Source: Pyrodictium abyssi
Lineage (GTDB): Archaea; Thermoproteota; Thermoprotei_A; Sulfolobales; Pyrodictiaceae
NCBI RefSeq assembly: GCF_036323395.1
Contig: NZ_AP028907.1
Span: 2,070,001 to 2,102,000, forward strand
Length of the DNA: 32,000 nucleotides
Direction of reading: 5' to 3'
Part shown: positions 1 through 32,000 of the stretch, piece by piece
Layout of the letters: every line of letters starts with the position of its first letter
Numbering within the stretch: position 1 is the first letter of the stretch
Notes under the pieces: model-generated
What the model was told of the DNA's origin: nothing
Database searches by the model: none
Seen by the model: the letters and a program-made list of their open reading frames with translations, nothing else
Translations under genes and position numbers: made by a program

Positions 1-888
1 AAGGTAGTATACGGGCTAGAGGACGAGCTAAAGATAATACTGGCATCGCTGCTCGTCGGCGGCCATGTGCTCCTCGAAGGCATGCCCGGGGTAGCCAAGA
101 CGACGCTAGCCAAGGCCCTCGCATCCAGCATGAGGCTCGAGTTCCGGAGGATACAGTTCACTCCCGACCTGCTACCCAGCGACATAATAGGCACGATGAT
201 CTACGACCAGAGGAGCGGCGAGTTCAGGCTACGCCGCGGCCCGGTGTTCACCAACATCCTCCTCGCCGACGAGATTAACCGCGCCTCGCCCCGGACCCAG
301 AGCGCGCTCCTAGAGGCGATGCAGGAGCGCCAGGTAACCATAGAGGGCAACACGCTCCCTCTGCCCGAGCCATTCCTGGTCATAGCCACGCAGAACCCCA
401 TAGAGCTCGAAGGGACGTTCCCGCTCCCCGAGGCCCAGATAGACAGGTTCCTCGTCAAGGTATCCATACCAATGCCGGGCCGGGAGGTTCTGCGCAGGAT
501 ACTCCGAGGCCTAGAAACCATCGAGAAGTGGCCCGTAGAGCCCGTGGCGAACCGCGACGAGATACTGGAGGCCCGTAGAGCCATATGGCGCGTCGAGGTC
601 AGCGACCCCGTAGTAGACTACATCATAGACCTCGTGGAGGAGACCCACCGCCACCCCGACGTGAGGCTAGGAGCCAGCCCCAGAGCAGCCATAGCACTGC
701 AGCAGCTAGCCCGGGCCCTCGCAGCCATGGAGGGCAGGGGCTACGTCATACCAGACGACGTGAAGACCGCGGCCCGGTACGTCCTTGTACACCGTATAAT
801 CCTCCGGCCCGAGGCCGAGGCGGAGGGCCGCCGGCCCGAAGACGTGGTAGAGTCGGTACTGTCCAGCGTCCGCGTACCAGTACCGTAG
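1..888 (+). CDS. MoxR-family AAA+ ATPase (5' end cut by window edge)
   Basis: Frame 1 is open from nt 1 ([34 protein letters not shown]...). It shows Walker A GMPGVAKT, Walker [10 protein letters not shown], the IATQNP sensor region and a C-terminal lid helix region typical of MoxR/RavA-type ATPases. The track start at 67 lies just before the P-loop, so the true start is upstream of the window. Confidence 0.9.
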
Positions 889-931
889 AGAAGCCTCCGG
901 GGGACCGGCGGAGCCGGGGAGCAGGAGCGCC

Positions 932-2335
932 TTGGCCGAACAGAGCCTCTTTGACAGGATAAGCGAGCTCATGGCCCCCGTGACGCCGCGCGGCCATGCC
1001 GTGCTCTTCCTGTCGGCGAGCCTTCTCGCGGCGGGGCTCCTGGCGGGGCCGGGGAGAGCCCCAGCCCTTATGTCTGCTGGGCTAGCGCTCCTGCTCCTCG
1101 TGATAGTAGAGCGCGAGGTGTTCCTAGCCCGTGCGGCAGCGCTCTCCCGTATCGACGCCAGGTGGGTGATCGAGCACCCGCTCGTAGAGGGGCGTCCCTC
1201 CCTCGTGAAGCTGGTGCTGGAGAACAGGTCGCTCACCCCTATAGAGCACCTGGAGGTGTACGACAACCCTCCACGCCTATTCCACTGGGCCGGCGAGGCC
1301 CCGCCGCGCGCAGTGGTAGCCCTCCCGGCCATGGGCGTGGTGGAGGTCAGCTACACGGTAGTGCCGGTCGTTGGGCGCCACGAGTGGGGAGGCCCCCTAA
1401 GGCTCGTAGCAGAGGATGTACTCGGCTTCTTCCGTGCCGAGAGGCTCGTAGACCAGGGGCTCCCCGTGGTGAACGTCCAGCCCCGGCTACTGGACGTGCC
1501 CCGGCGCCGCGCGGCTCTCCCCACGGTGCTCCAGCCTGGCGGTGTAGCGAAGCTGCGCCGCCGCGGCGTCGGCTCCGAGATAATGGAGCTACGCGAGTAC
1601 ACGCCCGACGACGATATACGCCTCGTCGACTGGAAGGCCTCGGCCCGCGCTGGCCGCCTAATGGTCAAGGTGTTTGAGCAGGAGTCAGTGCTCCGCGTAG
1701 CAGTGGTTGTGGACGCCCACCCATCGATGTTCCGTGGCGTGCTCGGCGAGACCAAGATAGAGTACGCGGCCCGCCTAGCAGCGTCTATCGCCGAGTACCT
1801 TGCCCGCCGCGGCGACGTCTACCGAGTCTACCTCGCCGACCCCAGCGGCCGGATGTACTCGACTCCGTGGCTCCACGGCCGCGGGAGCGGTGCGCTCGCC
1901 CGCCGCTTCATAGCCGAGAAGCTCTCGTGGCCCCGTAGCCCAGGGCAAGCCCCGGAGCCGCGGCGCCGCGCCAACGCGATAGTGGAGGCACTCCTGTCCA
2001 CACTGCCCCGCGGCAAGACCATAGTGTTCCTAGTGAGCGACTTCGGCGAAGACGCCGGCGCGGCAGAGGCCTACACAGCAGCGCTCCGGAGACTCCAGCA
2101 GCTACGCCACAGCGTCTACGTAGTCTTCCCGCTCACGACGCTCTTCGAGGCCCGGGCGCTTAGGGGGATCCAGGCAGCGGTCTACAGGCTGCTAGCATAC
2201 GAGAGGATAAAGGCCTACAAGGAGATAACCATGCTGTTGAGGAGACATGGTCTACGAGTAGCAGCGGCCGGACCAAGCGACCTACTCTCGTACCTCCTAG
2301 AGCGCCTAGAGAGGATACGAGGCGTGGTAGCTTGA
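932..2335 (+). CDS. DUF58 (vWA-like) protein, the usual MoxR partner
   Basis: Two N-terminal TM helices are followed by the DUF58 hallmark YTPDDDIRLVDWKASARAGRLMVKVFEQE and a degenerate MIDAS-like VVVDAHPS. It lies directly downstream of moxR. The start is ambiguous: TTG 932 or ATG 971. Confidence 0.85.
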   Translation: MAEQSLFDRISELMAPVTPRGHAVLFLSASLLAAGLLAGPGRAPALMSAGLALLLLVIVEREVFLARAAALSRIDARWVIEHPLVEGRPSLVKLVLENRSLTPIEHLEVYDNPPRLFHWAGEAPPRAVVALPAMGVVEVSYTVVPVVGRHEWGGPLRLVAEDVLGFFRAERLVDQGLPVVNVQPRLLDVPRRRAALPTVLQPGGVAKLRRRGVGSEIMELREYTPDDDIRLVDWKASARAGRLMVKVFEQESVLRVAVVVDAHPSMFRGVLGETKIEYAARLAASIAEYLARRGDVYRVYLADPSGRMYSTPWLHGRGSGALARRFIAEKLSWPRSPGQAPEPRRRANAIVEALLSTLPRGKTIVFLVSDFGEDAGAAEAYTAALRRLQQLRHSVYVVFPLTTLFEARALRGIQAAVYRLLAYERIKAYKEITMLLRRHGLRVAAAGPSDLLSYLLERLERIRGVVA

Positions 2336-3561
2336 GCAAGCCCCTCCTCATGTACAACATAACGCGCGTCCTCGCCGCCGCAGCGGCGGCCTCTGCCGCG
2401 TACCCTGCATACAGCATCATAGCCGGCTACGTCGGGGGCTACCTCTACAACGTGGCGGGCCCTGGTCTGGCCGTGGCTGCTGTAGCCCGGTCGCTGCACG
2501 TGGTAGGCGTGCTCGTGACCACAGCCCTCGTGATGCTGGGCCGCGTATACGTAGCCTACACGCTCCTCGGCATCGCGACGGGAGTAGCGGGGCTCGCAGG
2601 GCTAGAGCCCTGGAGCGTCGCCGCCCCAGCTATAGCCTCGAGCACCCTGTACACCCTCTCCCTACGCTACGAGATAGCCTCGACAGGCTACGCTAGACAC
2701 CGGGTCATGTGCAGCAGGCAATGCACAGTAGTCACAGCCGCCTCTCTCCTGGCCAGCTATACCGTTCTAGCAGCCTCGGTGTTCTACGGATCGCTGCTCG
2801 TGTCGAGCCTCTACGAGCTCCTGCTCGAGCCTCCCGCCGGGCTGCCAGAGCCACTAGCAGATGTATGGAGCAAGGCACAACAGATGCTCGTAGTGAGGCT
2901 ACTAGTGTTGGCCGTGGTGGCCTATGCGTTCTACTACGCCGCGGCGAGGATAACCGGCCCACTAGTCTACGCGCTCACAGCAAGCCCCGAGGAGCTAGCC
3001 AAGAACACACAGCAGCTACTCGAGGCAGAGGCCCGCGAGGTCCTAGAGATGAAGAAGTGGTACCACCGGATGCTGCGCTCGAGTCTAGCCCTAGTAGGCA
3101 CTATACCAGCAGCCGTGACAGGCTACATAGCCGTGGAGGCAGTGTCGGCGGTAGCCAGAAATGGGCTGGTGGGGGGCACACCCTGGTGGGTAGACCTCCT
3201 AGCACGCATACTGCTGGTTTCCTCGGCCTCCACGCTAAGCTACCTGGCGGCCCGCCGCCTACTAGAGTCGATGGCGTTCGCGAGGATACGCTGGAGAAAC
3301 CTCGCCATAGCCTCAGCAGTCGGGCTCACAGCCTGGATGCTGCTATACATAGTAATACTTGTGGCCCACGGCGCGCAGTCCGGCGACGCGCTCCGCATAT
3401 TCCTGGAGAACAGCCTAAGGATAGCACGCGGCGACGAACCCCTGGTAAGCGACAATACGCAGCTACTGGAAGCCGTGGATAGGCTGGAGAAGCTCCTAGG
3501 CGAGGGCCTCCAACAGGCCGAGTACATACTAAGGTTCCTAGTCAAGCTGCTCTGGGGGTGA
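2332..3561 (+). CDS. polytopic membrane protein, no recognisable family
   Basis: 409-aa ORF with about 8 hydrophobic segments and a central and a C-terminal amphipathic/charged helix region. Its TTG start overlaps the DUF58 stop by 4 nt (TTGA), implying translational coupling. Confidence 0.7.
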   Translation: MSKPLLMYNITRVLAAAAAASAAYPAYSIIAGYVGGYLYNVAGPGLAVAAVARSLHVVGVLVTTALVMLGRVYVAYTLLGIATGVAGLAGLEPWSVAAPAIASSTLYTLSLRYEIASTGYARHRVMCSRQCTVVTAASLLASYTVLAASVFYGSLLVSSLYELLLEPPAGLPEPLADVWSKAQQMLVVRLLVLAVVAYAFYYAAARITGPLVYALTASPEELAKNTQQLLEAEAREVLEMKKWYHRMLRSSLALVGTIPAAVTGYIAVEAVSAVARNGLVGGTPWWVDLLARILLVSSASTLSYLAARRLLESMAFARIRWRNLAIASAVGLTAWMLLYIVILVAHGAQSGDALRIFLENSLRIARGDEPLVSDNTQLLEAVDRLEKLLGEGLQQAEYILRFLVKLLWG

Positions 3562-3848
3562 CCAGGGGGGTGCCCCGCAGCCTCCAGTCGGTGCAGGCGC
3601 TCATACGCTCAATAGCCTCGCTGGGGATAGGCACTGCGATGGCCTACCTAGGCTACCGGTTCTTCCTCTACAGCATAGGCTACCTGGCAGAAGAGCCCCC
3701 AAAGGTCACAGCAGGCCTCATGGCGGGCCTCGCGGGCTTCACCTTCACAGCGGCTGCGGTCACGCTGCTACGGGACTGGATAATAGTCGAGAGGATAGCA
3801 CGGACCGGGAAACAAGAGGAGCAGGGACAGGGACGGGAGAGGAGCTAG
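3558..3848 (+). CDS. small membrane protein (2-3 TM, charged C-tail), unknown function
   Basis: 96-aa ORF whose GTG start overlaps the preceding stop by 4 nt (GTGA). It has hydrophobic helices and then the tail RIARTGKQEEQGQGRERS. No family was recognised. Confidence 0.55.
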   Translation: MTRGVPRSLQSVQALIRSIASLGIGTAMAYLGYRFFLYSIGYLAEEPPKVTAGLMAGLAGFTFTAAAVTLLRDWIIVERIARTGKQEEQGQGRERS

Positions 3849-4633
3849 ACCCAGCGCTTCTTCCTCCGGTACCACTTGGCGCGCCGATAGCTCCCCGACT
3901 CCGCGCCCCTCATGCCGAGGTAGAACTCCTTAACGTCCTTGTCCTCGCGTAGCTTCTCCGCAGGCCCTTCCAGCACTATCTTGCCGTTCTCGATTATGTA
4001 GCCGTGGTCGGCTATCTCCAGAGCCTTACGCGCGTTCTGCTCGGCCAGCAGTATGGTCATCCCCTCCTCCTCGTGGAGCCTCCGGATGGAGTCATAGACC
4101 TCCGAGACTATCTTCGGCGCTAGCCCGAGGCTAGGCTCGTCCAGCAAGAGGAGCCGGGGCCTCGCTAGCAGGGCGAGCCCTATCGCTAGCATCTGCTGCT
4201 CGCCGCCACTGAGGTAGCCTGCCCGCGTTGTGCGCCGGACACGGAGCCGAGGGAAGTACTTGTAGACTAGGTCCGGGTCAGGGTTTCTATCCCTCCACGC
4301 GTAGGCTACAGCCTCGATATTCTCCTCGACCGTCAGCTCCTTGAATATACGGCGGCCCTCCACCACGTATACTATGCCGCGCCGCGAGACATCCTCGGGG
4401 TCGCGGTTCTCGATATGCTCACCCATGTAGCTGATATAGCCCTTGGTGACGCGGCCACGGTCGAGCTTTATGAGCCCGGAGACCGCTTTGAGGAGCGTAG
4501 TCTTCCCGGCCCCATTGGGCCCAAGAACGGCTACTATACTCTTCTCGGGCACAGATATGCTGATACCCTTAAGCACGAGTATGTAGGGGTGGTACACCAC
4601 CTCTATGTTGTTGACCTCCAGCATAGCCGGCAT
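3845..4633 (-). CDS. livF: LIV-type ABC transporter ATP-binding protein (LivF-like)
   Basis: Walker A GPNGAGKTT, signature LSGGEQQMLAIGLAL and Walker B LLLLDEPS, with a basic C-terminal tail. The track start GTG 4660 is probably too long. ATG 4633 or ATG 4624 (MLEVNNIEV...) fits family N-termini. Confidence 0.9.
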   Translation of the reverse strand: MPAMLEVNNIEVVYHPYILVLKGISISVPEKSIVAVLGPNGAGKTTLLKAVSGLIKLDRGRVTKGYISYMGEHIENRDPEDVSRRGIVYVVEGRRIFKELTVEENIEAVAYAWRDRNPDPDLVYKYFPRLRVRRTTRAGYLSGGEQQMLAIGLALLARPRLLLLDEPSLGLAPKIVSEVYDSIRRLHEEEGMTILLAEQNARKALEIADHGYIIENGKIVLEGPAEKLREDKDVKEFYLGMRGAESGSYRRAKWYRRKKRWV

Positions 4634-4714
4634 AGCCCACCAACCCGGGAAGACCTGCACGGGGAGGTGAATAAACAGCCCAGGGGCTTATGCGGCCAGA
4701 AAAACAGTCCGGGG

Positions 4715-6064
4715 CTAGCTCCCCTCGAGGGTGGCCTTGACGCAGTCTACGCCCTCGGGTGTTATCGGGCCCTCGAAGTGGAACTCGCCGTCCTCACCGT
4801 AGACTACTATGTAGCTGGATGTGAACGGCAAGTGCTTGCCAGGACAGTACCTCATCTCCGGCGTTATGTCTCCCAGCTTTATCGGCTCGCCCTGGCAGCT
4901 GGACTCTAGCGCCTCCTTTAGGGCCTCACCGCCTTTCTCCTTCAAGGTCTTGGAGTCCACCATGCTTATTGCCTTTACTAGTAGCCATACGTTCATGAAG
5001 CCCTGCATTACTCTCAGGTTTACCTCGTCCTCCTTCATGCCAGCCATCTTGGCGGCCTCGTATGTCTCCCTGTAGCCGGGCTTATCCTTGGCGTACTCCG
5101 GCCATATCCACGGGGATACCCCGCCCACCTTGCCCTTCACGTCTGCTGCTGCTAGCTCTGGGAACCTCTCGTCGAAGCCCCATACGTTAGCTATCATCAC
5201 GGCGTTTAGGCCCAGCTTAGCAGCGGCACGGGCTGCTAGGCTACAGCTGCCTATAGTGTTGCCGCACCACATGAAGTCCGGGTTGTACTTCATGGCCTCC
5301 CTTATAGCGGCCTCGGCGGAGGCCTCGTCAGCCTTCAGCGGCAGATCAACGTCTACCACCTTTAGGCCGAGCTTCTCCGCCATAGCCTTTATGGCGGGTA
5401 TCGGGCTCTTACTGTAGGCTATCTTGTGGTCGTACAGCAGCACCACAGTGGCGCCGGGCTTCTTCTGGGACATCCACGTCACTGCTGCACATGCCTGCGT
5501 ACTGTAGTCTGGCGCGGGGAAGAAGTTGAACGGCTTGGGTACCAGCTTGGCGGAGTAGCTCGCGGATATGTACACTATCTTGTCCTTCGCAGTGCGGTCT
5601 GACAGGCTCTCAGTGTCGGCGGTACCCCAGCCTACTATAGCTATCACGTTGTACCTGTCGCGGAACTCGCGGTAGAACTCCTCGGCCTTCGGGGGCTTGT
5701 AGCCGTAGTCCCTCTTCACGTAGTTTATCTTCACGCGTACACCGTCCTTAGTGTATATGCCCTTCTCGTTGAAGTACTTGAAGGCTAGCTCAGCGCCCTT
5801 AGCATAGTCCTTGCCTACGTCGCTTGTAGGGCCGCTTAGGTCCACTAGTAGTCCCACGTTTATCTCCATAGTCTTCTCTCCGGTTGCCCCCGCCGTGCCC
5901 GTAGCTGTACCTGCAGGACTGGCCGTGGCTGTTTGCGTAGCTGCGGCCGTAGGGGAGGCCGTAGGTGTTGCAGTAGTTCCTCCCTTACCGCCCATCATGG
6001 CTACAGCAGCTATGATGGCTATTACGGCTATTACTCCAACTATTATGGCCGTGTTCCGCGCCAT
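4715..6064 (-). CDS. LIV-family (type I PBP) extracellular substrate-binding protein, membrane anchored
   Basis: An N-terminal TM anchor (IIVGVIAVIAIIAAVAMMGG) and a Thr/Ala/Pro-rich linker precede a ~380-aa Leu/Ile/Val-binding-protein-like domain. It sits within the liv permease/ATPase operon. ATG 6064 is preceded by GGAGGTG (6071-6077) with a 6-nt spacer, and the track GTG at 6073 lies inside that SD. Confidence 0.9.
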   Translation of the reverse strand: MARNTAIIVGVIAVIAIIAAVAMMGGKGGTTATPTASPTAAATQTATASPAGTATGTAGATGEKTMEINVGLLVDLSGPTSDVGKDYAKGAELAFKYFNEKGIYTKDGVRVKINYVKRDYGYKPPKAEEFYREFRDRYNVIAIVGWGTADTESLSDRTAKDKIVYISASYSAKLVPKPFNFFPAPDYSTQACAAVTWMSQKKPGATVVLLYDHKIAYSKSPIPAIKAMAEKLGLKVVDVDLPLKADEASAEAAIREAMKYNPDFMWCGNTIGSCSLAARAAAKLGLNAVMIANVWGFDERFPELAAADVKGKVGGVSPWIWPEYAKDKPGYRETYEAAKMAGMKEDEVNLRVMQGFMNVWLLVKAISMVDSKTLKEKGGEALKEALESSCQGEPIKLGDITPEMRYCPGKHLPFTSSYIVVYGEDGEFHFEGPITPEGVDCVKATLEGS

Positions 6065-6070
6065 CAGGCC

Positions 6071-6110
6071 CACCTCCAGCCCGCCAACCTACGCATCCCG
6101 TATAACTTAA
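6071..6110 (-). promoter_or_regulatory. internal promoter/RBS of the binding-protein gene (TATA-like TTAAGTTATA + SD GGAGGTG)
   Basis: The AT-rich 157-nt spacer (6074-6230) stands out in an otherwise GC-rich operon. On the minus strand, TTAAGTTATA (6101-6110) lies ~37-46 nt upstream of ATG 6064, and the SD is at 6071-6077. Further TATA-like boxes (CTTTATATTG, CGATATATGAG) lie upstream. Confidence 0.4.
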
Positions 6111-6230
6111 ACCTTTCTCATATATCGTGTATTGCAAAACAATATAAAGAAATGATAATGTAAGTCACATATCAATGCTGGTATAGGCTAAAACGAAATA
6201 CGGAGGGGCGTGCGTGGGACTGCGGCTGGG

Positions 6231-7238
6231 CTAGTAGCTGTAGGGCCATAGCCTGAAGTACTCCTTCACGCGACGGAGCACAGCTATGAGGCCCTCCGGC
6301 TCCTTGACCACGAAGTATGCTATAGCAGCGCCGAGCACCAGGTACTTGTACATAGGATTACCCTCGAACACCATCTCTAGCATACTCTGGCTAGCCATTA
6401 TGGCGGCTAGCCCTAGTAGGCTCCCCCAGATTATCCTCCCAGCGCCCCCGACGAGCACCATTGCCAGGAAGTCTATCGACTGCTCTAGCGTGAAGTTGTC
6501 ATAGTCTATCGCGGTTAGGTGGAGCGCTAGCAGCCCGCCAGCGAGACCTGCATAGAAGCTACCGATAGCAAACGCCAGCGCCTTCGTCCTCGTGACGTTT
6601 ATGCCGACTATTTCGGCCGATATGTCGTTGTCCCGGACAGCCTTCATCGCTCTACCAATGCTGCTCCGCCCGATGTTAGCAGCAGTCCACACCGCGATGA
6701 GCGTCAGCGCCAGCGTTGTGTAGTAGAGTAGCTTGCCCTCGCCCAGCTCTAGCCCTAGGAGCACCTTAGCGTCATCGTTCACCGGCATGTACTGGTCTGA
6801 GGCGACCCAGCGCTGGTATGTGTAGAACAGTATCTCCTGCGCAGCTATGCTAGCCATGGCCAGGTAGTAGCCCTTAAGCCTGAACGACGGGAGGCTCAGC
6901 AGCGTGCCTACGGCCGCGGCCATGAGGGCGCCAGCCGGTATAGCGGCTAGTATGTTGATTCCATGGAGTGTTAGCCACGCAGCGGTATAGGCGCCTGCGC
7001 CCATTAGTGCGGCGTGCGCGAGCGATATCTGCCCGGCCAATCCGGTGGTTATGTTGAGTCCTATAGCGGCCACTAGGTAGACCATGTAGAACGCTAGCTT
7101 GTTGGCTATGAACGGTCCAGCCATGAACGGTAGTGCTGCCAGCAAGGCTAGCGCGGCTATGGCGGAGTAGACGTGTATAGGGTAGCGTAGGTGCGCCATC
7201 TGCTGGAGGTACGTCTCCTTGAACACTCCTGCTGGCAT
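6231..7238 (-). CDS. livM: LIV-type ABC transporter permease (LivM-like)
   Basis: Polytopic membrane ORF with LivM-type topology and motifs (GQISLAHAALMGAGAY...). ATG 7238 follows GGAGGTG (7245-7251) by 6 nt, and the track GTG 7247 lies inside the SD. Confidence 0.9.
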   Translation of the reverse strand: MPAGVFKETYLQQMAHLRYPIHVYSAIAALALLAALPFMAGPFIANKLAFYMVYLVAAIGLNITTGLAGQISLAHAALMGAGAYTAAWLTLHGINILAAIPAGALMAAAVGTLLSLPSFRLKGYYLAMASIAAQEILFYTYQRWVASDQYMPVNDDAKVLLGLELGEGKLLYYTTLALTLIAVWTAANIGRSSIGRAMKAVRDNDISAEIVGINVTRTKALAFAIGSFYAGLAGGLLALHLTAIDYDNFTLEQSIDFLAMVLVGGAGRIIWGSLLGLAAIMASQSMLEMVFEGNPMYKYLVLGAAIAYFVVKEPEGLIAVLRRVKEYFRLWPYSY

Positions 7239-7258
7239 GGCTGCCACCTCCTAGCGGG

Positions 7259-8167
7259 TTATACACGTTCGATCCTCTCGGTGCCGAAGAGCCCATAGGG
7301 CTTCACGAGCAGTACGAGTAGCATTATCATGTATGCGGCCGCCTCGTGTATACCCGTGAAGTCTATCACGCCGAACCGCAGGTAGGGCTCGAGGAACCTC
7401 ACAAGCTGCTCCGTCACGCCGAGTACGAGCCCGCCCACGATTATGCCTGCGACGGTGTCGAGGCCTGCTAGCAGGCTCGCAGCGAGCGCCTTGATCACGT
7501 AGACCTCTAGTATGGGGCTAAGGTTGGCCTTCAACGCCACGGCTATAGCCGCTAGGCCCCCCGCGGCGCCGGCGAGGCCCCAGCTCAGCATGGTGAGGAG
7601 CTTCACGGGGAGCCCGTACGCTGCCGCGCCGTAGGGGTCCTCCGCCACAGCCCTCATAGCCACGCCTAGCCTGGTCAGCCTGTGCAGCGCGACAACTATG
7701 GCCACTATGCCGGCCCCAGCGGCTATGGCGGCTATGTCGGAGGCCGAGAGCGTCACGGGGCCAGCGCGGAGGCTAAACTCGCTACGGAGCAAGCTAGCCT
7801 GAGGTATGCTACCTCCAGCCACGAACATGGACACGCCCTTCAGCACGTAGTACACGCCGAGCGTGGCGGCGATCAGCGCTATGGGGGGACGGCCTCTCAG
7901 CGGCCTAGCGACAAGCCTCTCCGTAGCGGCGCTGACCGCGAAGCCCACAGCGAGGGCGGCTAGAGTTCCGGCAGCGAGCCCAAGCCCGGCTCTAACAGCC
8001 GCGATGTAGGCTACGGTGGCCGATAGCAGGACTAGCGCTGGGTGTGCGAAGTTTATCGACTTGCTTACACGGTATACTATGTTGAAGCCTAGCGCTAGCG
8101 CTGCGTAGACCACGCCCATTATCGAGCCCGCTACTATGTACGAGACTAGCTGGCCGAGCTCGCCCAT
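7259..8167 (-). CDS. livH: LIV-type ABC transporter permease (LivH-like)
   Basis: Polytopic membrane ORF of LivH type (INFAHPALVLLSATVAY...). ATG 8167 follows GAGGGTG by 6 nt, and the track GTG 8176 lies inside the SD-like box. Confidence 0.9.
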   Translation of the reverse strand: MGELGQLVSYIVAGSIMGVVYAALALGFNIVYRVSKSINFAHPALVLLSATVAYIAAVRAGLGLAAGTLAALAVGFAVSAATERLVARPLRGRPPIALIAATLGVYYVLKGVSMFVAGGSIPQASLLRSEFSLRAGPVTLSASDIAAIAAGAGIVAIVVALHRLTRLGVAMRAVAEDPYGAAAYGLPVKLLTMLSWGLAGAAGGLAAIAVALKANLSPILEVYVIKALAASLLAGLDTVAGIIVGGLVLGVTEQLVRFLEPYLRFGVIDFTGIHEAAAYMIMLLVLLVKPYGLFGTERIERV

Positions 8168-8315
8168 GGAGCCCACCCTCTAGCAGCACATGTCTATCCG
8201 CATACACTGCCTCCTCTTTCGTGCAGCACATCCTGCATACTACAGACTGCCTATACGGGTCACATGGACCTGGGGGACGGATGTAGAAAGAAGCCGTGAG
8301 CGGGACCCGGAGGGT

Positions 8316-10247
8316 TCACCCGGCTGTGAGTATCTTCACAGTCCGCGTCACCTTCACCCTCCTGCCGTCTTCGAGTCTCATCTCTACTGTCAGCTCGTAC
8401 ACCTCGTCGCCTCTGTACATGGCCTCTATGAGACCGGCGTAGCGCTCCTCGATGACCTTGCGGCGTAGCTTCCTGGTACGGGTCATCTCACCGTCGTCAG
8501 GGTGGAACTCCTTGAACAGGCTCACGAACCTCCTCACGCGTAGCTGCTCTGGCAGCCGGGAGTTGGCGCGGGCGACCTCGCGCTTCAGCAGCTCTAGCAC
8601 CTGGGGCTTCTGGCTCAAGTCGCTATAGCCGCTGAACGGTATGTTCCTCCTCTCAGCCCAGCGAGACACGGTCACGTAGTCTATGTTGAGCAGCGCCACC
8701 AGGTAGGGCCTGCCATGGCCTATTATCGCGGCCTCGGCTATGTAGGGGCTGAACTTTAGCTTGTTCTGCACTATCTGCGGCGCCACACGGGTGCCGTCGC
8801 TCAGCACGAGTATCTCCTTAGCACGGTCGTGTATCATTAGGTGCCCGTCCGGGGTCAGCTCGCCCACGTCGCCGGTGTGCAACCAGCCATCCGGGTCAAG
8901 GGTCTTCCTGGTAGCCTCCGGGTTCTGGTAGTAGCCCTTCATAACCGCGGGGCTGCGTAGCAGTATCTCGCCGTCCTCGGCTATCCTTATCTCCGTCTCG
9001 GGCAGCGGCTTGCCCACCGTGTCTAGCCTCACGTCGTCGTCCGGGTGGACCACAGCGATGCCCGCTATCTCGGTCTGGCCGTAGATCTGCTTCAGGTTCA
9101 CACCCAGCGCGTGGAAGTACCTAACGTAGTCGGGGCCGAGCATCGCGCCGCCGGTGTAGGCGCGCTTCACCCTCTTCAGCCCAGTCTTGTCCAGTATACC
9201 GCGGAGCGCTAGCCAGTACGCAAGGTACCAGGCTATCCTCCAGCCCAGGCTCGGCGCCCGGCGGCCGGGCCTCAGCCGGGACTCGGCAGCCCGCCAGCCG
9301 ATCCACATGGCTATCCTGTAGAACAGCTTCTTCACGGGGTCACTATCCTCCATCCTGGCCATGACGTCCTTGGCTATCCTCTCCCATATCCTGGGCGGCG
9401 CGAAGAGGAAGTGCGGCGCTATCTCGCGGAAGTCCCTCCAGAACGTCTCCGGGCTCTCGGGGAAGTTCACCCGGAACCCCGCTATGAAGTGTAGCGCTAT
9501 GCTCATCATCTGCTCTCCTACCCAGGCCGGCGGCAGGAACGACACGTACTCCCAGCTGGGGTCCACCGGGTCTAGCTGGTTCAGCTGATAAGCCATGGCC
9601 AGCAGGTTCCGGTGGGTCAGCATAGCCAGCTTAGGCTTCCCAGTCGTGCCACTGGTCGTGAAGAGCCCGGCCACGTCCCCGGGGTCTAGGTCGCCTGTGA
9701 GCTTGTCGTAGAGCCCAGGGCTCTGCCCCTCGAGGGCCTGCCCGGTCTTGACCAGGTCGCCGAAGGTTATGATTAGGTCTCCCAGCTTATCGCGGTACAT
9801 GTGGAGGCCCTTAGCCTCGTCAACCACTATCTTCTCGACCCGCGTCTTGTCTAGGACCTCGAGTACGCGGTCTAGCTGCTCCTGGCCCTCCACGAGCACT
9901 ATCCTGGCGTCGCTCTGCTGGAGGACATAGGCCACCTCGTCGCTCAGGCTATCCTTGTATATGCCCACGGTTGCGGCGCCGAGGCTCTGCACAGCAACCT
10001 CGTAGATGGGCCACGCGGGCCGGTTGCCCATTATGAACGCGGCCTTGTCGCCCCTGCCTATGCCTAGGCTGTAGAGGCCTAGCGCGGTCCACCGGACTAG
10101 CCTGTAGTACTCGCTCCAGGTGAAGCGGCGCCACACACCGTACCGCTTCCAGCGGAACGCTGTCGCCTCGGGCCTCTCCCGGGCCCGGGCCTCTAGCAGC
10201 CAGGGGAACGTAGTGTCGTAGGGCCTAGCACCGTTGCCCTGGGTCAT
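8316..10247 (-). CDS. long-chain acyl-CoA synthetase (ANL superfamily, FAA1/FadD-like, 643 aa) embedded in the ABC operon
   Basis: Canonical AMP-binding motifs: TTSGTTGKPKLAMLTH, YGQTE, TGDVGELTPDGHLMIHDRAKE and TRKLRRK. ATG 10247 is preceded by GGAGGGTG, and it lies 7 nt downstream of the livG stop. Confidence 0.9.
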   Translation of the reverse strand: MTQGNGARPYDTTFPWLLEARARERPEATAFRWKRYGVWRRFTWSEYYRLVRWTALGLYSLGIGRGDKAAFIMGNRPAWPIYEVAVQSLGAATVGIYKDSLSDEVAYVLQQSDARIVLVEGQEQLDRVLEVLDKTRVEKIVVDEAKGLHMYRDKLGDLIITFGDLVKTGQALEGQSPGLYDKLTGDLDPGDVAGLFTTSGTTGKPKLAMLTHRNLLAMAYQLNQLDPVDPSWEYVSFLPPAWVGEQMMSIALHFIAGFRVNFPESPETFWRDFREIAPHFLFAPPRIWERIAKDVMARMEDSDPVKKLFYRIAMWIGWRAAESRLRPGRRAPSLGWRIAWYLAYWLALRGILDKTGLKRVKRAYTGGAMLGPDYVRYFHALGVNLKQIYGQTEIAGIAVVHPDDDVRLDTVGKPLPETEIRIAEDGEILLRSPAVMKGYYQNPEATRKTLDPDGWLHTGDVGELTPDGHLMIHDRAKEILVLSDGTRVAPQIVQNKLKFSPYIAEAAIIGHGRPYLVALLNIDYVTVSRWAERRNIPFSGYSDLSQKPQVLELLKREVARANSRLPEQLRVRRFVSLFKEFHPDDGEMTRTRKLRRKVIEERYAGLIEAMYRGDEVYELTVEMRLEDGRRVKVTRTVKILTAG

Positions 10248-10254
10248 GGCCGGG

Positions 10255-11208
10255 TCACCCTCCTATGTAGGCTTCTATCACGCGTGGGTCGTTGGCCACC
10301 TTGTGCGGCGGCCCCTCGGCTATGACGCGGCCAGAGTCCATGACAACCACGTTGTCGCAGAGATCCATCACAACCTCTAGGTCGTGCTCCACGAGCACGA
10401 AGGAGATGCCTCGGGTCTCGTTGACCTCCACTATGGCGCGCGCTAGGTCCTCCTTCTCCTCCCTGCTGAGGCCCGCCATAGGCTCGTCCATCAGCACTAC
10501 CTTCGGGTCCTGGGCGAGCGCTCTCGCCAGGTCTACGCGCTTCTGCACACCGGGAGGCAGGCCCTCGACAATCTGGTCCCGGTACTCGTGGAGCTCGAGG
10601 AGGTCGATAGCCCTCTCAGCCTTCTCCCTCGCCCACTCCTCCCAGCGCTGGGCCCGGCGGGTCCAGAACGCGGCGTCTACTATGCTGTAGCGCCTCCACG
10701 GCTCGAGGCCCGTCATGATGTTCTCGGCTACCGTCATGTGCTTGAATAGCTCGCTGTGCTGGAAGGTCCTGGCTAGCCCTAGCTTGGCCCTCGCGTGGGG
10801 CGGGAGCCGGGTGATATCCCTGCCCTCGAACACTACTCTACCGCTCTTCGGCTTGTAGAACCCGGAGACTACGTTCAGGAGGCTGGTCTTGCCCGCCCCG
10901 TTGGGGCCTATTACGGCGAGAATCTCGCCGGGGCGTAGCCTAAAGCCCGCGTTGTCTACGGCTACTATGCCGCCGAACTCTACCCTTATGCCCTCTACTT
11001 CGAGGATGTATTCCAGCTTCCCGTGGGGCTTCTCTCTGTAGGTGCTGCTTTCCTCCCAGAGCGCTCTGTAATCGAACCTGCTCACCTCTATGCGGGGCGC
11101 GTTAGCTGCGAAGAACAAAACGCACCATCTCGCACACCTCCTGGAGTGGTCTTCAGTGTTCCCGGTAGCCCACCACTGTTCGCTACTCTTATTTAAACAC
11201 TCGCCCAA
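10255..11208 (-). CDS. livG: LIV-type ABC transporter ATP-binding protein (LivG-like); start uncertain
   Basis: Walker A GPNGAGKTS, signature-like LPPGVQKRVDLARAL, Walker B VVLMDEP and the C-terminal DPRVIEAYIGG motif typical of LivG. There is no in-frame ATG upstream of the ABC domain. TTG 11208 lies in the AT-rich promoter region, so a later start (for example GTG 11085) is more likely. Confidence 0.88.
   Translation of the reverse strand: MGECLNKSSEQWWATGNTEDHSRRCARWCVLFFAANAPRIEVSRFDYRALWEESSTYREKPHGKLEYILEVEGIRVEFGGIVAVDNAGFRLRPGEILAVIGPNGAGKTSLLNVVSGFYKPKSGRVVFEGRDITRLPPHARAKLGLARTFQHSELFKHMTVAENIMTGLEPWRRYSIVDAAFWTRRAQRWEEWAREKAERAIDLLELHEYRDQIVEGLPPGVQKRVDLARALAQDPKVVLMDEPMAGLSREEKEDLARAIVEVNETRGISFVLVEHDLEVVMDLCDNVVVMDSGRVIAEGPPHKVANDPRVIEAYIGG
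11102..11128 (-). other. SD-led 8-codon mini-ORF (MVRFVLRS) in the liv operon leader
   Basis: GGAGGTG (11135-11141), a 6-nt spacer and ATG 11128, with stop TAA at 11102-11104. It is out of frame with livG and ends 17 nt upstream of the candidate livG GTG 11085. Confidence 0.35.
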
Positions 11209-11260
11209 GACTTTAACCGGAGTTTAAACAGTATCTAGCACTATTTACATATATAAAATG
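11186..11260. promoter_or_regulatory. AT-rich divergent promoter region between the liv operon and the ANL ligase gene
   Basis: Repeated TTTAAAC/TTTAAAT boxes (ATTTAAACAC 11191-11200, AGTTTAAACA 11221-11230) and CTATTTACATATATAAAATG (11241-11260) sit in an otherwise GC-rich context. The orientation and assignment of each box are unresolved. Confidence 0.35.
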
Positions 11261-11388
11261 GGGGTGAGACCTTCCCGGCCGTAAAACATTCAAACACCCC
11301 AGACTAGCACACCGCCATACAGAGCCAGCCATAGACGAGGCGTAGTAGTCTCCCCTCCCGGAGAGGGCCACTCGATGGTGACACGGTT

Positions 11389-12834
11389 ATGGCGTGTGGC
11401 TACCCCGAGACGATGGTGGAGGCTCTCCTCTGCAGGCAAGGCGAGGCGGGCGAAAAGGAGGCGGTAGTGGACACGGAGGGCTACACACTGTCCTACGAGC
11501 AGCTACTCGCCCACGCCTCCCGCGCAGCCCGCCTGCTCTCCGAGCGCTACGGCCTCGGGGAGAACACCGTAGCCGCCGTAGCCCCGATAAACAAGGCTGA
11601 GGCCGTTATAGGCCTCTACGCTGTCTGGCTCACTGGGGCGGCAGCAGCGGTGCTCGACCCCCTGAGCCACAGCATGGACCTCGAGATGCAGCTACGCCAG
11701 GCAGAGCCCAGGCTCATGATAACCCACAAGGGGATGGAGGAAGCCCACTGCACGGTCGCGGAGAAGCTCGGAGCCCGCTGCATAGCGGCCGAGGACCTGG
11801 CCAGAGAGGCCGGGGACGGCGCCCCCTGGGAGGGCTACACCAGGCCACGGGCATGGGACACAGCAGTGATCTACTTCTACGCCGGGATAGCCGGCCGGAC
11901 ACTGCCAGTGCTCCACACCCACTCCGGGATAGCAGCGTCAGCGCACACCGTGGTAGCCCACTACGGCCTAGGGCCCGAAGACAGGGTGTTCGCCTCGGCG
12001 CCGATAAGCCACGCCCTAGGGCTACAAATATCCATGCTCTCCGCGCTCTATGCCGGAGGCACAGCGGTCCTCTACACGAAGAGGGGCCGCCTAAACCCAG
12101 CCCACGCCGCAGAGGCGCTAGCCTCAAGCCGGGCCTCCATGGTCCTGGGGGCGCCGGGCTTCTACCAGGCAATACTCCGTGCGGGCTACCGTGGCCACGA
12201 GGCGCTACGCTACGCGGTTAGCGCGGGCGCGCCACTGCCAAGGGAGACGCAAGAGGAGTGGATGAAGGCTACCGGGGTGGAGCTTCTACAGCTCTACGGC
12301 ATGACCGAGGCGGCGCCGCTCACTGCGACGCTTCCCGGCGACAACCCGCCCGGGAGCATAGGGAAGCCCATGCCCGGCGTTGAGGCGCGTCTCGCCGACC
12401 CTGGGAACCCGGAGAAGCCTGCCGAGGGCGCTGGGGAGCTCCTAGCCCGCGGCCCAATGGTGATGCGGGGCTACAGCGAGCCCGAGGAGACGAGGCGCGC
12501 GGTCCTGCCCGGCGGCTGGCTGCGCACCGGCGACATACTCGCGGTCGACGAGGAGGGCCACTTCTACTTCCGCGGCGTCCGCAAGAGGATGCTCAAGTAC
12601 AAGGGGTACCCGATATTCCCCAGGGACCTCGAGCTGATACTGGAGCAGCACCCTGCCGTCGCCCGCGCAGTGGTCGAGGGCGAGCCGGCTGGCGACCTCG
12701 GCCAGATACCGGTAGCCAGGGTGTGGCTTCGGCGCGGTGCTTCGGCGACAAGGGAGGAGCTGCTAAACTGGGTTAACAGCCGTGTAGCGAGCTATAAGCA
12801 GGTGCGGCGCCTAGAGATAGCAGGCGAGGAGTAG
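11389..12834 (+). CDS. ANL-superfamily acyl/aryl-CoA ligase-like protein with degenerate P-loop
   Basis: Motifs LYGMTEA, LRTGDILAVDEEGHFYFRGVRKRMLKYKGYPIFPRDLE and SYKQVRRLE identify the fold. The usual (S/T)SG(S/T)TGxPKG loop is replaced by YAGIAGRTLPV (nt 11872-11910). Confidence 0.85.
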   Translation: MACGYPETMVEALLCRQGEAGEKEAVVDTEGYTLSYEQLLAHASRAARLLSERYGLGENTVAAVAPINKAEAVIGLYAVWLTGAAAAVLDPLSHSMDLEMQLRQAEPRLMITHKGMEEAHCTVAEKLGARCIAAEDLAREAGDGAPWEGYTRPRAWDTAVIYFYAGIAGRTLPVLHTHSGIAASAHTVVAHYGLGPEDRVFASAPISHALGLQISMLSALYAGGTAVLYTKRGRLNPAHAAEALASSRASMVLGAPGFYQAILRAGYRGHEALRYAVSAGAPLPRETQEEWMKATGVELLQLYGMTEAAPLTATLPGDNPPGSIGKPMPGVEARLADPGNPEKPAEGAGELLARGPMVMRGYSEPEETRRAVLPGGWLRTGDILAVDEEGHFYFRGVRKRMLKYKGYPIFPRDLELILEQHPAVARAVVEGEPAGDLGQIPVARVWLRRGASATREELLNWVNSRVASYKQVRRLEIAGEE

Positions 12835-12930
12835 AGGCTAGCAGCCTCCTAGACCCTCGGCCATGTAGCTGGGAAACATAGATAAGTCTGGCGGGACGGG
12901 GAAGTATTACGAGCACCCTAGGGTGTTTAT

Positions 12931-13107
12931 ATGGTGAAAGAGAACCAGGTTTCGAGGGACAATAGACCTAAGTTCGTCCACGTACGGGGCATAGGGTTCT
13001 CGGCACTGATACCTCTAGAGAGCTACCAGAACGGCTTGCGCGAACTAGTAGAGTCCATATACGGTAAGGTGCGCGTGAAAGTAGTAGATATAGAAGAGAA
13101 GATATAG
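12931..13107 (+). CDS. 58-aa hypothetical protein (below the ORF-track length cutoff)
   Basis: ATG 12931 is preceded by AGGGTG and a 5-nt spacer. The translation is MVKENQVSRDNRPKFVHVRGIGFSALIPLESYQNGLRELVESIYGKVRVKVVDIEEKI, with balanced, non-low-complexity composition. It lies in a low-GC stretch and no family was recognised. Confidence 0.4.
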   Translation: MVKENQVSRDNRPKFVHVRGIGFSALIPLESYQNGLRELVESIYGKVRVKVVDIEEKI

Positions 13108-13114
13108 AAGAGAT
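13087..13114. repeat. 14-nt tandem duplication GATATAGAAGAGAA / GATATAGAAGAGAT
   Basis: Read directly from the sequence, with 13/14 identity. It spans the stop codon of the 58-aa ORF. Confidence 0.95.
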
Positions 13115-13118
13115 TACT

Positions 13119-13142
13119 GCTGCATAAGGTGCTGCATAAGGC
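13119..13142. repeat. 12-nt tandem duplication GCTGCATAAGGT / GCTGCATAAGGC
   Basis: Read directly from the sequence, with 11/12 identity. It is followed by a partial third unit (TGCT) and by the perfect palindrome CCCCTAGGGG at 13158-13167. Confidence 0.95.
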
Positions 13143-13177
13143 TGCTCCGGCGTGCAGCCCCTAGGGGGCCTACGCGT

Positions 13178-13513
13178 TTGGCCCACCGGTGCTGCCGCAG
13201 CGGGTACCCCGTCGAGGCATGCAGGATACTTGAGATGCTCCTTCGAGGGTACTACAGCTACTTCTCCCGCGACGTCCTGAATAGTGATGGCCGTAGACTC
13301 TTCGAGCGAATGGTGAAGCTGCTCCTCGACTCTAACCCGGGTCTACGTCGCCTGATATACCGTGTGAGACGCGACCCCACTATAGAGATGATTCTCCGGC
13401 TGGCTGAGGAGTTCTATAGCTGTAATGCCCGGCTCATGGTAGCCGAGTCTCTGGGGCTGCGGCAGCCCTACGCCTACAGGTTGTCGACCGCGGCTGGAGA
13501 CCACTACTACTAG
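13178..13513 (+). CDS. small helical protein with possible C-terminal helix-turn-helix
   Basis: 111-aa ORF from TTG 13178, or 92 aa from ATG 13235 (MLLRGYYSYFSRDV...). The C-terminal segment NARLMVAESLGLRQPYAYRL resembles an HTH recognition unit. No family was recognised. Confidence 0.5.
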   Translation: MAHRCCRSGYPVEACRILEMLLRGYYSYFSRDVLNSDGRRLFERMVKLLLDSNPGLRRLIYRVRRDPTIEMILRLAEEFYSCNARLMVAESLGLRQPYAYRLSTAAGDHYY

Positions 13514-13609
13514 GCGCGTCAGCGTGCCGAGTGCACAGGGTAGAGAATCCGGCTCTTCTGCATACTGGAGCCTAAAGCGCGTCCTTCGGGAGATGCCAAC
13601 AAGTATGGT

Positions 13610-13614
13610 AAAAA
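13610..13614 (-). terminator. oligo-T tract downstream of the Trp-rich ORF
   Basis: The minus strand reads CCATGTTTTTACC about 40 nt after the stop at 13655. Archaeal terminators are oligo-T tracts, but this is a single short tract. Confidence 0.25.
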
Positions 13615-13654
13615 CATGGAACGTGGTCGGGCCGGAGGCCTGTGCTACGGGGTG

Positions 13655-13978
13655 CTAGTCCTTCTTTCCACTGATGTCTTCCCGTCTATTCCACCATGAC
13701 CACCAGTATAGCCAGCGGCACCATCCTCTGCCTAGGAGCCAGCCGGGCCTCTGCCATGGTGGAAGGTGGCTCCACGGCCCGCGGCCCGGCCATGGGCCGG
13801 TTACCGACGCCTGGCGGCTAGCTTGCTCCTGCAGTGGCTCTGGCGGTAGCGGTGGCTGTTCTGCTCTGCCGGCCTGCTGTGCCTGAAGCCACCACCAGCC
13901 CCAGCTGCGCCCCCATCCTCTTCCGCGCTGCCAGCCTCCCATTCCCCATCTTCTTCCGCGTCCCCATCCCCATGGCAT
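13655..13978 (-). CDS. 107-aa Trp/Gly/Arg-rich low-complexity protein, unknown function
   Basis: ATG 13978 is preceded by a perfect GGAGGTG (13988-13994) with a 9-nt spacer. The 107 codons are open despite 19 TGG codons. The track GTG at 13990 lies inside the SD. The sequence is MPWGWGRGRRWGMGGWQRGRGWGRSWGWWW...GPWPGRGPWSHLPPWQRPGWLLGRGWCRWLYWWSWW... Confidence 0.6.
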   Translation of the reverse strand: MPWGWGRGRRWGMGGWQRGRGWGRSWGWWWLQAQQAGRAEQPPLPPEPLQEQASRQASVTGPWPGRGPWSHLPPWQRPGWLLGRGWCRWLYWWSWWNRREDISGKKD

Positions 13979-14164
13979 CTCGGTGTACACCTCCTACCAG
14001 AGCGCTCCAAACATTGCATGTAGCATACGCGCCTTGCATAAGCGTTTCTCCCGGCACGACAGCGCCCGGAATCAAGCCCCGGGGGCCGGGCGGCCCCGGG
14101 CTGCGGCAATGCTTACAGCACCGGGGGCTGTAGCAGGAACGAGTGGAGGAGGGGATGCAGCGGC

Positions 14165-14926
14165 ATGGGCAAGATAATAGTGGTGTTTGTGGGGCCTGCC
14201 GGCTGCGGTAAGTCGACACTAGTAGCGGCTTACTCCAAGTGGCTACGAGAGGGCGACGCAAGCGTCTACACGGTTAACATGGACCCGGCGGCGGAGACGC
14301 TGCCATACGAGCCTAGCCTAGACGTGAGGGGCATCGTGGACGCTAGGGAGGTCGCGCGGAAGTACGGGCTCGGCCCCAACGGGGCGCTCGTCAAGAGCAT
14401 GGAGCTCATAGCCGAGAGGCTAGAGGAGATAACATCCAGAGTAGCGGCTGCCGAAGCGGACTACGTGCTGGTGGACACGCCGGGCCAGATGGAGGTATTC
14501 CTCTTCCGCGACCTATCCTGGAGGCTCGCCGAGGCCCTCCGGGGGATCAGCCCCGAGAGCTACGCGGTATTCGTCCTAGACGCCTCGGTGATAAGGGACC
14601 CTGCGGACTACGCGTTCCTAGTAACCATGGCCACGGCGGTGCAGCTCCGCCTAGGGCTCGAGACGGCCCCCGTGCTCAACAAGATAGACCTAGCGCCAGG
14701 CCTGGAGATCACGGGCGACCTGCTACGCGACTTCGGCCGCGTCTCCCGCGCGCTACGCGAGTCCGGCAGCGTCTACGCCGAGATGCTACGCGAGATGCTG
14801 CGCGTACTGCTCAAGTACAACCGGCGCGTAGAGGTCCCCCAGGTCTCGGCGCTAAAAGGCGAGGGCATGGAGGAGCTACACCGCCTCGTGCTCGAGATGA
14901 GCTGCAGCTGCGGCGACCTCAGCTGA
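14165..14926 (+). CDS. GPN-loop GTPase
   Basis: Walker A GPAGCGKST, the diagnostic GPN motif (YGLGPNGAL), DTPGQME (G3) and NKID (G4). The ATG is preceded by GGAGGAGGGG. Confidence 0.9.
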   Translation: MGKIIVVFVGPAGCGKSTLVAAYSKWLREGDASVYTVNMDPAAETLPYEPSLDVRGIVDAREVARKYGLGPNGALVKSMELIAERLEEITSRVAAAEADYVLVDTPGQMEVFLFRDLSWRLAEALRGISPESYAVFVLDASVIRDPADYAFLVTMATAVQLRLGLETAPVLNKIDLAPGLEITGDLLRDFGRVSRALRESGSVYAEMLREMLRVLLKYNRRVEVPQVSALKGEGMEELHRLVLEMSCSCGDLS

Positions 14927-16196
14927 GCAGTCCCCGTGGGTCTACTATCCTGCCCTCAGCAGCGGCGGCGGCAGCCGTGTAGGGCGAGGCGAGGTAGACC
15001 CGGGCGCTCGGAGCCCCCATGCGGCCCGGGAAGTTCCTGTTACTAGTAGAGACCACTACCTCGCCTTCGCCGGCAACCCCCATGTGGGCGCCGAAGCACG
15101 CTGCGCAGCCCGGCGGCGCTATGACGGCGCCGGCCTCGTGGAGTATCTCGAGTAGCCCGGTGCGGAGGGCCTTCTCGTAGACCCTCCTGCTGGCTGGAGC
15201 CACTATGAGCCGGGTGCGGGCTCTGCGGCCTTTGAGTATCCTTGCGGCGGCCTCTAGGTCCTCGTAGCGGCCGTTGGTGCAGCTCCCTATGAACACCTGG
15301 TCGACCTCTAGGCCCTCGACCTCCTCCACGGGGGCTACGTTGTAGGGCGCCGGGGGCTCGGCCACCATGGGCCCGGTCTCGCCGAGGTCTAGCTCTAGGC
15401 TGTCCGCCCCCAGCTCGGGCTCGACCCGTAGCCTCTTGGCTTCTCTTGGGGGCTCGCGGCCCCGCACGGCCCGGTACCACTCGGCCGCCGTCCTGTCGAA
15501 GGGGAATAGCGCGGTCTTAGCCCCGGCCTCGACCATCATGTTGGCCACGGTGAGCCTGTCGCTAACCGGCAACGCTGCTACGCCCGGCCCGTGGAACTCC
15601 ACGCTCCGGTAGATGGCGCCGTCGCCGCCTAGGACGCCTAGGAGCCTTAGCACGAAGTCCTTGCCCGTAACGCCCTCGGGCAGCCTGCCCTCGAGCCTGA
15701 CGTAGAGCGGCTCAGGGACCCTTAGCCAGAGCCTCCCAGTGGCCATAGCGTAGGCTGCCTCAGTGCTCCCTATCCCAGTCGAGAAGACCGAGAGGGCACC
15801 GTAGGTTATGGTGTGGCTGTCAGCGCCGAGGACGAGCCAGCCCGGCTCCACGAGCTCCTCCACAGCAGCCTGGTGCATCACACCGTAGCCGACATCCCAT
15901 AGAGTACAGCCACGCTCCCGGGCGAAGAGCCGGAGGCGCCGGTGCCCCGTAGCGGTTGCAGCTGTCGGCGCTGGGCTGTAGTGGTCGAAGGCTATCACTA
16001 CCTGGGGCCGCTGCCTCCGGCAGTCAACGAGCCCATCCGCCCCCGTCTCCTCCAGCACACGGAGCGCCAGGAGCCCGGTGACATCGTTCACGAGCACAGC
16101 GTCTGGCTCGACTACGGCTATGTCGCCGGGCCCGAGCCCGTCCCTGGGCTTCTCGACCGCGTGCTCCTCTATGATCCTCTGCGCGAGGCTCGCCAC
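14919..16196 (-). CDS. leuC: 3-isopropylmalate dehydratase (or homoaconitase) large subunit
   Basis: Aconitase-family motifs GADSHTITYG and IGSCTNGRYEDL plus a Cys ligand region. GTG 16196 is preceded by GGAGGTG (16204-16210). Its 3' end overlaps the convergent GPN gene by 8 nt. Confidence 0.9.
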   Translation of the reverse strand: MASLAQRIIEEHAVEKPRDGLGPGDIAVVEPDAVLVNDVTGLLALRVLEETGADGLVDCRRQRPQVVIAFDHYSPAPTAATATGHRRLRLFARERGCTLWDVGYGVMHQAAVEELVEPGWLVLGADSHTITYGALSVFSTGIGSTEAAYAMATGRLWLRVPEPLYVRLEGRLPEGVTGKDFVLRLLGVLGGDGAIYRSVEFHGPGVAALPVSDRLTVANMMVEAGAKTALFPFDRTAAEWYRAVRGREPPREAKRLRVEPELGADSLELDLGETGPMVAEPPAPYNVAPVEEVEGLEVDQVFIGSCTNGRYEDLEAAARILKGRRARTRLIVAPASRRVYEKALRTGLLEILHEAGAVIAPPGCAACFGAHMGVAGEGEVVVSTSNRNFPGRMGAPSARVYLASPYTAAAAAAEGRIVDPRGLLS

Positions 16197-16217
16197 GCCC
16201 CAGCACCTCCGGCAAGG

Positions 16218-17345
16218 CTACTGGATGAACTTCGCCACGGCCCGGGCATAATCCATTGTAGAGAGGCCTCCGCCCAGGTCCGGGGTCGTGAAGCCAGCTG
16301 CGAGCGCCTGCTCCACGGCCAGCTCCATCCTCGAGGCTGCCTCGCGGTAGCCCAGGTACTCGAGCATCATAGCCGCGGAGAGGATCATTGCAGTCGGGTT
16401 GGCCACCCCCTTCCCAGCGATATCCCATGCAGCGCCGTGCACCGGCTCGAAGAGCGCCTTCCCATCGCCTATGTTCGCCGAAGGGGCTAGCCCGAGGCCC
16501 CCAGCAACCTGGGCCGCTAGGTCGCTGAGAATATCACCGTACTGGTTCATGGTGAGCACTACGTCGAAGCGCGAGGGGTTGCGGACCATCTCCATCGCGG
16601 CAGCGTCGACATACATCTCGTCAACGGCTACACCCTCCTCCTCTAGGACACGGCGCGCCACGTCCCGGAACAAGCCGTCGGCGACCCGCAGCACGTTAGC
16701 CTTATGGACTATGGTCACGCGGCCTGAGCGGGAGGAGGCGTAGCGTGCAGCTACGCGTGCCACCCGCCGGGTACCCTCCTCCGTCACCACCTTCACGGCG
16801 AACGCGGCGCCGGGCACACTGAACTCTATACCCGCGTAGACGTCCTCCAGGTTCTCCCGCACTATCACCAGGTCTATCGGCGCGACGCTCACGACCCCGG
16901 GGAGGCTGCGGGCCGGACGAATGTTAGCGTAGACGCCTAGCTCCCTCCTCAGCACCACAACAACGTCCCGCGCGGTCTCGCCGACCGGGCCCTTGAGCAC
17001 AACGTCAGCCCAGTTCTTAGCTAGGCGCAGCGTCTCGCTTGGCAAGGGCTCGCCGTACTTGCGGGCAGCAGTATCCCCTGCCTCGGCGTAACGTATCTCA
17101 AGGTCTATCCCGTACATGTCTAGAGTCTTCTCGAGCACGTACATAGCGGCATCTGTTACCTCGGGGCCTATACCGTCACCTGGTATGACTAGCACCCGCG
17201 GAACCGCCAAGGGATCCCACACCACCGCTACACAGCTATTCCGTGGACTCCGGTCGTGCCCCAAGCCCCTGATGCGGAGCCAGGGGCCATGGCATAGGCA
17301 TGCGAGGCGGATGCCCCTAGCTACAGCCTTAGGTGGTACAGCCAT
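16218..17345 (-). CDS. leuB: 3-isopropylmalate dehydrogenase (or homoisocitrate dehydrogenase); N-terminus probably shorter
   Basis: VLVIPGDGIGPEV, NQYGDILSDLAA and GLAPSANIG are typical of the beta-decarboxylating dehydrogenase family. Homology begins about 50 codons after the track ATG 17345, which has no SD. Candidate starts are GTG 17225/17222, TTG 17210 and GTG 17195. Confidence 0.88.
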   Translation of the reverse strand: MAVPPKAVARGIRLACLCHGPWLRIRGLGHDRSPRNSCVAVVWDPLAVPRVLVIPGDGIGPEVTDAAMYVLEKTLDMYGIDLEIRYAEAGDTAARKYGEPLPSETLRLAKNWADVVLKGPVGETARDVVVVLRRELGVYANIRPARSLPGVVSVAPIDLVIVRENLEDVYAGIEFSVPGAAFAVKVVTEEGTRRVARVAARYASSRSGRVTIVHKANVLRVADGLFRDVARRVLEEEGVAVDEMYVDAAAMEMVRNPSRFDVVLTMNQYGDILSDLAAQVAGGLGLAPSANIGDGKALFEPVHGAAWDIAGKGVANPTAMILSAAMMLEYLGYREAASRMELAVEQALAAGFTTPDLGGGLSTMDYARAVAKFIQ

Positions 17346-17434
17346 GACTATGGGGAGGGGTTAGGTGGCACTGGAAAGAACCAGGGGTGAGGGGCGAGGC
17401 GTGCTAGCCTGCGTATACTGTCTGCCTGGGGCGC

Positions 17435-18580
17435 CTAGACTGGCCTTGGATAAGGCGTCTCAGCACGTCGCTCCATGTACTCGTTTATCCAGCGGACTAT
17501 TATGTCCTCGCTGACCTTCTTCATCCTCGGCGCGTTCTCCTTCAGCCTGTCCAGGATGTACTTCACGAGCGCTGGCTCCGGGGTCACGCCGATGCTCTGG
17601 AGAGCCCATTCGACCGCGGCGCGGCCGCTGTGGCGCCCCAGGACTATCCGCCGACGGTTGCCTACAGCCTCGGGCGGCAACGGCTCGTACGTTGCAGGGT
17701 TCTTCAGCACACCGTGCACGTGTATACCAGCCTCGTGGGCGAACGCGTTACGCCCCACAATCGCCTTGTTAGGAGGCGTCTCTACACCGAACTTGCTCGC
17801 CACTAGCCGCGACACGGGCGTTAGCAGCTCCATTCGGATGCCAGTGCTGCGGTCCATGAGGTAGTGTAACGCAGCCACGACCTCCTCTAGCGCGGCGTTG
17901 CCAGCTCTCTCGCCGAACCCGTTCACAGTGACCTGGACGCCGTCTGCCCCCGCCCTAACGCCGGCCAACGTATTAGCAGTAGCCATGCCGAAGTCGTCAT
18001 GGCAGTGTACGTCTATCCAGACCCAGGACGGGAGACTCCTCCTTATGAGGCCCACAAGCCACTCCATATACCAGGGGGTCGCGGTGCCCACGGTGTCCGG
18101 TATGTTTATGTAGCTAGCACCAGCCTCGACAACGCTCCGGTATATCCTAACGAGGAACCCAGGGTCGCTCCTCGTCGCGTCCTCGGCCGAGAATAGGACG
18201 GTAGCGCCGTAGCTCCGCGCCCGCTCGACCGCCTCGACAGCCCGTTCCACCACCTGGTCCCGTGTCATCCTCAGCTTGTACTTCATGTGCACGTCGCTGG
18301 TGGCTATGAACACGTGGATTATGTGTGCTTCAGCCGCTGCCGCCTCGTCCACGTCGCGTGGATGGGCCCTGGCAAGGGCGGCGATCCTGGCTCTAGAGGC
18401 CTCCCTGACAGCTGCTCTCACGGCTCTACGGTCTATCTCGGAGGAGGCGGGGAACCCAGCCTCTATCACGTCGACGCCAAGCTCGTCGAGGGCTCGTAGA
18501 ATCTCTATCTTGTCGTAGAAGTCTAGCTCTATTCCAGGCATCTGGTCTCCGTCACGGAGGGTTGTATCGAAGACCCTTAT
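17435..18580 (-). CDS. leuA: 2-isopropylmalate synthase-family enzyme (IPMS/homocitrate/citramalate synthase), short form; non-canonical start
   Basis: HCHDDFGMATANTLAG, the FIATSDVH region and EAGIHVHG identify the DRE-TIM family. The track start ATG 18541 would remove the in-frame upstream IRVFDTTLRDGDQ. The frame is open back to TGA 18611-18613 with no ATG/GTG/TTG, so I extend it to the ATA codon at 18580-18578 (see findings). Confidence 0.8.
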   Translation of the reverse strand: MRVFDTTLRDGDQMPGIELDFYDKIEILRALDELGVDVIEAGFPASSEIDRRAVRAAVREASRARIAALARAHPRDVDEAAAAEAHIIHVFIATSDVHMKYKLRMTRDQVVERAVEAVERARSYGATVLFSAEDATRSDPGFLVRIYRSVVEAGASYINIPDTVGTATPWYMEWLVGLIRRSLPSWVWIDVHCHDDFGMATANTLAGVRAGADGVQVTVNGFGERAGNAALEEVVAALHYLMDRSTGIRMELLTPVSRLVASKFGVETPPNKAIVGRNAFAHEAGIHVHGVLKNPATYEPLPPEAVGNRRRIVLGRHSGRAAVEWALQSIGVTPEPALVKYILDRLKENAPRMKKVSEDIIVRWINEYMERRAETPYPRPV

Positions 18581-18604
18581 GCGAGTTCCATTTTCGACTG
18601 CACC
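18581..18604 (-). promoter_or_regulatory. 24-nt leader cassette, leuA copy (GGTGCAGTCGAAAATGGAACTCGC on the minus strand)
   Basis: It is the exact reverse complement of plus-strand 18857-18880. It is extended 5' to a full GGAGGTG (18601-18607) and contains ATG 18591-18589, which opens MELA-stop (18591..18577). Confidence 0.6.
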
Positions 18605-18670
18605 TCCGTCTCATGCCCGATGGAGTTCCGGCTTCTTGGCTGGGCCGGGGACACCGGGTGCCCACAACCG

Positions 18671-18724
18671 TCTATTTAAGCGTTGCCTTCCGCATTTTGG
18701 AGTTATACGGAAAACGTTTTAATA
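18671..18724. promoter_or_regulatory. candidate divergent TATA boxes for leuA (CTTAAATAGA on minus, 18671-18680) and ilvB (TTTTAATA, 18717-18724)
   Basis: These are the only AT-rich boxes in the 310-nt leuA-ilvB spacer. The assignment is positional only. Confidence 0.35.
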
Positions 18725-18800
18725 GGGGAAGCCGGTGGGCAGGCCTACCCGACGCCCTTCTAGGCCGCTAGGCGGCTCCGCCAGACCGGAGGTGGTCTCG

Positions 18801-18821
18801 ATGTCAAACGTCCCCATGTAG
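18801..18821 (+). other. SD-led mini-ORF 1 in the ilvB leader (MSNVPM)
   Basis: GGAGGTG at 18788-18794, a 6-nt spacer, ATG 18801 and stop TAG at 18819-18821. Confidence 0.4.
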
Positions 18822-18836
18822 CTGGAGGTGGTCCAG

Positions 18837-18854
18837 ATGTCAAACATTATGTGA
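18837..18854 (+). other. SD-led mini-ORF 2 in the ilvB leader (MSNIM)
   Basis: GGAGGTG at 18824-18830, a 6-nt spacer and ATG 18837. The stop TGA 18852-18854 overlaps the in-frame GTG 18851 of the ilvB ORF. Confidence 0.4.
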
Positions 18855-20629
18855 GGGGTGCAGTCGAAAATGGAACTCGCGTGGTAGACCACATAGCCCG
18901 TGTTCTAAAAGACCTGGGCGCCACCCAGGTCTTCGGGGTAACCGGCGGCAGCATAATGGGGCTCTTCGACGCGCTAGCGCTCGAGGACTTCGAGATCTAC
19001 ATGTTCCGCCATGAGCAGGGAGCGGCGCACGCAGCCGACGCCTACGGCAGGATAGCCCGCAGGCCGGGAATAGCACTAGCAACAAGCGGCCCAGGCGCCA
19101 CGAACCTTGTAACCGGCATAGCTAACGCCTACTTCGACTCCGCGCCCATGCTGGCTATCACCGGGCAGGTACCGACAAGCGTCTTCGGCCGCGACGCCTT
19201 CCAGGAGACAGACATCGTGGGCGTAACGGCGCCGATAACCAAGTTCGCCTACCAGGTGAAGAGGCCAGAAGAAGCCGGCCCGGCCATAAGAACGGCGTAC
19301 AGGCTCGCGGTCGAGGGGAGGCCTGGCCCCACTCTCATCGACCTACCCAGAGACGTGCAGCTAGTACGCTACGAGCCAGTGGACGAGCCCGAGTATCTCC
19401 CAATAGACTTCGCCAAGTATCAGCCGCCGAAGCCCGACCCGGAGGCTGTTGCTAGCGCTGCACGCCTACTACTCGCGGCGGCAAGGCCCGTAATCCTGGT
19501 CGGTGCTGGTGTATACTGGTCCGGGGCTACAGCCGAGGTCATAGAGCTCGCTGAGCGGCTACAGGCGCCCATAGTGACAACACTCCCCGGCAAGAATGCT
19601 GTCCCTGCAGACCACCCCCTAGTGCTAGGCCCAGCTGGGATGCACGGCCGTGCAGAAGCGGACGCTGCTCTCGCTAACGCCGACGTAGTGCTCGCTGTAG
19701 GCACTAGGTTCTCCGACCGTACCGTTGGCAGGTTTGGGCCAGAGCTACGCGAGAAGAAGATAATCCACATAGACATCGACCCCAGTGAGCACGGCAAGAA
19801 CGTGCCACCAGCTGTGAGCATTGTGGCTGATGCGCGGGAGGCGCTCCAGGCAATACTCCGCGAGATGAAGGTGGTGCCTAAGCGCGACGGGAGGTTCATC
19901 GAGTGGCTGCTCTGGATACGCCGCCGCTACGAGGACGCTATGGAGAAGCTAGCGGCCCGGATGAGGAAGTTCGCGCCCTGGAAGGTGTTGAAGACGCTCA
20001 GGCAGGCAGTGCCGCGCAATACGATAACCGTCACTGGTGTGGGCAGCCACCAGATGTGGTCAGAGATACACTGGGACGTATACGTGCCCGGCACCTGGGT
20101 GACGAGCGCAGGCCTAGGCACGATGGGGTTCTGTGTCCCGGCAGCGCTCGGCGCCAAGATAGCTGCGAGGGACCGCCCAGTACTCTGCATCGATGGCGAC
20201 GGGAGCTTCCAGATGACTATGAATAACCTGGCCCTCGTGAGGGACTACGACCTACCCATAATAGTGACAGTATTCGACAACCGTGCGCTCATGCTGGTAA
20301 AGCAGTGGCAGATATTCCTCTACGACCGGAGGATAGTAGCTACCGAGTACAGCAAGTGGCCCGACTTCACGAAGATAGCTGAGGCCTACGGGATAGAGGC
20401 GATACGCCCAGCAAGCCTAGAGGAGATCAACGCAGCAGTACGCCGCGCTATCCGGAACAATGAGCCCCTCATAGTAGTGGTGGACATAGACAACAACGAG
20501 GACATAGTGCTGCCATGGGTGAAGCCCGGCGACTGGCTGACAGACGCGATACTGCCGCCCGGGATGGAGGATGTCAGCCTCGTTTTCCGCGAGGAGAAGC
20601 TAACAGCTGCCCCCGCAGCTGGGAGGTGA
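18851..20629 (+). CDS. ilvB: acetolactate synthase (acetohydroxyacid synthase) large subunit
   Basis: ThDP-enzyme motifs: VFGVTGGS, HEQGAAHAADAYGR and IDGDGSFQMTMNNLA. Family N-termini align from about GTG 18881 (VDHIARVLKDLG...). Whether GTG 18851 or GTG 18881 is used is unresolved. Confidence 0.9.
   Translation: MRGAVENGTRVVDHIARVLKDLGATQVFGVTGGSIMGLFDALALEDFEIYMFRHEQGAAHAADAYGRIARRPGIALATSGPGATNLVTGIANAYFDSAPMLAITGQVPTSVFGRDAFQETDIVGVTAPITKFAYQVKRPEEAGPAIRTAYRLAVEGRPGPTLIDLPRDVQLVRYEPVDEPEYLPIDFAKYQPPKPDPEAVASAARLLLAAARPVILVGAGVYWSGATAEVIELAERLQAPIVTTLPGKNAVPADHPLVLGPAGMHGRAEADAALANADVVLAVGTRFSDRTVGRFGPELREKKIIHIDIDPSEHGKNVPPAVSIVADAREALQAILREMKVVPKRDGRFIEWLLWIRRRYEDAMEKLAARMRKFAPWKVLKTLRQAVPRNTITVTGVGSHQMWSEIHWDVYVPGTWVTSAGLGTMGFCVPAALGAKIAARDRPVLCIDGDGSFQMTMNNLALVRDYDLPIIVTVFDNRALMLVKQWQIFLYDRRIVATEYSKWPDFTKIAEAYGIEAIRPASLEEINAAVRRAIRNNEPLIVVVDIDNNEDIVLPWVKPGDWLTDAILPPGMEDVSLVFREEKLTAAPAAGR
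18857..18880 (+). promoter_or_regulatory. 24-nt leader cassette, ilvB copy (GGTGCAGTCGAAAATGGAACTCGC)
   Basis: It is the perfect inverted-repeat partner of 18581-18604. It contains ATG 18870, which opens MELAW-stop (18870..18887), and it ends directly before GTG 18881. Confidence 0.6.
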
Positions 20630-20635
20630 TAGCTC

Positions 20636-20887
20636 GTGGCCAGCCAGTGCACCGGGATATACGTGATAGAGGTATCCGCGTTCAACGGGATGGACGCCGT
20701 AATGAGGCTAAGCAATATGGCGCGCCGAGCTAAGCTAGAGTACCGCAACATATCCGCCAGCTTCGATGGCAGAGTGGTCCGGCTGAGAATAGAAGCGGCT
20801 GGCGAGGAGAAGGAGGTACACTGGCTAGCAGCCAAGATGGAGAGGATGCCCGAGGTCTACGCGGTAGCAGCCAAGAGGCTATCGTGA
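20636..20887 (+). CDS. ilvN: acetolactate synthase small (regulatory) subunit, short single-ACT form
   Basis: 83-aa ORF 6 nt after the ilvB stop, with a strong SD (GGGAGGTGAT) 5 nt before the GTG. It has an ACT-like beta-alpha-beta pattern. The call rests mainly on position and size. Confidence 0.7.
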   Translation: MASQCTGIYVIEVSAFNGMDAVMRLSNMARRAKLEYRNISASFDGRVVRLRIEAAGEEKEVHWLAAKMERMPEVYAVAAKRLS

Positions 20888-20890
20888 AGA

Positions 20891-20930
20891 GCCCCCGGGG
20901 CTGGGTGGCGCCGCGCCCCTTCCCCGGGGC
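20891..20930 (+). terminator. GC-rich inverted repeat followed by a T-rich run after ilvN
   Basis: GCCCCCGGGG...CCCCGGGGC arms are followed by CACTACTTTCTTG. This is weak, because archaeal termination usually needs longer T tracts. Confidence 0.25.
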
Positions 20931-21061
20931 CACTACTTTCTTGAGTGCAAGGCCTCTCTCCCCACAAACCTACAGCTATATGGATACTTATACCATATGT
21001 CTATGGTATTGTGAGTCGAGGTGGGAAGCCTCGGATACGAGGAGTCGGGGGTGGAGACACC

Positions 21062-22045
21062 GTGGCGAGGATATACACAGACCAGGATGCTAGCCTAGAT
21101 CCGCTCCGTGACAAGACCATAGCGGTAATAGGCTACGGTAGCCAGGGCCGTGCCCAGGCCCTCAACCTCCGCGATAGCGGGCTAGACGTCATAATAGGGC
21201 TTAGGCCGGGGAAGAGCTGGGAGCTCGCCGAGAAAGAGGGGTTCAAGGTATACCGGGTGGACGAGGCGGTCAAACGGGCGGACGTAGTAATGATGCTCAT
21301 ACCCGACATGGTCCAGCCCGAGGTCTGGAAGAACCAGGTGGAGCCACACCTACGCGAGGGCATGACGGTGGACTTCGCCCACGGCTTCACGGTGCACTAC
21401 GGCCTAATCAAGCCGCCCGAGTACGTGGACGTCGTCATGGTGGCGCCTAAGAGCCCTGGCGCTAAGGTCCGTGAGGAGTTTGTCGCGGGCCGCGGCGTAC
21501 CAGCCCTCGTAGCAGTATACCAGGACTATACCAGCCGTGCCCTGGAGACCGCTCTCGCCATAGCTAAGGGCATTGGGGCGACGCGGGCGGGCGTCATAGA
21601 GACCACTTTCAAGGAGGAGACAGAGACGGACCTCATAGGCGAACAGACGGTGCTCGTCGGCGGGCTCATGGAGCTGATAAAGAAGGGCTTCGAGACACTC
21701 GTGGAGCTGGGCTACCAGCCCGAGGTAGCGTACTTCGAGGTACTCAACGAGGCCAAGCTGATAATGGACCTCATATGGAGGTACGGTATCACGGGCATGC
21801 TGGAAAGGGTCTCCGTCACGGCTCGCTACGGCGGCCTGACAGTAGGGCCGAAGATCATAGACGACAGGGTCAAGGAGAACATGAAGAAGGCTGCTGAGCG
21901 GGTACGCAGCGGCGAGTTCGCCAAGGAGTGGGTGGAGGAGTACAGGAAGGGGATGCCGAGGCTTCAGAAGCTCCTCGAGGAGACGCGGAGCCACGAGATA
22001 GAGCGCGTGGGCAAGGAGATGCGCCGCCTCCTCTTCGGTGGCTAG
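21062..22045 (+). CDS. ilvC: ketol-acid reductoisomerase (class I)
   Basis: [36 protein letters not shown] matches the class I KARI N-terminus and Rossmann motif. GTG 21062 is preceded by GGGGGTGGAG. The track ATG 20945 adds 39 non-homologous codons that cover the AT-rich promoter region 20973-21012. Confidence 0.92.
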
Positions 22046-22048
22046 GCC

Positions 22049-23782
22049 TTGGCTCCCCCTGCTCTCCGTAGTAGAGAGGTACGGGAGGGTCTACACAGGG
22101 CACCGCACCGCAGCCTCCTCCTAGCAGCGGGCCTCGACGAGAGCGACGTCTACGACACGAGCAAGCCGCTGATAGGCATCGTGCACACGTTTTCCACTAT
22201 TGTCCCCGGCCACCTCCTCCTAGACAAGCTCGCAGCAGCCGTCGCCGAGGGCGTACGCGAGGCTGGCGGCGTCCCAGTCTACGCCGGCGCTGTCTCGGTG
22301 GACGACGGCATAGCGATGGGCCACGAGGGCATGAGGTTCAGCCTCGTAGCCAGAGAGAACGTGGCTGACGCCATCGAGATATTCGCCGAGGCCCACCGGC
22401 TAGACGGAGTCGTCGTGGTGACAGCCTGCGACAAGATGATGCCGGGCGCCCTCCTCGCGGCCGCGAGGCTCCGGGACGAGATACCAGTCTACATAGTGAA
22501 TGGCGGCCCCATGCTGGCTGGCCGGAGGCCGGGCGGCAGCTGCTGCCTAGCAGTAGGCCACGTCTTCGAGGCGGTGGGCGCCTACCGCGCGGGCCGGATA
22601 GGCGACGAGGAGTTCCGCGAGATAGAGAGACGCGCCCTCCCGACGCCGGGGAGCTGCGCGGCCATGTACACGGCGAACACCATGGCGGTGGCGGCTGAGG
22701 CGCTCGGCTTCATACTCCCGGGCGCGGCTGCTGTCCCCGCGGTCTACTCCCAGAGGATACACGTCGCGAGGGAGACTGGGAGGCTAGTAGTCCGGGCGGT
22801 TAAGCGGGGCTGGACAGCCTCGATGTTCCTGACCCGGGGCTCCCTGTTCAACGCGCTCGCCGTCGACGCGGCTGCGGGCGGCTCAACGAATACGCTGCTC
22901 CACCTCGCAGCCCTGGCGGCCGAGGCCGGGATAGACCTAGACCTGGACGCCGCGGAGGAGCTGTTTGCCCGGACACCCTGGCTCGCGGACCTGGAGCCCG
23001 GCGGCCGCTACTTCATGGAGCACTTCTACGAGGCCGGGGGAGTACCAGCCCTGGCACGAGAGCTGGCAAAGCTAGGCGTCTTCGACCCGAGCCTCCCTGC
23101 CGCGACGGGTGAGCCCTGGAGCCGGGTGTTCGAGAAGAAGCTCCCACCTGCGCCGCTAGGCCCGGCTATCAGGAGGCACGACCAGCCCCTGCAGCAGCGT
23201 AGCCCGCTCCGCATCCTCCGCGGCAGCCTAGCACCCCGCGGTGCAGTGCTCAAGGCGGTGCGCATCGCCAGGAGCCGGATAGAGGGCCCCGCCAAGGTCT
23301 ACAACAGCGAGGAGGAGGCGATAGAGGCGCTCGAGGCGGGCGAGATAAGGGCCGGTGACGTGGTCATAGTCCGCTACGAGGGCCCCGCCGGCGGCCCCGG
23401 TATGAGGGAGATGCTCCAGCTGACATCGATGCTCTACGGTATGGGCCTCGGCGACCGCGTAGCCCTGGTCACCGACGGCAGGTTCAGCGGCGCTACCCGG
23501 GGGCTCATGGTGGGCCACGTCTCGCCAGAAGCCATAGCCGGCGGGCCGATAGCGCTCGTCGAGCCCGGTGACACCGTGGTGGTGGATGCCGAGAGGGGCC
23601 GGCTAGACCTCAAGGTGGACCCTGGCGAGCTAGAGGAGCGCCGGAAGCGCTGGAGGATACCAGAGACCGTGGCGGAGAGGCACCGCCGGATAGCCGGCAG
23701 GGGCGGGGTACTATACGCCTACAGCCTCCTAGCCTGCAGCGCTGACATGGGGGGTGCACGGCGGTGCCCCAGGGCAGGGTAG
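22049..23782 (+). CDS. ilvD: dihydroxy-acid dehydratase
   Basis: IlvD/Edd family motifs: [17 protein letters not shown] and [11 protein letters not shown]. The TTG start lies 4 nt after the ilvC stop. Confidence 0.92.
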
Positions 23783-24297
23783 TGGGCCGCGCTCTCATCG
23801 TGGGCGACAACATAGACACTGACACGATCATACCGGCGAGGTACCTGCATAGCACAGACCCGGGAGAGCTAGCCCAGCACGTCTTCGAAGACGCGCCCGA
23901 GATACGCCGGAGGCTAGACGCGCTAGAGAAGCCAGTAGTCATAGTAGCGGGCCGGGGCTTCGGCTACGGGAGCAGCCGCGAGCACGCAGTACTAGCCCTC
24001 AGGGCGGCCGGCGTAGCCGCGGTGGCGGCCGAGAGCTTCCACAGGATATTCTACAGGAACGCCATAAACAACGGCCTAGTAGTCCTCGAGGCGCCGGGGC
24101 TCCGTAGCCGGGTCAGGGACGGCAGCCTCGTGGAGATAGACCTGTCCACCGGCGAGATACGTGTGGACGGCGAGATGGTCGCGAGGGCCCGGCCGATGCC
24201 GGGGATGCTGCTAGAGCTGCTGAGAGCGGGTGGGCTAAAGGAAAAGCTCCGGGAGCTAGCCAGCGCGGCTACCCGCGGCTCCCCCGAAGCCCCCTAA
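23764..24297 (+). CDS. leuD: 3-isopropylmalate dehydratase (or homoaconitase) small subunit
   Basis: [15 protein letters not shown] and [11 protein letters not shown] are typical of archaeal-type LeuD. It overlaps the ilvD 3' end; an alternative GTG at 23782 overlaps the ilvD stop by 1 nt. Confidence 0.9.
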
Positions 24298-25645
24298 TGG
24301 CTTTCTCAACGTCCTCGGGAAGCGGCGCTACCAGGCCGGCCTCTCGTAGCGCCTTCATCTTCTCTAGCGTCGAGCGTATTATCCTGGTGGCTCTCTCCAG
24401 CTCCTCCTCGTAGCTGAGCTTGAGCCGTGCTAGCCCCTGCTCCACGGCCTTGGCTGCTGTCGCGGCAGCTACCCTGGGGAAGACCTCCCACTCCTCCATG
24501 GTGGGGATTATGTAGTCCTCGCGTAGCCCCCGCTCCTCAGCGTACCTGGCCAGCTCCTCCGCTGCCGCTATCGCCATCTCGTCGGTGATGGTGCGGGCTC
24601 TTACGTCGAGTACACCCCTGAATATAGGCGGGAACGCGAGGCTGTTATTCACCTGGTTGGGGAAGTCGCTCCTCCCCGTGGCCACTATCCTGGCTCCTGC
24701 CTCGCGGGCCTCCCAGGGCCATATCTCGGGCACAGGGTTGGCCTCTGCGAAGACTATAGGGTCGCGGTTCATCCTCCTTATCCACTCCTTCTTTATGACG
24801 CCTGGCCCCGGCTTCGACGCGGCGACAACAGCGTCTGCCCCCTCGAGGGCCTCTGCTATACCGCCGTCCCGTAGCCCGTTCCAGCCGCCGTCGGTCTCCA
24901 CTGCTATCCGGTACTTCCACGGATTAGACTCTCGTAGCTTTTCCACGTCCGGTCTCTCGCCGTGGAGTACGCCCCGGGAGTCCACGGCCACGATGTTCTC
25001 GGCGGGGACGCCGTAGGCGCGTAGGAGCCTGTAGAGCGCCACGTTGGCGGCACCGACGCCTATTATGGCTATCCGCATCTCCTGGAGCCTCCTCCCCGTC
25101 AGCTTGGCGGCGTTTATCAGCCCTGCGAGCGTGACCGTGGCGGTGCCCTGCTGGTCGTCGTGCCAGACGGGTATCTCGAGCCGGCGGCGGGCCTCGTCCA
25201 GGATGTAGAAGCACTTAGGGCTCTCTATGTCCTCAAGGTTTATCCCGCCGAAGCTGGGCTCTATGAGCTCTAGGAGCTCCAGGAACTTCTCGGGGTCCCG
25301 GGCCCTGTGCACTAGGGGGACGGCGTCCACGCCGCCGAGCGCCTTGAAGAGCAGCGCCTTACCCTCCATGACTGGGAGGGCGCCCTCCGGTCCGATGTCG
25401 CCTAGGCCGAGGACGCGGGTGCCATCGCTGACCACGGCTATCGCGTTCCAGCGCCACGTGTTGTGGAAGCTCTGCTCGGGGTCCTCAGCGTTCTCCCGGG
25501 CCGGGCCAGCGACGCCCGGCGTATACCATATGGCGTAGTCCTCCTGCCTGCCAGCGGGGACCTTGGGGATTACCTCTATCTTGCCCTCGTAGAGCCGGTG
25601 TAGCCTACGGGAGATAGTGTACCAGTCTATCTTCTCGCCGCTCAA
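24269..25645 (-). CDS. NAD(P)-dependent malic enzyme (short prokaryotic type)
   Basis: WYTPGVAGP, the VSDGTRVLGLGDIG region, NLEDIESPKCF and the Rossmann motif IIGVGAANVAL. It has a TTG start. Its 3' end overlaps convergent leuD by 29 nt. Confidence 0.9.
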   Translation of the reverse strand: MSGEKIDWYTISRRLHRLYEGKIEVIPKVPAGRQEDYAIWYTPGVAGPARENAEDPEQSFHNTWRWNAIAVVSDGTRVLGLGDIGPEGALPVMEGKALLFKALGGVDAVPLVHRARDPEKFLELLELIEPSFGGINLEDIESPKCFYILDEARRRLEIPVWHDDQQGTATVTLAGLINAAKLTGRRLQEMRIAIIGVGAANVALYRLLRAYGVPAENIVAVDSRGVLHGERPDVEKLRESNPWKYRIAVETDGGWNGLRDGGIAEALEGADAVVAASKPGPGVIKKEWIRRMNRDPIVFAEANPVPEIWPWEAREAGARIVATGRSDFPNQVNNSLAFPPIFRGVLDVRARTITDEMAIAAAEELARYAEERGLREDYIIPTMEEWEVFPRVAAATAAKAVEQGLARLKLSYEEELERATRIIRSTLEKMKALREAGLVAPLPEDVEKAIRGLRGSRG

Positions 25646-25792
25646 ACCCCATCATGCCGAGGGCTAAGCAGAGGGATGAGCGGCGGGCAATAAGCCTCGC
25701 CGCCCCGATACCGGGCCCCGGCGCTGGGCACAGTCCGGGGAGCAGGGGTCGTAGGAGCACCCGATCCCTGGCGGCTCCGGTGCGGCCAGGGG

Positions 25793-26887
25793 CTAGCTGG
25801 GCCCCTCGAGGGGCCTATAGCCGGGGCTATTCTCTATGAGGGCTCTGAGCCAGTCCGAGCCGAGGAGCTCTGCGAGCGCCTTGACGGGGTTGCTGCTGGC
25901 CCTCTCCCTGGGTGAGTAGCACTCGTACCGCTCCCAGGCTACGTGTAGGTAGGGGAGCCCGTGGCTCTCGGCTACGTAGCGGAGGACTAGGGCAGCGTCG
26001 GCCCGGCCTAGCGCTACCTGCCGGGCGGCCTCCGTATGGGTGTAGGCTATGTTGTCGTAGCCCCGGACCATGGGCTTCTCGAGGCCTAGCTTCCTCGCTG
26101 TCTCCTGGAGCAGGTGGTCGAGTAGCACCCTGGTGCCGGAGCCGCGGTTCCGGTTGACTATCCGTAGCCTCCCCCGGGCTATCATCTCGAGGACCTCGTC
26201 TGGCCCAGCGGTGTCTAGGCCCGGGCGTAGGGCTAGGACTAGCTGGCGTTGGAACCCGCCGAGCAGCACTGCGTCACCGAGCCAGTACCTCTCCAGGTAC
26301 GGGCGGTTGTACTCCCCGGTCTCGGGGTCGTAGAGGTGTATACACGCAGCATCGGCCTCGCCTAGCGAGAGCATAGCAAGAGCGTGCCCGGAGCCCGCAC
26401 AGATGCTCTCAACGCGGAGGCCCTCCCCGCGGAGCCGGTCCAGGACGAGGCCCAGGAGCGGGTCATGGCTATGGGCCACCACTAGGTCGGGCTCCCCGGC
26501 CGCCACCACCCGGGGCGCTTGTGGGCCTATACAGCGCTCTAGCCGGTGCTCGGCCTCCTCGTAGAGGGCGAGCAGCTTCTCGGCGAGCGGTGTGAGACGG
26601 GCCCCGCCGCGGCGGGCCCCGCCCCTCCACGTCTCGACGAGCCTGGCTCCTAGGAGCCTCTCTGCCCGGCTCAGCTGGTCCCATGCCCGCGAGTAGGGTA
26701 TGCCGAGGGCCCGTGCCGCTGCGAGGAGCGAGCCGTGCTCCCGTACACCGCGTAGCAGGGAGGCCAGGGTAGCATCTAGCACCGGCTCGCCATCCTTCTC
26801 GATGACCACTGTGTACCTGGCAGTGTACTCCCCCACACTACTCTCCTCCGGGCCCTGCGCGTGCTGTATAGGGGCTCCCCGCCTCAT
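25793..26887 (-). CDS. ModE-type HTH fused to a PBP-like oxyanion-binding domain; putative tungstate/molybdate-responsive regulator
   Basis: The N-terminal GSLLAAARALGIPYSRAWDQLSRAERLLGARLVETWRGGARRGGARLTPLAEKLL matches the ModE N-terminal HTH. The C-terminal ~230 aa look like a periplasmic-binding-protein fold (PBP_like) domain. ATG 26887 was chosen because the track start 27082 overlaps divergent tupA. Confidence 0.8.
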   Translation of the reverse strand: MRRGAPIQHAQGPEESSVGEYTARYTVVIEKDGEPVLDATLASLLRGVREHGSLLAAARALGIPYSRAWDQLSRAERLLGARLVETWRGGARRGGARLTPLAEKLLALYEEAEHRLERCIGPQAPRVVAAGEPDLVVAHSHDPLLGLVLDRLRGEGLRVESICAGSGHALAMLSLGEADAACIHLYDPETGEYNRPYLERYWLGDAVLLGGFQRQLVLALRPGLDTAGPDEVLEMIARGRLRIVNRNRGSGTRVLLDHLLQETARKLGLEKPMVRGYDNIAYTHTEAARQVALGRADAALVLRYVAESHGLPYLHVAWERYECYSPRERASSNPVKALAELLGSDWLRALIENSPGYRPLEGPS

Positions 26888-26906
26888 TAGGGCTCTGCGC
26901 AGTTTC

Positions 26907-26938
26907 CCGTTACCGGGTAACGGGTAACGGATAAATTT
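26907..26938. promoter_or_regulatory. palindrome + direct repeat operator candidate next to a TATA-like box in the regulator/tupA divergent spacer
   Basis: CCGTTACC-G-GGTAACGG (26907-26923) has perfect 8-bp arms. It overlaps the tandem heptamers CGGGTAA CGGGTAA CGG (26914-26930) and abuts ATAAATTT (26931-26938). Confidence 0.5.
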
Positions 26939-26975
26939 CGCTACCGTGAGGCTAACCGAGCCCGGTCGAGACGCG

Positions 26976-27857
26976 ATGGACCGGAAGCTGCTCATAATCG
27001 GCGTAGTCCTCACAGTAGCCGCGCTATACATGGCAATGGGGGGCAGCTCGGAGCCCGTCCGTGTAAGGGTGACCACGACCACTAGCCTCTACGCGACAGG
27101 GCTCCTAGACTACCTCGCGGACAAGTTCAAAGAGAAGTACCCCAACGTGGAGATAGACTTCATAGCCGTAGGTAGCGGCGAGGCGCTCCGCCGGGCCGAG
27201 CGCGGAGACGCGTGCATGGTTTTCGTGCACGCCCCCAGCCTCGAGAAACAGTACATGGAGAAGGGCGTGATAACCGGGCACAGGATATTCGCCTACAACT
27301 ACTTCATAATAGTGGGGCCGCCCAACGACCCCGCCAACGTGAAGGCAGCCGAGAACGCTGTAGACGCCTTCAAGAGGATATACGAGGCGGGCGAGGCCGG
27401 TAAGGCGAAGTTCGTGAGCAGGGGCGACAACTCGGGCACCCACGTCAAGGAGCTGAGCATATGGAAGCTCGCCGGCCTAGACCCACGGGGCAAAAAGTGG
27501 TACCTCGAAAGCGGCCAGGGCATGTCCCAGACCCTGGTCATGGCTAGCGAGCTAGGCGCCTACACCCTCAGCGACATCGGCACCTACCTCAAGCTGAAGA
27601 AGGACGGCAAGCTGCCGGGAATAGAGCTCCTATACAGCAACAGCACCGAGCTAATCAACATCTACAGCATATACCTGGTGACGAGCTGTACCGGGGAGGA
27701 GCGAGAGTACGCCGAGAAGTTCGCAGAGTTCGTCTACAACAACCAGAACCTCATAGGCAGCTACGGTGTCGACAAGTACGGGCAGCCGCTCTTCTACCCC
27801 GCTGAGGGCCACGAGAAGGAGCTACAGGAAGCCTGGGAGATGCTAGCCAAGAGCTAA
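26976..27857 (+). CDS. tupA: tungstate ABC transporter substrate-binding protein (TupA family)
   Basis: An N-terminal TM/signal anchor is followed by VTTTTSLYATGLLDYL, which carries the TupA TTTS motif, then IAVGSGEALRRAERGDA and YNYFIIVGPPNDPA. ATG 26976 is preferred over the track GTG 26946, which sits 8 nt after the TATA-like box. Confidence 0.85.
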   Translation: MDRKLLIIGVVLTVAALYMAMGGSSEPVRVRVTTTTSLYATGLLDYLADKFKEKYPNVEIDFIAVGSGEALRRAERGDACMVFVHAPSLEKQYMEKGVITGHRIFAYNYFIIVGPPNDPANVKAAENAVDAFKRIYEAGEAGKAKFVSRGDNSGTHVKELSIWKLAGLDPRGKKWYLESGQGMSQTLVMASELGAYTLSDIGTYLKLKKDGKLPGIELLYSNSTELINIYSIYLVTSCTGEEREYAEKFAEFVYNNQNLIGSYGVDKYGQPLFYPAEGHEKELQEAWEMLAKS

Positions 27858-27913
27858 AACAACCCCAGGAGGACCATAGAACCTCCTGCTGCTGAACAGG
27901 GGCTAGCCAGGCT

Positions 27914-28555
27914 ATGACGGGCAACGAGCTCGCCGAGATAGCGCTACGCTCGCTATACGTCTCCGGCACAGCCACACTGCTCGCAGCACTATGGAGCCTC
28001 CCCCTAGCCTACGTGATGGCCACGGGGAGAAAGCTGCAAGCAGTAGCCGCCGTCACCGAGGCTCTGGTCGGCGTCCCGACTGTGCTGGTCGGCCTCCTAC
28101 TCTATTTTCTCCTAAGCCGCCAGGGCCCCCTCGGCTTCCTAAACCTGCTCTACACGCCCACAGCCATAATAGTAGGCGAGGCCGTCCTGGTAACACCGCT
28201 CCTCGTGAGCGTCGCCTACCGGGTTCTCCGCGGCGCAGTCGAGACCTACGGGGAGCTCGCGCTCAGCCTCGGCGCCAGCGAGGCCCAGGCAATGGCCCTA
28301 GCAGTCCGCGAGGCGGCGCCCGGCCTAGTAGCAGCCCTCGTCATGGGCTTCTCCAGGGCGGTGGGAGAGCTGGGCGTAGCCCTGATGATAGGCGGGAACA
28401 TACGGGGCTACACGCGCACCCTCACCACGGCCATAGCCCTAGAGGTGTCCAAGGGCGAGTTCGAGAACGCGGTAAGCCTCGGCGCAGTCCTCGTAGCGAT
28501 AATGGTCGTCGTCTCTCTCGGCCTAAGGCTCGTCCGGAGGCTGGGACAGCCATGA
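27914..28555 (+). CDS. tupB: tungstate ABC transporter permease (TupB family)
   Basis: 213-aa polytopic protein with an ABC permease EAA-like loop (SLGASEAQAMALAVREAAPGL). It lies between tupA and the ATPase gene. Confidence 0.85.
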   Translation: MTGNELAEIALRSLYVSGTATLLAALWSLPLAYVMATGRKLQAVAAVTEALVGVPTVLVGLLLYFLLSRQGPLGFLNLLYTPTAIIVGEAVLVTPLLVSVAYRVLRGAVETYGELALSLGASEAQAMALAVREAAPGLVAALVMGFSRAVGELGVALMIGGNIRGYTRTLTTAIALEVSKGEFENAVSLGAVLVAIMVVVSLGLRLVRRLGQP

Positions 28556-29226
28556 TAAGGCTCGAGGACGTCTGGTACCGCTACGACAGCGGCGACTGGG
28601 TCCTACGCGGCGCGAGCCTCGAGATACGCGAGGGCGAGGTACTAGCCATAGTCGGGCCCAACGGGGCAGGGAAGACAACGCTCATGAAGATAGCCGCGGG
28701 GATATACCGGCCGCTACGCGGCCGGGTGGAGGCCTGGGGCCGCGAGCTCTGGACGGCCCCCGGCGCCGAGAGGCTCGCGCTCCGCCGGAGGATAGTCTAC
28801 GTCCACGAGAAGCCCATACTCATCCGCGGCACGGTCCTCGACAACATAGCCTACGGGCTCCGCATAAGAGGCCTGGACCGCGAGGAGGCCCAGCGCCGCG
28901 CCGAGGAGGCGGCAAAGCTCCTAGGCATAGACATGCTGCTAGACCGGCGGGCCTCGGGGCTCTCCCGGGGCCAGCAGCAGCTAGTCGCTATAGCCCGCGC
29001 GCTAGCCGTCGAGCCAAGGATACTCCTCCTAGACGAGCCCTTCGCCCACCTCGACCGCGAGAAGCGCCGCCTACTCCTCAACGTGCTCAGGAAGCAGGCG
29101 GACAACGGAACCGGGGTCGCAGTAGCGACCCACGACACCTACCTCGCAGCCCGGGTAGCGAACCGTGCAGTACTGGTCGAGAACGGCAGAGCAGAGACAG
29201 GCAGCATAGACGAGCTACTCCTATAG
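28552..29226 (+). CDS. tupC: tungstate ABC transporter ATP-binding protein (TupC family)
   Basis: MIRLEDVWYRY..., Walker A GPNGAGKTT, signature LSRGQQQLVAIARAL and Walker B ILLLDEP. ATG 28552 overlaps the tupB stop (ATGA). The 187 upstream codons of track ORF 27991..29226 are an off-frame readthrough of tupB. Confidence 0.9.
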   Translation: MIRLEDVWYRYDSGDWVLRGASLEIREGEVLAIVGPNGAGKTTLMKIAAGIYRPLRGRVEAWGRELWTAPGAERLALRRRIVYVHEKPILIRGTVLDNIAYGLRIRGLDREEAQRRAEEAAKLLGIDMLLDRRASGLSRGQQQLVAIARALAVEPRILLLDEPFAHLDREKRRLLLNVLRKQADNGTGVAVATHDTYLAARVANRAVLVENGRAETGSIDELLL

Positions 29227-29300
29227 CCCGGCCCCGCCCCAGGATGTAGCCATGTGCCACTAGACACCTTCATCGGTGCTGCACGGTGCTTCTGCGGCGT

Positions 29301-30191
29301 TCACAGCTCCTCGGGGTCTATGTCGAGTAGTACTGGCTTCTTGGCCTCCTCTTCGGGGTCGGCCCCCTCTACCAGGTTCTCGGTGGGGTAGCTGGCTTCT
29401 ACCCGGCGTAGCGGCTTCTCCAGCGGCGGCGCCACGGGGCTAGTCTTCTTCCTCCATAGGCCCAGGGATGCTCGCAGCGCTATGCTGCGTAGCCTCTGTA
29501 TCGCGCTGGCGGGGTCCACCGCCTTGGGGCAGGCAGCGCTACAGCTGGCGGCGAAGTGGCAGCCGAAGCAGCCGTCGGGGCTCGCGGCTAGCGCTAGGCG
29601 CTCCTCGGGGGCCTCGTCGCGCACGTCCACGGTGAAGCGGTAGGCCTGGGCAAGTGCCTGGGGCCCGAGGTAGCGGGGGTTCGAGTGGTAGACCGGGCAG
29701 GCGGCGTTGCAGAGCCCGCACATTATGCATAGGCTGAACTGGTATATCTCGAGCAGCTGCCGGGGGGTCATCAGGAACTCGCGGGGCGCTTCCTCGACCT
29801 CGCGGGGCTGGCGGCGGATTATGTAGGGCTTTGCCCGGCGGTGGTTCTCGAAGAGCCGGGTCATGTCGACCACGAGGTCCCTTACCACGGGGTAGCCGGG
29901 CAGCGGCCCTACCTCGACCACGCCGCTGTCCCCCGCTACGCTGGCTAGCTGGGTCTGGCAGGCCAGCCTGGGCTCGCCGTTCACCAGGACGCCGCAGCTA
30001 CCGCAGGCGCCCATCCGGCAGCTGTAGCGGAACACGAGCGAGGGGTCGAGCCGCTGCTTGACGTAGAGCAGCGCGTCTAGCACAGTCATGCCGCGGCGGA
30101 GGGGCACCCTGTACTCCTGGACCCAGGCCCGGCGCTCCTCGGGGCTATAGCGGCGCACCCGGAGCACGACCCAGCGCTCCCCACTGGCCAC
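29301..30191 (-). CDS. sdhB: succinate dehydrogenase iron-sulfur subunit with a ~55-aa C-terminal extension
   Basis: Three Cys clusters: SCRMGACGSCGVLVNGEPRLAC, CIMCGLCNAACP and CFGCHFAASCSAACP. GTG 30191 is preceded by GGTGAGGAG. Confidence 0.92.
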   Translation of the reverse strand: MASGERWVVLRVRRYSPEERRAWVQEYRVPLRRGMTVLDALLYVKQRLDPSLVFRYSCRMGACGSCGVLVNGEPRLACQTQLASVAGDSGVVEVGPLPGYPVVRDLVVDMTRLFENHRRAKPYIIRRQPREVEEAPREFLMTPRQLLEIYQFSLCIMCGLCNAACPVYHSNPRYLGPQALAQAYRFTVDVRDEAPEERLALAASPDGCFGCHFAASCSAACPKAVDPASAIQRLRSIALRASLGLWRKKTSPVAPPLEKPLRRVEASYPTENLVEGADPEEEAKKPVLLDIDPEEL

Positions 30192-30197
30192 GGCTCC

Positions 30198-30530
30198 TCA
30201 CCACCCTAGCGACCTGGCTAGACCGGCGGAGCCAACAGCTACGATGAGGGCTAGGAGGAGCCAGAACAGCGCCTCCACCGCAGCGCGGCCCCGCCCGCTG
30301 TGCACGCGCTCGAGCAGTATGCCGCGGAGCCCGTTGAGCCCGTGGAACCCGGCTGCCAGGAGGACTAGCCAGAGCGTCCAGGGCCTCGGGGGCTGCCGGA
30401 GCCAGTCAACCGGCACGTGCTCTAGGAGGTGGAGCGGCAGCGCCACGGCCAGCAGGGCGGCGGCTATGTAGCTGAGTAGCTGCCGTAGAGCCTCGAGCCT
30501 CCACCCCAGCGCGGCCACGGCTCGGCTCAC
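30198..30530 (-). CDS. sdhD: succinate dehydrogenase membrane anchor subunit (3 TM)
   Basis: GTG 30530 overlaps the sdhC stop (GTGA). The hydrophobic 110-aa product carries [13 protein letters not shown]. The upstream 87 codons of track ORF 30198..30791 are an off-frame overlap with sdhC. Confidence 0.7.
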   Translation of the reverse strand: MSRAVAALGWRLEALRQLLSYIAAALLAVALPLHLLEHVPVDWLRQPPRPWTLWLVLLAAGFHGLNGLRGILLERVHSGRGRAAVEALFWLLLALIVAVGSAGLARSLGW

Positions 30531-30970
30531 CACGCTACGAGCATGTAGGCTGCTAGGGCGGCAGCCAGGCCCGCTAGGACGACAACAGCGTGGAGTAGCA
30601 GCCGCTGCGCAGAGCGCAGGCTCGTGGACACGTAGGGTGGCCGGGGTATCCCCGGCCTGCCCAGGCCGAGGCCCAGGGCCTCGACCAGTATGAGCCTCAG
30701 CCCGTTGAGCCCGTGGAACGCCGCCGCGGCGGCCACGGCGAAGCGGACCGCCTTGGAGGTTGTCAGGGCGGCTGCGGGCCAGGCTAGCCACGTGTAGCCG
30801 GCGAGAGCCCCGCCCATGGTCACCGCGTGGGCCATGAAGTAGGCTAGTAGTATGAGCCCCGTAGCCCGGTGTAGCCGGTGCGCAAGCCTCTCCGGGTTAT
30901 CCGGGACACGTAGCCCGGCCAATCCTCCACGCCACCCCCTATGGGCCCCCGGCCTAGTACCTCCTCTCAA
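30527..30970 (-). CDS. sdhC: succinate dehydrogenase membrane anchor / cytochrome b-like subunit (3 TM)
   Basis: Hydrophobic 147-aa ORF with [13 protein letters not shown], paralogous to the next gene. Its 5' end overlaps the sdhA stop by 17 nt, so the start may be slightly downstream. Confidence 0.7.
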
Positions 30971-32000
30971 CCGGCTTCCAGGTGGTTATCCGGACCGGTG
31001 TGTAGCCCAGCTCGATCTCGCCGCTGGCGTTCATCACTGCTAGCGTGTGCTTCAGCCAGTTCTCGTCGTCGCGGCGGGGATAGTCGACGCGGTAGTGGGC
31101 GCCCCGGCTCTCGGTCCGGGCGAGCGCCGAGACGGCCACGGCCAGCGCCACGTCGAGCATGTTGGCGGTCTCGAGCACTGCCACCAGGTCGGTGTTGTAG
31201 ACCCTGCTCTTGTCGTGGGGGTAGACGTTCCTCATCGCCTCGCGTAGCTTCTTTATCCGGCGCACGGCCTCCTCGAGGCCGCTCCTGTCGCGGAAGACGT
31301 AGACGTAGCGGTCCATGGTCTCCTGTAGCCTCTCGCGGACCTCGTAGACGCTCTCCCCGCTCTCCCGCTTCAGCAGCTCGTCGTAGACACGCTTCTCCTC
31401 CCTCGAGACCCTCTCCCTGCTGGGCCCCCTGGGGGCTCCCGGGTGCTTCTCTAGGAAGCGGAGAACCTGGCGGCCCACAAGCCTCCCGCTGACGAGGCAC
31501 TCTATGGTGCTGTTCGAGCCCAGACGGTTGGCCCCGTGGATGCTCGCCGCGGCCGCCTCGCCCGCAGCCCATAGGCCGCGTACCCAACGGCCGTCGGCGG
31601 CTAGGACGCGGTAGTAGCCGTCGGTGTGTATCCCGCCCATAGTGTAGTGGGCTACGGGGCGCACCGGGAGGGGCTCCTCGACGGGGTCCACCCCGGCGTG
31701 CTTGATGGCTATCTCGCGGACCGCGGGGAGCCGCTCGCTTATCCGCTCCTCGCCTAGGTGGCGTAGGTCGAGGAGCACGTACTCTAGCCCCGTGTGCTCG
31801 TCGCGTAGCCCCCGGCCCTCCATTATCTCGGTCATGATGGCCCTCGAGACCACGTCTCGGGGCGCTAGCTCCATCCGCTCCGGCGCGTAGCGCTTCATGA
31901 AGCGCTCTCCCCTGGCGTTGACGAGGTAGCCGCCCTCGCCCCGGGCGCCCTCGGTGATCAGTATCCCGCTGGGCACCAGCCCCGTGGGGTGGAACTGTAT
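30954..32000 (-). CDS. sdhA: succinate dehydrogenase flavoprotein subunit (5' part lies beyond the window end)
   Basis: The frame is open to nt 32000 ([26 protein letters not shown]...). It shows HYTMGG, the [11 protein letters not shown] region and [10 protein letters not shown]. The track start at 31976 is an internal GTG. Confidence 0.95.

Follow-up and report, generated by a model that had tools for sequence, protein, structure and literature searches.

A small Trp/Gly/Arg-rich protein of Pyrodictium abyssi as the Pyrodictiaceae representative of an unnamed archaeal protein family mostly encoded next to iron-sulfur proteins

The storage and movement of iron and sulfur in anaerobic archaea are poorly understood. 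To our knowledge, IssA is the only thioferrate-storage protein characterized, and of its parts, the tail is understood least. Similarly, we know of no function for DUF5320, DUF134 or the operons of single-domain NifX-like and MinD-ferredoxin proteins, all of which are, as far as we know, widespread in anaerobes. The tail of IssA (PF2025) from Pyrococcus furiosus comprises 70 amino acids, is predicted to be unstructured, has a pI of 10.7 and combines a repeating pattern rich in Trp, Gly, and Arg with a Pro-rich stretch and the only Cys of the protein (PMC5524996). It is conserved within the Thermococcales only and was proposed by the authors to bind anionic thioferrate, with a purely electrostatic ligand being one that “does not require precise positioning” (PMC5524996). 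In the ORP complex operons of Desulfovibrio (PMC6345978), Orp3 and Orp4 are MinD-like proteins with 2x[4Fe-4S], while Orp8 is the orange protein and Orp9 is MrpORP.

Here, we describe a small protein encoded in a stretch of 32,000 nucleotides from Pyrodictium abyssi, called the window in the following. Its reading frame had been pointed out in an earlier note made from the DNA letters alone.

The coding sequence and its flanking signals

The following features belong to the gene and its immediate surroundings:

13655..13978, minus strand: coding sequence, 107 codons plus TAG, for a small basic protein
13988..13994, minus strand: Shine-Dalgarno-like GGAGGTG, 9 nt ahead of the ATG
13610..13614, minus strand: oligo-T (T5), 40 nt past the stop, a candidate archaeal terminator with a putative role
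14001..14060, minus strand: conserved upstream block (GTCGTGCCGGGRGAAACGCTTATGC...CTACATGYAATGTTTGGARCGCT), common to the Pyrodictium sp. locus as judged by a by-eye comparison of both upstream regions
14165..14926, plus strand: gene for a GPN-loop GTPase (PF03029), divergent, the sole neighbor conserved with the Pyrodictium ortholog

The open reading frame runs from an ATG at 13978 to a TAG stop at 13657-13655 and encodes a protein of 12.9 kDa with a pI of 11.75, a net charge of about +10 and a GRAVY of -1.2. A recount of its 107 residues gave 19 Trp, 18 Gly, 14 Arg, and 12 Pro, exactly as counted in the earlier note. Together, Trp, Gly, and Arg make up 48% of the protein (17% Gly, 13% Arg); aromatic residues account for 19%, and there is one Cys. 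The ribosome-binding motif reported 9 nt upstream and the T5 tract reported about 40 nt downstream were likewise located, at 13994-13988 and at 13614-13610, respectively. In the ortholog from a Pyrodictium MAG (Pyrodictium sp., locus L085), GGGGTG is found at the identical 9-nt spacing and TTTTATT about 30 nt past the stop. An alternative GTG start at 13990, contained in the ORF listing, falls within the Shine-Dalgarno motif and is not taken as the start, since the homologs all begin with M-x-W-G. The upstream block 14001..14060 may represent a promoter region that is shared with the divergent GPN-loop GTPase gene. A scan for sigma-70 promoters and terminators was uninformative, as these models are not applicable to archaea, and scans of the region with Rfam, tRNA, and Tandem Repeats Finder searches yielded nothing that explains it.

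Codon usage and evolutionary rates bear on whether the frame is a gene at all. TGG amounts to 1.6-2.4% of the codons in any frame of the window, and the binomial probability of at least 19 Trp in 107 codons is 8e-12. When the 240 stop-to-stop ORFs with 60 or more codons are ranked by Trp content, the one studied here comes first with 17%, followed by one with 12%, and all others with at most 6%. Both results agree with the initial assessment that 18% TGG is unlikely to be a by-product. Spurious long ORFs are nevertheless common at 60-65% GC, several ORFs overlap the region, and the antisense frame is open in the ortholog, too, all of which would fit an ORF that is a by-product of the high GC content or that shadows a gene read in a different frame. 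This reading can be regarded as already effectively refuted. Compared with its Pyrodictium sp. ortholog, the gene shows a dN/dS of 0.25/0.85 = 0.29, and the three indels between both sequences all comprise whole codons. In other archaea, 65 distinct DNA versions of the core, which range from 49% to 79% GC, vary predominantly at the third codon position (entropy of 0.31/0.18/1.29 bits for positions 1/2/3). Additionally, the family HMM described below matches the protein with an E of 2.4e-12, and the Shine-Dalgarno motif, its spacing, and the oligo-T tract are kept in the ortholog. The minus-strand frame 13978..13655 is hence the one under selection, and the ORF is a real, expressed-type gene. 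The possibility that related genomes conserve a competing overlapping frame instead, which the earlier note had raised itself, is contradicted by the dN/dS and the in-frame indels. The same holds true for the possibility that the region is neither syntenic nor conserved, as the ortholog occupies the same position in Pyrodictium sp., beside the GPN-loop GTPase gene. The proposal of a real gene with a good ribosome-binding site is thus in accordance with a translated-looking sequence, selection on the protein, and the HMM match.

A G-quadruplex was considered as primary feature and rejected: the coding strand carries nine runs of at least three G, which result from TGG-GGN codons, but no canonical four-tract G3+ motif (loops of at most 12 nt).

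An archaeal head family and its relation to DUF5320

The protein can be divided into the following parts:

13889..13978, minus strand: N-terminal WG/RG box, aa 1-30 (MPWGWGRGRRWGMGGWQRGRGWGRSWGWWW), net charge +6
13911..13969, minus strand: internal direct repeat, 26-nt copies at 13911-13936 and 13944-13969, 81% identical
13805..13888, minus strand: Gln/Pro/Glu/Ala-rich linker, aa 31-58, an insertion, fast-evolving
13685..13804, minus strand: conserved head module, aa 59-98 (..GPWPGRGPWSHLPPWQRPGWLLGRGWCRWLYWW), 13 invariant residues plus Cys87
13658..13684, minus strand: charged C-terminal tail, aa 99-107 (RREDISGKK D), 9 residues

A head-only HMM that had been built without the window protein and without its ortholog matched residues 59-98 of the window protein with 62.4 bits and an E of 2.4e-12 (Z = 1.8e9), while the runner-up ORF in the window reached 8.4 bits. 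By this match, the window ORF is the Pyrodictiaceae representative of an unnamed family of archaeal small proteins (60-130 aa). The head of this family consists, in this order, of a short Trp-Gly-Arg box, the near-invariant GPWPGRGPFSHLPPWQRPGW, GRG-x-Cys, and an aromatic stretch. Its core, GPWPGRGPFSHLPPWQRPGW..GRGxC, contains 13 invariant residues, all of which are present in the window protein (G61, W63, P64, G65, G67, L72, P73, P74, R77, P78, G79, W80, and G83); the single Cys87, with its codon at 13718-13720, follows the GRG. The first protein search yielded 59 matches, a profile search 88 clusters at 50% identity among 1.84e9 representatives, and a genome scan at least 285 confirmed archaeal genome loci. 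All named members are archaeal. Their 27-residue motif hardly varies over a range that extends from Asgard archaea and DPANN to Thermoproteota, and the genes are labeled “hypothetical” wherever a source names them. A search seeded with P0140, a hybrid protein from Helarchaeota, returned three proteins only. The window’s own copy was contained neither in the protein collection searched nor among the genome-scan matches listed. Two metagenome scans for orthologs of the Pyrodictiaceae type and one viral scan for the family revealed no relatives.

Searches with the window protein against NCBIfam, PADLOC, and PHROGs yielded nothing, and Pfam returned DUF5320 (PF17253) only, at 8.1 bits with an E of 8.3 and below the gathering cutoff of 27 bits. 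The family profile gave only chance matches to PDB sequences (lignin peroxidase, prefoldin; E > 2), and the literature searched contained no functional study of the motif, DUF5320, DUF134, or the Pfam families concerned. The head family is thus without a model in Pfam or NCBIfam and without a publication in the literature searched. The original designation as an unassigned WG/RG-repeat protein therefore holds with regard to a direct Pfam or NCBIfam assignment. It does not hold in the sense of an orphan repeat protein, because the second segment set apart in the earlier note (GPWPGRGPWSHLPPWQRPGWLLGRGWC) is the near-invariant core of an archaeal family covering many phyla.

The N-terminal box of the window protein starts with MPWGWGRGRR and is an enlarged form of the M-x-W-G-W-G-R-G-R-R-G-W box of 8-15 residues that is found in the family, most members of which have a short box. 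The two repeat copies are 33 nt (11 codons) apart; the internal repeat is a duplication of this box, and the WG/RG repeats are lineage-specific and not the conserved part. In the family, the box normally stands directly ahead of the core; in the window protein, it is duplicated, and the linker lies between it and the core. In the family alignment, this 28-residue linker is seen solely in the two Pyrodictiaceae proteins, i.e., the window protein and its Pyrodictium ortholog, between which it shows a dN of 0.65 vs. 0.14-0.16 for the flanks. At the other end, the 9-residue tail stands where other archaea have a DUF5320 coiled coil, a Tyr/Pro-rich tail, a zinc ribbon, or a Cys-rich domain.

AlphaFold2 predicted no globular fold for the window protein (mean pLDDT of 66.6); a second model reached a mean pLDDT of 68.6, the head being of low confidence in both models and the coiled coil alone confident. 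At low confidence, the Trp-rich stretches were predicted to lie in helices (residues 21-38 and 83-106). These helices, together with 18% Trp interleaved with Arg, would be compatible with a membrane-interface protein, the Trp/Arg-rich segments of which (RWLYWWSWWNRR, GWGRSWGWWW) enter the lipid headgroup region and thereby anchor a complex or perturb the membrane, in the manner of cationic Trp/Arg-rich peptides. The related sub-motif RFPWLPRWWW recalls tritrpticin and indolicidin, and MinD-type proteins, which are among the neighbors described below, often work at membranes. We consider a membrane function improbable, however, as the protein has no signal peptide or transmembrane segment, its GRAVY is clearly negative, and its best-conserved part is Gly/Pro-rich and not amphipathic. 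Furthermore, the genomic context consists of cytoplasmic metallocluster proteins, and no PADLOC or PHROG match points to a toxin or to defense.

The earlier note had also voiced a vague resemblance to DUF5320-type proteins. Of 41 relatives sharing the core, 10 match PF17253, three of them above the 27-bit cutoff (P0009 with 35.4, P0016 with 30.3, and P0003 with 27.9 bits). The hybrids P0112, P0143, and P0148 combine the head with the canonical DUF5320 middle region (RNxYWATGxPGW) and coiled coil. These combinations show that the head motif is exchanged with other “heads” on the DUF5320 coiled coil. The window protein itself has no DUF5320-type C-terminal coiled coil (..EExxMLKEQAKxMQEELxxINERIKELEK), and its predicted helix 83-106 is a Trp-rich segment, not a Glu/Lys-rich coiled coil. 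The canonical N-terminus MPxGDxTGPxGxGPMTGRxxGYC is also absent and GPWPGRGPF..LPPWQRPGW is present instead. Comparison of the head profile with the canonical DUF5320 alignment by hhalign resulted in a probability of 1.9%, with only LPPWQRPG aligned to LPGWARxG. Because this is not significant, no homology is claimed for the head and the DUF5320 N-termini. The suspected relation was hence right in its direction, considering the scoring relatives, the hybrids, and the shared type of operon. The window protein itself falls short of membership, scoring 8.1 instead of 27 bits.

Genomic neighborhood and a possible role in iron-sulfur handling

In 75 related loci, the recurrent partners within 4 kb are DUF134 (48 loci), PF02579 (NifX-like; 44 loci), and MinD/Fer4 proteins (36 loci), whereas radical SAM and metallo-beta-lactamase-fold proteins are found in 15 and 14 loci, respectively. 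At least one of the first three is present within 4 kb in 62 of the 75 loci, and at least one recurrent partner in 72 if a Tyr/Pro-rich partner of about 70 aa is included. DUF134, the commonest neighbor, is located at a median distance of 191 bp and is often divergently transcribed. The MinD-type ATPases carry 2x[4Fe-4S] inserts, and the NifX-like neighbors match the PDB entries MTH1175, TM1290, and orange protein. Stretches with at least 45% Trp, Gly, and Arg occur in 34 of 85 NifX-cluster ORFs of the related loci. Several partners are also fused, namely DUF134 with the head (L070), the head with PF02579 (L084), and a coiled coil and GW/RG segment with PF02579 (L011); further fusions join the head to Fer4-like and Cys-rich modules. 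Loci resembling those of Thermococcales start with NifX-like, head, head, and NifX-like with a GRGRGMG tail and continue with metallo-beta-lactamase fold, FeoA, FeoA, and FeoB. Genes for Feo, DtxR, or Fur are often close to the head gene, with FeoA/B or DtxR genes located at most 6 kb away in 10 of 80 loci. The order in canonical bacterial DUF5320 loci is DUF5320, PF02579 x2, and CbiA/Fer4 x2, with Fur, a metallo-beta-lactamase-fold gene, and FeoA nearby. All these observations show that the head motif is repeatedly encoded beside, or fused with, iron-sulfur proteins.

The operon of PF02579 and MinD/CbiA-Fer4 genes that accompanies canonical DUF5320 and most head-family members is not found in this window. 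Searches of the 32 kb by tblastn with the sequences of the DUF134, NifX-like, MinD/Fer4, radical SAM, metallo-beta-lactamase-fold, and small partners yielded nothing convincing. The neighbors are instead the GPN-loop GTPase gene, leu/ilv genes, liv transporter genes, and acyl-CoA ligases. The GPN-loop GTPase was examined as functional partner and rejected: besides L085, a tblastn homolog was found in only two other fetched loci, in one of them about 5.7 kb off. Its adjacency is treated as probable inherited synteny.

The frequency, closeness, and orientation of DUF134 could also imply a nucleic-acid-binding or regulatory function. The RG/WG box would then act like an RGG box, and the head would pair with DUF134 in the regulation of the neighboring iron-sulfur operon, or in trans in Pyrodictiaceae. 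This is in line with the fusion of DUF134 and head (L070) and with the high positive net charge and RG repeats of the protein. In addition, DUF134 and DUF5320 proteins of Methanosarcina mazei are candidates for an RG-type G-quadruplex-binding motif, although the study in question reports a motif match only (PMC7565180). The bacterial canonical loci, however, have Fur in the upstream regulator slot, and the adjacency of DUF134 may therefore only mean that it regulates the operon led by the head or DUF5320 gene. Since, moreover, the fusions with PF02579, Fer4-like, and Cys-rich modules point to metal handling and the window does not contain a DUF134 gene, we consider this explanation rather unlikely.

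Still less can be said for a RiPP-like precursor or substrate peptide that is modified by a nearby radical SAM or metallo-beta-lactamase-fold enzyme. The members are indeed small and vary strongly outside their well-conserved core, and genes for such enzymes do occur nearby. These enzymes are, however, limited to a minority of the loci and absent from the window, the conserved element is N-terminal, the tails are structured (coiled coils, zinc ribbons), unlike those of a leader-core peptide, and protease and transporter genes do not recur. This reading is thus very improbable.

The neighborhood, the fused domains, and what has been published on the IssA tail (PMC5524996) therefore lead to a specific hypothesis of iron-sulfur handling, which takes the place of the earlier view that the function is completely open. 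The window protein has the features given for such tails, i.e., a pI of at least 9, few Cys, richness in Gly, aromatic residues, and Arg, and a predicted lack of structure (PMC5524996). Alignments of its box and linker with the cationic, low-complexity extensions of PF02579 proteins scored 4-8 SD above shuffles (3.1 SD for one tail), and for seven of eight no shuffle out of 300 reached the observed score; since the shuffles were not block-preserving, both figures may overstate low-complexity similarity. The link to IssA is based on published composition, not on alignment, and may be read as an analogy. Judged by the published proline count, the IssA tail cannot contain the full head motif.

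We tentatively favor, with somewhat less than even confidence, the reading that the protein is an IssA-tail-like polycation which is free-standing and acts on iron-sulfur species. The window protein would function like the cationic IssA tail on its own, as a disordered, strongly basic Trp/Gly/Arg polycation that wraps or caps anionic iron-sulfur species such as thioferrate-like (FeS2-)n chains or clusters on NifX-like carriers. Arg could neutralize charge and Trp could stack, while the single conserved Cys might serve as an end-ligand or redox-sensitive contact. An electrostatic ligand needs no precise positioning, yet 13 residues of the head are invariant, so the head would have to do something more specific. 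It might be a docking or nucleation element for a conserved partner, with the flanking Trp/Arg-rich segments providing non-specific polyanion binding and self-association. The Pyrodictiaceae version has a duplicated box and an inserted, flexible Gln/Pro linker, lacks the coiled coil, and is encoded apart from the usual partners.

The absence of the usual partners across the 32-kb window speaks against the iron-sulfur proposal.

Possible, although doubtful, is a wider role of the entire head family as a new class of free-standing small proteins acting on iron-sulfur mineral or clusters, the window gene being a stripped-down member. The 27-residue motif with its one Cys would nucleate or cap anionic iron-sulfur polymers, and storage particles or condensate-like bodies would assemble through the low-complexity Trp/Arg- or Tyr/Pro-rich flanks. 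A trans-acting head family would, if true, extend the single known case, the cis-acting IssA tail of Thermococcales, to a system across many archaeal phyla, with a head protein that works without a dedicated operon in the sulfur-reducing Pyrodictiaceae. The near-invariant motif, its exchange on the coiled coil, and its recurrent neighbors offer a small and tangible target, in which one Cys and a few Trp and Arg can be mutated. For annotation, the family rescues a class of genes so far labeled “hypothetical”; the Trp/Gly-rich coding region of the window could easily be dismissed as noise.

Comparison with known systems

Like eukaryotic RGG/RG-box and GW/WG-repeat regions, the window protein has recurring RG and WG dipeptides within a basic segment that is predicted to be disordered. 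Such a resemblance to low-complexity regions does not indicate homology. In contrast to these regions, the head family conserves a 27-residue motif and not the repeats, and it occurs in a prokaryotic metallocluster context.

With the ORP operons, the head-family loci have in common PF02579 single-domain proteins that match the ORP of PDB entry 2wfb, as well as paired MinD/CbiA ATPases with ferredoxin inserts (compare the excerpt of PMC6345978). They differ in that this excerpt mentions no DUF5320-type or head-type subunit for the ORP complex, and none of the ORP genes is located in the 32-kb window.

DUF5320 proteins are similarly small and rich in Gly, Arg, and aromatic residues, and in them, too, a single conserved Cys directly follows a G-R-G/A element. 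Their operons contain PF02579 and MinD/CbiA-Fer4 genes as the head-family loci do, and many head-family members have the same C-terminal coiled coil and pass or come near the PF17253 cutoff. In contrast to the head family with its exclusively archaeal named members, DUF5320 is both bacterial and archaeal.

The window protein and the IssA tail, the latter by its description, share the same chemistry (48% Trp, Gly, and Arg, a pI of 11.75, one Cys, and a Pro/Gln linker in the window protein). Furthermore, the IssA tail is joined to a PF02579/IPR003731 domain, and relatives of the window protein have PF02579 proteins as neighbors or fusion partners, many of them with such tails. Unlike IssA, the window protein has no NifX-like domain, nor is one encoded in the window, and, because there is no PF02579 match, it is not a member of the IssA family. 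Compared with the IssA tail, the head motif is far more conserved.

Coding evidence and genomic setting of the window gene

The gene is located on the minus strand and runs from an ATG at position 13978 to a TAG at 13657-13655, encoding 107 residues that comprise 19 Trp, 18 Gly, 14 Arg and 12 Pro. A GGAGGTG motif is found at 13994-13988, 9 nt 5′ of the ATG, and a T5 tract at 13614-13610, 40 nt 3′ of the stop codon. The recounted composition matches exactly the one reported by an earlier note made from the sequence alone, and both signals were found at the spacing it had described (9 nt upstream and about 40 nt downstream). A longer version proposed by an ORF finder, starting with a GTG at 13990 that falls within the Shine-Dalgarno motif, is unsupported since the homologs all begin with M-x-W-G. 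Across all frames of the window, TGG makes up 1.6-2.4% of codons, and at this frequency the binomial probability of finding 19 of them in an ORF of 107 codons is 8e-12; of the 240 stop-to-stop ORFs in the window that span 60 codons or more, this one ranks first in Trp content. Searches against Rfam and for tRNA genes and tandem DNA repeats yielded nothing that would account for the region. On the coding strand of 13889-13978, runs of TGG-GGN codons give six G3-G5 tracts within 80 nt of mRNA. A canonical four-tract G-quadruplex motif with loops of up to 12 nt is absent from this segment and looser G2 motifs are present, these tracts probably being a side effect of the WG repeats.

The closest database relative (P0001) is a 99-aa hypothetical protein of the same three-part architecture from a Pyrodictium sp. 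MAG. On its 1.7-kb contig the gene is divergent from an adjoining fragment of a GPN-loop GTPase that is 87% identical to the one in the window; because both genes adjoin this GTPase, the gene position is conserved. A codon alignment of the two genes yielded a dN of 0.25, a dS of 0.85 and a ratio of 0.29, with values of about 0.29 in the N-terminal box and the core alike, the linker being the fast-diverging segment; all three indels comprise whole codons. Both loci also have an SD-like motif at 9-nt spacing and an oligo-T tract downstream. The 24-codon core was also compared in 65 different DNA versions taken from other archaea (GC 49-79%), in which the mean entropy was 0.31, 0.18 and 1.29 bits at codon positions 1, 2 and 3, respectively. 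Relatives thus keep the frame of the window ORF itself, and not one of the overlapping frames that the earlier note had considered. The possibility that the ORF is not a gene is excluded by this selection on the frame together with the family membership described below, so that the gene status proposed in that note is borne out by dN/dS, codon-position entropy and the family profile match.

Features around the window gene
12931-13107, plus strand: 58-aa ORF, downstream of the window gene and convergent with it
13178-13513, plus strand: 111-aa ORF, likewise downstream and convergent
14001-14060: 60-nt upstream block, conserved in the Pyrodictium sp. ortholog locus (L085) while the flanking intergenic DNA differs
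14165-14926, plus strand: GPN-loop GTPase (PF03029)
14919-16196, minus strand: aconitase-family gene

The 60-nt block is a candidate promoter or regulatory region shared by the divergent gene pair. Homologs of the GPN-loop GTPase were present in only two of the fetched loci besides the Pyrodictium ortholog locus, and the adjacency is therefore read as inherited synteny. The GTPase and aconitase-family genes converge, their 3′ ends overlapping by 8 nt (14919-14926). On the other side, the two small ORFs have no match in Pfam, PADLOC or PHROGs; the C-terminal segment of the 111-aa product looks like a helix-turn-helix, and the short ortholog contig carries a glycosyltransferase gene in place of both ORFs. 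The regions 4715-12834 and 14919-23782 contain liv-type branched-chain amino-acid ABC transporter genes, two AMP-binding (acyl-CoA) ligases and a leu/ilv cluster (aconitase-family large subunit, isopropylmalate/isocitrate dehydrogenase, HMGL-like synthase, acetolactate synthase, KARI, dihydroxy-acid dehydratase). They represent ordinary chromosomal housekeeping, without any sign of a mobile element.

A compact archaeal family and its relation to DUF5320

All remaining matches besides P0001 were archaeal proteins of 60-130 aa sharing a head that consists of a short N-terminal box (typically MAWGWGRGRRGW), followed by GPWPGRGPFSHLPPWQRPGW and L-[FY]-G-R-G-x-C-W-W-L. In an alignment of 41 sequences 13 positions are invariant, and eight further ones, the Cys included, are conserved in at least 90% of the sequences. 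A profile of the head alone, from which both the window protein and P0001 had been withheld, matched residues 59-98 of the window ORF with 62.4 bits (E 2.4e-12 for a space of 1.8e9 sequences), while no other window ORF scored above 8.4 bits. The conserved element is the head core, and the weight formerly placed on WG/RG repeats is not upheld.

A genome scan confirmed at least 285 head-family loci, 80 of which were retained. These cover Bathyarchaeia, Nitrososphaeria, Thermoprotei (Desulfurococcales, Sulfolobales, Thermofilaceae, Thermoproteales), Korarchaeia, Brockarchaeota, Methanomethylicota, Asgard lineages, Archaeoglobaceae, Methanocellales, Thermoplasmata and Aenigmatarchaeota. With HMMER run over all 1.84e9 representatives, no more than 88 clusters (50% identity) emerged, including a few spurious repeat proteins; the family is widespread but compact. 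Bacterial or viral members were found neither among the protein-search and genome-scan matches listed nor in a viral scan, and the head motif strings were not found in the literature searched. The family has not been described previously and is without a Pfam or NCBIfam model.

Within this family the window protein is atypical. An internal duplication, whose 26-nt copies share 81% identity at a spacing of 33 nt, has enlarged its WG/RG box, and the 28-residue Gln/Pro/Glu/Ala linker between box and core is, in the 41-sequence alignment, exclusive to the two Pyrodictiaceae proteins; two metagenome scans revealed no further proteins of this type. The Trp-rich stretch that trails the Cys is followed by a 9-residue charged tail alone, while other members end in a Glu/Lys coiled coil, a Tyr/Pro/Trp-rich segment (about 41 of 76 loci), a Cys-rich or ferredoxin-like module or, in Asgard archaea, a zinc ribbon. 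The predicted pI is 11.75 and the net charge about +10 (box +6, core +4). Two AlphaFold2 models with family alignments gave pLDDT values of 56-73 for the head, neither containing a confident head fold, and of 87-95 for the coiled coil of a typical member. The window copy is the least informative member of the family.

The earlier note had mentioned a vague resemblance to DUF5320 (PF17253). For the window protein itself the match remains at 8.1 bits, below the cutoff of 27; the lead holds for its relatives, 10 of 41 of which match PF17253 (three above the cutoff), usually over GRGxC and the coiled coil and sometimes over almost the entire model. Hybrids such as P0112, P0143 and P0148 combine the head with the canonical middle motif (GRGFGRGRGW-RNxYWATGxPGW) and the coiled coil. 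The canonical N-terminus, MPxGDxTGPxGxGPMTGRxxGYCAGY, is unlike the archaeal head, although each has a single Cys, which is invariant in canonical DUF5320. Visual inspection allows both to be matched up as GP-x-G-x-GP ... GRG-x-C if the archaeal head is given a 12-residue insertion; since hhalign returned a probability of only 1.9%, however, no homology is claimed for the two heads. Alternative heads, (W)RCRWFPWLPRWWWTGxYGP and MGYRWRRMYYLTGLPGW, occur on the same coiled coil at the same loci. The picture is that of a modular family with a shared coiled coil and operon and interchangeable Gly/Pro/Trp/Arg-rich heads, most with a single Cys. Within the DUF5320 kind, itself uncharacterized, the head family represents a variant with a swapped head, and the window protein corresponds to such a head lacking the DUF5320-type coiled coil.

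Another Trp-rich motif of high conservation, C-[RAQ]-[RW]-F-P-W-L-P-R-W-W-W, is found either in a small protein of its own with a DUF5320 coiled coil or, in one subfamily, downstream of the head (L057:8211-8411, L060:6777-7070, L064:5105-5368, L081:3903-4151; also P0054, P0058, P0098, P0111). A further head, MGYRWRRMYYLTGLPGWLRFGYSPGW, is present at L057, L060, L080 and L081.

Gene neighborhood of the relatives

All ORFs within 4 kb of a family gene were clustered for 75 non-redundant loci and the clusters named with Pfam. The sigma-70-region-4-like helix-turn-helix protein DUF134 (PF02001) was present in 48 of these loci (median distance, 191 bp), Nitro_FeMo-Co/NifX-like proteins (PF02579) in 44, MinD/CbiA ATPases with two 4Fe-4S ferredoxin motifs in 36, radical SAM proteins in 15 and metallo-beta-lactamase-fold proteins in 14. 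A protein of about 70 aa, Tyr/Pro-rich and without Pfam match, is encoded directly downstream in 29. At least one of DUF134, PF02579 and the MinD type occurs in 62 of the 75 loci, and some recurrent partner in 72. None of these partners was detectable within the 32-kb window; other unclustered members are two Archaeoglobaceae loci and one Korarchaeia locus (contig edge), and about ten Thermoproteota loci have the small Tyr/Pro-rich partner only.

Recurrent small genes and fusions at relatives' loci
L002:5266-5478, L004:5279-5476, L079:6198-6413 and 26 further loci: Tyr/Pro-rich ORF of about 65-75 aa
L002:5511-5864, L004:5489-5815 and 21 further loci: third gene of the module, about 105-125 aa
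L070:5629-6231: fusion of DUF134, head and coiled coil (Thermoplasmata; Pfam-confirmed)
L084:995-1576: fusion of head, coiled coil and PF02579 NifX-like domain (Aenigmatarchaeota; Pfam-confirmed)
L011:6193-6891: fusion of coiled coil, GW/RG stretch and PF02579 NifX-like domain
P0125 (protein relative): fusion of head, coiled coil and ferredoxin-like CxxCxxC end

The Tyr/Pro-rich ORF begins 0-20 nt after Tyr/Pro-tailed head genes in 28 loci and combines a Tyr/Pro-rich N-terminus with a conserved helix (..YYxxxYxEMYRxxIDAWRKxxExxxK). It has no match in Pfam, PADLOC or PHROG and looks like another undescribed small-protein family. The product of the third gene has Trp and Arg at its N-terminus, together with an extended Pro/Gln-rich region and a coiled coil of the DUF5320 type; from this make-up, the parts of a DUF5320 protein appear to be split over three adjacent genes in Thermoproteota.

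The fusions physically tie the head to DUF134 and PF02579 proteins. As DUF134 is the most frequent neighbor, is fused to a head in one case, and an RG-type G-quadruplex-binding motif has been noted in DUF134 and DUF5320 proteins (PMC7565180), a regulatory or nucleic-acid-binding role together with DUF134 is the strongest alternative to a function in iron-sulfur metabolism. However, canonical bacterial DUF5320 loci show the same arrangement plus Fur, a metallo-beta-lactamase-fold gene and FeoA, and the presence of Fur in the slot of DUF134 suggests that the latter is simply the regulator of the operon. A role as RiPP-like substrate would suit only the minority of loci having a radical SAM gene. 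A function at the membrane interface fits in part, agreeing with the Trp/Arg chemistry while being at odds with the conserved Gly/Pro core and the gene context.

A Thermococcales-like order reads radical SAM, two MinD-Fer4, NifX-like, head (68 aa), head (61 aa), NifX-like with a GRGRGMG tail, metallo-beta-lactamase fold, FeoA, FeoA and FeoB; of 80 archaeal loci, 10 have FeoA/B or DtxR genes at a distance of up to 6 kb. Structures matched by the neighboring NifX-like proteins are those of MTH1175, TM1290 and the orange protein of Desulfovibrio. The partner gene set is that of 'orange protein complex' operons (PMC6345978) and that of proteins of the clade of IssA, the iron-sulfur storage protein of Pyrococcus furiosus (PMC8351635, PMC5524996). 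At its C-terminus, a 205-aa IssA-like NifX protein (L093:4112-4729) has a Cys-rich module, C-x-H-[YF]-x-N-G-x-C ... [AT]-C-P-[FS]-F, that recurs in the tails of some head-family proteins (P0049, P0078), which suggests an exchange of tails between both protein types.

Comparison with the tail of IssA

Context and fusions of the relatives, together with the likeness to IssA, lead to an iron-sulfur hypothesis. From the interpretation in the earlier note, gene status and the DUF5320 lead are retained, whereas the emphasis on repeats and the view of a completely open function are not. Being small and open to mutagenesis, the head family offers an entry point into archaeal iron-sulfur storage as well as into three widespread domains of unknown function. 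Pyrodictiaceae are sulfur-reducing hyperthermophiles.

In Pyrococcus, issA is induced in a sulfur-reducing setting (PMC5524996). Among the PF02579 proteins encoded beside head genes, 34 of 85 contain a 30-residue stretch with at least 45% W+G+R; box and linker of the window protein scored 4-8 SD above shuffles against these stretches (3.1 SD for one tail), all being low-complexity, block-structured sequences. The window protein may best be explained as a free-standing polycation of the IssA-tail type whose targets, in concert with NifX-like carriers, would be anionic iron-sulfur species, with the invariant head as a putative specific docking or nucleation element and Cys87 as a possible end-ligand or redox contact. 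The main internal tension of this reading is that purely electrostatic binding does not need 13 invariant residues, which argues that the head must recognize something specific.

The tail of IssA comprises 70 residues, is predicted to be unstructured, has a pI of 10.7 and contains the sole Cys of the protein; a cationic, aromatic, Gly-rich region comes after a part rich in Pro, and the key residues that are conserved, Trp, Gly and Arg, form a repeating pattern (PMC5524996). Its authors proposed that it wraps anionic thioferrate (FeS2-)n electrostatically, with aromatic contacts stabilizing the interaction (PMC5524996). This description fits the window protein closely, the likeness being one of published description and chemistry and not of alignment.

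Follow-up and report, generated by a model that had tools for sequence, protein, structure and literature searches.

A putative starvation-sensing −1 frameshift leader on the divergent leuA and ilvB genes of Pyrodictium abyssi

Ribosomes probably make the enzymes of the divergent genes leuA and ilvB of Pyrodictium abyssi by shifting frame by −1 at a starved codon, with the aid of a Shine–Dalgarno (SD) sequence 12 nt upstream. The anatomy of the two leaders, their conservation, their frame relations and the missing start codons of the enzymes are read directly from the DNA; that the ribosome slips, and does so in response to starvation, is our inference. If true, heat-loving archaea induce branched-chain amino acid (BCAA) enzymes by a one-base back-slip of the ribosome on amino acid shortage, a control mechanism without previous description. 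An initial sequence-only reading of this DNA knew of no archaeal equivalent, and the literature likewise yielded none, nor any published description of such leaders.

The stretch analyzed (the window) is 32,000 nt long, and the 24-mer GGTGCAGTCGAAAATGGAACTCGC occurs in it exactly twice, at 18581-18604 on the minus strand and 18857-18880 on the plus strand. The copies form an inverted repeat with 100% complementary arms separated by 252 nt, confirming the exact reverse complements described in the sequence-only reading; 100 shuffles gave no match to the 24-mer, even with 3 mismatches permitted. Each copy carries a strong SD, 9 nt and then ATG GAA CTC GC. As had been described, the SD is GGAGGTG at 18607-18601 (−) and GAGGGGTG at 18853-18860 (+), and the ATG, which does not share the frame of the enzyme, opens the mini-ORFs MELA-stop (18591..18577, −) and MELAW-stop (18870..18887, +). 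The expectation that ribosomes should load on these mini-ORFs is backed by at least 8 ordinary genes in the window, whose initiation signal is GG[AG]GGTG with a start codon 6–10 nt further on. The cassette reads as a conserved site for ribosome loading joined to a very short ORF with one leucine codon. A genome scan placed it before leuA and ilvB and nowhere else. The leuA copy shows 0 substitutions relative to the related locus L001, and 7/43 positions of the neighboring 5′ UTR are changed. The cassette is kept in orthologous spacers while the flanks diverge, in agreement with the idea of a cis element common to two committed BCAA enzymes. The likeness proposed for the two 5′ flanks (ATGAGACGGA and ATGTGAGG) is not kept in a 96% relative.

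The features on the leuA side are as follows.

18672..18680, minus strand: TATA-like box CTTAAATAG (minus-strand letters) of the leuA promoter, read from sequence
18611..18613, minus strand: TGA that closes the leuA enzyme frame 13 codons ahead of F-D-T-T-L-R-D-G
18601..18607, minus strand: leader SD GGAGGTG, 9 nt to the ATG and 12 nt to the slip codon GAA
18581..18604, minus strand: leuA cassette copy, found by sequence search
18577..18591, minus strand: mini-ORF ATG GAA CTC GCA TAA (M-E-L-A-stop), read from sequence
18583..18589, minus strand: proposed shift site G-GAA, then Leu sensor CTC; the sequence is seen, the slip proposed
17435..18589, minus strand: leuA frame from the shift site to the stop; 2-isopropylmalate/homocitrate synthase family (Pfam)

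An A/T-rich box is also present at the position of the leuA TATA box in L001 and L004–L008, and transcription would be expected to start at about 18650-18645, some 40 nt upstream of the SD. The leuA product matches the Pfam families HMGL-like (8e-88) and HCS_D2. The HMGL-like match begins at residue 11 of the frame read from 18610, which is ATA 18580-78, and the TAA of the mini-ORF overlaps this codon. On the other side, TPP_enzyme_N begins at residue 10 of the frame read from 18851, so that ilvB homology starts at GTG 18881. These boundaries agree exactly with the earlier claim that similarity to the enzymes begins at the codon 3′ of the cassette.

There is no ATG, GTG or TTG in the window between the in-frame TGA (18613-18611) and the catalytic DTTLRDG of leuA. 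The same in-frame TGA precedes leuA in L001, and leuA of the window, L001 and L043 all lack a canonical start between the in-frame stop and DTTLRDG; in L043, 92 codons are devoid of one. Distant leuA homologs have a canonical start 2–28 codons upstream in 79/79 cases, and the mini-ORF with a −1-frame enzyme was seen in 0/76 of them. MELA-TAA is found in 10/10 Pyrodictiaceae leuA leaders. The enzyme frame is broken just 5′ of the leuA shift site by TGA in the window, TAA in L106 and a 1-nt insertion in L008 and L106; no enzyme-frame stops or indels lie downstream of the shift sites in the leaders compared. On both sides, the enzyme frame is open across the cassette, reading GAVENGTR. On the leuA side the cassette is nevertheless not enzyme-coding, given that the insertion of L008 and L106 and the TAA of L106 fall inside it.

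It is extremely improbable that the layout is an artefact, be it a frameshift from sequencing or assembly, a pseudogene or a normal in-frame N-terminal extension (GAVENGTR). The P. aerophilum LeuA entry P0061 (LEU1_PYRAE) does fuse the frames as MASGLVQ-IKIFD, as if an error had been repaired, and gene callers extend in frame in some MAGs. However, the frame layout recurs in more than 15 independent assemblies and in two genes, both genes are otherwise intact and fully covered by their Pfam domains, the in-frame reading meets the breaks given above, and the in-frame GTG 18851 of the window is replaced by GTA in L001.

Upstream of ilvB, two additional SD plus mini-ORF units, MSNVPM-stop and MSNIM-stop, had been overlooked in the sequence-only reading. 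The ilvB side therefore comprises three units, all read from the sequence.

18717..18725, plus strand: TATA-like box TTTTAATAG of the ilvB promoter
18788..18821, plus strand: Val unit, SD 18788-94 (extended SD GGAGGTGGTC, 18788-97) and mini-ORF
18801-21, plus strand: Val mini-ORF ATG TCA AAC GTC CCC ATG TAG (MSNVPM-stop)
18806-09, plus strand: proposed shift site A-AAC of the Val unit; Val codon GTC at 18810-12
18824..18854, plus strand: Ile unit, SD 18824-30 (extended SD GGAGGTGGTCC, 18824-34) and mini-ORF
18837-54, plus strand: Ile mini-ORF ATG TCA AAC ATT ATG TGA (MSNIM-stop)
18842-45, plus strand: proposed shift site A-AAC of the Ile unit; Ile codon ATT at 18846-48
18853..18887, plus strand: Leu unit, SD GAGGGGTG 18853-60, with the ilvB cassette copy (18857-80, sequence search) inside it
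18870-87, plus strand: Leu mini-ORF ATG GAA CTC GCG TGG TAG (MELAW-stop)
18872-75, plus strand: proposed shift site G-GAA of the Leu unit; Leu codon CTC at 18876-78
18872..20629, plus strand: ilvB (acetohydroxyacid synthase large subunit) frame from the Leu shift site (Pfam)

The ilvB TATA-like box is kept in L001 and L004, and transcription would be expected to start at about 18748-18752. The Val unit has 0 substitutions relative to L001 and is also present in P. occultum (L004). The Ile unit occurs in every Pyrodictiaceae ilvB leader examined; relative to L001 it shows 3 changes, with the A-AAC site and the stop retained. The product carries TPP_enzyme_N, _M and _C, and its N-terminus lacks a canonical start in L006, L102, L007, L008 and L191. 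The ilvB enzyme frame runs across the leader with 0 stops and is open back across the Ile and Val units, which is not discriminating, as most of the third frame is likewise open over these 47–95 nt. In the ilvB leader of L008, TCG stands where the mini-ORF start codon is expected.

About 10 Pyrodictiaceae lineages share the design, and it is found again, with different sequences, in Desulfurococcaceae, Pyrobaculum and Thermoproteus. The enzyme lies in the −1 frame of the mini-ORF in 34/34 listed cases (Pyrodictiaceae, Desulfurococcaceae, Pyrolobus, Pyrobaculum and Thermoproteus), and the mini-ORF-to-mini-ORF spacings of 33, 36, 39 and 42 nt are all multiples of 3. The Pyrobaculum ilvB leader MSGVSGLTRGIQNEL-stop (M-S-G-V-S-G-L-T-R-G-I) contains three G-GGG sites, G-GGG|GTA, G-GGG|CTT and G-GGG|ATT. 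In the Thermoproteales a TATA box lies 19–24 nt before the mini-ORF ATG, so a leaderless mRNA probably begins at this ATG.

The Leu, Ile and Val sensor codons nearly all stand immediately 3′ of a slip-prone context (G-GAA, A-AAC or G-GGG), the combinations seen being G-GAA|CTC, G-GAA|GTC, G-GAA|ATT, A-AAC|ATT/ATC, A-AAC|GTC and G-GGG|CTC. By a slip-context rule drawn up after inspection of the data, 6% of BCAA codons in ordinary window genes follow a strict slip context, and 0 follow G-GAA. Some BCAA codons in Thermoproteales mini-ORFs have no slip context before them. Across both orders, only Leu codons are slip-preceded in leuA leaders; in ilvB leaders the sensors are Ile and Leu, often joined by Val. 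GAA, which makes up 5% of Glu codons in this genome, is invariant. The Ile sensor is always ATT or ATC and never ATA, the genomic shares of ATT and ATA being 4% and 77% of Ile codons. Codon 2 of the Ile unit is TCA, CCA or TTA (S/P/L), with the third-base A constant. Such nucleotide-level conservation would fit a slip site rather than a peptide. The distance from the end of the SD core to the slip codon is 12 nt in both cassette types, although their SD-to-start distances are 9 and 6 nt.

The nucleotide-level invariance of TGGAACTCGC and the near-invariant spacer CAGYCGAAA, which the frameshift model does not fully explain, could also point to an RNA structure, a riboswitch-like element or the target of a trans-acting RNA or protein, the ATG being incidental. 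This reading is highly improbable. Other lineages keep a like layout with unrelated sequence, the single-sequence folding z-score is −0.54, alifold gives a covariation term of −0.19 kcal/mol and shows no compensatory pair within the cassette, and an Rfam search gave 0 matches. The common RNA structure suggested in the sequence-only reading is thus not borne out.

In the proposed mechanism, the strong SD would place the ribosome on an ORF of 4–6 codons, in which codon 3 or 4 would be the sensor, Leu (CTC), Ile (ATT/ATC) or Val (GTC). The codon before the sensor, together with its 5′ base, could re-pair one base back (G-GAA, A-AAC or, in the Thermoproteales, G-GGG). When charged tRNA is plentiful, the ribosome would pass the sensor and terminate 1–2 codons later, giving no enzyme. 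When it is scarce, the A site would be empty and the P-site tRNA could slip by −1, drawn back by the SD:anti-SD pairing that persists 12 nt upstream; translation would then proceed in the enzyme frame, itself without a usable start codon. For leuA, tRNA-Glu would re-pair on GGA (18589-87) and reading would continue with ACT CGC ATA AGG GTC TTC GAT, which predicts the N-terminus M-E-T-R-I-R-V-F-D-T-T-L-R-D-G. Only Leu would be sensed at leuA; ilvB, serving all three amino acids, would have its Val, Ile and Leu sensors in series and in one frame. Re-pairing from G-GAA to GGA requires G.U at the middle position, so G-GAA should be weaker than G-GGG or A-AAC. It also speaks against the model that every sensor consists of just one codon, that dipeptidyl-tRNA drop-off is possible instead of a shift, and that hungry-codon shifts in E. 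coli are usually inefficient. Slippage of a single P-site tRNA while the A site is empty is established (PMC8211752). An SD at 9–14 nt stimulates −1 shifts, and a single SD can both initiate and stimulate (PMC5009743); SD-stimulated frameshifting is documented in bacteria, not archaea.

Bacterial leu, ilvBN and ilvGMEDA attenuation likewise employs a short leader ORF that reports charged tRNA of the pathway end products, with Leu-only leaders on leucine genes and multivalent Val/Leu/Ile leaders on shared ilv genes. The archaeal leaders differ in having one sensor codon per unit instead of a run, no terminator/antiterminator hairpins and an overlap with the enzyme N-terminus in another frame, and their proposed output is a frame change, not transcription termination. 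In prfB (RF2, +1) and antizyme (+1), too, a short first ORF has an early stop, and, as proposed here, a slow A-site codon reporting the regulated quantity decides the shift into the protein frame, which in prfB is stimulated by an upstream SD. Here the shift would be −1 with the SD 12 nt upstream (prfB: +1, 3 nt), at codon 2–3 directly after initiation, and would respond to aminoacyl-tRNA instead of release factor (prfB) or polyamines (antizyme). E. coli dnaX and IS elements (IS911) have an SD 9–14 nt upstream of the shift site, as here, and IS911 uses a single SD for initiation and frameshifting, as proposed here; they differ in their tandem X-XXY-YYZ site, 3′ stem-loop and fixed ratio. Hungry-codon leftward frameshifting (Gallant and Lindsley) is a laboratory phenomenon, for the productive natural use of which ‘no examples are known’ (2016 review). 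The one reported archaeal −1 programmed frameshift, Saccharolobus solfataricus fucA1, differs in that its A-AAA-AAT site lies in the middle of the gene and is unconnected with amino acid supply. SCARF, a frameshifting just after initiation in mammalian cells that goes up on amino acid starvation (bioRxiv 10.1101/2023.02.15.528768), is genome-wide, acts via eIF5B loss and is not codon-specific.

A −1 hungry-codon shift would fit the missing starts, the slip contexts, the common frame, the 12-nt distance and the match between sensor and pathway. The main rival, the termination-reinitiation put forward in the sequence-only reading, which we consider unlikely, has the mini-ORF read and the enzyme restarted at its first codon, which the stop overlaps; the cassette would couple the enzyme to mini-ORF translation, possibly with a relay via the three ilvB mini-ORFs. 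The last mini-ORF stop is always at the enzyme N-terminus and, as in ATGA-type coupling, overlaps the first enzyme codon. The P. occultum ilvB junction is a textbook ATGA and GTG 18881 of the window lies 2 nt before TAG 18885-87, both of which suit reinitiation. In leuA of L004, L005, L007, L008 and L106, a GTG stands two codons past the mini-ORF stop, and in several lineages a canonical GTG or ATG occurs at the junction or close to it. In homologs such as P0015 (MRVFDTTL), Met1 is the residue aligned with the stop-overlapping codon, and the P. aerophilum start is annotated as ATA in RefSeq (P0066). However, reinitiation requires a start at ATA (window), GTA (L043, L006, L102, L007 ilvB) or CTA (L006 ilvB), with no canonical alternative, and the upstream ORF, unlike in ATGA coupling, has only 4–15 codons with conserved internal codons. 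Nor does it account for the BCAA codons and their pathway match, the slip contexts, the frame shared by the upstream mini-ORFs, the 12-nt SD-to-slip distance and the rare GAA. Regulation would be absent or of the wrong sign; if stalling matters, starvation would lower enzyme synthesis.

A leader-peptide sensor without frameshift is more doubtful still. Stalling at the BCAA codon would alter mRNA stability, access to a downstream start or transcription coupling, and the enzyme would begin at a non-canonical start. The BCAA codons match the pathway, and the logic is analogous to that of bacterial leu and ilv leader peptides, but a search for conserved alternative RNA structures or a terminator-like element found none, the enzyme's first codon would lie under a ribosome stalled at codon 3, and the slip contexts, common frame and missing starts are unexplained.

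The perfect inverted repeat around a 252-bp spacer with promoters might suggest a DNA-level element, either operators bound by one shared transcription factor or the arms of a promoter-bearing segment that inverts or moves; this is very improbable. The copies lie about 60–130 nt downstream of the expected transcription starts, and the cassette is confined to leuA and ilvB. The Thermoproteales repeat the design on unlinked genes with other sequences. The operator suggested earlier, or any function of the inverted repeat, finds no support in arm orientation or pairing, neither of which is conserved: L006/L102 show 5 differences between the arms, in L008 only the leuA copy is present, and in L106 one side bears two copies in tandem. 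A target-site duplication is absent, and orientation is identical in all relatives. The sequences do not support an RNA structure, operator, mobile element or sequencing error. A derived T at cassette position 8, common to both copies in the window and L001, could be taken in favor of the DNA-level element, and suggests gene conversion between the copies. The Val unit has two independent origins, MSNV from an Ile-type unit (Pyrodictium) and MEVA from a Leu-type unit (L106).

The window carries the branched-chain amino acid (BCAA) gene cluster of a Pyrodictiaceae member. The window's G+C content is approximately 63%, and the encoded LeuA shares 84% identity with its Pyrodictium occultum counterpart. 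From a 340-bp spacer, leuA-leuB-leuC leave leftwards and ilvB-ilvN-ilvC-ilvD-leuD rightwards. The 24-mer GGTGCAGTCGAAAATGGAACTCGC occurs exactly twice, at 18581-18604 (minus strand) and 18857-18880 (plus strand), as the sequence-only reading had described, and gave 0 matches in 100 shuffles with three mismatches allowed. That reading was also correct in placing a Shine-Dalgarno (SD) sequence in each copy 9 nt before an ATG that opens MELA-stop (18591..18577) or MELAW-stop (18870..18887), and in letting the enzyme homology of both genes begin at the codon directly after this mini-ORF cassette, which is also where the Pfam homology starts. The mini-ORF stop TAA overlaps ATA 18580-78 at leuA, and TAG 18885-87 adjoins GTG 18881 at ilvB. 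Upstream of ilvB, a 22-nt direct repeat, absent from the earlier reading, forms two further units of SD and mini-ORF. The units are named here after the Leu, Ile or Val codon of the mini-ORF (sensor codon), the cassette being the Leu unit.

18788-18821, plus strand: Val unit of the ilvB leader, GGAGGTGGTC-N3-ATG TCA AAC GTC CCC ATG TAG
18824-18854, plus strand: Ile unit of the ilvB leader, GGAGGTGGTCC-N2-ATG TCA AAC ATT ATG TGA

The motif GG[AG]GGTG, followed after 6-10 nt by a start codon, marks initiation in no fewer than eight ordinary genes of the window, among them ilvN, ilvC, leuD, leuC, livM and the binding protein. Because these genes use the same signal, ribosomes are expected to load on all four mini-ORFs, as had been predicted for the two cassette copies. 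There is hardly any doubt that the cassette is a leader element, conserved and translated, that is linked to the unusual way in which both enzymes start.

The enzymes themselves lack ordinary starts. The leuA frame is closed by TGA 18613-18611, and there is no ATG, GTG or TTG from there to the catalytic F-D-T-T-L-R-D-G. This motif gives the enzyme family its substrate-binding Arg and metal-binding Asp. The sole canonical leuA start, ATG 18541, falls after the motif, and a LeuA begun there would be inactive because both residues would be lost. Among the loci of relatives (L numbers), leuA of the 96% relative L001 and of L043 (92 open codons) shares with the window the absence of a canonical in-frame start, and the only one in L102 sits 39 codons upstream. 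The ilvB N-terminus or junction has no canonical start in L006, L102, L007, L008 and L191, the last from Pyrobaculum. Gene callers cut these genes back to internal Met codons (protein entries P0001-3, P0005 and many others). As a control set we used 79 distant leuA homologs (45-55% relatives) among the matches listed in the metagenome scan with LeuA. Of these, 79/79 have a canonical start, placed 2-28 codons ahead of the catalytic Asp, and the mini-ORF architecture was found in 0/76. An artefact as the source of the anomaly has next to no credibility; sequencing error is excluded because the layout recurs in more than 15 assemblies. Database entries patch the start-codon anomaly in several ways, without explanation there: the P. 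aerophilum LeuA (P0061, LEU1_PYRAE) reads MASGLVQ-IKIFD, with the mini-ORF joined to the enzyme across the stop (L109, ~2441-2470), and the RefSeq starts are ATA for P. aerophilum leuA, ATT for T. tenax leuA and CTG for P. aerophilum ilvB.

We compared the orthologous loci of ten Pyrodictiaceae lineages (L001-L008, L043, L102, L106). The cassette is kept at every orthologous leuA as SD-N9/10-NTG GAA CTC GCN TAA, whose stop overlaps the enzyme's first codon, so the conservation on which the earlier proposal depended is present. Before ilvB, the Leu cassette is kept in all lineages except L008 and L193. The A-AAC-ATT (Ile) unit occurs in all ilvB leaders, with the synonymous ATC in L106 and without its start codon in L008, where TCG stands at the expected position. 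The Val unit (A-AAC-GTC) is confined to Pyrodictium proper; in L106 the Leu-type cassette instead occurs a second time as GTG GAA GTC GCC TAA, with Val in place of Leu. A Val unit has arisen on two occasions, each time from another parent unit. In L006 and L102, which have CTG at the mini-ORF start, the frame is open from a GTG inside the SD that has its own upstream GGAGGGGG 6 nt away. Zero-frame stops in Pyrodictiaceae lie 1-2 codons past the sensor. L193 (~95-165), from a lower-GC Pyrodictium relative, has an upstream in-frame GTG CTG CTA CTC (M-L-L-L...), possibly a different way of placing Leu codons at the ilvB start.

The window and L001 differ at 26 positions over 359 nt. Neither cassette (50 nt) contains any of these, and the Val unit (34 nt) is likewise unchanged; the three in the Ile unit are all compatible changes, namely one in the spacer, TCA to CCA with A-AAC kept, and TGA to TAA with the stop kept. 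In the leuA 5' UTR just upstream of the cassette, 7/43 positions differ. The leuA-side cassette is not enzyme-coding, since it has a 1-nt insertion in L008 and L106, an enzyme-frame TAA inside it in L106, and a TGA just before it in the window and L001. Within the units, GAA, which accounts for 5% of this genome's Glu codons, is invariant. ATT or ATC (4% and 19% of Ile codons) serves as the Ile sensor and never ATA (77%), and the second codon of the Ile unit reads TCA, CCA or TTA with an invariant third-position A. Judged by these comparisons, conservation follows nucleotides and not peptides.

An element acting at the DNA level, whether operator, invertible segment or mobile element, was also considered, and a common operator was one of the readings first proposed. 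We regard a DNA element as highly improbable and contradicted by the relatives. The inverted-pair arrangement is not conserved, one arm being lost, tandemly duplicated or diverged in relatives (L008, L106, L006), and unlinked versions exist in Thermoproteales. No target-site duplication of an invertible segment or MITE was found at 18574-80 or 18881-87, and the orientation is the same in all loci. Cassette position 8 is T in both copies of the window (18597, minus strand; 18864, plus strand) and of L001, and C in all other lineages except the L006 and L106 leuA copies; the derived T shared by the two copies suggests gene conversion between them. A search with the pattern GGTGCAGYCGN{4,5}TGGAACTCG over 185,579 species genomes returned 99 stretches, of which 4 are archaeal, all at leuA or ilvB, and about 95 are single chance bacterial matches. 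The association of the 24-mer with these two genes thus held for the archaeal matches; the window's own genome and P. occultum are not among the 99 stretches, and this genome may hold further copies.

The units obey common rules. The enzyme lies in the -1 frame of the mini-ORF in 34/34 listed mini-ORFs, and the mini-ORFs within one ilvB leader share a single frame, lying 33, 36, 39 or 42 nt apart, in each case a multiple of three. A short zero-frame ORF with the product in the -1 frame is the layout of a programmed -1 frameshift. The sensor codon directly follows a candidate slip codon, which with its 5' neighbour would re-pair one base back, in the context A-AAC, G-GGG or G-GAA. The first two fit the X-XXN rule in the P site; G-GAA needs a middle G.U pair and re-pairs less well. 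The proposed shift sites contain no tandem X-XXY-YYZ heptamer. In ordinary genes of the window, strict X-XXN precedes 6% of BCAA codons and G-GAA none, a comparison made with a slip rule drawn up post hoc. The slip-preceded sensor is Leu only in the leuA leaders of both orders, and Ile and Leu, usually with Val, in the ilvB leaders. As in attenuators, the leaders thus contain codons for the pathway's own amino acids, one per unit and three per ORF in Pyrobaculum. The end of the SD core lies 12 nt ahead of the slip codon in 4/4 window units (13 nt in L008 and L106 leuA), and this distance is constant despite different spacers, 9 nt plus one pre-slip codon versus 6 nt plus two. It falls within the 9-14 nt upstream of a shift site at which an SD acts as stimulator; the Thermoproteales units have no SD.

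On these sequence features, we think it probable that the enzyme is made by a -1 frameshift at a starved codon in the leader mini-ORF. With ample amino acid, the ribosome would complete the mini-ORF and terminate. In a shortage, the A-site codon would await its scarce aminoacyl-tRNA, and the P-site tRNA alone would slip back by one base, bringing the ribosome into the enzyme frame; the enzyme would need no start codon of its own. The sign of this response would be right for a biosynthetic gene, with shortage switching the enzyme on. After the slip, the -1 A-site codon (xCT, xAT or xGT) would never be a BCAA codon, so the shifted ribosome would not be starved again. The ilvB leader would offer three independent entry points, a multivalent control giving N-terminal extensions of approximately 3, 14 and 26 residues. 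The spacer CAGYCGAAA is near-invariant in the ilvB copies, where ribosomes shifted upstream would translate it in the enzyme frame, and more variable at leuA, where they would not; the frameshift model explains this near-invariance in part only. Both mechanical elements have precedents. In a one-tRNA 'hungry' regime, the P-site tRNA can slip while the A-site codon waits (PMC8211752, PMC5009743), and an SD 9-14 nt upstream stimulates -1 shifts, where a single SD may serve as initiator and stimulator (PMC5009743). The openness of the enzyme frame across ilvB leaders did not discriminate and is not statistically informative on frameshifting, since the third frame, too, stays open for the most part. 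A shift at the mini-ORF stop itself (tRNA-Ala on GCN, or tRNA-Gln on CAA as LEU1_PYRAE implies) was rejected because no re-pairing is possible there.

Termination-reinitiation, in which the ribosome ends the mini-ORF and restarts at the enzyme's first codon, was a route suggested from the sequence alone, and we rate it as unlikely. The overlap or adjacency of stop and start fits it, as with GTG 18881 beside TAG 18885 and with the ATGA of P. occultum ilvB (L004), and where GTG or ATG is present, reinitiation may provide basal expression. However, the junction lacks a canonical start in leuA of the window, L001 and L043 and in ilvB of the five loci L006, L102, L007, L008 and L191, and initiation at ATA, GTA or CTA would be required in many lineages. 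Reinitiation also accounts for none of the shared frame, the slip contexts, the match of sensor to pathway, the nucleotide-level conservation and the SD distance. An in-frame N-terminal extension, GAVENGTR from GTG 18851, was rejected because this GTG is GTA in L001 and a TGA precedes the leuA copy.

A leader that stalls the ribosome without a change of frame seems very unlikely to us, as no conserved RNA switch was found and the restart site would be hidden beneath the stalled ribosome. The common RNA structure envisaged earlier for the two genes did not materialize: Rfam gave no match at the gathering threshold over the whole window, RNAalifold of 10 leuA leaders gave no covariation (covariation term -0.19), and RNAfold of the leuA leader gave z = -0.54. 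No conserved terminator or antiterminator hairpin and no T-run after the mini-ORFs were found, nor did RNAalifold and RNAfold reveal structured RNA on the 3' side of the shift site. An SD:CCUCC pairing in the minimum-energy fold of the window is not conserved in L005, and inspection by eye for T-box-like UGGN/NCCA pairing, k-turns and box C/D gave no matching motifs.

The design recurs outside the Pyrodictiaceae. The leuA of P. aerophilum (P0087), marked by the sequencing authors as 'with possible unusual start codon', has a TATA box, approximately 19 nt, and then ATG GCT TCG GGG CTC GTA CAA TAA (MASGLVQ-stop); the enzyme is in the -1 frame relative to this mini-ORF, closed upstream by TAA and without a canonical start. 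The T. tenax leuA leader is ATG GAG TCG GGG CTC GTA TTG TAA. The pseudo-N-termini 'YG[FIV]GAR' and 'NVGG[SN]FGAR', which recur in Thermoproteales annotations, are this Thermoproteales leader sequence read in the enzyme frame. In Pyrobaculum ilvB (L191), a TATA box and 20 nt precede ATG TCG GGG GTA TCG GGG CTT ACT CGG GGG ATT CAA AAC GAG TTG TAG (M-S-G-V-S-G-L-T-R-G-I-Q-N-E-L-stop), in which three G-GGG sites are followed by Val, Leu and Ile codons, respectively; ilvB is again at -1 with no canonical start. The ilvB leader of a Desulfurococcaceae member (L192) is ATG CCC TCG GAA CTC GGG GTG ACG GAC ATG GAA ATT CAG TAA, and that of Pyrolobus is ATG GAT TTG CGG GAA GTA GAG TGG TAG. Many other Desulfurococcales LeuA N-termini (P0013-P0042) show an abundance of Ile, Val and Leu shortly ahead of the core (MVLIATC..., MPIVAR..., MCIATW...), and P0045-P0048 and P0050 are called from an internal Met; these are hints of further leader variants. 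On balance we lean towards a general statement, that Thermoprotei control the committed enzymes of the Leu and Val/Ile/Leu pathways by amino-acid-specific programmed -1 frameshifting at starved codons of leader mini-ORFs, and that the ribosome gets to the enzymes only in a shortage of the cognate charged tRNA.

The logic would be that of the bacterial leu/ilv attenuators, the effector that of the autoregulatory frameshifting of prfB and antizyme, and the mechanics those of SD-stimulated -1 shifting in dnaX and IS911 combined with hungry-codon slippage. To our knowledge, neither attenuation nor T-boxes, bacterial means of matching amino acid synthesis to supply at the pathway level, are described for archaea, and SD-stimulated frameshifting is documented in bacteria. 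Our literature search found no report of archaeal leuA or ilvB leader ORFs or of frameshifting at these genes, in agreement with the earlier reading, to which no archaeal equivalent was known. A 2016 frameshifting review states of productive hungry-codon shifting that 'no examples are known', and fucA1 is the only -1 case listed in a 2021 review of archaeal recoding, where leuA and ilvB go unmentioned. If the model is true, hungry-codon frameshifting, for decades known as a translation error, would here be a selected regulatory device and would for the first time have a natural, productive use. Archaea would also have their first cis-regulatory device that senses amino acids, equivalent in function to bacterial attenuation and built on a different principle. 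A whole class of hyperthermophiles would read tRNA charging on the ribosome and convert it to a change of reading frame, and the enzyme genes would have given up their own start codons. This would explain the routine mis-annotation of leuA and ilvB (internal-Met truncation, ATA, ATT or CTG starts, cross-frame 'repair'). It would also give a rule for finding similar leaders on other amino acid pathways, which would combine a strong SD or an ATG that is leaderless, a slip-prone codon, an end-product codon, an early stop, and the enzyme at -1.

Several further features of the window were noted. At 11102-11141 (minus strand), the SD GGAGGTG and 6 nt precede ATG GTG CGT TTT GTT CTT CGC AGC TAA (MVRFVLRS-stop; two Val, one Leu, one Phe), a mini-ORF in the leader of a LivG-type BCAA ABC ATPase (ORF 10255..11208; Pfam ABC_tran and BCA_ABC_TP_C). 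The ATPase ORF is +1, not -1, relative to this mini-ORF, and an in-frame GTG follows shortly after. Just downstream of both TATA-like boxes of the leuA-ilvB spacer lies a G-rich motif, GTGGGA...CCGGTGGGCC (~18640-18665, minus strand; 18727-18750, plus strand), which recurs in all Pyrodictiaceae loci and Pyrolobus (also L005, L007, L008, L043 and L009) and may be a promoter-proximal operator or transcription start region. Within ilvB, approximately 30 nt past the N-terminus, 18909-18933 (plus strand) forms a perfect 10-bp hairpin, AAGACCTGGG / CCCAGGTCTT, with a 5-nt loop; it is kept in L001 with a different loop, and P. occultum lacks it. The mechanical ORFs for ilvC (20945-21062, plus strand) and leuB (16218-17345, minus strand) are probably too long: at ilvC, an SD at 21047 points to GTG 21062 (327 aa; orthologs 328-332 aa), and in the leuB ORF, Pfam Iso_dh begins at residue 51, with orthologs called at 308-347 aa.

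Follow-up and report, generated by a model that had tools for sequence, protein, structure and literature searches.

A conserved leader mini-ORF before a start-less leuA gene of Pyrodictium abyssi suggests a leucine-responsive frameshift

To our knowledge, little is understood of how archaea match the synthesis of amino acids to supply, and leader-peptide control has not been established in them. In bacteria, attenuation of the leu, ilvBN and ilvGMEDA operons relies on short leader ORFs that contain codons for the end products, together with alternative terminator and antiterminator hairpins and a U tract. The bacterial RF2 gene prfB is expressed through a +1 shift: a short upstream frame ends just past the shift site at a stop codon, slow decoding of that codon in the A site allows the P-site tRNA to slip, the pathway product (the release factor) relieves the slowness, and a Shine-Dalgarno element stands at a fixed distance of 3 nt upstream. 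The −1 shifts of Escherichia coli dnaX and Saccharolobus solfataricus fucA1 use two-tRNA slippery heptamers, the former with an internal Shine-Dalgarno element about 10-11 nt 5' of the slippery site. We know of no amino-acid-sensing role for either. A 2021 review (PMC8211752) counts fucA1 as the sole −1 programmed frameshift then reported from an archaeon. Leftward frameshifting at “hungry” codons, in which a single P-site tRNA slips, has been seen in reporter constructs in starved E. coli (Gallant and Lindsley), and of functional trans-frame products arising in this way a 2016 review states that “no examples are known” (PMC5009743). Initiation without a frameshift offers two further precedents, namely conserved non-AUG starts, as at the AUU of infC, which has its own ribosome-binding site, and termination-reinitiation coupling at 4-nt NTGA overlaps, demonstrated in an archaeon (Huber et al. 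2019, PMC6728339; review PMC12548453).

The window analyzed here is a stretch of 32,000 nucleotides of the P. abyssi genome (contig NZ_AP028907.1, positions 2,070,001 to 2,102,000), whose relevant features are collected in Table 1. The minus-strand leuA gene ends at the stop codon 17437-17435, and the first canonical start codon in its frame is ATG 18541-18539 (MPGIELDF...). The 13 codons 5' of this ATG encode I-R-V-F-D-T-T-L-R-D-G-D-Q, and the frame is closed upstream by TGA 18613-18611, with no ATG, GTG or TTG among the 11 codons from there to AGG. Re-reading of the frame bears out the first-pass annotation, which had reported that leuA has no canonical start 5' of DTTLRDGDQ and that this essential motif lies upstream of the first ATG. 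The conserved family motif D-T-T-L-R-D-G-[DE]-Q, which includes a substrate-binding Arg and a metal-binding Asp, lies in frame at 18568-18542, 5' of the sole canonical start, and its presence in the LeuA protein depends on an initiation or recoding event.

Table 1. Positions of the leuA and ilvB leader elements in the window.
Feature	Position	Strand	Remarks
TATA-like box (CTTAAATA) of the leuA-leuB-leuC unit	18673..18680	−	TTAAATA/TTTAAA kept in window, L083, L086, L081
Shine-Dalgarno GGAGGTG	18601..18607	−	9 nt 5' of mini-ORF ATG, 12 nt 5' of GAA codon
24-nt cassette GGTGCAGTCGAAAATGGAACTCGC, leuA copy	18581..18604	−	exact repeat
leuA mini-ORF ATG GAA CTC GCA TAA (MELA, stop)	18577..18591	−	+1 frame relative to leuA; stop overlaps ATA
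Candidate −1 shift site G GAA CUC	18583..18589	−	putative, from comparison; P-site GAA would re-pair on GGA with Leu CUC in A site
leuA-frame ATA codon	18578..18580	−	overlapped by mini-ORF stop (ATAA); ATA or GTA in orthologues
leuA	17435..18580	−	short-form 2-isopropylmalate/homocitrate synthase family enzyme, 381 codons from ATA
TATA-like box (TTTTAATA, inside conserved GTTTTAATAGGGG) of the divergent ilvB-ilvN unit	18717..18724	+	kept in window, L083, L081, L086
ilvB mini-ORF 1 ATG TCA AAC GTC CCC ATG TAG (MSNVPM, stop)	18801..18821	+	in window, L083, L081
ilvB mini-ORF 2 ATG TCA AAC ATT ATG TGA (MSNIM, stop)	18837..18854	+	A AAC AUU, Ile codon
ilvB mini-ORF 3 ATG GAA CTC GCG TGG TAG (MELAW, stop)	18870..18887	+	within and beyond second cassette copy; overlaps GTG 18881
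ilvB (acetolactate synthase large subunit)	18881..20629	+	canonical GTG where leuA has ATA

The predicted protein has an HMGL-like TIM-barrel (PF00682, 1.5e-87) followed by an HCS_D2 post-barrel domain (PF22617, 2.2e-26), which places it in the LeuA/homocitrate/citramalate synthase (DRE-TIM metallolyase) family, and it matches the 2-isopropylmalate synthase (IPMS) structure PDB 3RMJ at 6.7e-87; a domain search found no LeuA_dimer domain. Its best NCBIfam matches are IPMS models, all under their curated cut-offs (for IPMS_Sufob, 448 bits vs 600), and the codon ATA 18580-18578 aligns to position 1 of both IPMS_Sufob and TIGR02090. The gene context, leuA-leuB-leuC adjoining ilvB, ilvN, ilvC, ilvD and leuD, supports assignment as an IPMS.

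Lack of a canonical start is unusual, being found in just 10 of 178 fetched leuA-family loci, to which the window adds a further case. Nine of the ten belong to crenarchaeal lineages (three of the four fetched Thermoproteales lineages, and two relatives within the Pyrodictiaceae), and the tenth to the Nitrososphaeraceae (L010). The loci of close relatives were fetched protein by protein; scans of genome and metagenome contigs that used LeuA, as a single protein or as an alignment, picked up mainly generic motifs (HEAGIHVH, HCHDDFGM), matched mostly distant Nitrososphaeria, euryarchaea and bacteria, and served as a background set only. The leader arrangement itself is present in other Pyrodictiaceae, including Pyrodictium occultum, in other Desulfurococcales, in the Thermoproteales (Pyrobaculum and Thermoproteus) and in other Thermoproteota.

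This distribution bears on the explanation that sequencing or assembly has obscured a true ATG, or that the gene is dying while another paralogue supplies the activity. Nothing but the missing start codon itself speaks for either possibility, both of which the first-pass annotation had entertained. The ATA context is identical in three independent metagenome assemblies of one relative (L083, L084 and L085; 96% LeuA identity), and the same architecture recurs in the complete genomes of Pyrobaculum aerophilum, P. arsenaticum and Thermoproteus tenax, in read-based assemblies with the P. occultum protein, and in many metagenome-assembled genomes. Further, the reading frame is intact, and purifying selection is strong both on the 13 codons that precede the first ATG and elsewhere in leuA; in the leuA codons downstream of the mini-ORF core, the encoded amino acids are unchanged although 17 of 20 third positions vary. 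Error is refuted by the independent assemblies and decay by the selection on the frame, and we give this explanation almost no weight.

Alignment of orthologous 5' regions showed that ATA is not the conserved element; the conserved feature is a mini-ORF. Its consensus is ATG, GTG or TTG followed by GAA CTC GCN TAA, led by a Shine-Dalgarno sequence. The start codon differs by lineage (with CTG in L174, where an in-frame GTG lies upstream), the stop is kept in every lineage while alternating among TAA, TAG and TGA, and a 1-nt indel is accepted solely in the spacer that separates the start codon from the Shine-Dalgarno sequence. This switching among start codons and among stop codons suggests that the mini-ORF is translated, as it appears to be. 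The core TGGAACTCG (mini-ORF nucleotides 2-10) is invariant in eight lineages, which, combined with the variable third positions of the following leuA codons, is the pattern expected if both frames are read; both frames look constrained.

The placement of signals in the leader bears on where ribosomes enter. The leuA TATA-like box predicts a transcription start near 18645-18650, and with it a 5' leader in which about 40 nt precede the Shine-Dalgarno sequence. The latter stands 20 nt from the ATA codon, and its spacing suits the mini-ORF ATG instead. The window has GGAGGTG-N6-ATG at three further sites, all of them at the 5' end of a long ORF or close to it. In four Thermoproteales lineages, the TATA box ends 19-20 nt 5' of the mini-ORF ATG, which implies leaderless mRNAs that start at the mini-ORF AUG; a Shine-Dalgarno sequence is absent from these leaders, and in them the AUG is probably the sole entry point.

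These observations sit poorly with direct initiation, in which ribosomes would start at ATA, ATT or ATC, or at a GTG before Phe, and the cassette would be an untranslated protein- or RNA-binding site of leuA and ilvB. RefSeq does place ATA or ATT starts in P. aerophilum, P. arsenaticum and T. tenax (P0064, P0069, P0059); L055 has AGGTG, 5 nt and then ATT; GTG directly precedes TTC in the leuA genes of L081, L179 and L180; the cassette is common to the two genes and co-varies within genomes; and some Pyrobaculum ilvB calls, beginning at an in-frame ATG or GTG 5' of the cassette, put the cassette in the enzyme frame. Against this, the window's Shine-Dalgarno sequence is too far from ATA and fits the mini-ORF ATG, the inferred leaderless mRNAs of the Thermoproteales offer the mini-ORF AUG only, L174 reads GTA AGG GTC with no ATH or NTG codon adjoining the motif, and the switching of mini-ORF starts and stops argues for translation of the supposed binding site, at which we found no dyad symmetry, covarying structure or Rfam family. 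The overlapped codon is ATA in the window, L083-L085, L086, L179, L180 and Pyrobaculum, and GTA in L081, L088, L174, L002 and L181; GTA is also the would-be restart codon in L006 and L009. The arrangement shares with infC the lack of ATG, GTG or TTG and, in some lineages, a near-cognate codon at the expected N-terminus; it differs from infC in that no one near-cognate start is conserved, ATA alternating with GTA (and CTA appearing in ilvB), and in that no Shine-Dalgarno sequence of its own is correctly spaced. Initiation at ATA, as the first-pass annotation had suggested, is therefore weakened by the GTA of L081, L088 and L174 while keeping the RefSeq starts of Pyrobaculum and Thermoproteus in its favor, and we consider direct initiation improbable.

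Termination-reinitiation, the idea that the first-pass annotation preferred, is unlikely in our estimation but has more to commend it. The mini-ORF would be read, the peptide released at UAA, and the ribosome would restart at the ATAA overlap, an analogue of the common ATGA overlap, or at whichever usable codon is nearest. In every lineage the stop of the mini-ORF overlaps the putative first enzyme codon or directly adjoins it, and a GTG overlaps TGA in the leuA of L176. The NCBIfam models start at the overlapped codon, a LeuA Met at the ATA/GTA position would coincide with the RefSeq start of Pyrobaculum genes, and P0012 begins MRVFDTT. At ilvB, the equivalent position can hold a canonical GTG or ATG, in a classic NTGA or near-overlap layout. 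Compared with NTGA pairs (Huber et al. 2019, PMC6728339), the leuA leader has the same 4-nt overlap of stop and first codon, and ilvB copies use a true GTG or ATG; it differs in that the overlapped leuA codon is ATA or GTA instead of NTG, and in that the upstream ORF is a four-codon leader instead of a gene. A canonical downstream start is missing in leuA; for ilvB, the window has one (GTG), whereas L086 (GTA) and L174 (CTA) lack it.

The codon at the overlap counts against reinitiation. Restart would have to occur at GTA in the leuA genes of the seven loci listed above, and at CTA in the ilvB of L174. We know of no case in which GTA or CTA supports initiation. The first base varies so as to yield I, V or L, and with ATA, GTA and CTA found besides GTG and ATG the codon behaves as a sense codon. 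ATGA, which a single A-to-G change would create, was absent from the overlap in eight of eight Pyrodictiaceae and four of four Thermoproteales leuA leaders. Reinitiation leaves unexplained this avoidance, as well as a universal Leu codon, the fixed rare codons GAA and ATT, and the slip-prone context described below. It also has the wrong direction for a biosynthetic gene, since stalling at the Leu codon during starvation would cut LeuA synthesis.

A −1 shift out of the mini-ORF frame, which the first-pass annotation had listed among its explanations, gives the best fit to the comparative data; that annotation named no shift site or sensing role, and we add both here. In every lineage the enzyme is encoded in the −1 frame relative to the mini-ORF, and this frame stays open past the shift site in each of the 13 crenarchaeal lineages examined. 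This holds also for L006 and L009, in which the mini-ORF lies 65-71 nt 5' of the codon preceding R-[I/V]-F-D-T-T; the intervening stretches of these two loci differ mostly by changes synonymous in the leuA frame, and that of L009 has no ATG, GTG or TTG. Across lineages, the leuA mini-ORF encodes MELA, MELV, MASGLVQ, MESGLVL, MSSGLA, MGLPNLGV or LELE, each followed by a stop, and the sole residue common to all is Leu. By a rule that was framed after the data were seen, its codon is always preceded by one whose tRNA, in the P site, can re-pair at −1 (GAA after G, GGG after G, or AAC after A), with the shift-site equivalents G GGG CUC in the Thermoproteales and A AAC CUC in L176. Such a context surrounds just 11.7% of Leu, Ile and Val codons in the window's genes, where 6% of Glu codons are GAA and 3% of Ile codons are ATT; in the leaders, both of these codons are invariant. 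The spacing between the Shine-Dalgarno core GGTG and the slip codon is fixed in the Pyrodictiaceae, at 12 nt for 25 of 27 leader elements, which comprise three differently built mini-ORFs.

We therefore propose, tentatively but as a real possibility, that a −1 slip at a “hungry” Leu codon feeds ribosomes into leuA, making the leader a translational leucine sensor. Ribosomes would start on the four-codon mini-ORF AUG GAA CUC GCA UAA, with its strong Shine-Dalgarno sequence, as the sole route to leuA. With charged tRNA-Leu plentiful, CUC would be read fast and termination at UAA would follow, yielding little or no LeuA. Under scarcity of charged tRNA-Leu, the ribosome would pause with GAA in the P site, occupied by Met-Glu-tRNA, and CUC in an empty A site. 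The P-site tRNA could then slip one base back, from GAA to GGA, a step in which the Shine-Dalgarno duplex 12 nt upstream may assist. The Thr codon ACU would next occupy the A site, the leuA frame would be entered at 18589/18588, and the product would begin M-E-T-R-I-R-V-F-D-T-T-L-R-D-G-D-Q. The slip and its dependence on leucine are what we infer; the architecture and its conservation are read directly from the aligned loci.

Several features tell against such a slip. There is no classical X XXY YYZ heptamer at the leuA leader sites, and under P-site-only re-pairing at −1, G GGG is perfect, A AAC pairs at two of three positions and G GAA needs a G.U pair in the middle position, making it a weaker site than the classical ones. 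Among the Leu codons of the window's genes CUC is the most frequent (42%), and hence not obviously “hungry”. The mini-ORF stop always lies 1-3 codons past the sensor codon and overlaps the enzyme frame, which reinitiation predicts and a frameshift need not. Finally, a shift is unnecessary in loci with a canonical in-frame leuA start, namely L088 and L179 (GTG CAG CCG GAA CTT GGA ACT...), L174 (TTG), and L081, L179 and L180 (GTG directly before TTC), and the in-frame upstream ATG or GTG at which some Pyrobaculum IlvB calls begin likewise weighs against it.

The divergent ilvB gene, which encodes an enzyme common to all three branched-chain amino acids, has a related leader. The cassette GGTGCAGTCGAAAATGGAACTCGC occurs exactly twice in the window, at 18604-18581 on the minus strand and 18857-18880 on the plus strand (none in 100 shuffles), and the codon immediately after it is ATA in leuA and GTG 18881 in ilvB, so that the two codons share a position relative to the cassette, as the first-pass annotation had stated. 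In orthologues the position of GTG 18881 holds ATG (L081), GTA (L086) or CTA (L174). Three mini-ORFs precede or overlap ilvB. The first two have GGAGGTG upstream, at 18788-18794 and 18824-18830, respectively; mini-ORF 1 contains A AAC GUC, with a Val codon, and in mini-ORF 2 AAC ATT is kept in eight of eight lineages, while the start is ATG (TTG in L180) and the second codon varies (TCA, CCA or TTA) with its final A constant. Under the frameshift model these would act as Val, Ile and Leu sensors in the same frame, while the canonical GTG would allow basal expression; one Leu sensor for leuA, and Val, Ile and Leu sensors for ilvB, fits the logic of the pathway. Openness of the enzyme frame across the ilvB leader was uninformative as evidence for frameshifting, because the third frame is equally stop-free in this short G-rich stretch. 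For the Thermoproteales, ilvB was represented by protein calls only. The genes ilvC, ilvD and leuD come after ilvB-ilvN on the same strand, and a separate promoter-like stretch lies 5' of ilvC.

We also considered mechanisms based on RNA structure or on other kinds of recoding. No Rfam family matched at the leuA/ilvB leader, an eight-sequence leader alignment contained no compensatory pairs, covarying structure or conserved downstream structure, and no terminator-like hairpin with a U tract was found in 18500-18950. The cassette has one weak stem, GCAGU...ACU(C)GC, which showed no covariation. A T-box-like element (UGGA then CUC) was rejected on the grounds that the Thermoproteales cassette has no UGG and that tRNA-Leu would need UGGU. 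Transcriptional slippage lacks a conserved homopolymer run at the junction, slippage at the stop codon would require GCA, GCG, GTA or CAA to re-pair at −1, which they cannot, and for hopping a matching landing codon is absent.

The leader resembles bacterial attenuation in having short leader ORFs with end-product codons before genes of the same pathway, Leu alone for leuA and Val, Ile and Leu for the shared enzyme. It differs in that the hosts are archaea, there are no alternative terminator and antiterminator hairpins with a U tract, each mini-ORF carries one cognate codon and no run, and the main ORF, overlapped out of frame by the leader, has no start of its own. The logic of the proposed leucine switch would be that of RF2 autoregulation: as in prfB, a short upstream frame ends soon past the shift site, a slowly decoded A-site codon would let the P-site tRNA slip, the end product of the pathway would relieve the delay, and a Shine-Dalgarno element stands at a set distance upstream. 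Relative to prfB, the proposed leuA shift is −1 and not +1, would sense a Leu codon via charged tRNA and not a stop codon via a release factor, and has its Shine-Dalgarno sequence at 12 nt and not 3 nt; its upstream frame of 4-8 codons is itself an initiation site. The two-tRNA heptamers of dnaX and fucA1 set these apart from leuA, whose leader has no evident downstream structure. The mechanism proposed is that of hungry-codon, one-tRNA P-site slippage, and it would differ from the reporter cases in being a conserved programmed device.

The arrangement also affects annotation. Dozens of database entries begin at an internal Met past DGDQ (LeuA) or at MLGIPGG or MSLYDALY (IlvB), and leuA and ilvB are routinely truncated by gene callers in these lineages. 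The leuA of P. aerophilum has three different N-termini in RefSeq, GenBank and UniProt. The UniProt entry LEU1_PYRAE (P0063) joins both frames, which may reflect correction of a presumed sequencing frameshift.

A literature search, with most subscription journals outside its coverage, found no published description of this arrangement. The leader mini-ORF is deeply conserved and accompanies enzyme genes whose own start codons have been lost, and our comparison suggests a control mechanism not described before, in which leucine-short ribosomes slip from the mini-ORF into a start-less leuA behind it. If the frameshift reading is true, these leaders would provide natural starvation-triggered frameshifting, which was stated to be unknown (PMC5009743), and would add to the sole archaeal −1 programmed frameshift so far counted (PMC8211752). 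More broadly, and more tentatively still, the branched-chain genes of crenarchaea may be under amino-acid-sensing frameshifting, by −1 at leuA and ilvB and possibly by +1 at MRFLR-type leaders, which would be a first natural regulatory case of hungry-codon shifting and an archaeal counterpart of attenuation.

In the leuA frame, neither ATG, GTG nor TTG was found upstream of the first ATG, back to the TGA stop (see table), and exactly two copies of the 24-nt cassette are present, one ahead of leuA and one ahead of ilvB; on both checks, the start-less leuA and shared cassette described in the first-pass annotation proved accurate. The minus-strand leader reads GGAGGTG CAGTCGAAA ATG GAA CTC GCA TAA GGG TCT TCG..., in which ATG to TAA forms a mini-ORF, while the enzyme frame reads TGA GAC GGA GGT GCA GTC GAA AAT GGA ACT CGC ATA AGG GTC TTC GAT ACA ACC CTC CGT GAC GGA GAC CAG ATG. 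The product, with HMGL-like and HCS_D2 domains, belongs to the short-form isopropylmalate/homocitrate synthase family; NCBIfam IPMS models align position 1 at the ATA codon, and the closest solved structure (3RMJ) is an IPMS. By LeuA, the closest named organism is Pyrodictium occultum (84% identity). The gene heads a leuA-leuB-leuC unit divergent from ilvB-ilvN-ilvC-ilvD-leuD. The longest leuB ORF extends about 45-50 codons past its domain start, and that of ilvC about 40; an AT-rich promoter-like stretch accompanies a GC-rich palindrome between ilvN and ilvC.

Features of the leuA and ilvB leaders and of related sites
Feature	Locus	Position	Strand	Remark
leuA-frame TGA	window	18613-18611	-	
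leuA cassette	window	18604-18581	-	
leuA mini-ORF	window	18591-18577	-	MELA
ATA codon	window	18580-18578	-	overlapped by mini-ORF stop
First leuA-frame ATG	window	18541	-	
ilvB leader	window	18788-18887	+	
ilvB mini-ORF 1	window	18801-18821	+	MSNVPM; Shine-Dalgarno-led; distinctive codon Val
ilvB mini-ORF 2	window	18837-18854	+	MSNIM; Shine-Dalgarno-led; distinctive codon Ile
ilvB cassette	window	18857-18880	+	
ilvB mini-ORF 3	window	18870-18887	+	MELAW; Shine-Dalgarno-led; distinctive codon Leu
leuB longest ORF	window	16218-17345	-	true start likely near 17210 (330 aa in relatives)
ilvN-ilvC palindrome	window	~20893-20930		CCCCGGGG...CCCCGGGG
ilvC longest ORF	window	20945-22045	+	true start likely GTG ~21065
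liv leader mini-ORF	window	11102-11141	-	MVRFVLRS; closest in-frame canonical liv ATPase start GTG ~11085
leuA leader	L055	2960-3020		MRFLR
Start-less leuA	L010	~2980-3012		

Two of the explanations first offered, assembly error and gene decay, were contradicted by comparison with relatives. In a relative with 96% LeuA identity, three independent assemblies (L083-L085, from JGI and two ENA projects) all carry GGAGGTGCAGTCGAAAATGGAACTCGCATAAGG. Across eight Pyrodictiaceae lineages, 17 of 20 third codon positions downstream of the ATA codon vary with the amino acids kept, indicating that the 13 “start-less” codons are translated. An artefact or pseudogene is accordingly very improbable. Of 178 fetched family loci, 10 have no canonical start in frame ahead of the motif, nine of them from these crenarchaeal lineages; gene callers have cut many entries at an internal Met in Pyrodictiaceae, other Desulfurococcales and Thermoproteales, and a GenBank entry for Pyrobaculum aerophilum is titled “leuA with possible unusual start codon”. 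The start-less leuA is genuine and conserved, and current annotation does not explain it. The sole non-crenarchaeal start-less locus among the 178 (L010, a Nitrososphaeraceae MAG) has the frame P-C-I-A-E-R-I-R-I-F-D-T-T directly downstream of a TTTTTAAATA box; an x-I-A/V-x motif is common to many archaeal LeuA N-termini (MCIAP, MSIAP, LCIAT, MPIVAR).

The conserved unit consists of a Shine-Dalgarno sequence (GGAGGTG or GGGGTG), a spacer of 9-10 nt to which a 1-nt indel is confined, and a mini-ORF of ATG, GTG or TTG, then GAA CTC, GC[A/G] or GTA, and TAA. The three canonical starts alternate between lineages (one relative, L174, has CTG there, with an in-frame GTG upstream), and the stop is kept throughout. 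The ATA is not itself conserved, being GTA in P. occultum (L081) and two other relatives (L088, L174). GGAGGTG-N6-ATG occurs at three other window sites, in each case at the 5' end of a long ORF or close to it.

The design recurs in more distant lineages. Those of Thermoproteales read ATG NNN TCG GGG CTC GYN (NNN) TAA, encoding MASGLVQ (P. aerophilum, P. arsenaticum), MESGLVL (T. tenax) or MSSGLA (L002), and in four lineages 19-20 nt lie between the end of the TATA box and the downstream ATG, the geometry of leaderless archaeal mRNAs, so that initiation on the transcript is probably limited to the mini-ORF AUG. UniProt LEU1_PYRAE (MASGLVQIKIFDTT) is the mini-ORF fused to the enzyme frame through a -1 shift; RefSeq starts instead at ATA/ATT (MKIFDTT, MRIFDTT, MVKIFDTT). 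A Desulfurococcales MAG (L176) has (GTG) ATG GGT TTG CCA AAC CTC GGC GTG TGA. In two other Thermoproteota (L006, L009), 65-71 nt separate TTG GAA CTA GNG TAG from the downstream codon that precedes R-[I/V]-F-D-T-T; no stop interrupts the enzyme frame from the mini-ORF onward, the intervening stretches differ mainly synonymously in that frame, and that of L009 contains no canonical start. The Pyrolobus fumarii leuA leader (L172/L173) is degenerate (TTG TTG CGC GCA TAC GTG TGT TC), with TAC at the relatives' TAA position and GTG directly before TTC GAC; its annotated TTG start adjoins the TATA box.

Ahead of ilvB, three consecutive mini-ORFs share one frame, preserved across a 9-nt indel between them, and ilvB is their -1 frame. 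The first two form a 36-nt direct repeat (GGAGGTGGTCnnGATGTCAAAC...), and the window, L083 and L081 alone have the Val mini-ORF. AAC ATT is retained in the Ile mini-ORF across eight lineages, although ATT accounts for 3% of Ile codons here; the second codon is TCA, CCA or TTA with a constant final A. Seven of the eight lineages start this mini-ORF with ATG or TTG; in the other, a 200-kb metagenome contig (L179), that position is TCG, and the one in-frame start left is a GTG within the Shine-Dalgarno sequence. No model accounts for the L179 leader, where ilvB has 64 codons without in-frame ATG, GTG or TTG and the MELA cassette is absent; Shine-Dalgarno to AAC ATT spacing is still 12 nt. In P. 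fumarii the ilvB mini-ORF is MDLREVEW, G GAA GUA (a Val codon) replacing G GAA CUC. Cassette similarity is higher between leuA and ilvB of one genome than between genomes (both CGAAAATGG in the window, both TGGAGATGG in L086), which suggests gene conversion between inverted copies about 270 bp apart, or shared constraint.

At protein level, Thermoproteales IlvB calls (N-V-G-G-[S/N]-F-G-A-[R/H/Y]) would back-translate to the same TCGGGGCT[C/T] cassette, the +1-frame ATG apparently preserved via N-V, D-V and H-E pairs. Among IlvB entries P0132-P0138 and P0186-P0222, a large proportion of the crenarchaeal ones, together with some labelled Korarchaeota, are cut at an internal Met or Val (MLGIPGG, MGVIGGSIM, MSLYDALY). 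In RefSeq, Pyrobaculum IlvB begins after the conserved RVVDK; ilvB thus shares the start-codon problem across Thermoproteales.

LeuA-making ribosomes, to judge from these alignments, almost certainly begin on the mini-ORF. Of two ways on into the leuA frame, the less probable is that they terminate there and reinitiate at the overlapped codon: the RTAA geometry resembles ATGA and ilvB often has a true start at this position (GTG in the window, L083, L088 and L180; ATG in L081), but that start is lost elsewhere (GTA in L086, CTA in L174), where gene callers shorten ilvB, and initiation at GTA or CTA is not credible. Moreover, the first base of the overlapped codon varies like that of an I/V/L sense codon, the single-step change to ATGA is avoided in leuA, and stalling at Leu would lower LeuA synthesis under starvation. 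Direct non-canonical initiation, with the cassette as binding site, is more doubtful still; no conserved near-cognate start was found at leuA. Mechanisms beyond those considered take the remaining probability.

We tentatively favor, at a little short of an even chance, entry into the leuA frame by a -1 slip inside the mini-ORF. Of this option, already raised in the first-pass annotation, the frame relation, re-pairing context and spacing fit; the slip itself, like every decoding step, we infer from sequence comparison. Every leuA mini-ORF version has a Leu codon after a P-site codon able to re-pair one base back (G GAA CUC/CUA, G GGG CUC, A AAC CUC), with A AAC GUC, A AAC AUU and G GAA CUC (Pyrolobus G GAA GUA) as ilvB equivalents; such contexts occur at 11.7% of Leu/Ile/Val codons in window genes, by a rule framed after the data were seen. 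GAA is rare (6%) yet invariant in the leader; a GAG codon would bring in a tRNA unable to pair again on GGA. In 25 of 27 elements, 12 nt separate the end of the Shine-Dalgarno core from the slip codon, despite different mini-ORF builds (9+3, 6+6, or internal), a distance within the range reported for the stimulatory Shine-Dalgarno element of dnaX -1 frameshifting. Mini-ORF nucleotides 2-10 do not vary; in one frame or the other, each occupies codon position 1 or 2, the pattern that decoding of both frames would produce. The slip also makes regulatory sense: a starved Leu codon would provoke it and hence LeuA synthesis, and IlvB, a shared enzyme, would be under sensors for Val, Ile and Leu while usually retaining a canonical start that allows basal synthesis.

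Another candidate leader precedes the window's liv-type branched-chain amino-acid ABC transporter operon: a GGAGGTG-N6-led mini-ORF (ATG GTG CGT TTT GTT CTT CGC AGC TAA) in whose +1 frame the liv ATPase frame is open throughout, the closest canonical start adding a 30-residue extension. The leuA leader of an uncultured Desulfurococcales (L055; ATG CGT TTT CTT CGT TGA) resembles it, with LeuA in its open +1 frame; with Leu CUU in the A site, UUU-C would permit a slip of +1. L055 also has AGGTG, 5 nt, and ATT directly before R-I-F-D-T-T.

RF2 autoregulation and laboratory “hungry-codon” frameshifting follow similar logic, bacterial leader-peptide attenuation a similar gene set and choice of cognate codons, and NTGA coupling a similar overlap geometry, although leuA lacks a canonical restart codon; each system's defining feature is missing here in at least one respect. 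Terminator hairpins were not found at the leuA or ilvB leaders, nor a classical slippery heptamer at that of leuA. According to a 2016 recoding review, “no examples are known” of starvation-induced frameshifting giving functional trans-frame proteins (PMC5009743). For Archaea, just one programmed -1 frameshift is listed in a review from 2021 (PMC8211752), and no published description of the leuA leader was found in the literature searched. Even the conservative reading, in which start-less biosynthetic genes of an archaeon are obligatorily coupled to a leader mini-ORF, is absent from the searchable literature; on the most likely reading, the leuA leader would represent a new kind of amino-acid-sensing recoding switch.

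Follow-up and report, generated by a model that had tools for sequence, protein, structure and literature searches.

The leader of the ilvB-ilvN-ilvC-ilvD operon of Pyrodictium abyssi raises the question of why a chain of very short reading frames, each led by an SD and each holding a single Val, Ile or Leu codon, should stand in front of the gene for the acetolactate synthase large subunit. In bacteria, the ilvGMEDA, ilvBN and leu operons are controlled by leader-peptide attenuation, with Val, Ile and Leu codons in the ilv leaders and Leu codons in the leu leader, and a uORF study of Corynebacterium ilvBNC reportedly concerns the same class of attenuation. We know of no leader-ORF mechanism of amino-acid sensing that has been established in Archaea. 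We analysed the leader within a stretch of 32,000 nt (the window) and in related genomes.

Direct reading and a repeat finder bore out the two tandem 22-nt repeats that an earlier note on this DNA had described, GGAGGTGGTCTCGATGTCAAAC at 18788-18809 and GGAGGTGGTCCAGATGTCAAAC at 18824-18845, which are identical at 20/22 positions with a period of 36 nt. Each places GGAGGTG 6 nt ahead of an ATG, and the two mini-ORFs lie where the earlier note had put them, reading ATG TCA AAC GTC CCC ATG TAG (MSNVPM) and ATG TCA AAC ATT ATG TGA (MSNIM). Even with two mismatches allowed, the 22-nt pattern has only these two sites in the window, and it gave 0 matches in 100 dinucleotide shuffles. Elsewhere in the window, GGAGGTG with a start codon 6-9 nt on marks genuine internal gene starts (ilvN, leuC and transporter genes), so the translation signals of the micro-ORFs equal those of real genes, a likeness of start geometry that had been remarked on before. 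The repeat and mini-ORF observation is confirmed as correct, far beyond chance and conserved. We call these repeats with their micro-ORFs S units (GGAGGTG, 6 nt, ATG/TTG NNA AAC ATT NNN stop). The third mini-ORF that had been noticed before or over the ilvB start, MELAW, belongs to a second type, the C unit (GGAGGTG, 9 nt, xTG GAA CTC GC.), and overlaps the nominal ilvB start GTG 18881 (582 aa). ATT is the rarest Ile codon of the window (8/259), and GAA is rare among its Glu codons (18/344).

Table 1. Features of the ilvB leader and of the divergent isopropylmalate-synthase-like (IPMS-like) leader, with positions in the window.
Feature	Positions	Strand	Details
TATA-like box TTTTAATA	18717..18724	+	Putative ilvB promoter; direct reading
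TATA-like box CTTAAATAG	18673..18681	-	Putative promoter of the IPMS-like operon; inferred only
S(Val) unit	18788..18821	+	SD GGAGGTG(GTCT) 18788-18798; micro-ORF MSNVPM-stop 18801-18821; putative slip site A_AAC 18806-18809; putative sensor codon GTC (Val) 18810-18812
S(Ile) unit	18824..18854	+	SD GGAGGTG(GTCC) 18824-18834; micro-ORF MSNIM-stop 18837-18854; putative slip site A_AAC 18842-18845; putative sensor codon ATT (Ile) 18846-18848
C(Leu) unit, ilvB side	18853..18887	+	SD-like GAGGGGTG 18853-18860; 24-nt cassette arm 18857-18880; micro-ORF MELAW-stop 18870-18887; putative slip site G_GAA 18872-18875; putative sensor CTC (Leu) 18876-18878
C(Leu) unit, IPMS-like side	18577..18607	-	SD GGAGGTG 18607-18601; cassette arm 18604-18581; micro-ORF MELA-stop 18591-18577; putative slip site G_GAA 18589-18586; putative sensor CTC 18585-18583
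ilvB main frame	18764..20629	+	Open from after TAG 18761-18763 through three units to stop 20629
IPMS-like gene	17435..18586	-	Main frame from ACT CGC ATA AGG GTC TTC GAT (TRIRVFDTTLRDG...)

Comparison with relatives showed that the repeat, SD and start are kept: the 22-nt S unit recurs in 12 Pyrodictiaceae/Desulfurococcales lineages, with SD, spacing, length and in-frame stop preserved across them and the Ile codon retained in 12/12, although these lineages are mutually related and unit counts are not independent. The 15 S units start with ATG (9), TTG (5) or TCG (1), and the start codon has been lost in L176. All three stop codons are found at a constant position, codon 5 is free to vary, and codon 2 is NNA (TCA, CCA or TTA), with the third-position A alone invariant. 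The 21 C units without exception begin with ATG, GTG or TTG; their second codon is GAA and their third CTC (19) or GTC (2). The match between codons and pathway end products, which the earlier note had thought might be coincidence, extends to the relatives, where ilvB leaders hold Ile and Leu codons, joined by Val units in 5/12 lineages, and the leuA-type leader holds Leu alone. The S(Val) unit is confined to the window, L001 and L002, indicating that the tandem pair, with its Val and Ile versions, is the product of a recent 36-nt duplication.

The micro-ORFs stand in a fixed relation to the enzyme genes, their phase being +1 relative to the main ORF in every case. From the S units to the ilvB core the distances are 86, 89, 98, 122 and 134 nt (125 and 134 for Val units), all of them 2 mod 3, and the indels in the leader alignment (9, 9 and 12 nt) are all multiples of 3. 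Between the units and the enzyme core, the main frame holds 0 stops in all lineages and the micro-ORF frame holds 1-6; this zero frame terminates 1-3 codons past the putative slip site. Leader entropy by codon position in the main frame is 0.78, 0.82 and 1.31, and the Arg codon preceding the nominal ilvB start occurs in synonymous variants (CGC, CGT and CGA), a pattern suggesting translation of the main frame ahead of the nominal starts. Synonymous and nonsynonymous changes in the Pyrodictiaceae leader number 15:45 in the main frame versus 7:48 and 4:55 in the other frames, a modest and weak excess.

At the same time, several of these genes have no canonical start. Canonical start codons are missing from ilvB in L115, L174, L172, L176 and L177, and from the IPMS-like gene in the window, L001, L125 and L174. 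In the window, neither ATG, GTG nor TTG occurs between the upstream in-frame TGA of the IPMS-like gene and its catalytic DTTLRDGDQ motif, and RIRVFDTTLRDG can be aligned to the solved IPMS 3RMJ from residue 2. The ilvB product scores above the cut-off of TIGR00118, the acetolactate synthase large subunit model, and a canonical ilvB start is present at or near the C-unit stop in the window, L001, L002, L004, L005, L125 and L173. The GTG at 18851, which the earlier note had taken as in frame with ilvB, is indeed in frame with an ORF of 18851-20629, but it is not a conserved start: we rejected it because L001, a 97%-identical relative, has GTA there. An N-terminal extension reaching back to an in-frame start further upstream was rejected as a general explanation: in the window, L001 and L177, the stretch above the units holds an in-frame stop but no start, and on the leuA side a TAA lies within the cassette frame of L004 and L176. 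Among Thermoprotei, about 46/120 ilvB clusters and 29/96 LeuA-type clusters carry N-terminally truncated, over-extended or 'unusual' start calls, and one database entry for P. aerophilum IM2 is titled 'with possible unusual start codon'. The earlier note had overlooked the fixed +1 phase, the open main frame, the missing starts and the slip-prone bases before the regulatory codons.

We propose that the units act as sensors, switching on the biosynthetic genes by hungry-codon -1 frameshifting out of the micro-ORFs, a reading to which we assign a probability of roughly 0.4. In each unit, the strong SD would load a ribosome onto the micro-ORF start codon, and one or two codons later the P site would be occupied by a slip-prone codon (AAC after A, or GAA after G) while the A site holds the single Val, Ile or Leu codon. 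With the matching charged tRNA plentiful, the ribosome would terminate 1-3 codons further on, releasing a useless peptide of 4-6 residues. With it scarce, the A site would stay empty and the peptidyl-tRNA could move back by one base (A_AAC to AAA, G_GAA to GGA), aided by an SD:anti-SD duplex still held 12 nt upstream, and the slipped ribosome would go on translating in the -1 frame, the one in which the enzyme gene is open. A shortage of any of Val, Ile and Leu would thereby turn on ilvB, and a shortage of leucine the leuA-type gene. Some basal expression may come in addition from termination-reinitiation wherever the cassette is followed by a canonical GTG, which is the case for ilvB in the window. 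The predicted trans-frame peptides for the window lineage are MSNHYVR, MSNRPHVAGGGPDVK, METR-VVDHIAR and METR-IR-VFDTTLR.

The invariant bases of the units, A_AAC and G_GAA directly before the Val, Ile or Leu codon, are exactly those that slippage would need, which supports frameshifting. In S and C units alike, the slip codon lies 12 nt from the end of the SD, despite SD-to-start spacers of 6 and 9 nt, a distance that falls within the published 9-14 nt range for SD stimulation of -1 shifts in bacteria, where a single SD can serve for initiation and stimulation at once (PMC5009743). The putative slip sites span four nucleotides, with the canonical X_XXY_YYZ heptamer absent, and no stable or conserved structure was found 3' of them; such a structure is dispensable for P-site slippage at a vacant A site, which is an established mechanism (PMC8211752). 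Re-pairing in the P site would be allowed at A_AAC, at G_GAA and at the G_GGG of Pyrobaculum, and would be perfect for G_GGG only. It counts against frameshifting that the move from G_GAA to GGA requires a middle-position G.U and that from A_AAC to AAA a wobble mismatch, that no shift is required where a GTG or ATG of ilvB follows the cassette (in the window and at least five other lineages), that L176 lacks an S-unit start codon and that just 5/12 lineages have Val units. The frameshift reading gives no specific reason for the constant position of the zero-frame stop or for the invariance of GGTGCAG..GAAA in the cassette.

The geometry of the stops admits another use, a termination-reinitiation relay in which ribosomes ending on the last micro-ORF would restart at the adjacent SD-less main start, with the Val, Ile and Leu codons either incidental or modulating the flux through stalling. 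The C-unit stop overlaps the post-cassette codon or lies 2 nt past it in every lineage, with junctions of stop and next codon that read ATGA in L002 (a textbook overlap), GTGGTAG in the window and ATAA, GTAA or GTAG elsewhere. The nominal ilvB GTG has no SD in range, and the next SD begins within a few nt of each S-unit stop. However, at about half of the restart positions the codon is ATA or GTA, and L177 has none there. A relay would also leave unexplained the fixed phase of the S units and their open frame to ilvB over five spacer lengths, the Arg codon kept through synonymous changes upstream of the restart codon, and the retention of only the third base in S codon 2. In Pyrobaculum, the main frame, which has no start codon, keeps conserved residues ahead of the uORF stop, and in starvation, stalling at hungry codons would cut enzyme synthesis, which is the wrong sign for such control. 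We regard the relay as unlikely.

The promoter region suits a long leader. The predicted ilvB transcription start lies near 18747, ~40 nt before the first SD, and in all relatives a TATA-like box precedes the first unit by 51-136 nt, consistent with the long ilvB leader that the earlier note had read from the TTTTAATA box. In these genomes, the units are placed between the TATA-like box and the ilvB-ilvN-ilvC-ilvD or IPMS-like/leuB/leuC operon. An AAACATT motif was rejected as the promoter of a leaderless ilvB mRNA, as the ~39-48 nt that separate it from the start are at odds with such a role and there are superior TATA boxes further upstream.

Classical leader-peptide control, in which a paused ribosome remodels the RNA so as to expose the start or prevent termination, would likewise use short ORFs that are led by an SD, carry codons matched to the pathway and lie in the long leader of a biosynthetic operon. 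A 6-bp pairing is possible between GUGGUC of the S unit and GACCAC of ilvB codons 3-4, and in several relatives the ilvB start lies within a palindrome, CGCGTGGTAGACCACGCG. Yet tandem regulatory codons are absent from the micro-ORFs, which have one Val, Ile or Leu codon apiece, and folding of the leaders was not more stable than that of shuffled sequences (z +0.72 and -0.29), with a consensus structure of -5.9 kcal/mol and 0 compensatory pairs. Direct reading found no T-run terminator in 18745-18905, Rfam gave 0 matches in the whole window at gathering thresholds and only sub-threshold chance matches in 18500-18960 at permissive thresholds, and a tRNA scan found nothing. The frame relations and the missing start codons would moreover be left unexplained, and we consider this explanation highly improbable. 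Of the leader-peptide control that the earlier note had suggested, the real, conserved mini-ORFs and their pathway-matched codons thus stand, but attenuation is not supported, there being neither tandem codons, stable or covarying structure, T-run nor Rfam match.

The C units form a perfect 24-nt inverted repeat that heads ilvB and the divergent IPMS-like gene (of a leuA-leuB-leuC operon) and flanks a 252-nt divergent promoter region. Of 185,579 species genomes that were scanned, just 3 genomes of Pyrodictiaceae/Hyperthermus had the cassette pattern, in two or three copies at the leuA/ilvB locus and at no second locus of the genome. Cassette copies are more alike within a genome than between orthologous positions, and therefore evolve in concert. 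An inverted repeat around a divergent promoter region and concerted evolution would both suit an element acting at the DNA level, with the repeats as operators, or the 24-nt inverted repeat as a MITE or invertible promoter, and the mini-ORFs incidental. We rejected a MITE given the single locus per genome in place of multiple copies, and direct reading showed no target-site duplication flanking the cassette in the window. An invertible promoter was rejected as well, because the S units lie on the ilvB side in 12/12 assemblies and the inverted orientation was never seen. A DNA site would, furthermore, not keep start and stop codons that vary in sequence, ORF length and frame phase, and we hold a DNA-level explanation to be extremely improbable.

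A second leader design points to the same logic as the proposed frameshift switch. In Pyrobaculum, a TATA box lies 30 nt ahead of the ATG of a +1-frame uORF, MSGVSGLTRGIQNEL followed by a stop, which is probably leaderless, and within it GTA, CTT and ATT (Val, Leu and Ile) each have a G_GGG in front. The main frame of ilvB holds no ATG, GTG or TTG, and the database call begins at CTG. Before the Ile codon, synonymous to nonsynonymous changes are 5:2 in the uORF frame versus 0:7 in the main frame; after it, they are 29:10 in the main frame versus 6:35 in the uORF frame. The frame under purifying selection switches at this site. We take the Pyrobaculum design as an independent convergence on the logic of the Pyrodictiaceae leaders. 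For P. aerophilum IlvB, the predicted trans-frame peptides are MSGGIGAYSGDSK and MSGVSGAYSGDSK or ...LTRGDSK, and leuA of Pyrobaculum shares a 'G[FIV]GAR' motif, seen at the protein level only. A metagenome scan with the ilvB protein was dominated by bacterial acetolactate synthases, its useful sequences being L007-L009, of Pyrobaculum type.

The same frame evidence would be expected if recoding were constitutive, that is, a -1 shift or its equivalent at a fixed ratio and unresponsive to amino-acid supply, with the hydrophobic codon after the slip site there by chance or through sequence constraint. NTN codons are all hydrophobic, and a fixed central T alone could yield the Val/Ile/Leu pattern, a point that also weighs against amino-acid-dependent frameshifting. 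In Pyrobaculum, runs of G4-5 could support slippage by the polymerase. The genome paper on P. aerophilum reportedly describes unstable mononucleotide runs. Against constitutive recoding, every unit class, in two unrelated leader designs, has a Val, Ile or Leu codon in the A site, matched to the pathway, and the rare codons ATT and GAA are retained. No homopolymer run is present at the Pyrodictiaceae sites, so transcriptional slippage is ruled out there, and G-run lengths are identical in three P. aerophilum assemblies, which argues against DNA-level phase variation. We judge constitutive recoding to be distinctly improbable.

Hungry-codon frameshifting is familiar as an error or from the laboratory, leftward shifts of this kind having reportedly been described in E. 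coli by Gallant and Lindsley in 1992; unlike in E. coli, slippage in these leaders would be a designed route to an enzyme. From bacterial ilv and leu attenuators, the leaders share a short ORF with end-product codons, the same multivalent logic and a position in the 5' leader of a biosynthetic operon, but they have single codons, several SD-led micro-ORFs and neither terminator/antiterminator nor U-run, and their proposed output is a change of reading frame instead of transcription read-through. In the mechanism described for limiting aminoacyl-tRNA, the A site empties and the peptidyl-tRNA slips -1 to an overlapping near-cognate codon (PMC8211752), and a 2016 review listed no known natural hungry-codon example giving functional trans-frame products (PMC5009743). 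The SD-stimulated frameshift treated in that review combines a slow A-site codon, P-site slippage and an internal SD:anti-SD duplex, with the SD 3 nt away (PMC5009743). As there, the shift here would report the supply of the A-site decoder and set synthesis of the downstream product; here, however, it would be a -1 shift in an archaeal host, with the SD at 12 nt versus 3 nt, a sense codon in the A site (for Val-, Ile- or Leu-tRNA), a zero frame of 4-6 codons and serial sensors. In E. coli dnaX and the IS911/IS3 transposases, an SD-like stimulator lies 9-14 nt upstream of a -1 shift (PMC5009743). The leaders would resemble an IS element in using one SD as both initiator and stimulator, whereas dnaX and IS3 rely on tandem slippage at a heptanucleotide with 3' hairpins and set a product ratio, and the units here would work by tetranucleotide P-site slips before a regulatory codon, with no 3' structure. 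The only archaeal -1 programmed frameshift reported is that of Saccharolobus solfataricus fucA1, whose full-length enzyme requires it (PMC8211752). Like fucA1, the genes studied here would be crenarchaeal cellular genes requiring a -1 shift; fucA1 has A_AAA_AAT in mid-gene with rare codons and a stem-loop, and, unlike them, no micro-ORF or amino-acid sensing.

Taken across both leader designs, these comparisons tentatively suggest that Crenarchaeota may regulate branched-chain amino acid synthesis by a natural hungry-codon frameshift switch, built from micro-ORFs in Pyrodictiaceae and from a leaderless uORF in Pyrobaculum. If true, this would give hungry-codon frameshifting its first natural example with a functional product, and Archaea their first amino-acid-sensing leader ORF mechanism. 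It would also account for genes long noted for an 'unusual start codon', mending the annotation of ilvB- and leuA-type starts in Thermoprotei. The loci supply concrete mutable sequences and predicted peptides for testing functional hungry-codon frameshifting. Should the frameshift reading fail, conserved arrays of SD-led micro-ORFs with pathway-matched codons would still be a new kind of archaeal 5' leader.

Direct sequence reading and repeat finding reproduced exactly what the earlier note had claimed for the ilvB leader of the window, namely two 22-nt repeats with a 36-nt period, the mini-ORFs MSNVPM-stop and MSNIM-stop, and an in-frame GTG of the ilvB ORF (see table). With two mismatches allowed, the repeat pattern occurs only at these two sites in the window and in 0 of 100 dinucleotide-preserving shuffles. 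The other places in the window with GGAGGTG 6–9 nt ahead of a start codon are genuine internal gene starts (ilvN, leuC, and ABC-transporter genes), so the mini-ORFs match real genes in the quality of their translation signals.

On the plus strand, the operon runs ilvB-ilvN-ilvC-ilvD; its divergent neighbour on the minus strand begins with an HMGL-type synthase gene, after which come leuB-like and leuC-like genes. Isopropylmalate-synthase (IPMS) models give the synthase its best scores, although below their equivalog cut-offs, and its alignment to the solved IPMS 3RMJ begins at residue 2. A perfect 24-nt inverted repeat, with no further copy in the window and none in 100 shuffles, has one arm on the ilvB side and one on the IPMS-like side. 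Because the genes are divergent, this cassette lies in the same sense on both mRNAs, directly before the enzyme core; within it, an SD is separated by 9 nt from the start of a third micro-ORF. Within the plus-strand operon, we also noted a 25-nt direct repeat (80% identical, 39-nt spacing; 20813–20837 and 20852–20876) inside the 3' part of ilvN. The mechanical ilvC ORF (20945–22045) is overextended by ~40 codons at its 5' end, as the KARI_N domain begins at residue 54; GGGGGTG at 21047 with a GTG 8 nt on would give 327 aa (relatives' calls, 329–340 aa).

Coordinates of leader features in the window and in comparison loci from relatives
Feature	Position	Strand	Location
Micro-ORF MSNVPM-stop	18801-18821		Window, ilvB leader
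Micro-ORF MSNIM-stop	18837-18854		Window, ilvB leader
In-frame GTG of ilvB ORF	18851		Window
Perfect 24-nt inverted repeat GGTGCAGTCGAAAATGGAACTCGC	18581-18604 and 18857-18880		Window
Cassette micro-ORF MELAW-stop	18870-18887	+	Window, ilvB side
Cassette micro-ORF MELA-stop	18591-18577	-	Window, IPMS-like side
Tandem second cassette, 36-nt period	3925-3990		L004, ilvB side
Tandem second cassette, 27-nt period	4108-4169		L005, ilvB side
+1-frame uORF	1448-1495		L178-L180 (P. aerophilum); also L007-L009

Comparison loci came mostly from an ilvB protein search with contig look-ups and otherwise from scanning 185,579 species genomes for the cassette, giving 12 distinct Pyrodictiaceae/Desulfurococcales lineages (ilvB identity 75–97%) as well as Pyrobaculum and one additional lineage; because the lineages share ancestry, unit counts are not independent. 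The 22-nt repeat type (S unit) has the consensus GGAGGTG, 6 nt, start, NNA AAC ATT NNN, stop. Conservation of the mini-ORFs held up in relatives: the Ile version is kept in 12/12 lineages, with the stop (TAA, TAG, or TGA) constant in position and codon 5 freely variable. The 15 S-unit starts (12 Ile and 3 Val) are ATG in nine, TTG in five, and TCG in one, the start codon being lost in L176. The Val version, the window's first repeat, is restricted to the window, L001, and L002 and is a recent 36-nt duplication. The cassette micro-ORF is always xTG GAA CTC GC. (x = A, G, or T), apart from duplicated GTC copies, and the IPMS-like leader has a single Leu unit in all 10 lineages with that side covered. 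L004 and L005 have two cassettes in tandem on the ilvB side, the extra one with GTC (Val) in place of CTC (Leu); alongside the S-derived Val unit, this indicates that the Val unit arose twice, from different unit types, and Val units of any type occur in only five lineages. Taken as a whole, the repeats are clearly functional, the micro-ORFs are very probably genuine conserved translational elements, and a DNA-level element is a far-fetched reading of the repeats.

The scan found the cassette only in the Pyrodictiaceae and, within each genome, nowhere but at this locus, ruling out a mobile element. Its copies are more alike within a genome than orthologous copies are between genomes, the variable codon being GTC in both copies in the window, GCC in L002, and GCT in L005, which points to gene conversion between inverted copies ~250–300 bp apart and would account for the perfect inverted repeat in the window. 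At L004, an ATPase (AAA_16/ATPase_2) gene (417–1568) lies between the aconitase-like and leuB-like genes, the latter called as a 97-aa fragment only, which suggests that the leu cluster of L004 is disrupted.

The earlier note had likened this arrangement to leader-peptide control. Translated micro-ORFs with pathway-matched codons speak for that idea, but its mechanism is probably wrong: each ORF has only one regulatory codon, both leaders fold no better than shuffled sequence (z = +0.72 and -0.29), the weak consensus fold lacks compensatory pairs, and the leader has neither a T-run nor an Rfam match. Structure-based attenuation is thus improbable. The ilvB start region is itself palindromic, with equivalents in L004, L125, and L173; relatives have CGCGTGGTAGACCACGCG with an 8-bp stem, the window (18878–18895) only GTGGTAGACCAC, and GACCAC at the start could pair with GUGGUC of the S unit. 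Covariation was looked for in this palindrome and pairing, and none was seen.

Micro-ORFs of both unit types lie in the +1 frame with respect to the enzyme gene. In every lineage the ilvB frame stays open from the first unit on, and the micro-ORF frame has 1–6 stops; S-unit-to-core distances (86, 89, 98, 122, and 134 nt) are all equal modulo 3, and leader alignment indels are all 9 or 12 nt. Within the leader, third positions of main-frame codons are the most variable (entropy 0.78, 0.82, 1.31), and the Arg codon directly upstream of the nominal ilvB start has synonymous changes only, the synonymous excess in the leader main frame being modest within Pyrodictiaceae. Canonical starts are absent from ilvB in L115, L174, L172, L176, and L177 and from the IPMS-like gene in the window, L001, L125, and L174. 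For the window's IPMS-like gene (minus strand, 17435–18613), the cassette is preceded by an in-frame TGA (~18613–18611), from which the frame runs to the catalytic DTTLRDGDQ motif without an ATG, GTG, or TTG, so ORF finders begin the gene at ATG 18541 and lose essential residues. Pyrodictium occultum shows the same mis-start, as does P. aerophilum IM2, whose entry is named 'with possible unusual start codon'. Gene calls mirror the missing canonical starts, in that ~46 of 120 ilvB clusters and 29 of 96 LeuA-type clusters carry a truncated label. We give about even odds to the main ORFs being entered from the micro-ORFs by a -1 frame change. Termination on the micro-ORFs followed by reinitiation on the main ORF is unlikely; in the window, the cassette is directly followed by a canonical GTG of ilvB, where reinitiation after MELAW-stop could give at least basal expression. 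On the minus strand (~11196–11102), TATA-like GTTTAAATAAG, then AGGAGGTG, 6 nt, and ATG GTG CGT TTT GTT CTT CGC AGC TAA form another SD-led micro-ORF, MVRFVLRS-stop (11128–11102), with Val, Val, and Leu codons. It heads an ABC-ATPase-like gene in a putative operon for branched-chain amino-acid transport, and its frame relative to the long ORF 10255–11208 is +2 instead of +1.

The invariant nucleotides of the units are not those that selection for the encoded peptide would keep. Codon 2 of the S unit is constant only in its third-position A (TCA, CCA, TTA), giving the putative slip site A_AAC (P-site codon after the underscore); the cassette retains the rare Glu codon GAA (18/344) after the start codon's G, giving G_GAA. 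The Ile sensor codon ATT is the rarest Ile codon in the window (8/259). From SD end to slip-prone codon is 12 nt in both unit types, though the SD-to-start spacers are 6 and 9 nt. SD-like stimulators promote -1 shifts from 9–14 nt away, and a single SD can serve as initiator and stimulator (PMC5009743). A_AAC-type sites are among the shift-prone sequences of eukaryotic systems. The candidate sites are tetranucleotides, with imperfect re-pairing except at G_GGG. Because every NTN codon is hydrophobic, the Val/Ile/Leu statistics carry less weight. Constitutive recoding is somewhat less likely than reinitiation.

The Pyrobaculum leader is of a completely different design from that of Pyrodictiaceae. 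In P. aerophilum, a TATA box lies 30 nt before the ATG that opens a +1-frame uORF (ATG TCG GGG GTA TCG GGG CTT ACT CGG GGG ATT CAA AAC GAG TTG TAG); transcripts of this species are reported to be leaderless (PMC2151090), and the uORF is probably leaderless too. Its Val, Leu, and Ile codons each follow G_GGG, a perfect slip site; the ilvB frame contains no ATG, GTG, or TTG, and the database protein begins at CTG. Across three Pyrobaculum sequences, synonymous to non-synonymous changes before the Ile codon number 5 to 2 in the uORF frame versus 0 to 7 in the main frame, and after it 29 to 10 in the main frame versus 6 to 35 in the uORF frame; main-frame selection includes a stretch upstream of the uORF stop, where that frame is without a start. 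The selected frame switches at these putative slip sites, which is independent support for the frameshift reading. Related sites occur in other lineages: L177 has G_GGC CTG and G_GGG CTA in a second +1 ORF, and L181 has G_GAA GTA. Thermoproteales LeuA-type proteins have in common a main-frame G[FIV]GAR motif, checked at the protein level, that would correspond to TCG GGG CTC GC in the +1 frame.

We propose that the ribosome initiates on the micro-ORF and would then hold the slip-prone codon in the P site while the Val, Ile, or Leu codon occupies the A site; with charged tRNA scarce, the peptidyl-tRNA would slip back one base, and translation would go on in the enzyme frame. Each element of such a model has a precedent: 'hungry' frameshifting involves P-site slippage with a vacant A site and needs no 3' structure (PMC8211752). 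A review knows of no natural hungry-codon frameshifting with functional trans-frame products (PMC5009743). The model has no specific account of the fixed zero-frame stop position or the cassette's invariant 5' half, and we put the full amino-acid-sensing frameshift at roughly 40%. To our knowledge, neither RF2-type regulatory frameshifting nor leader-ORF sensing has been described in Archaea for amino-acid biosynthesis; whichever reading holds, this system would be a variant of one or the other and is directly testable.
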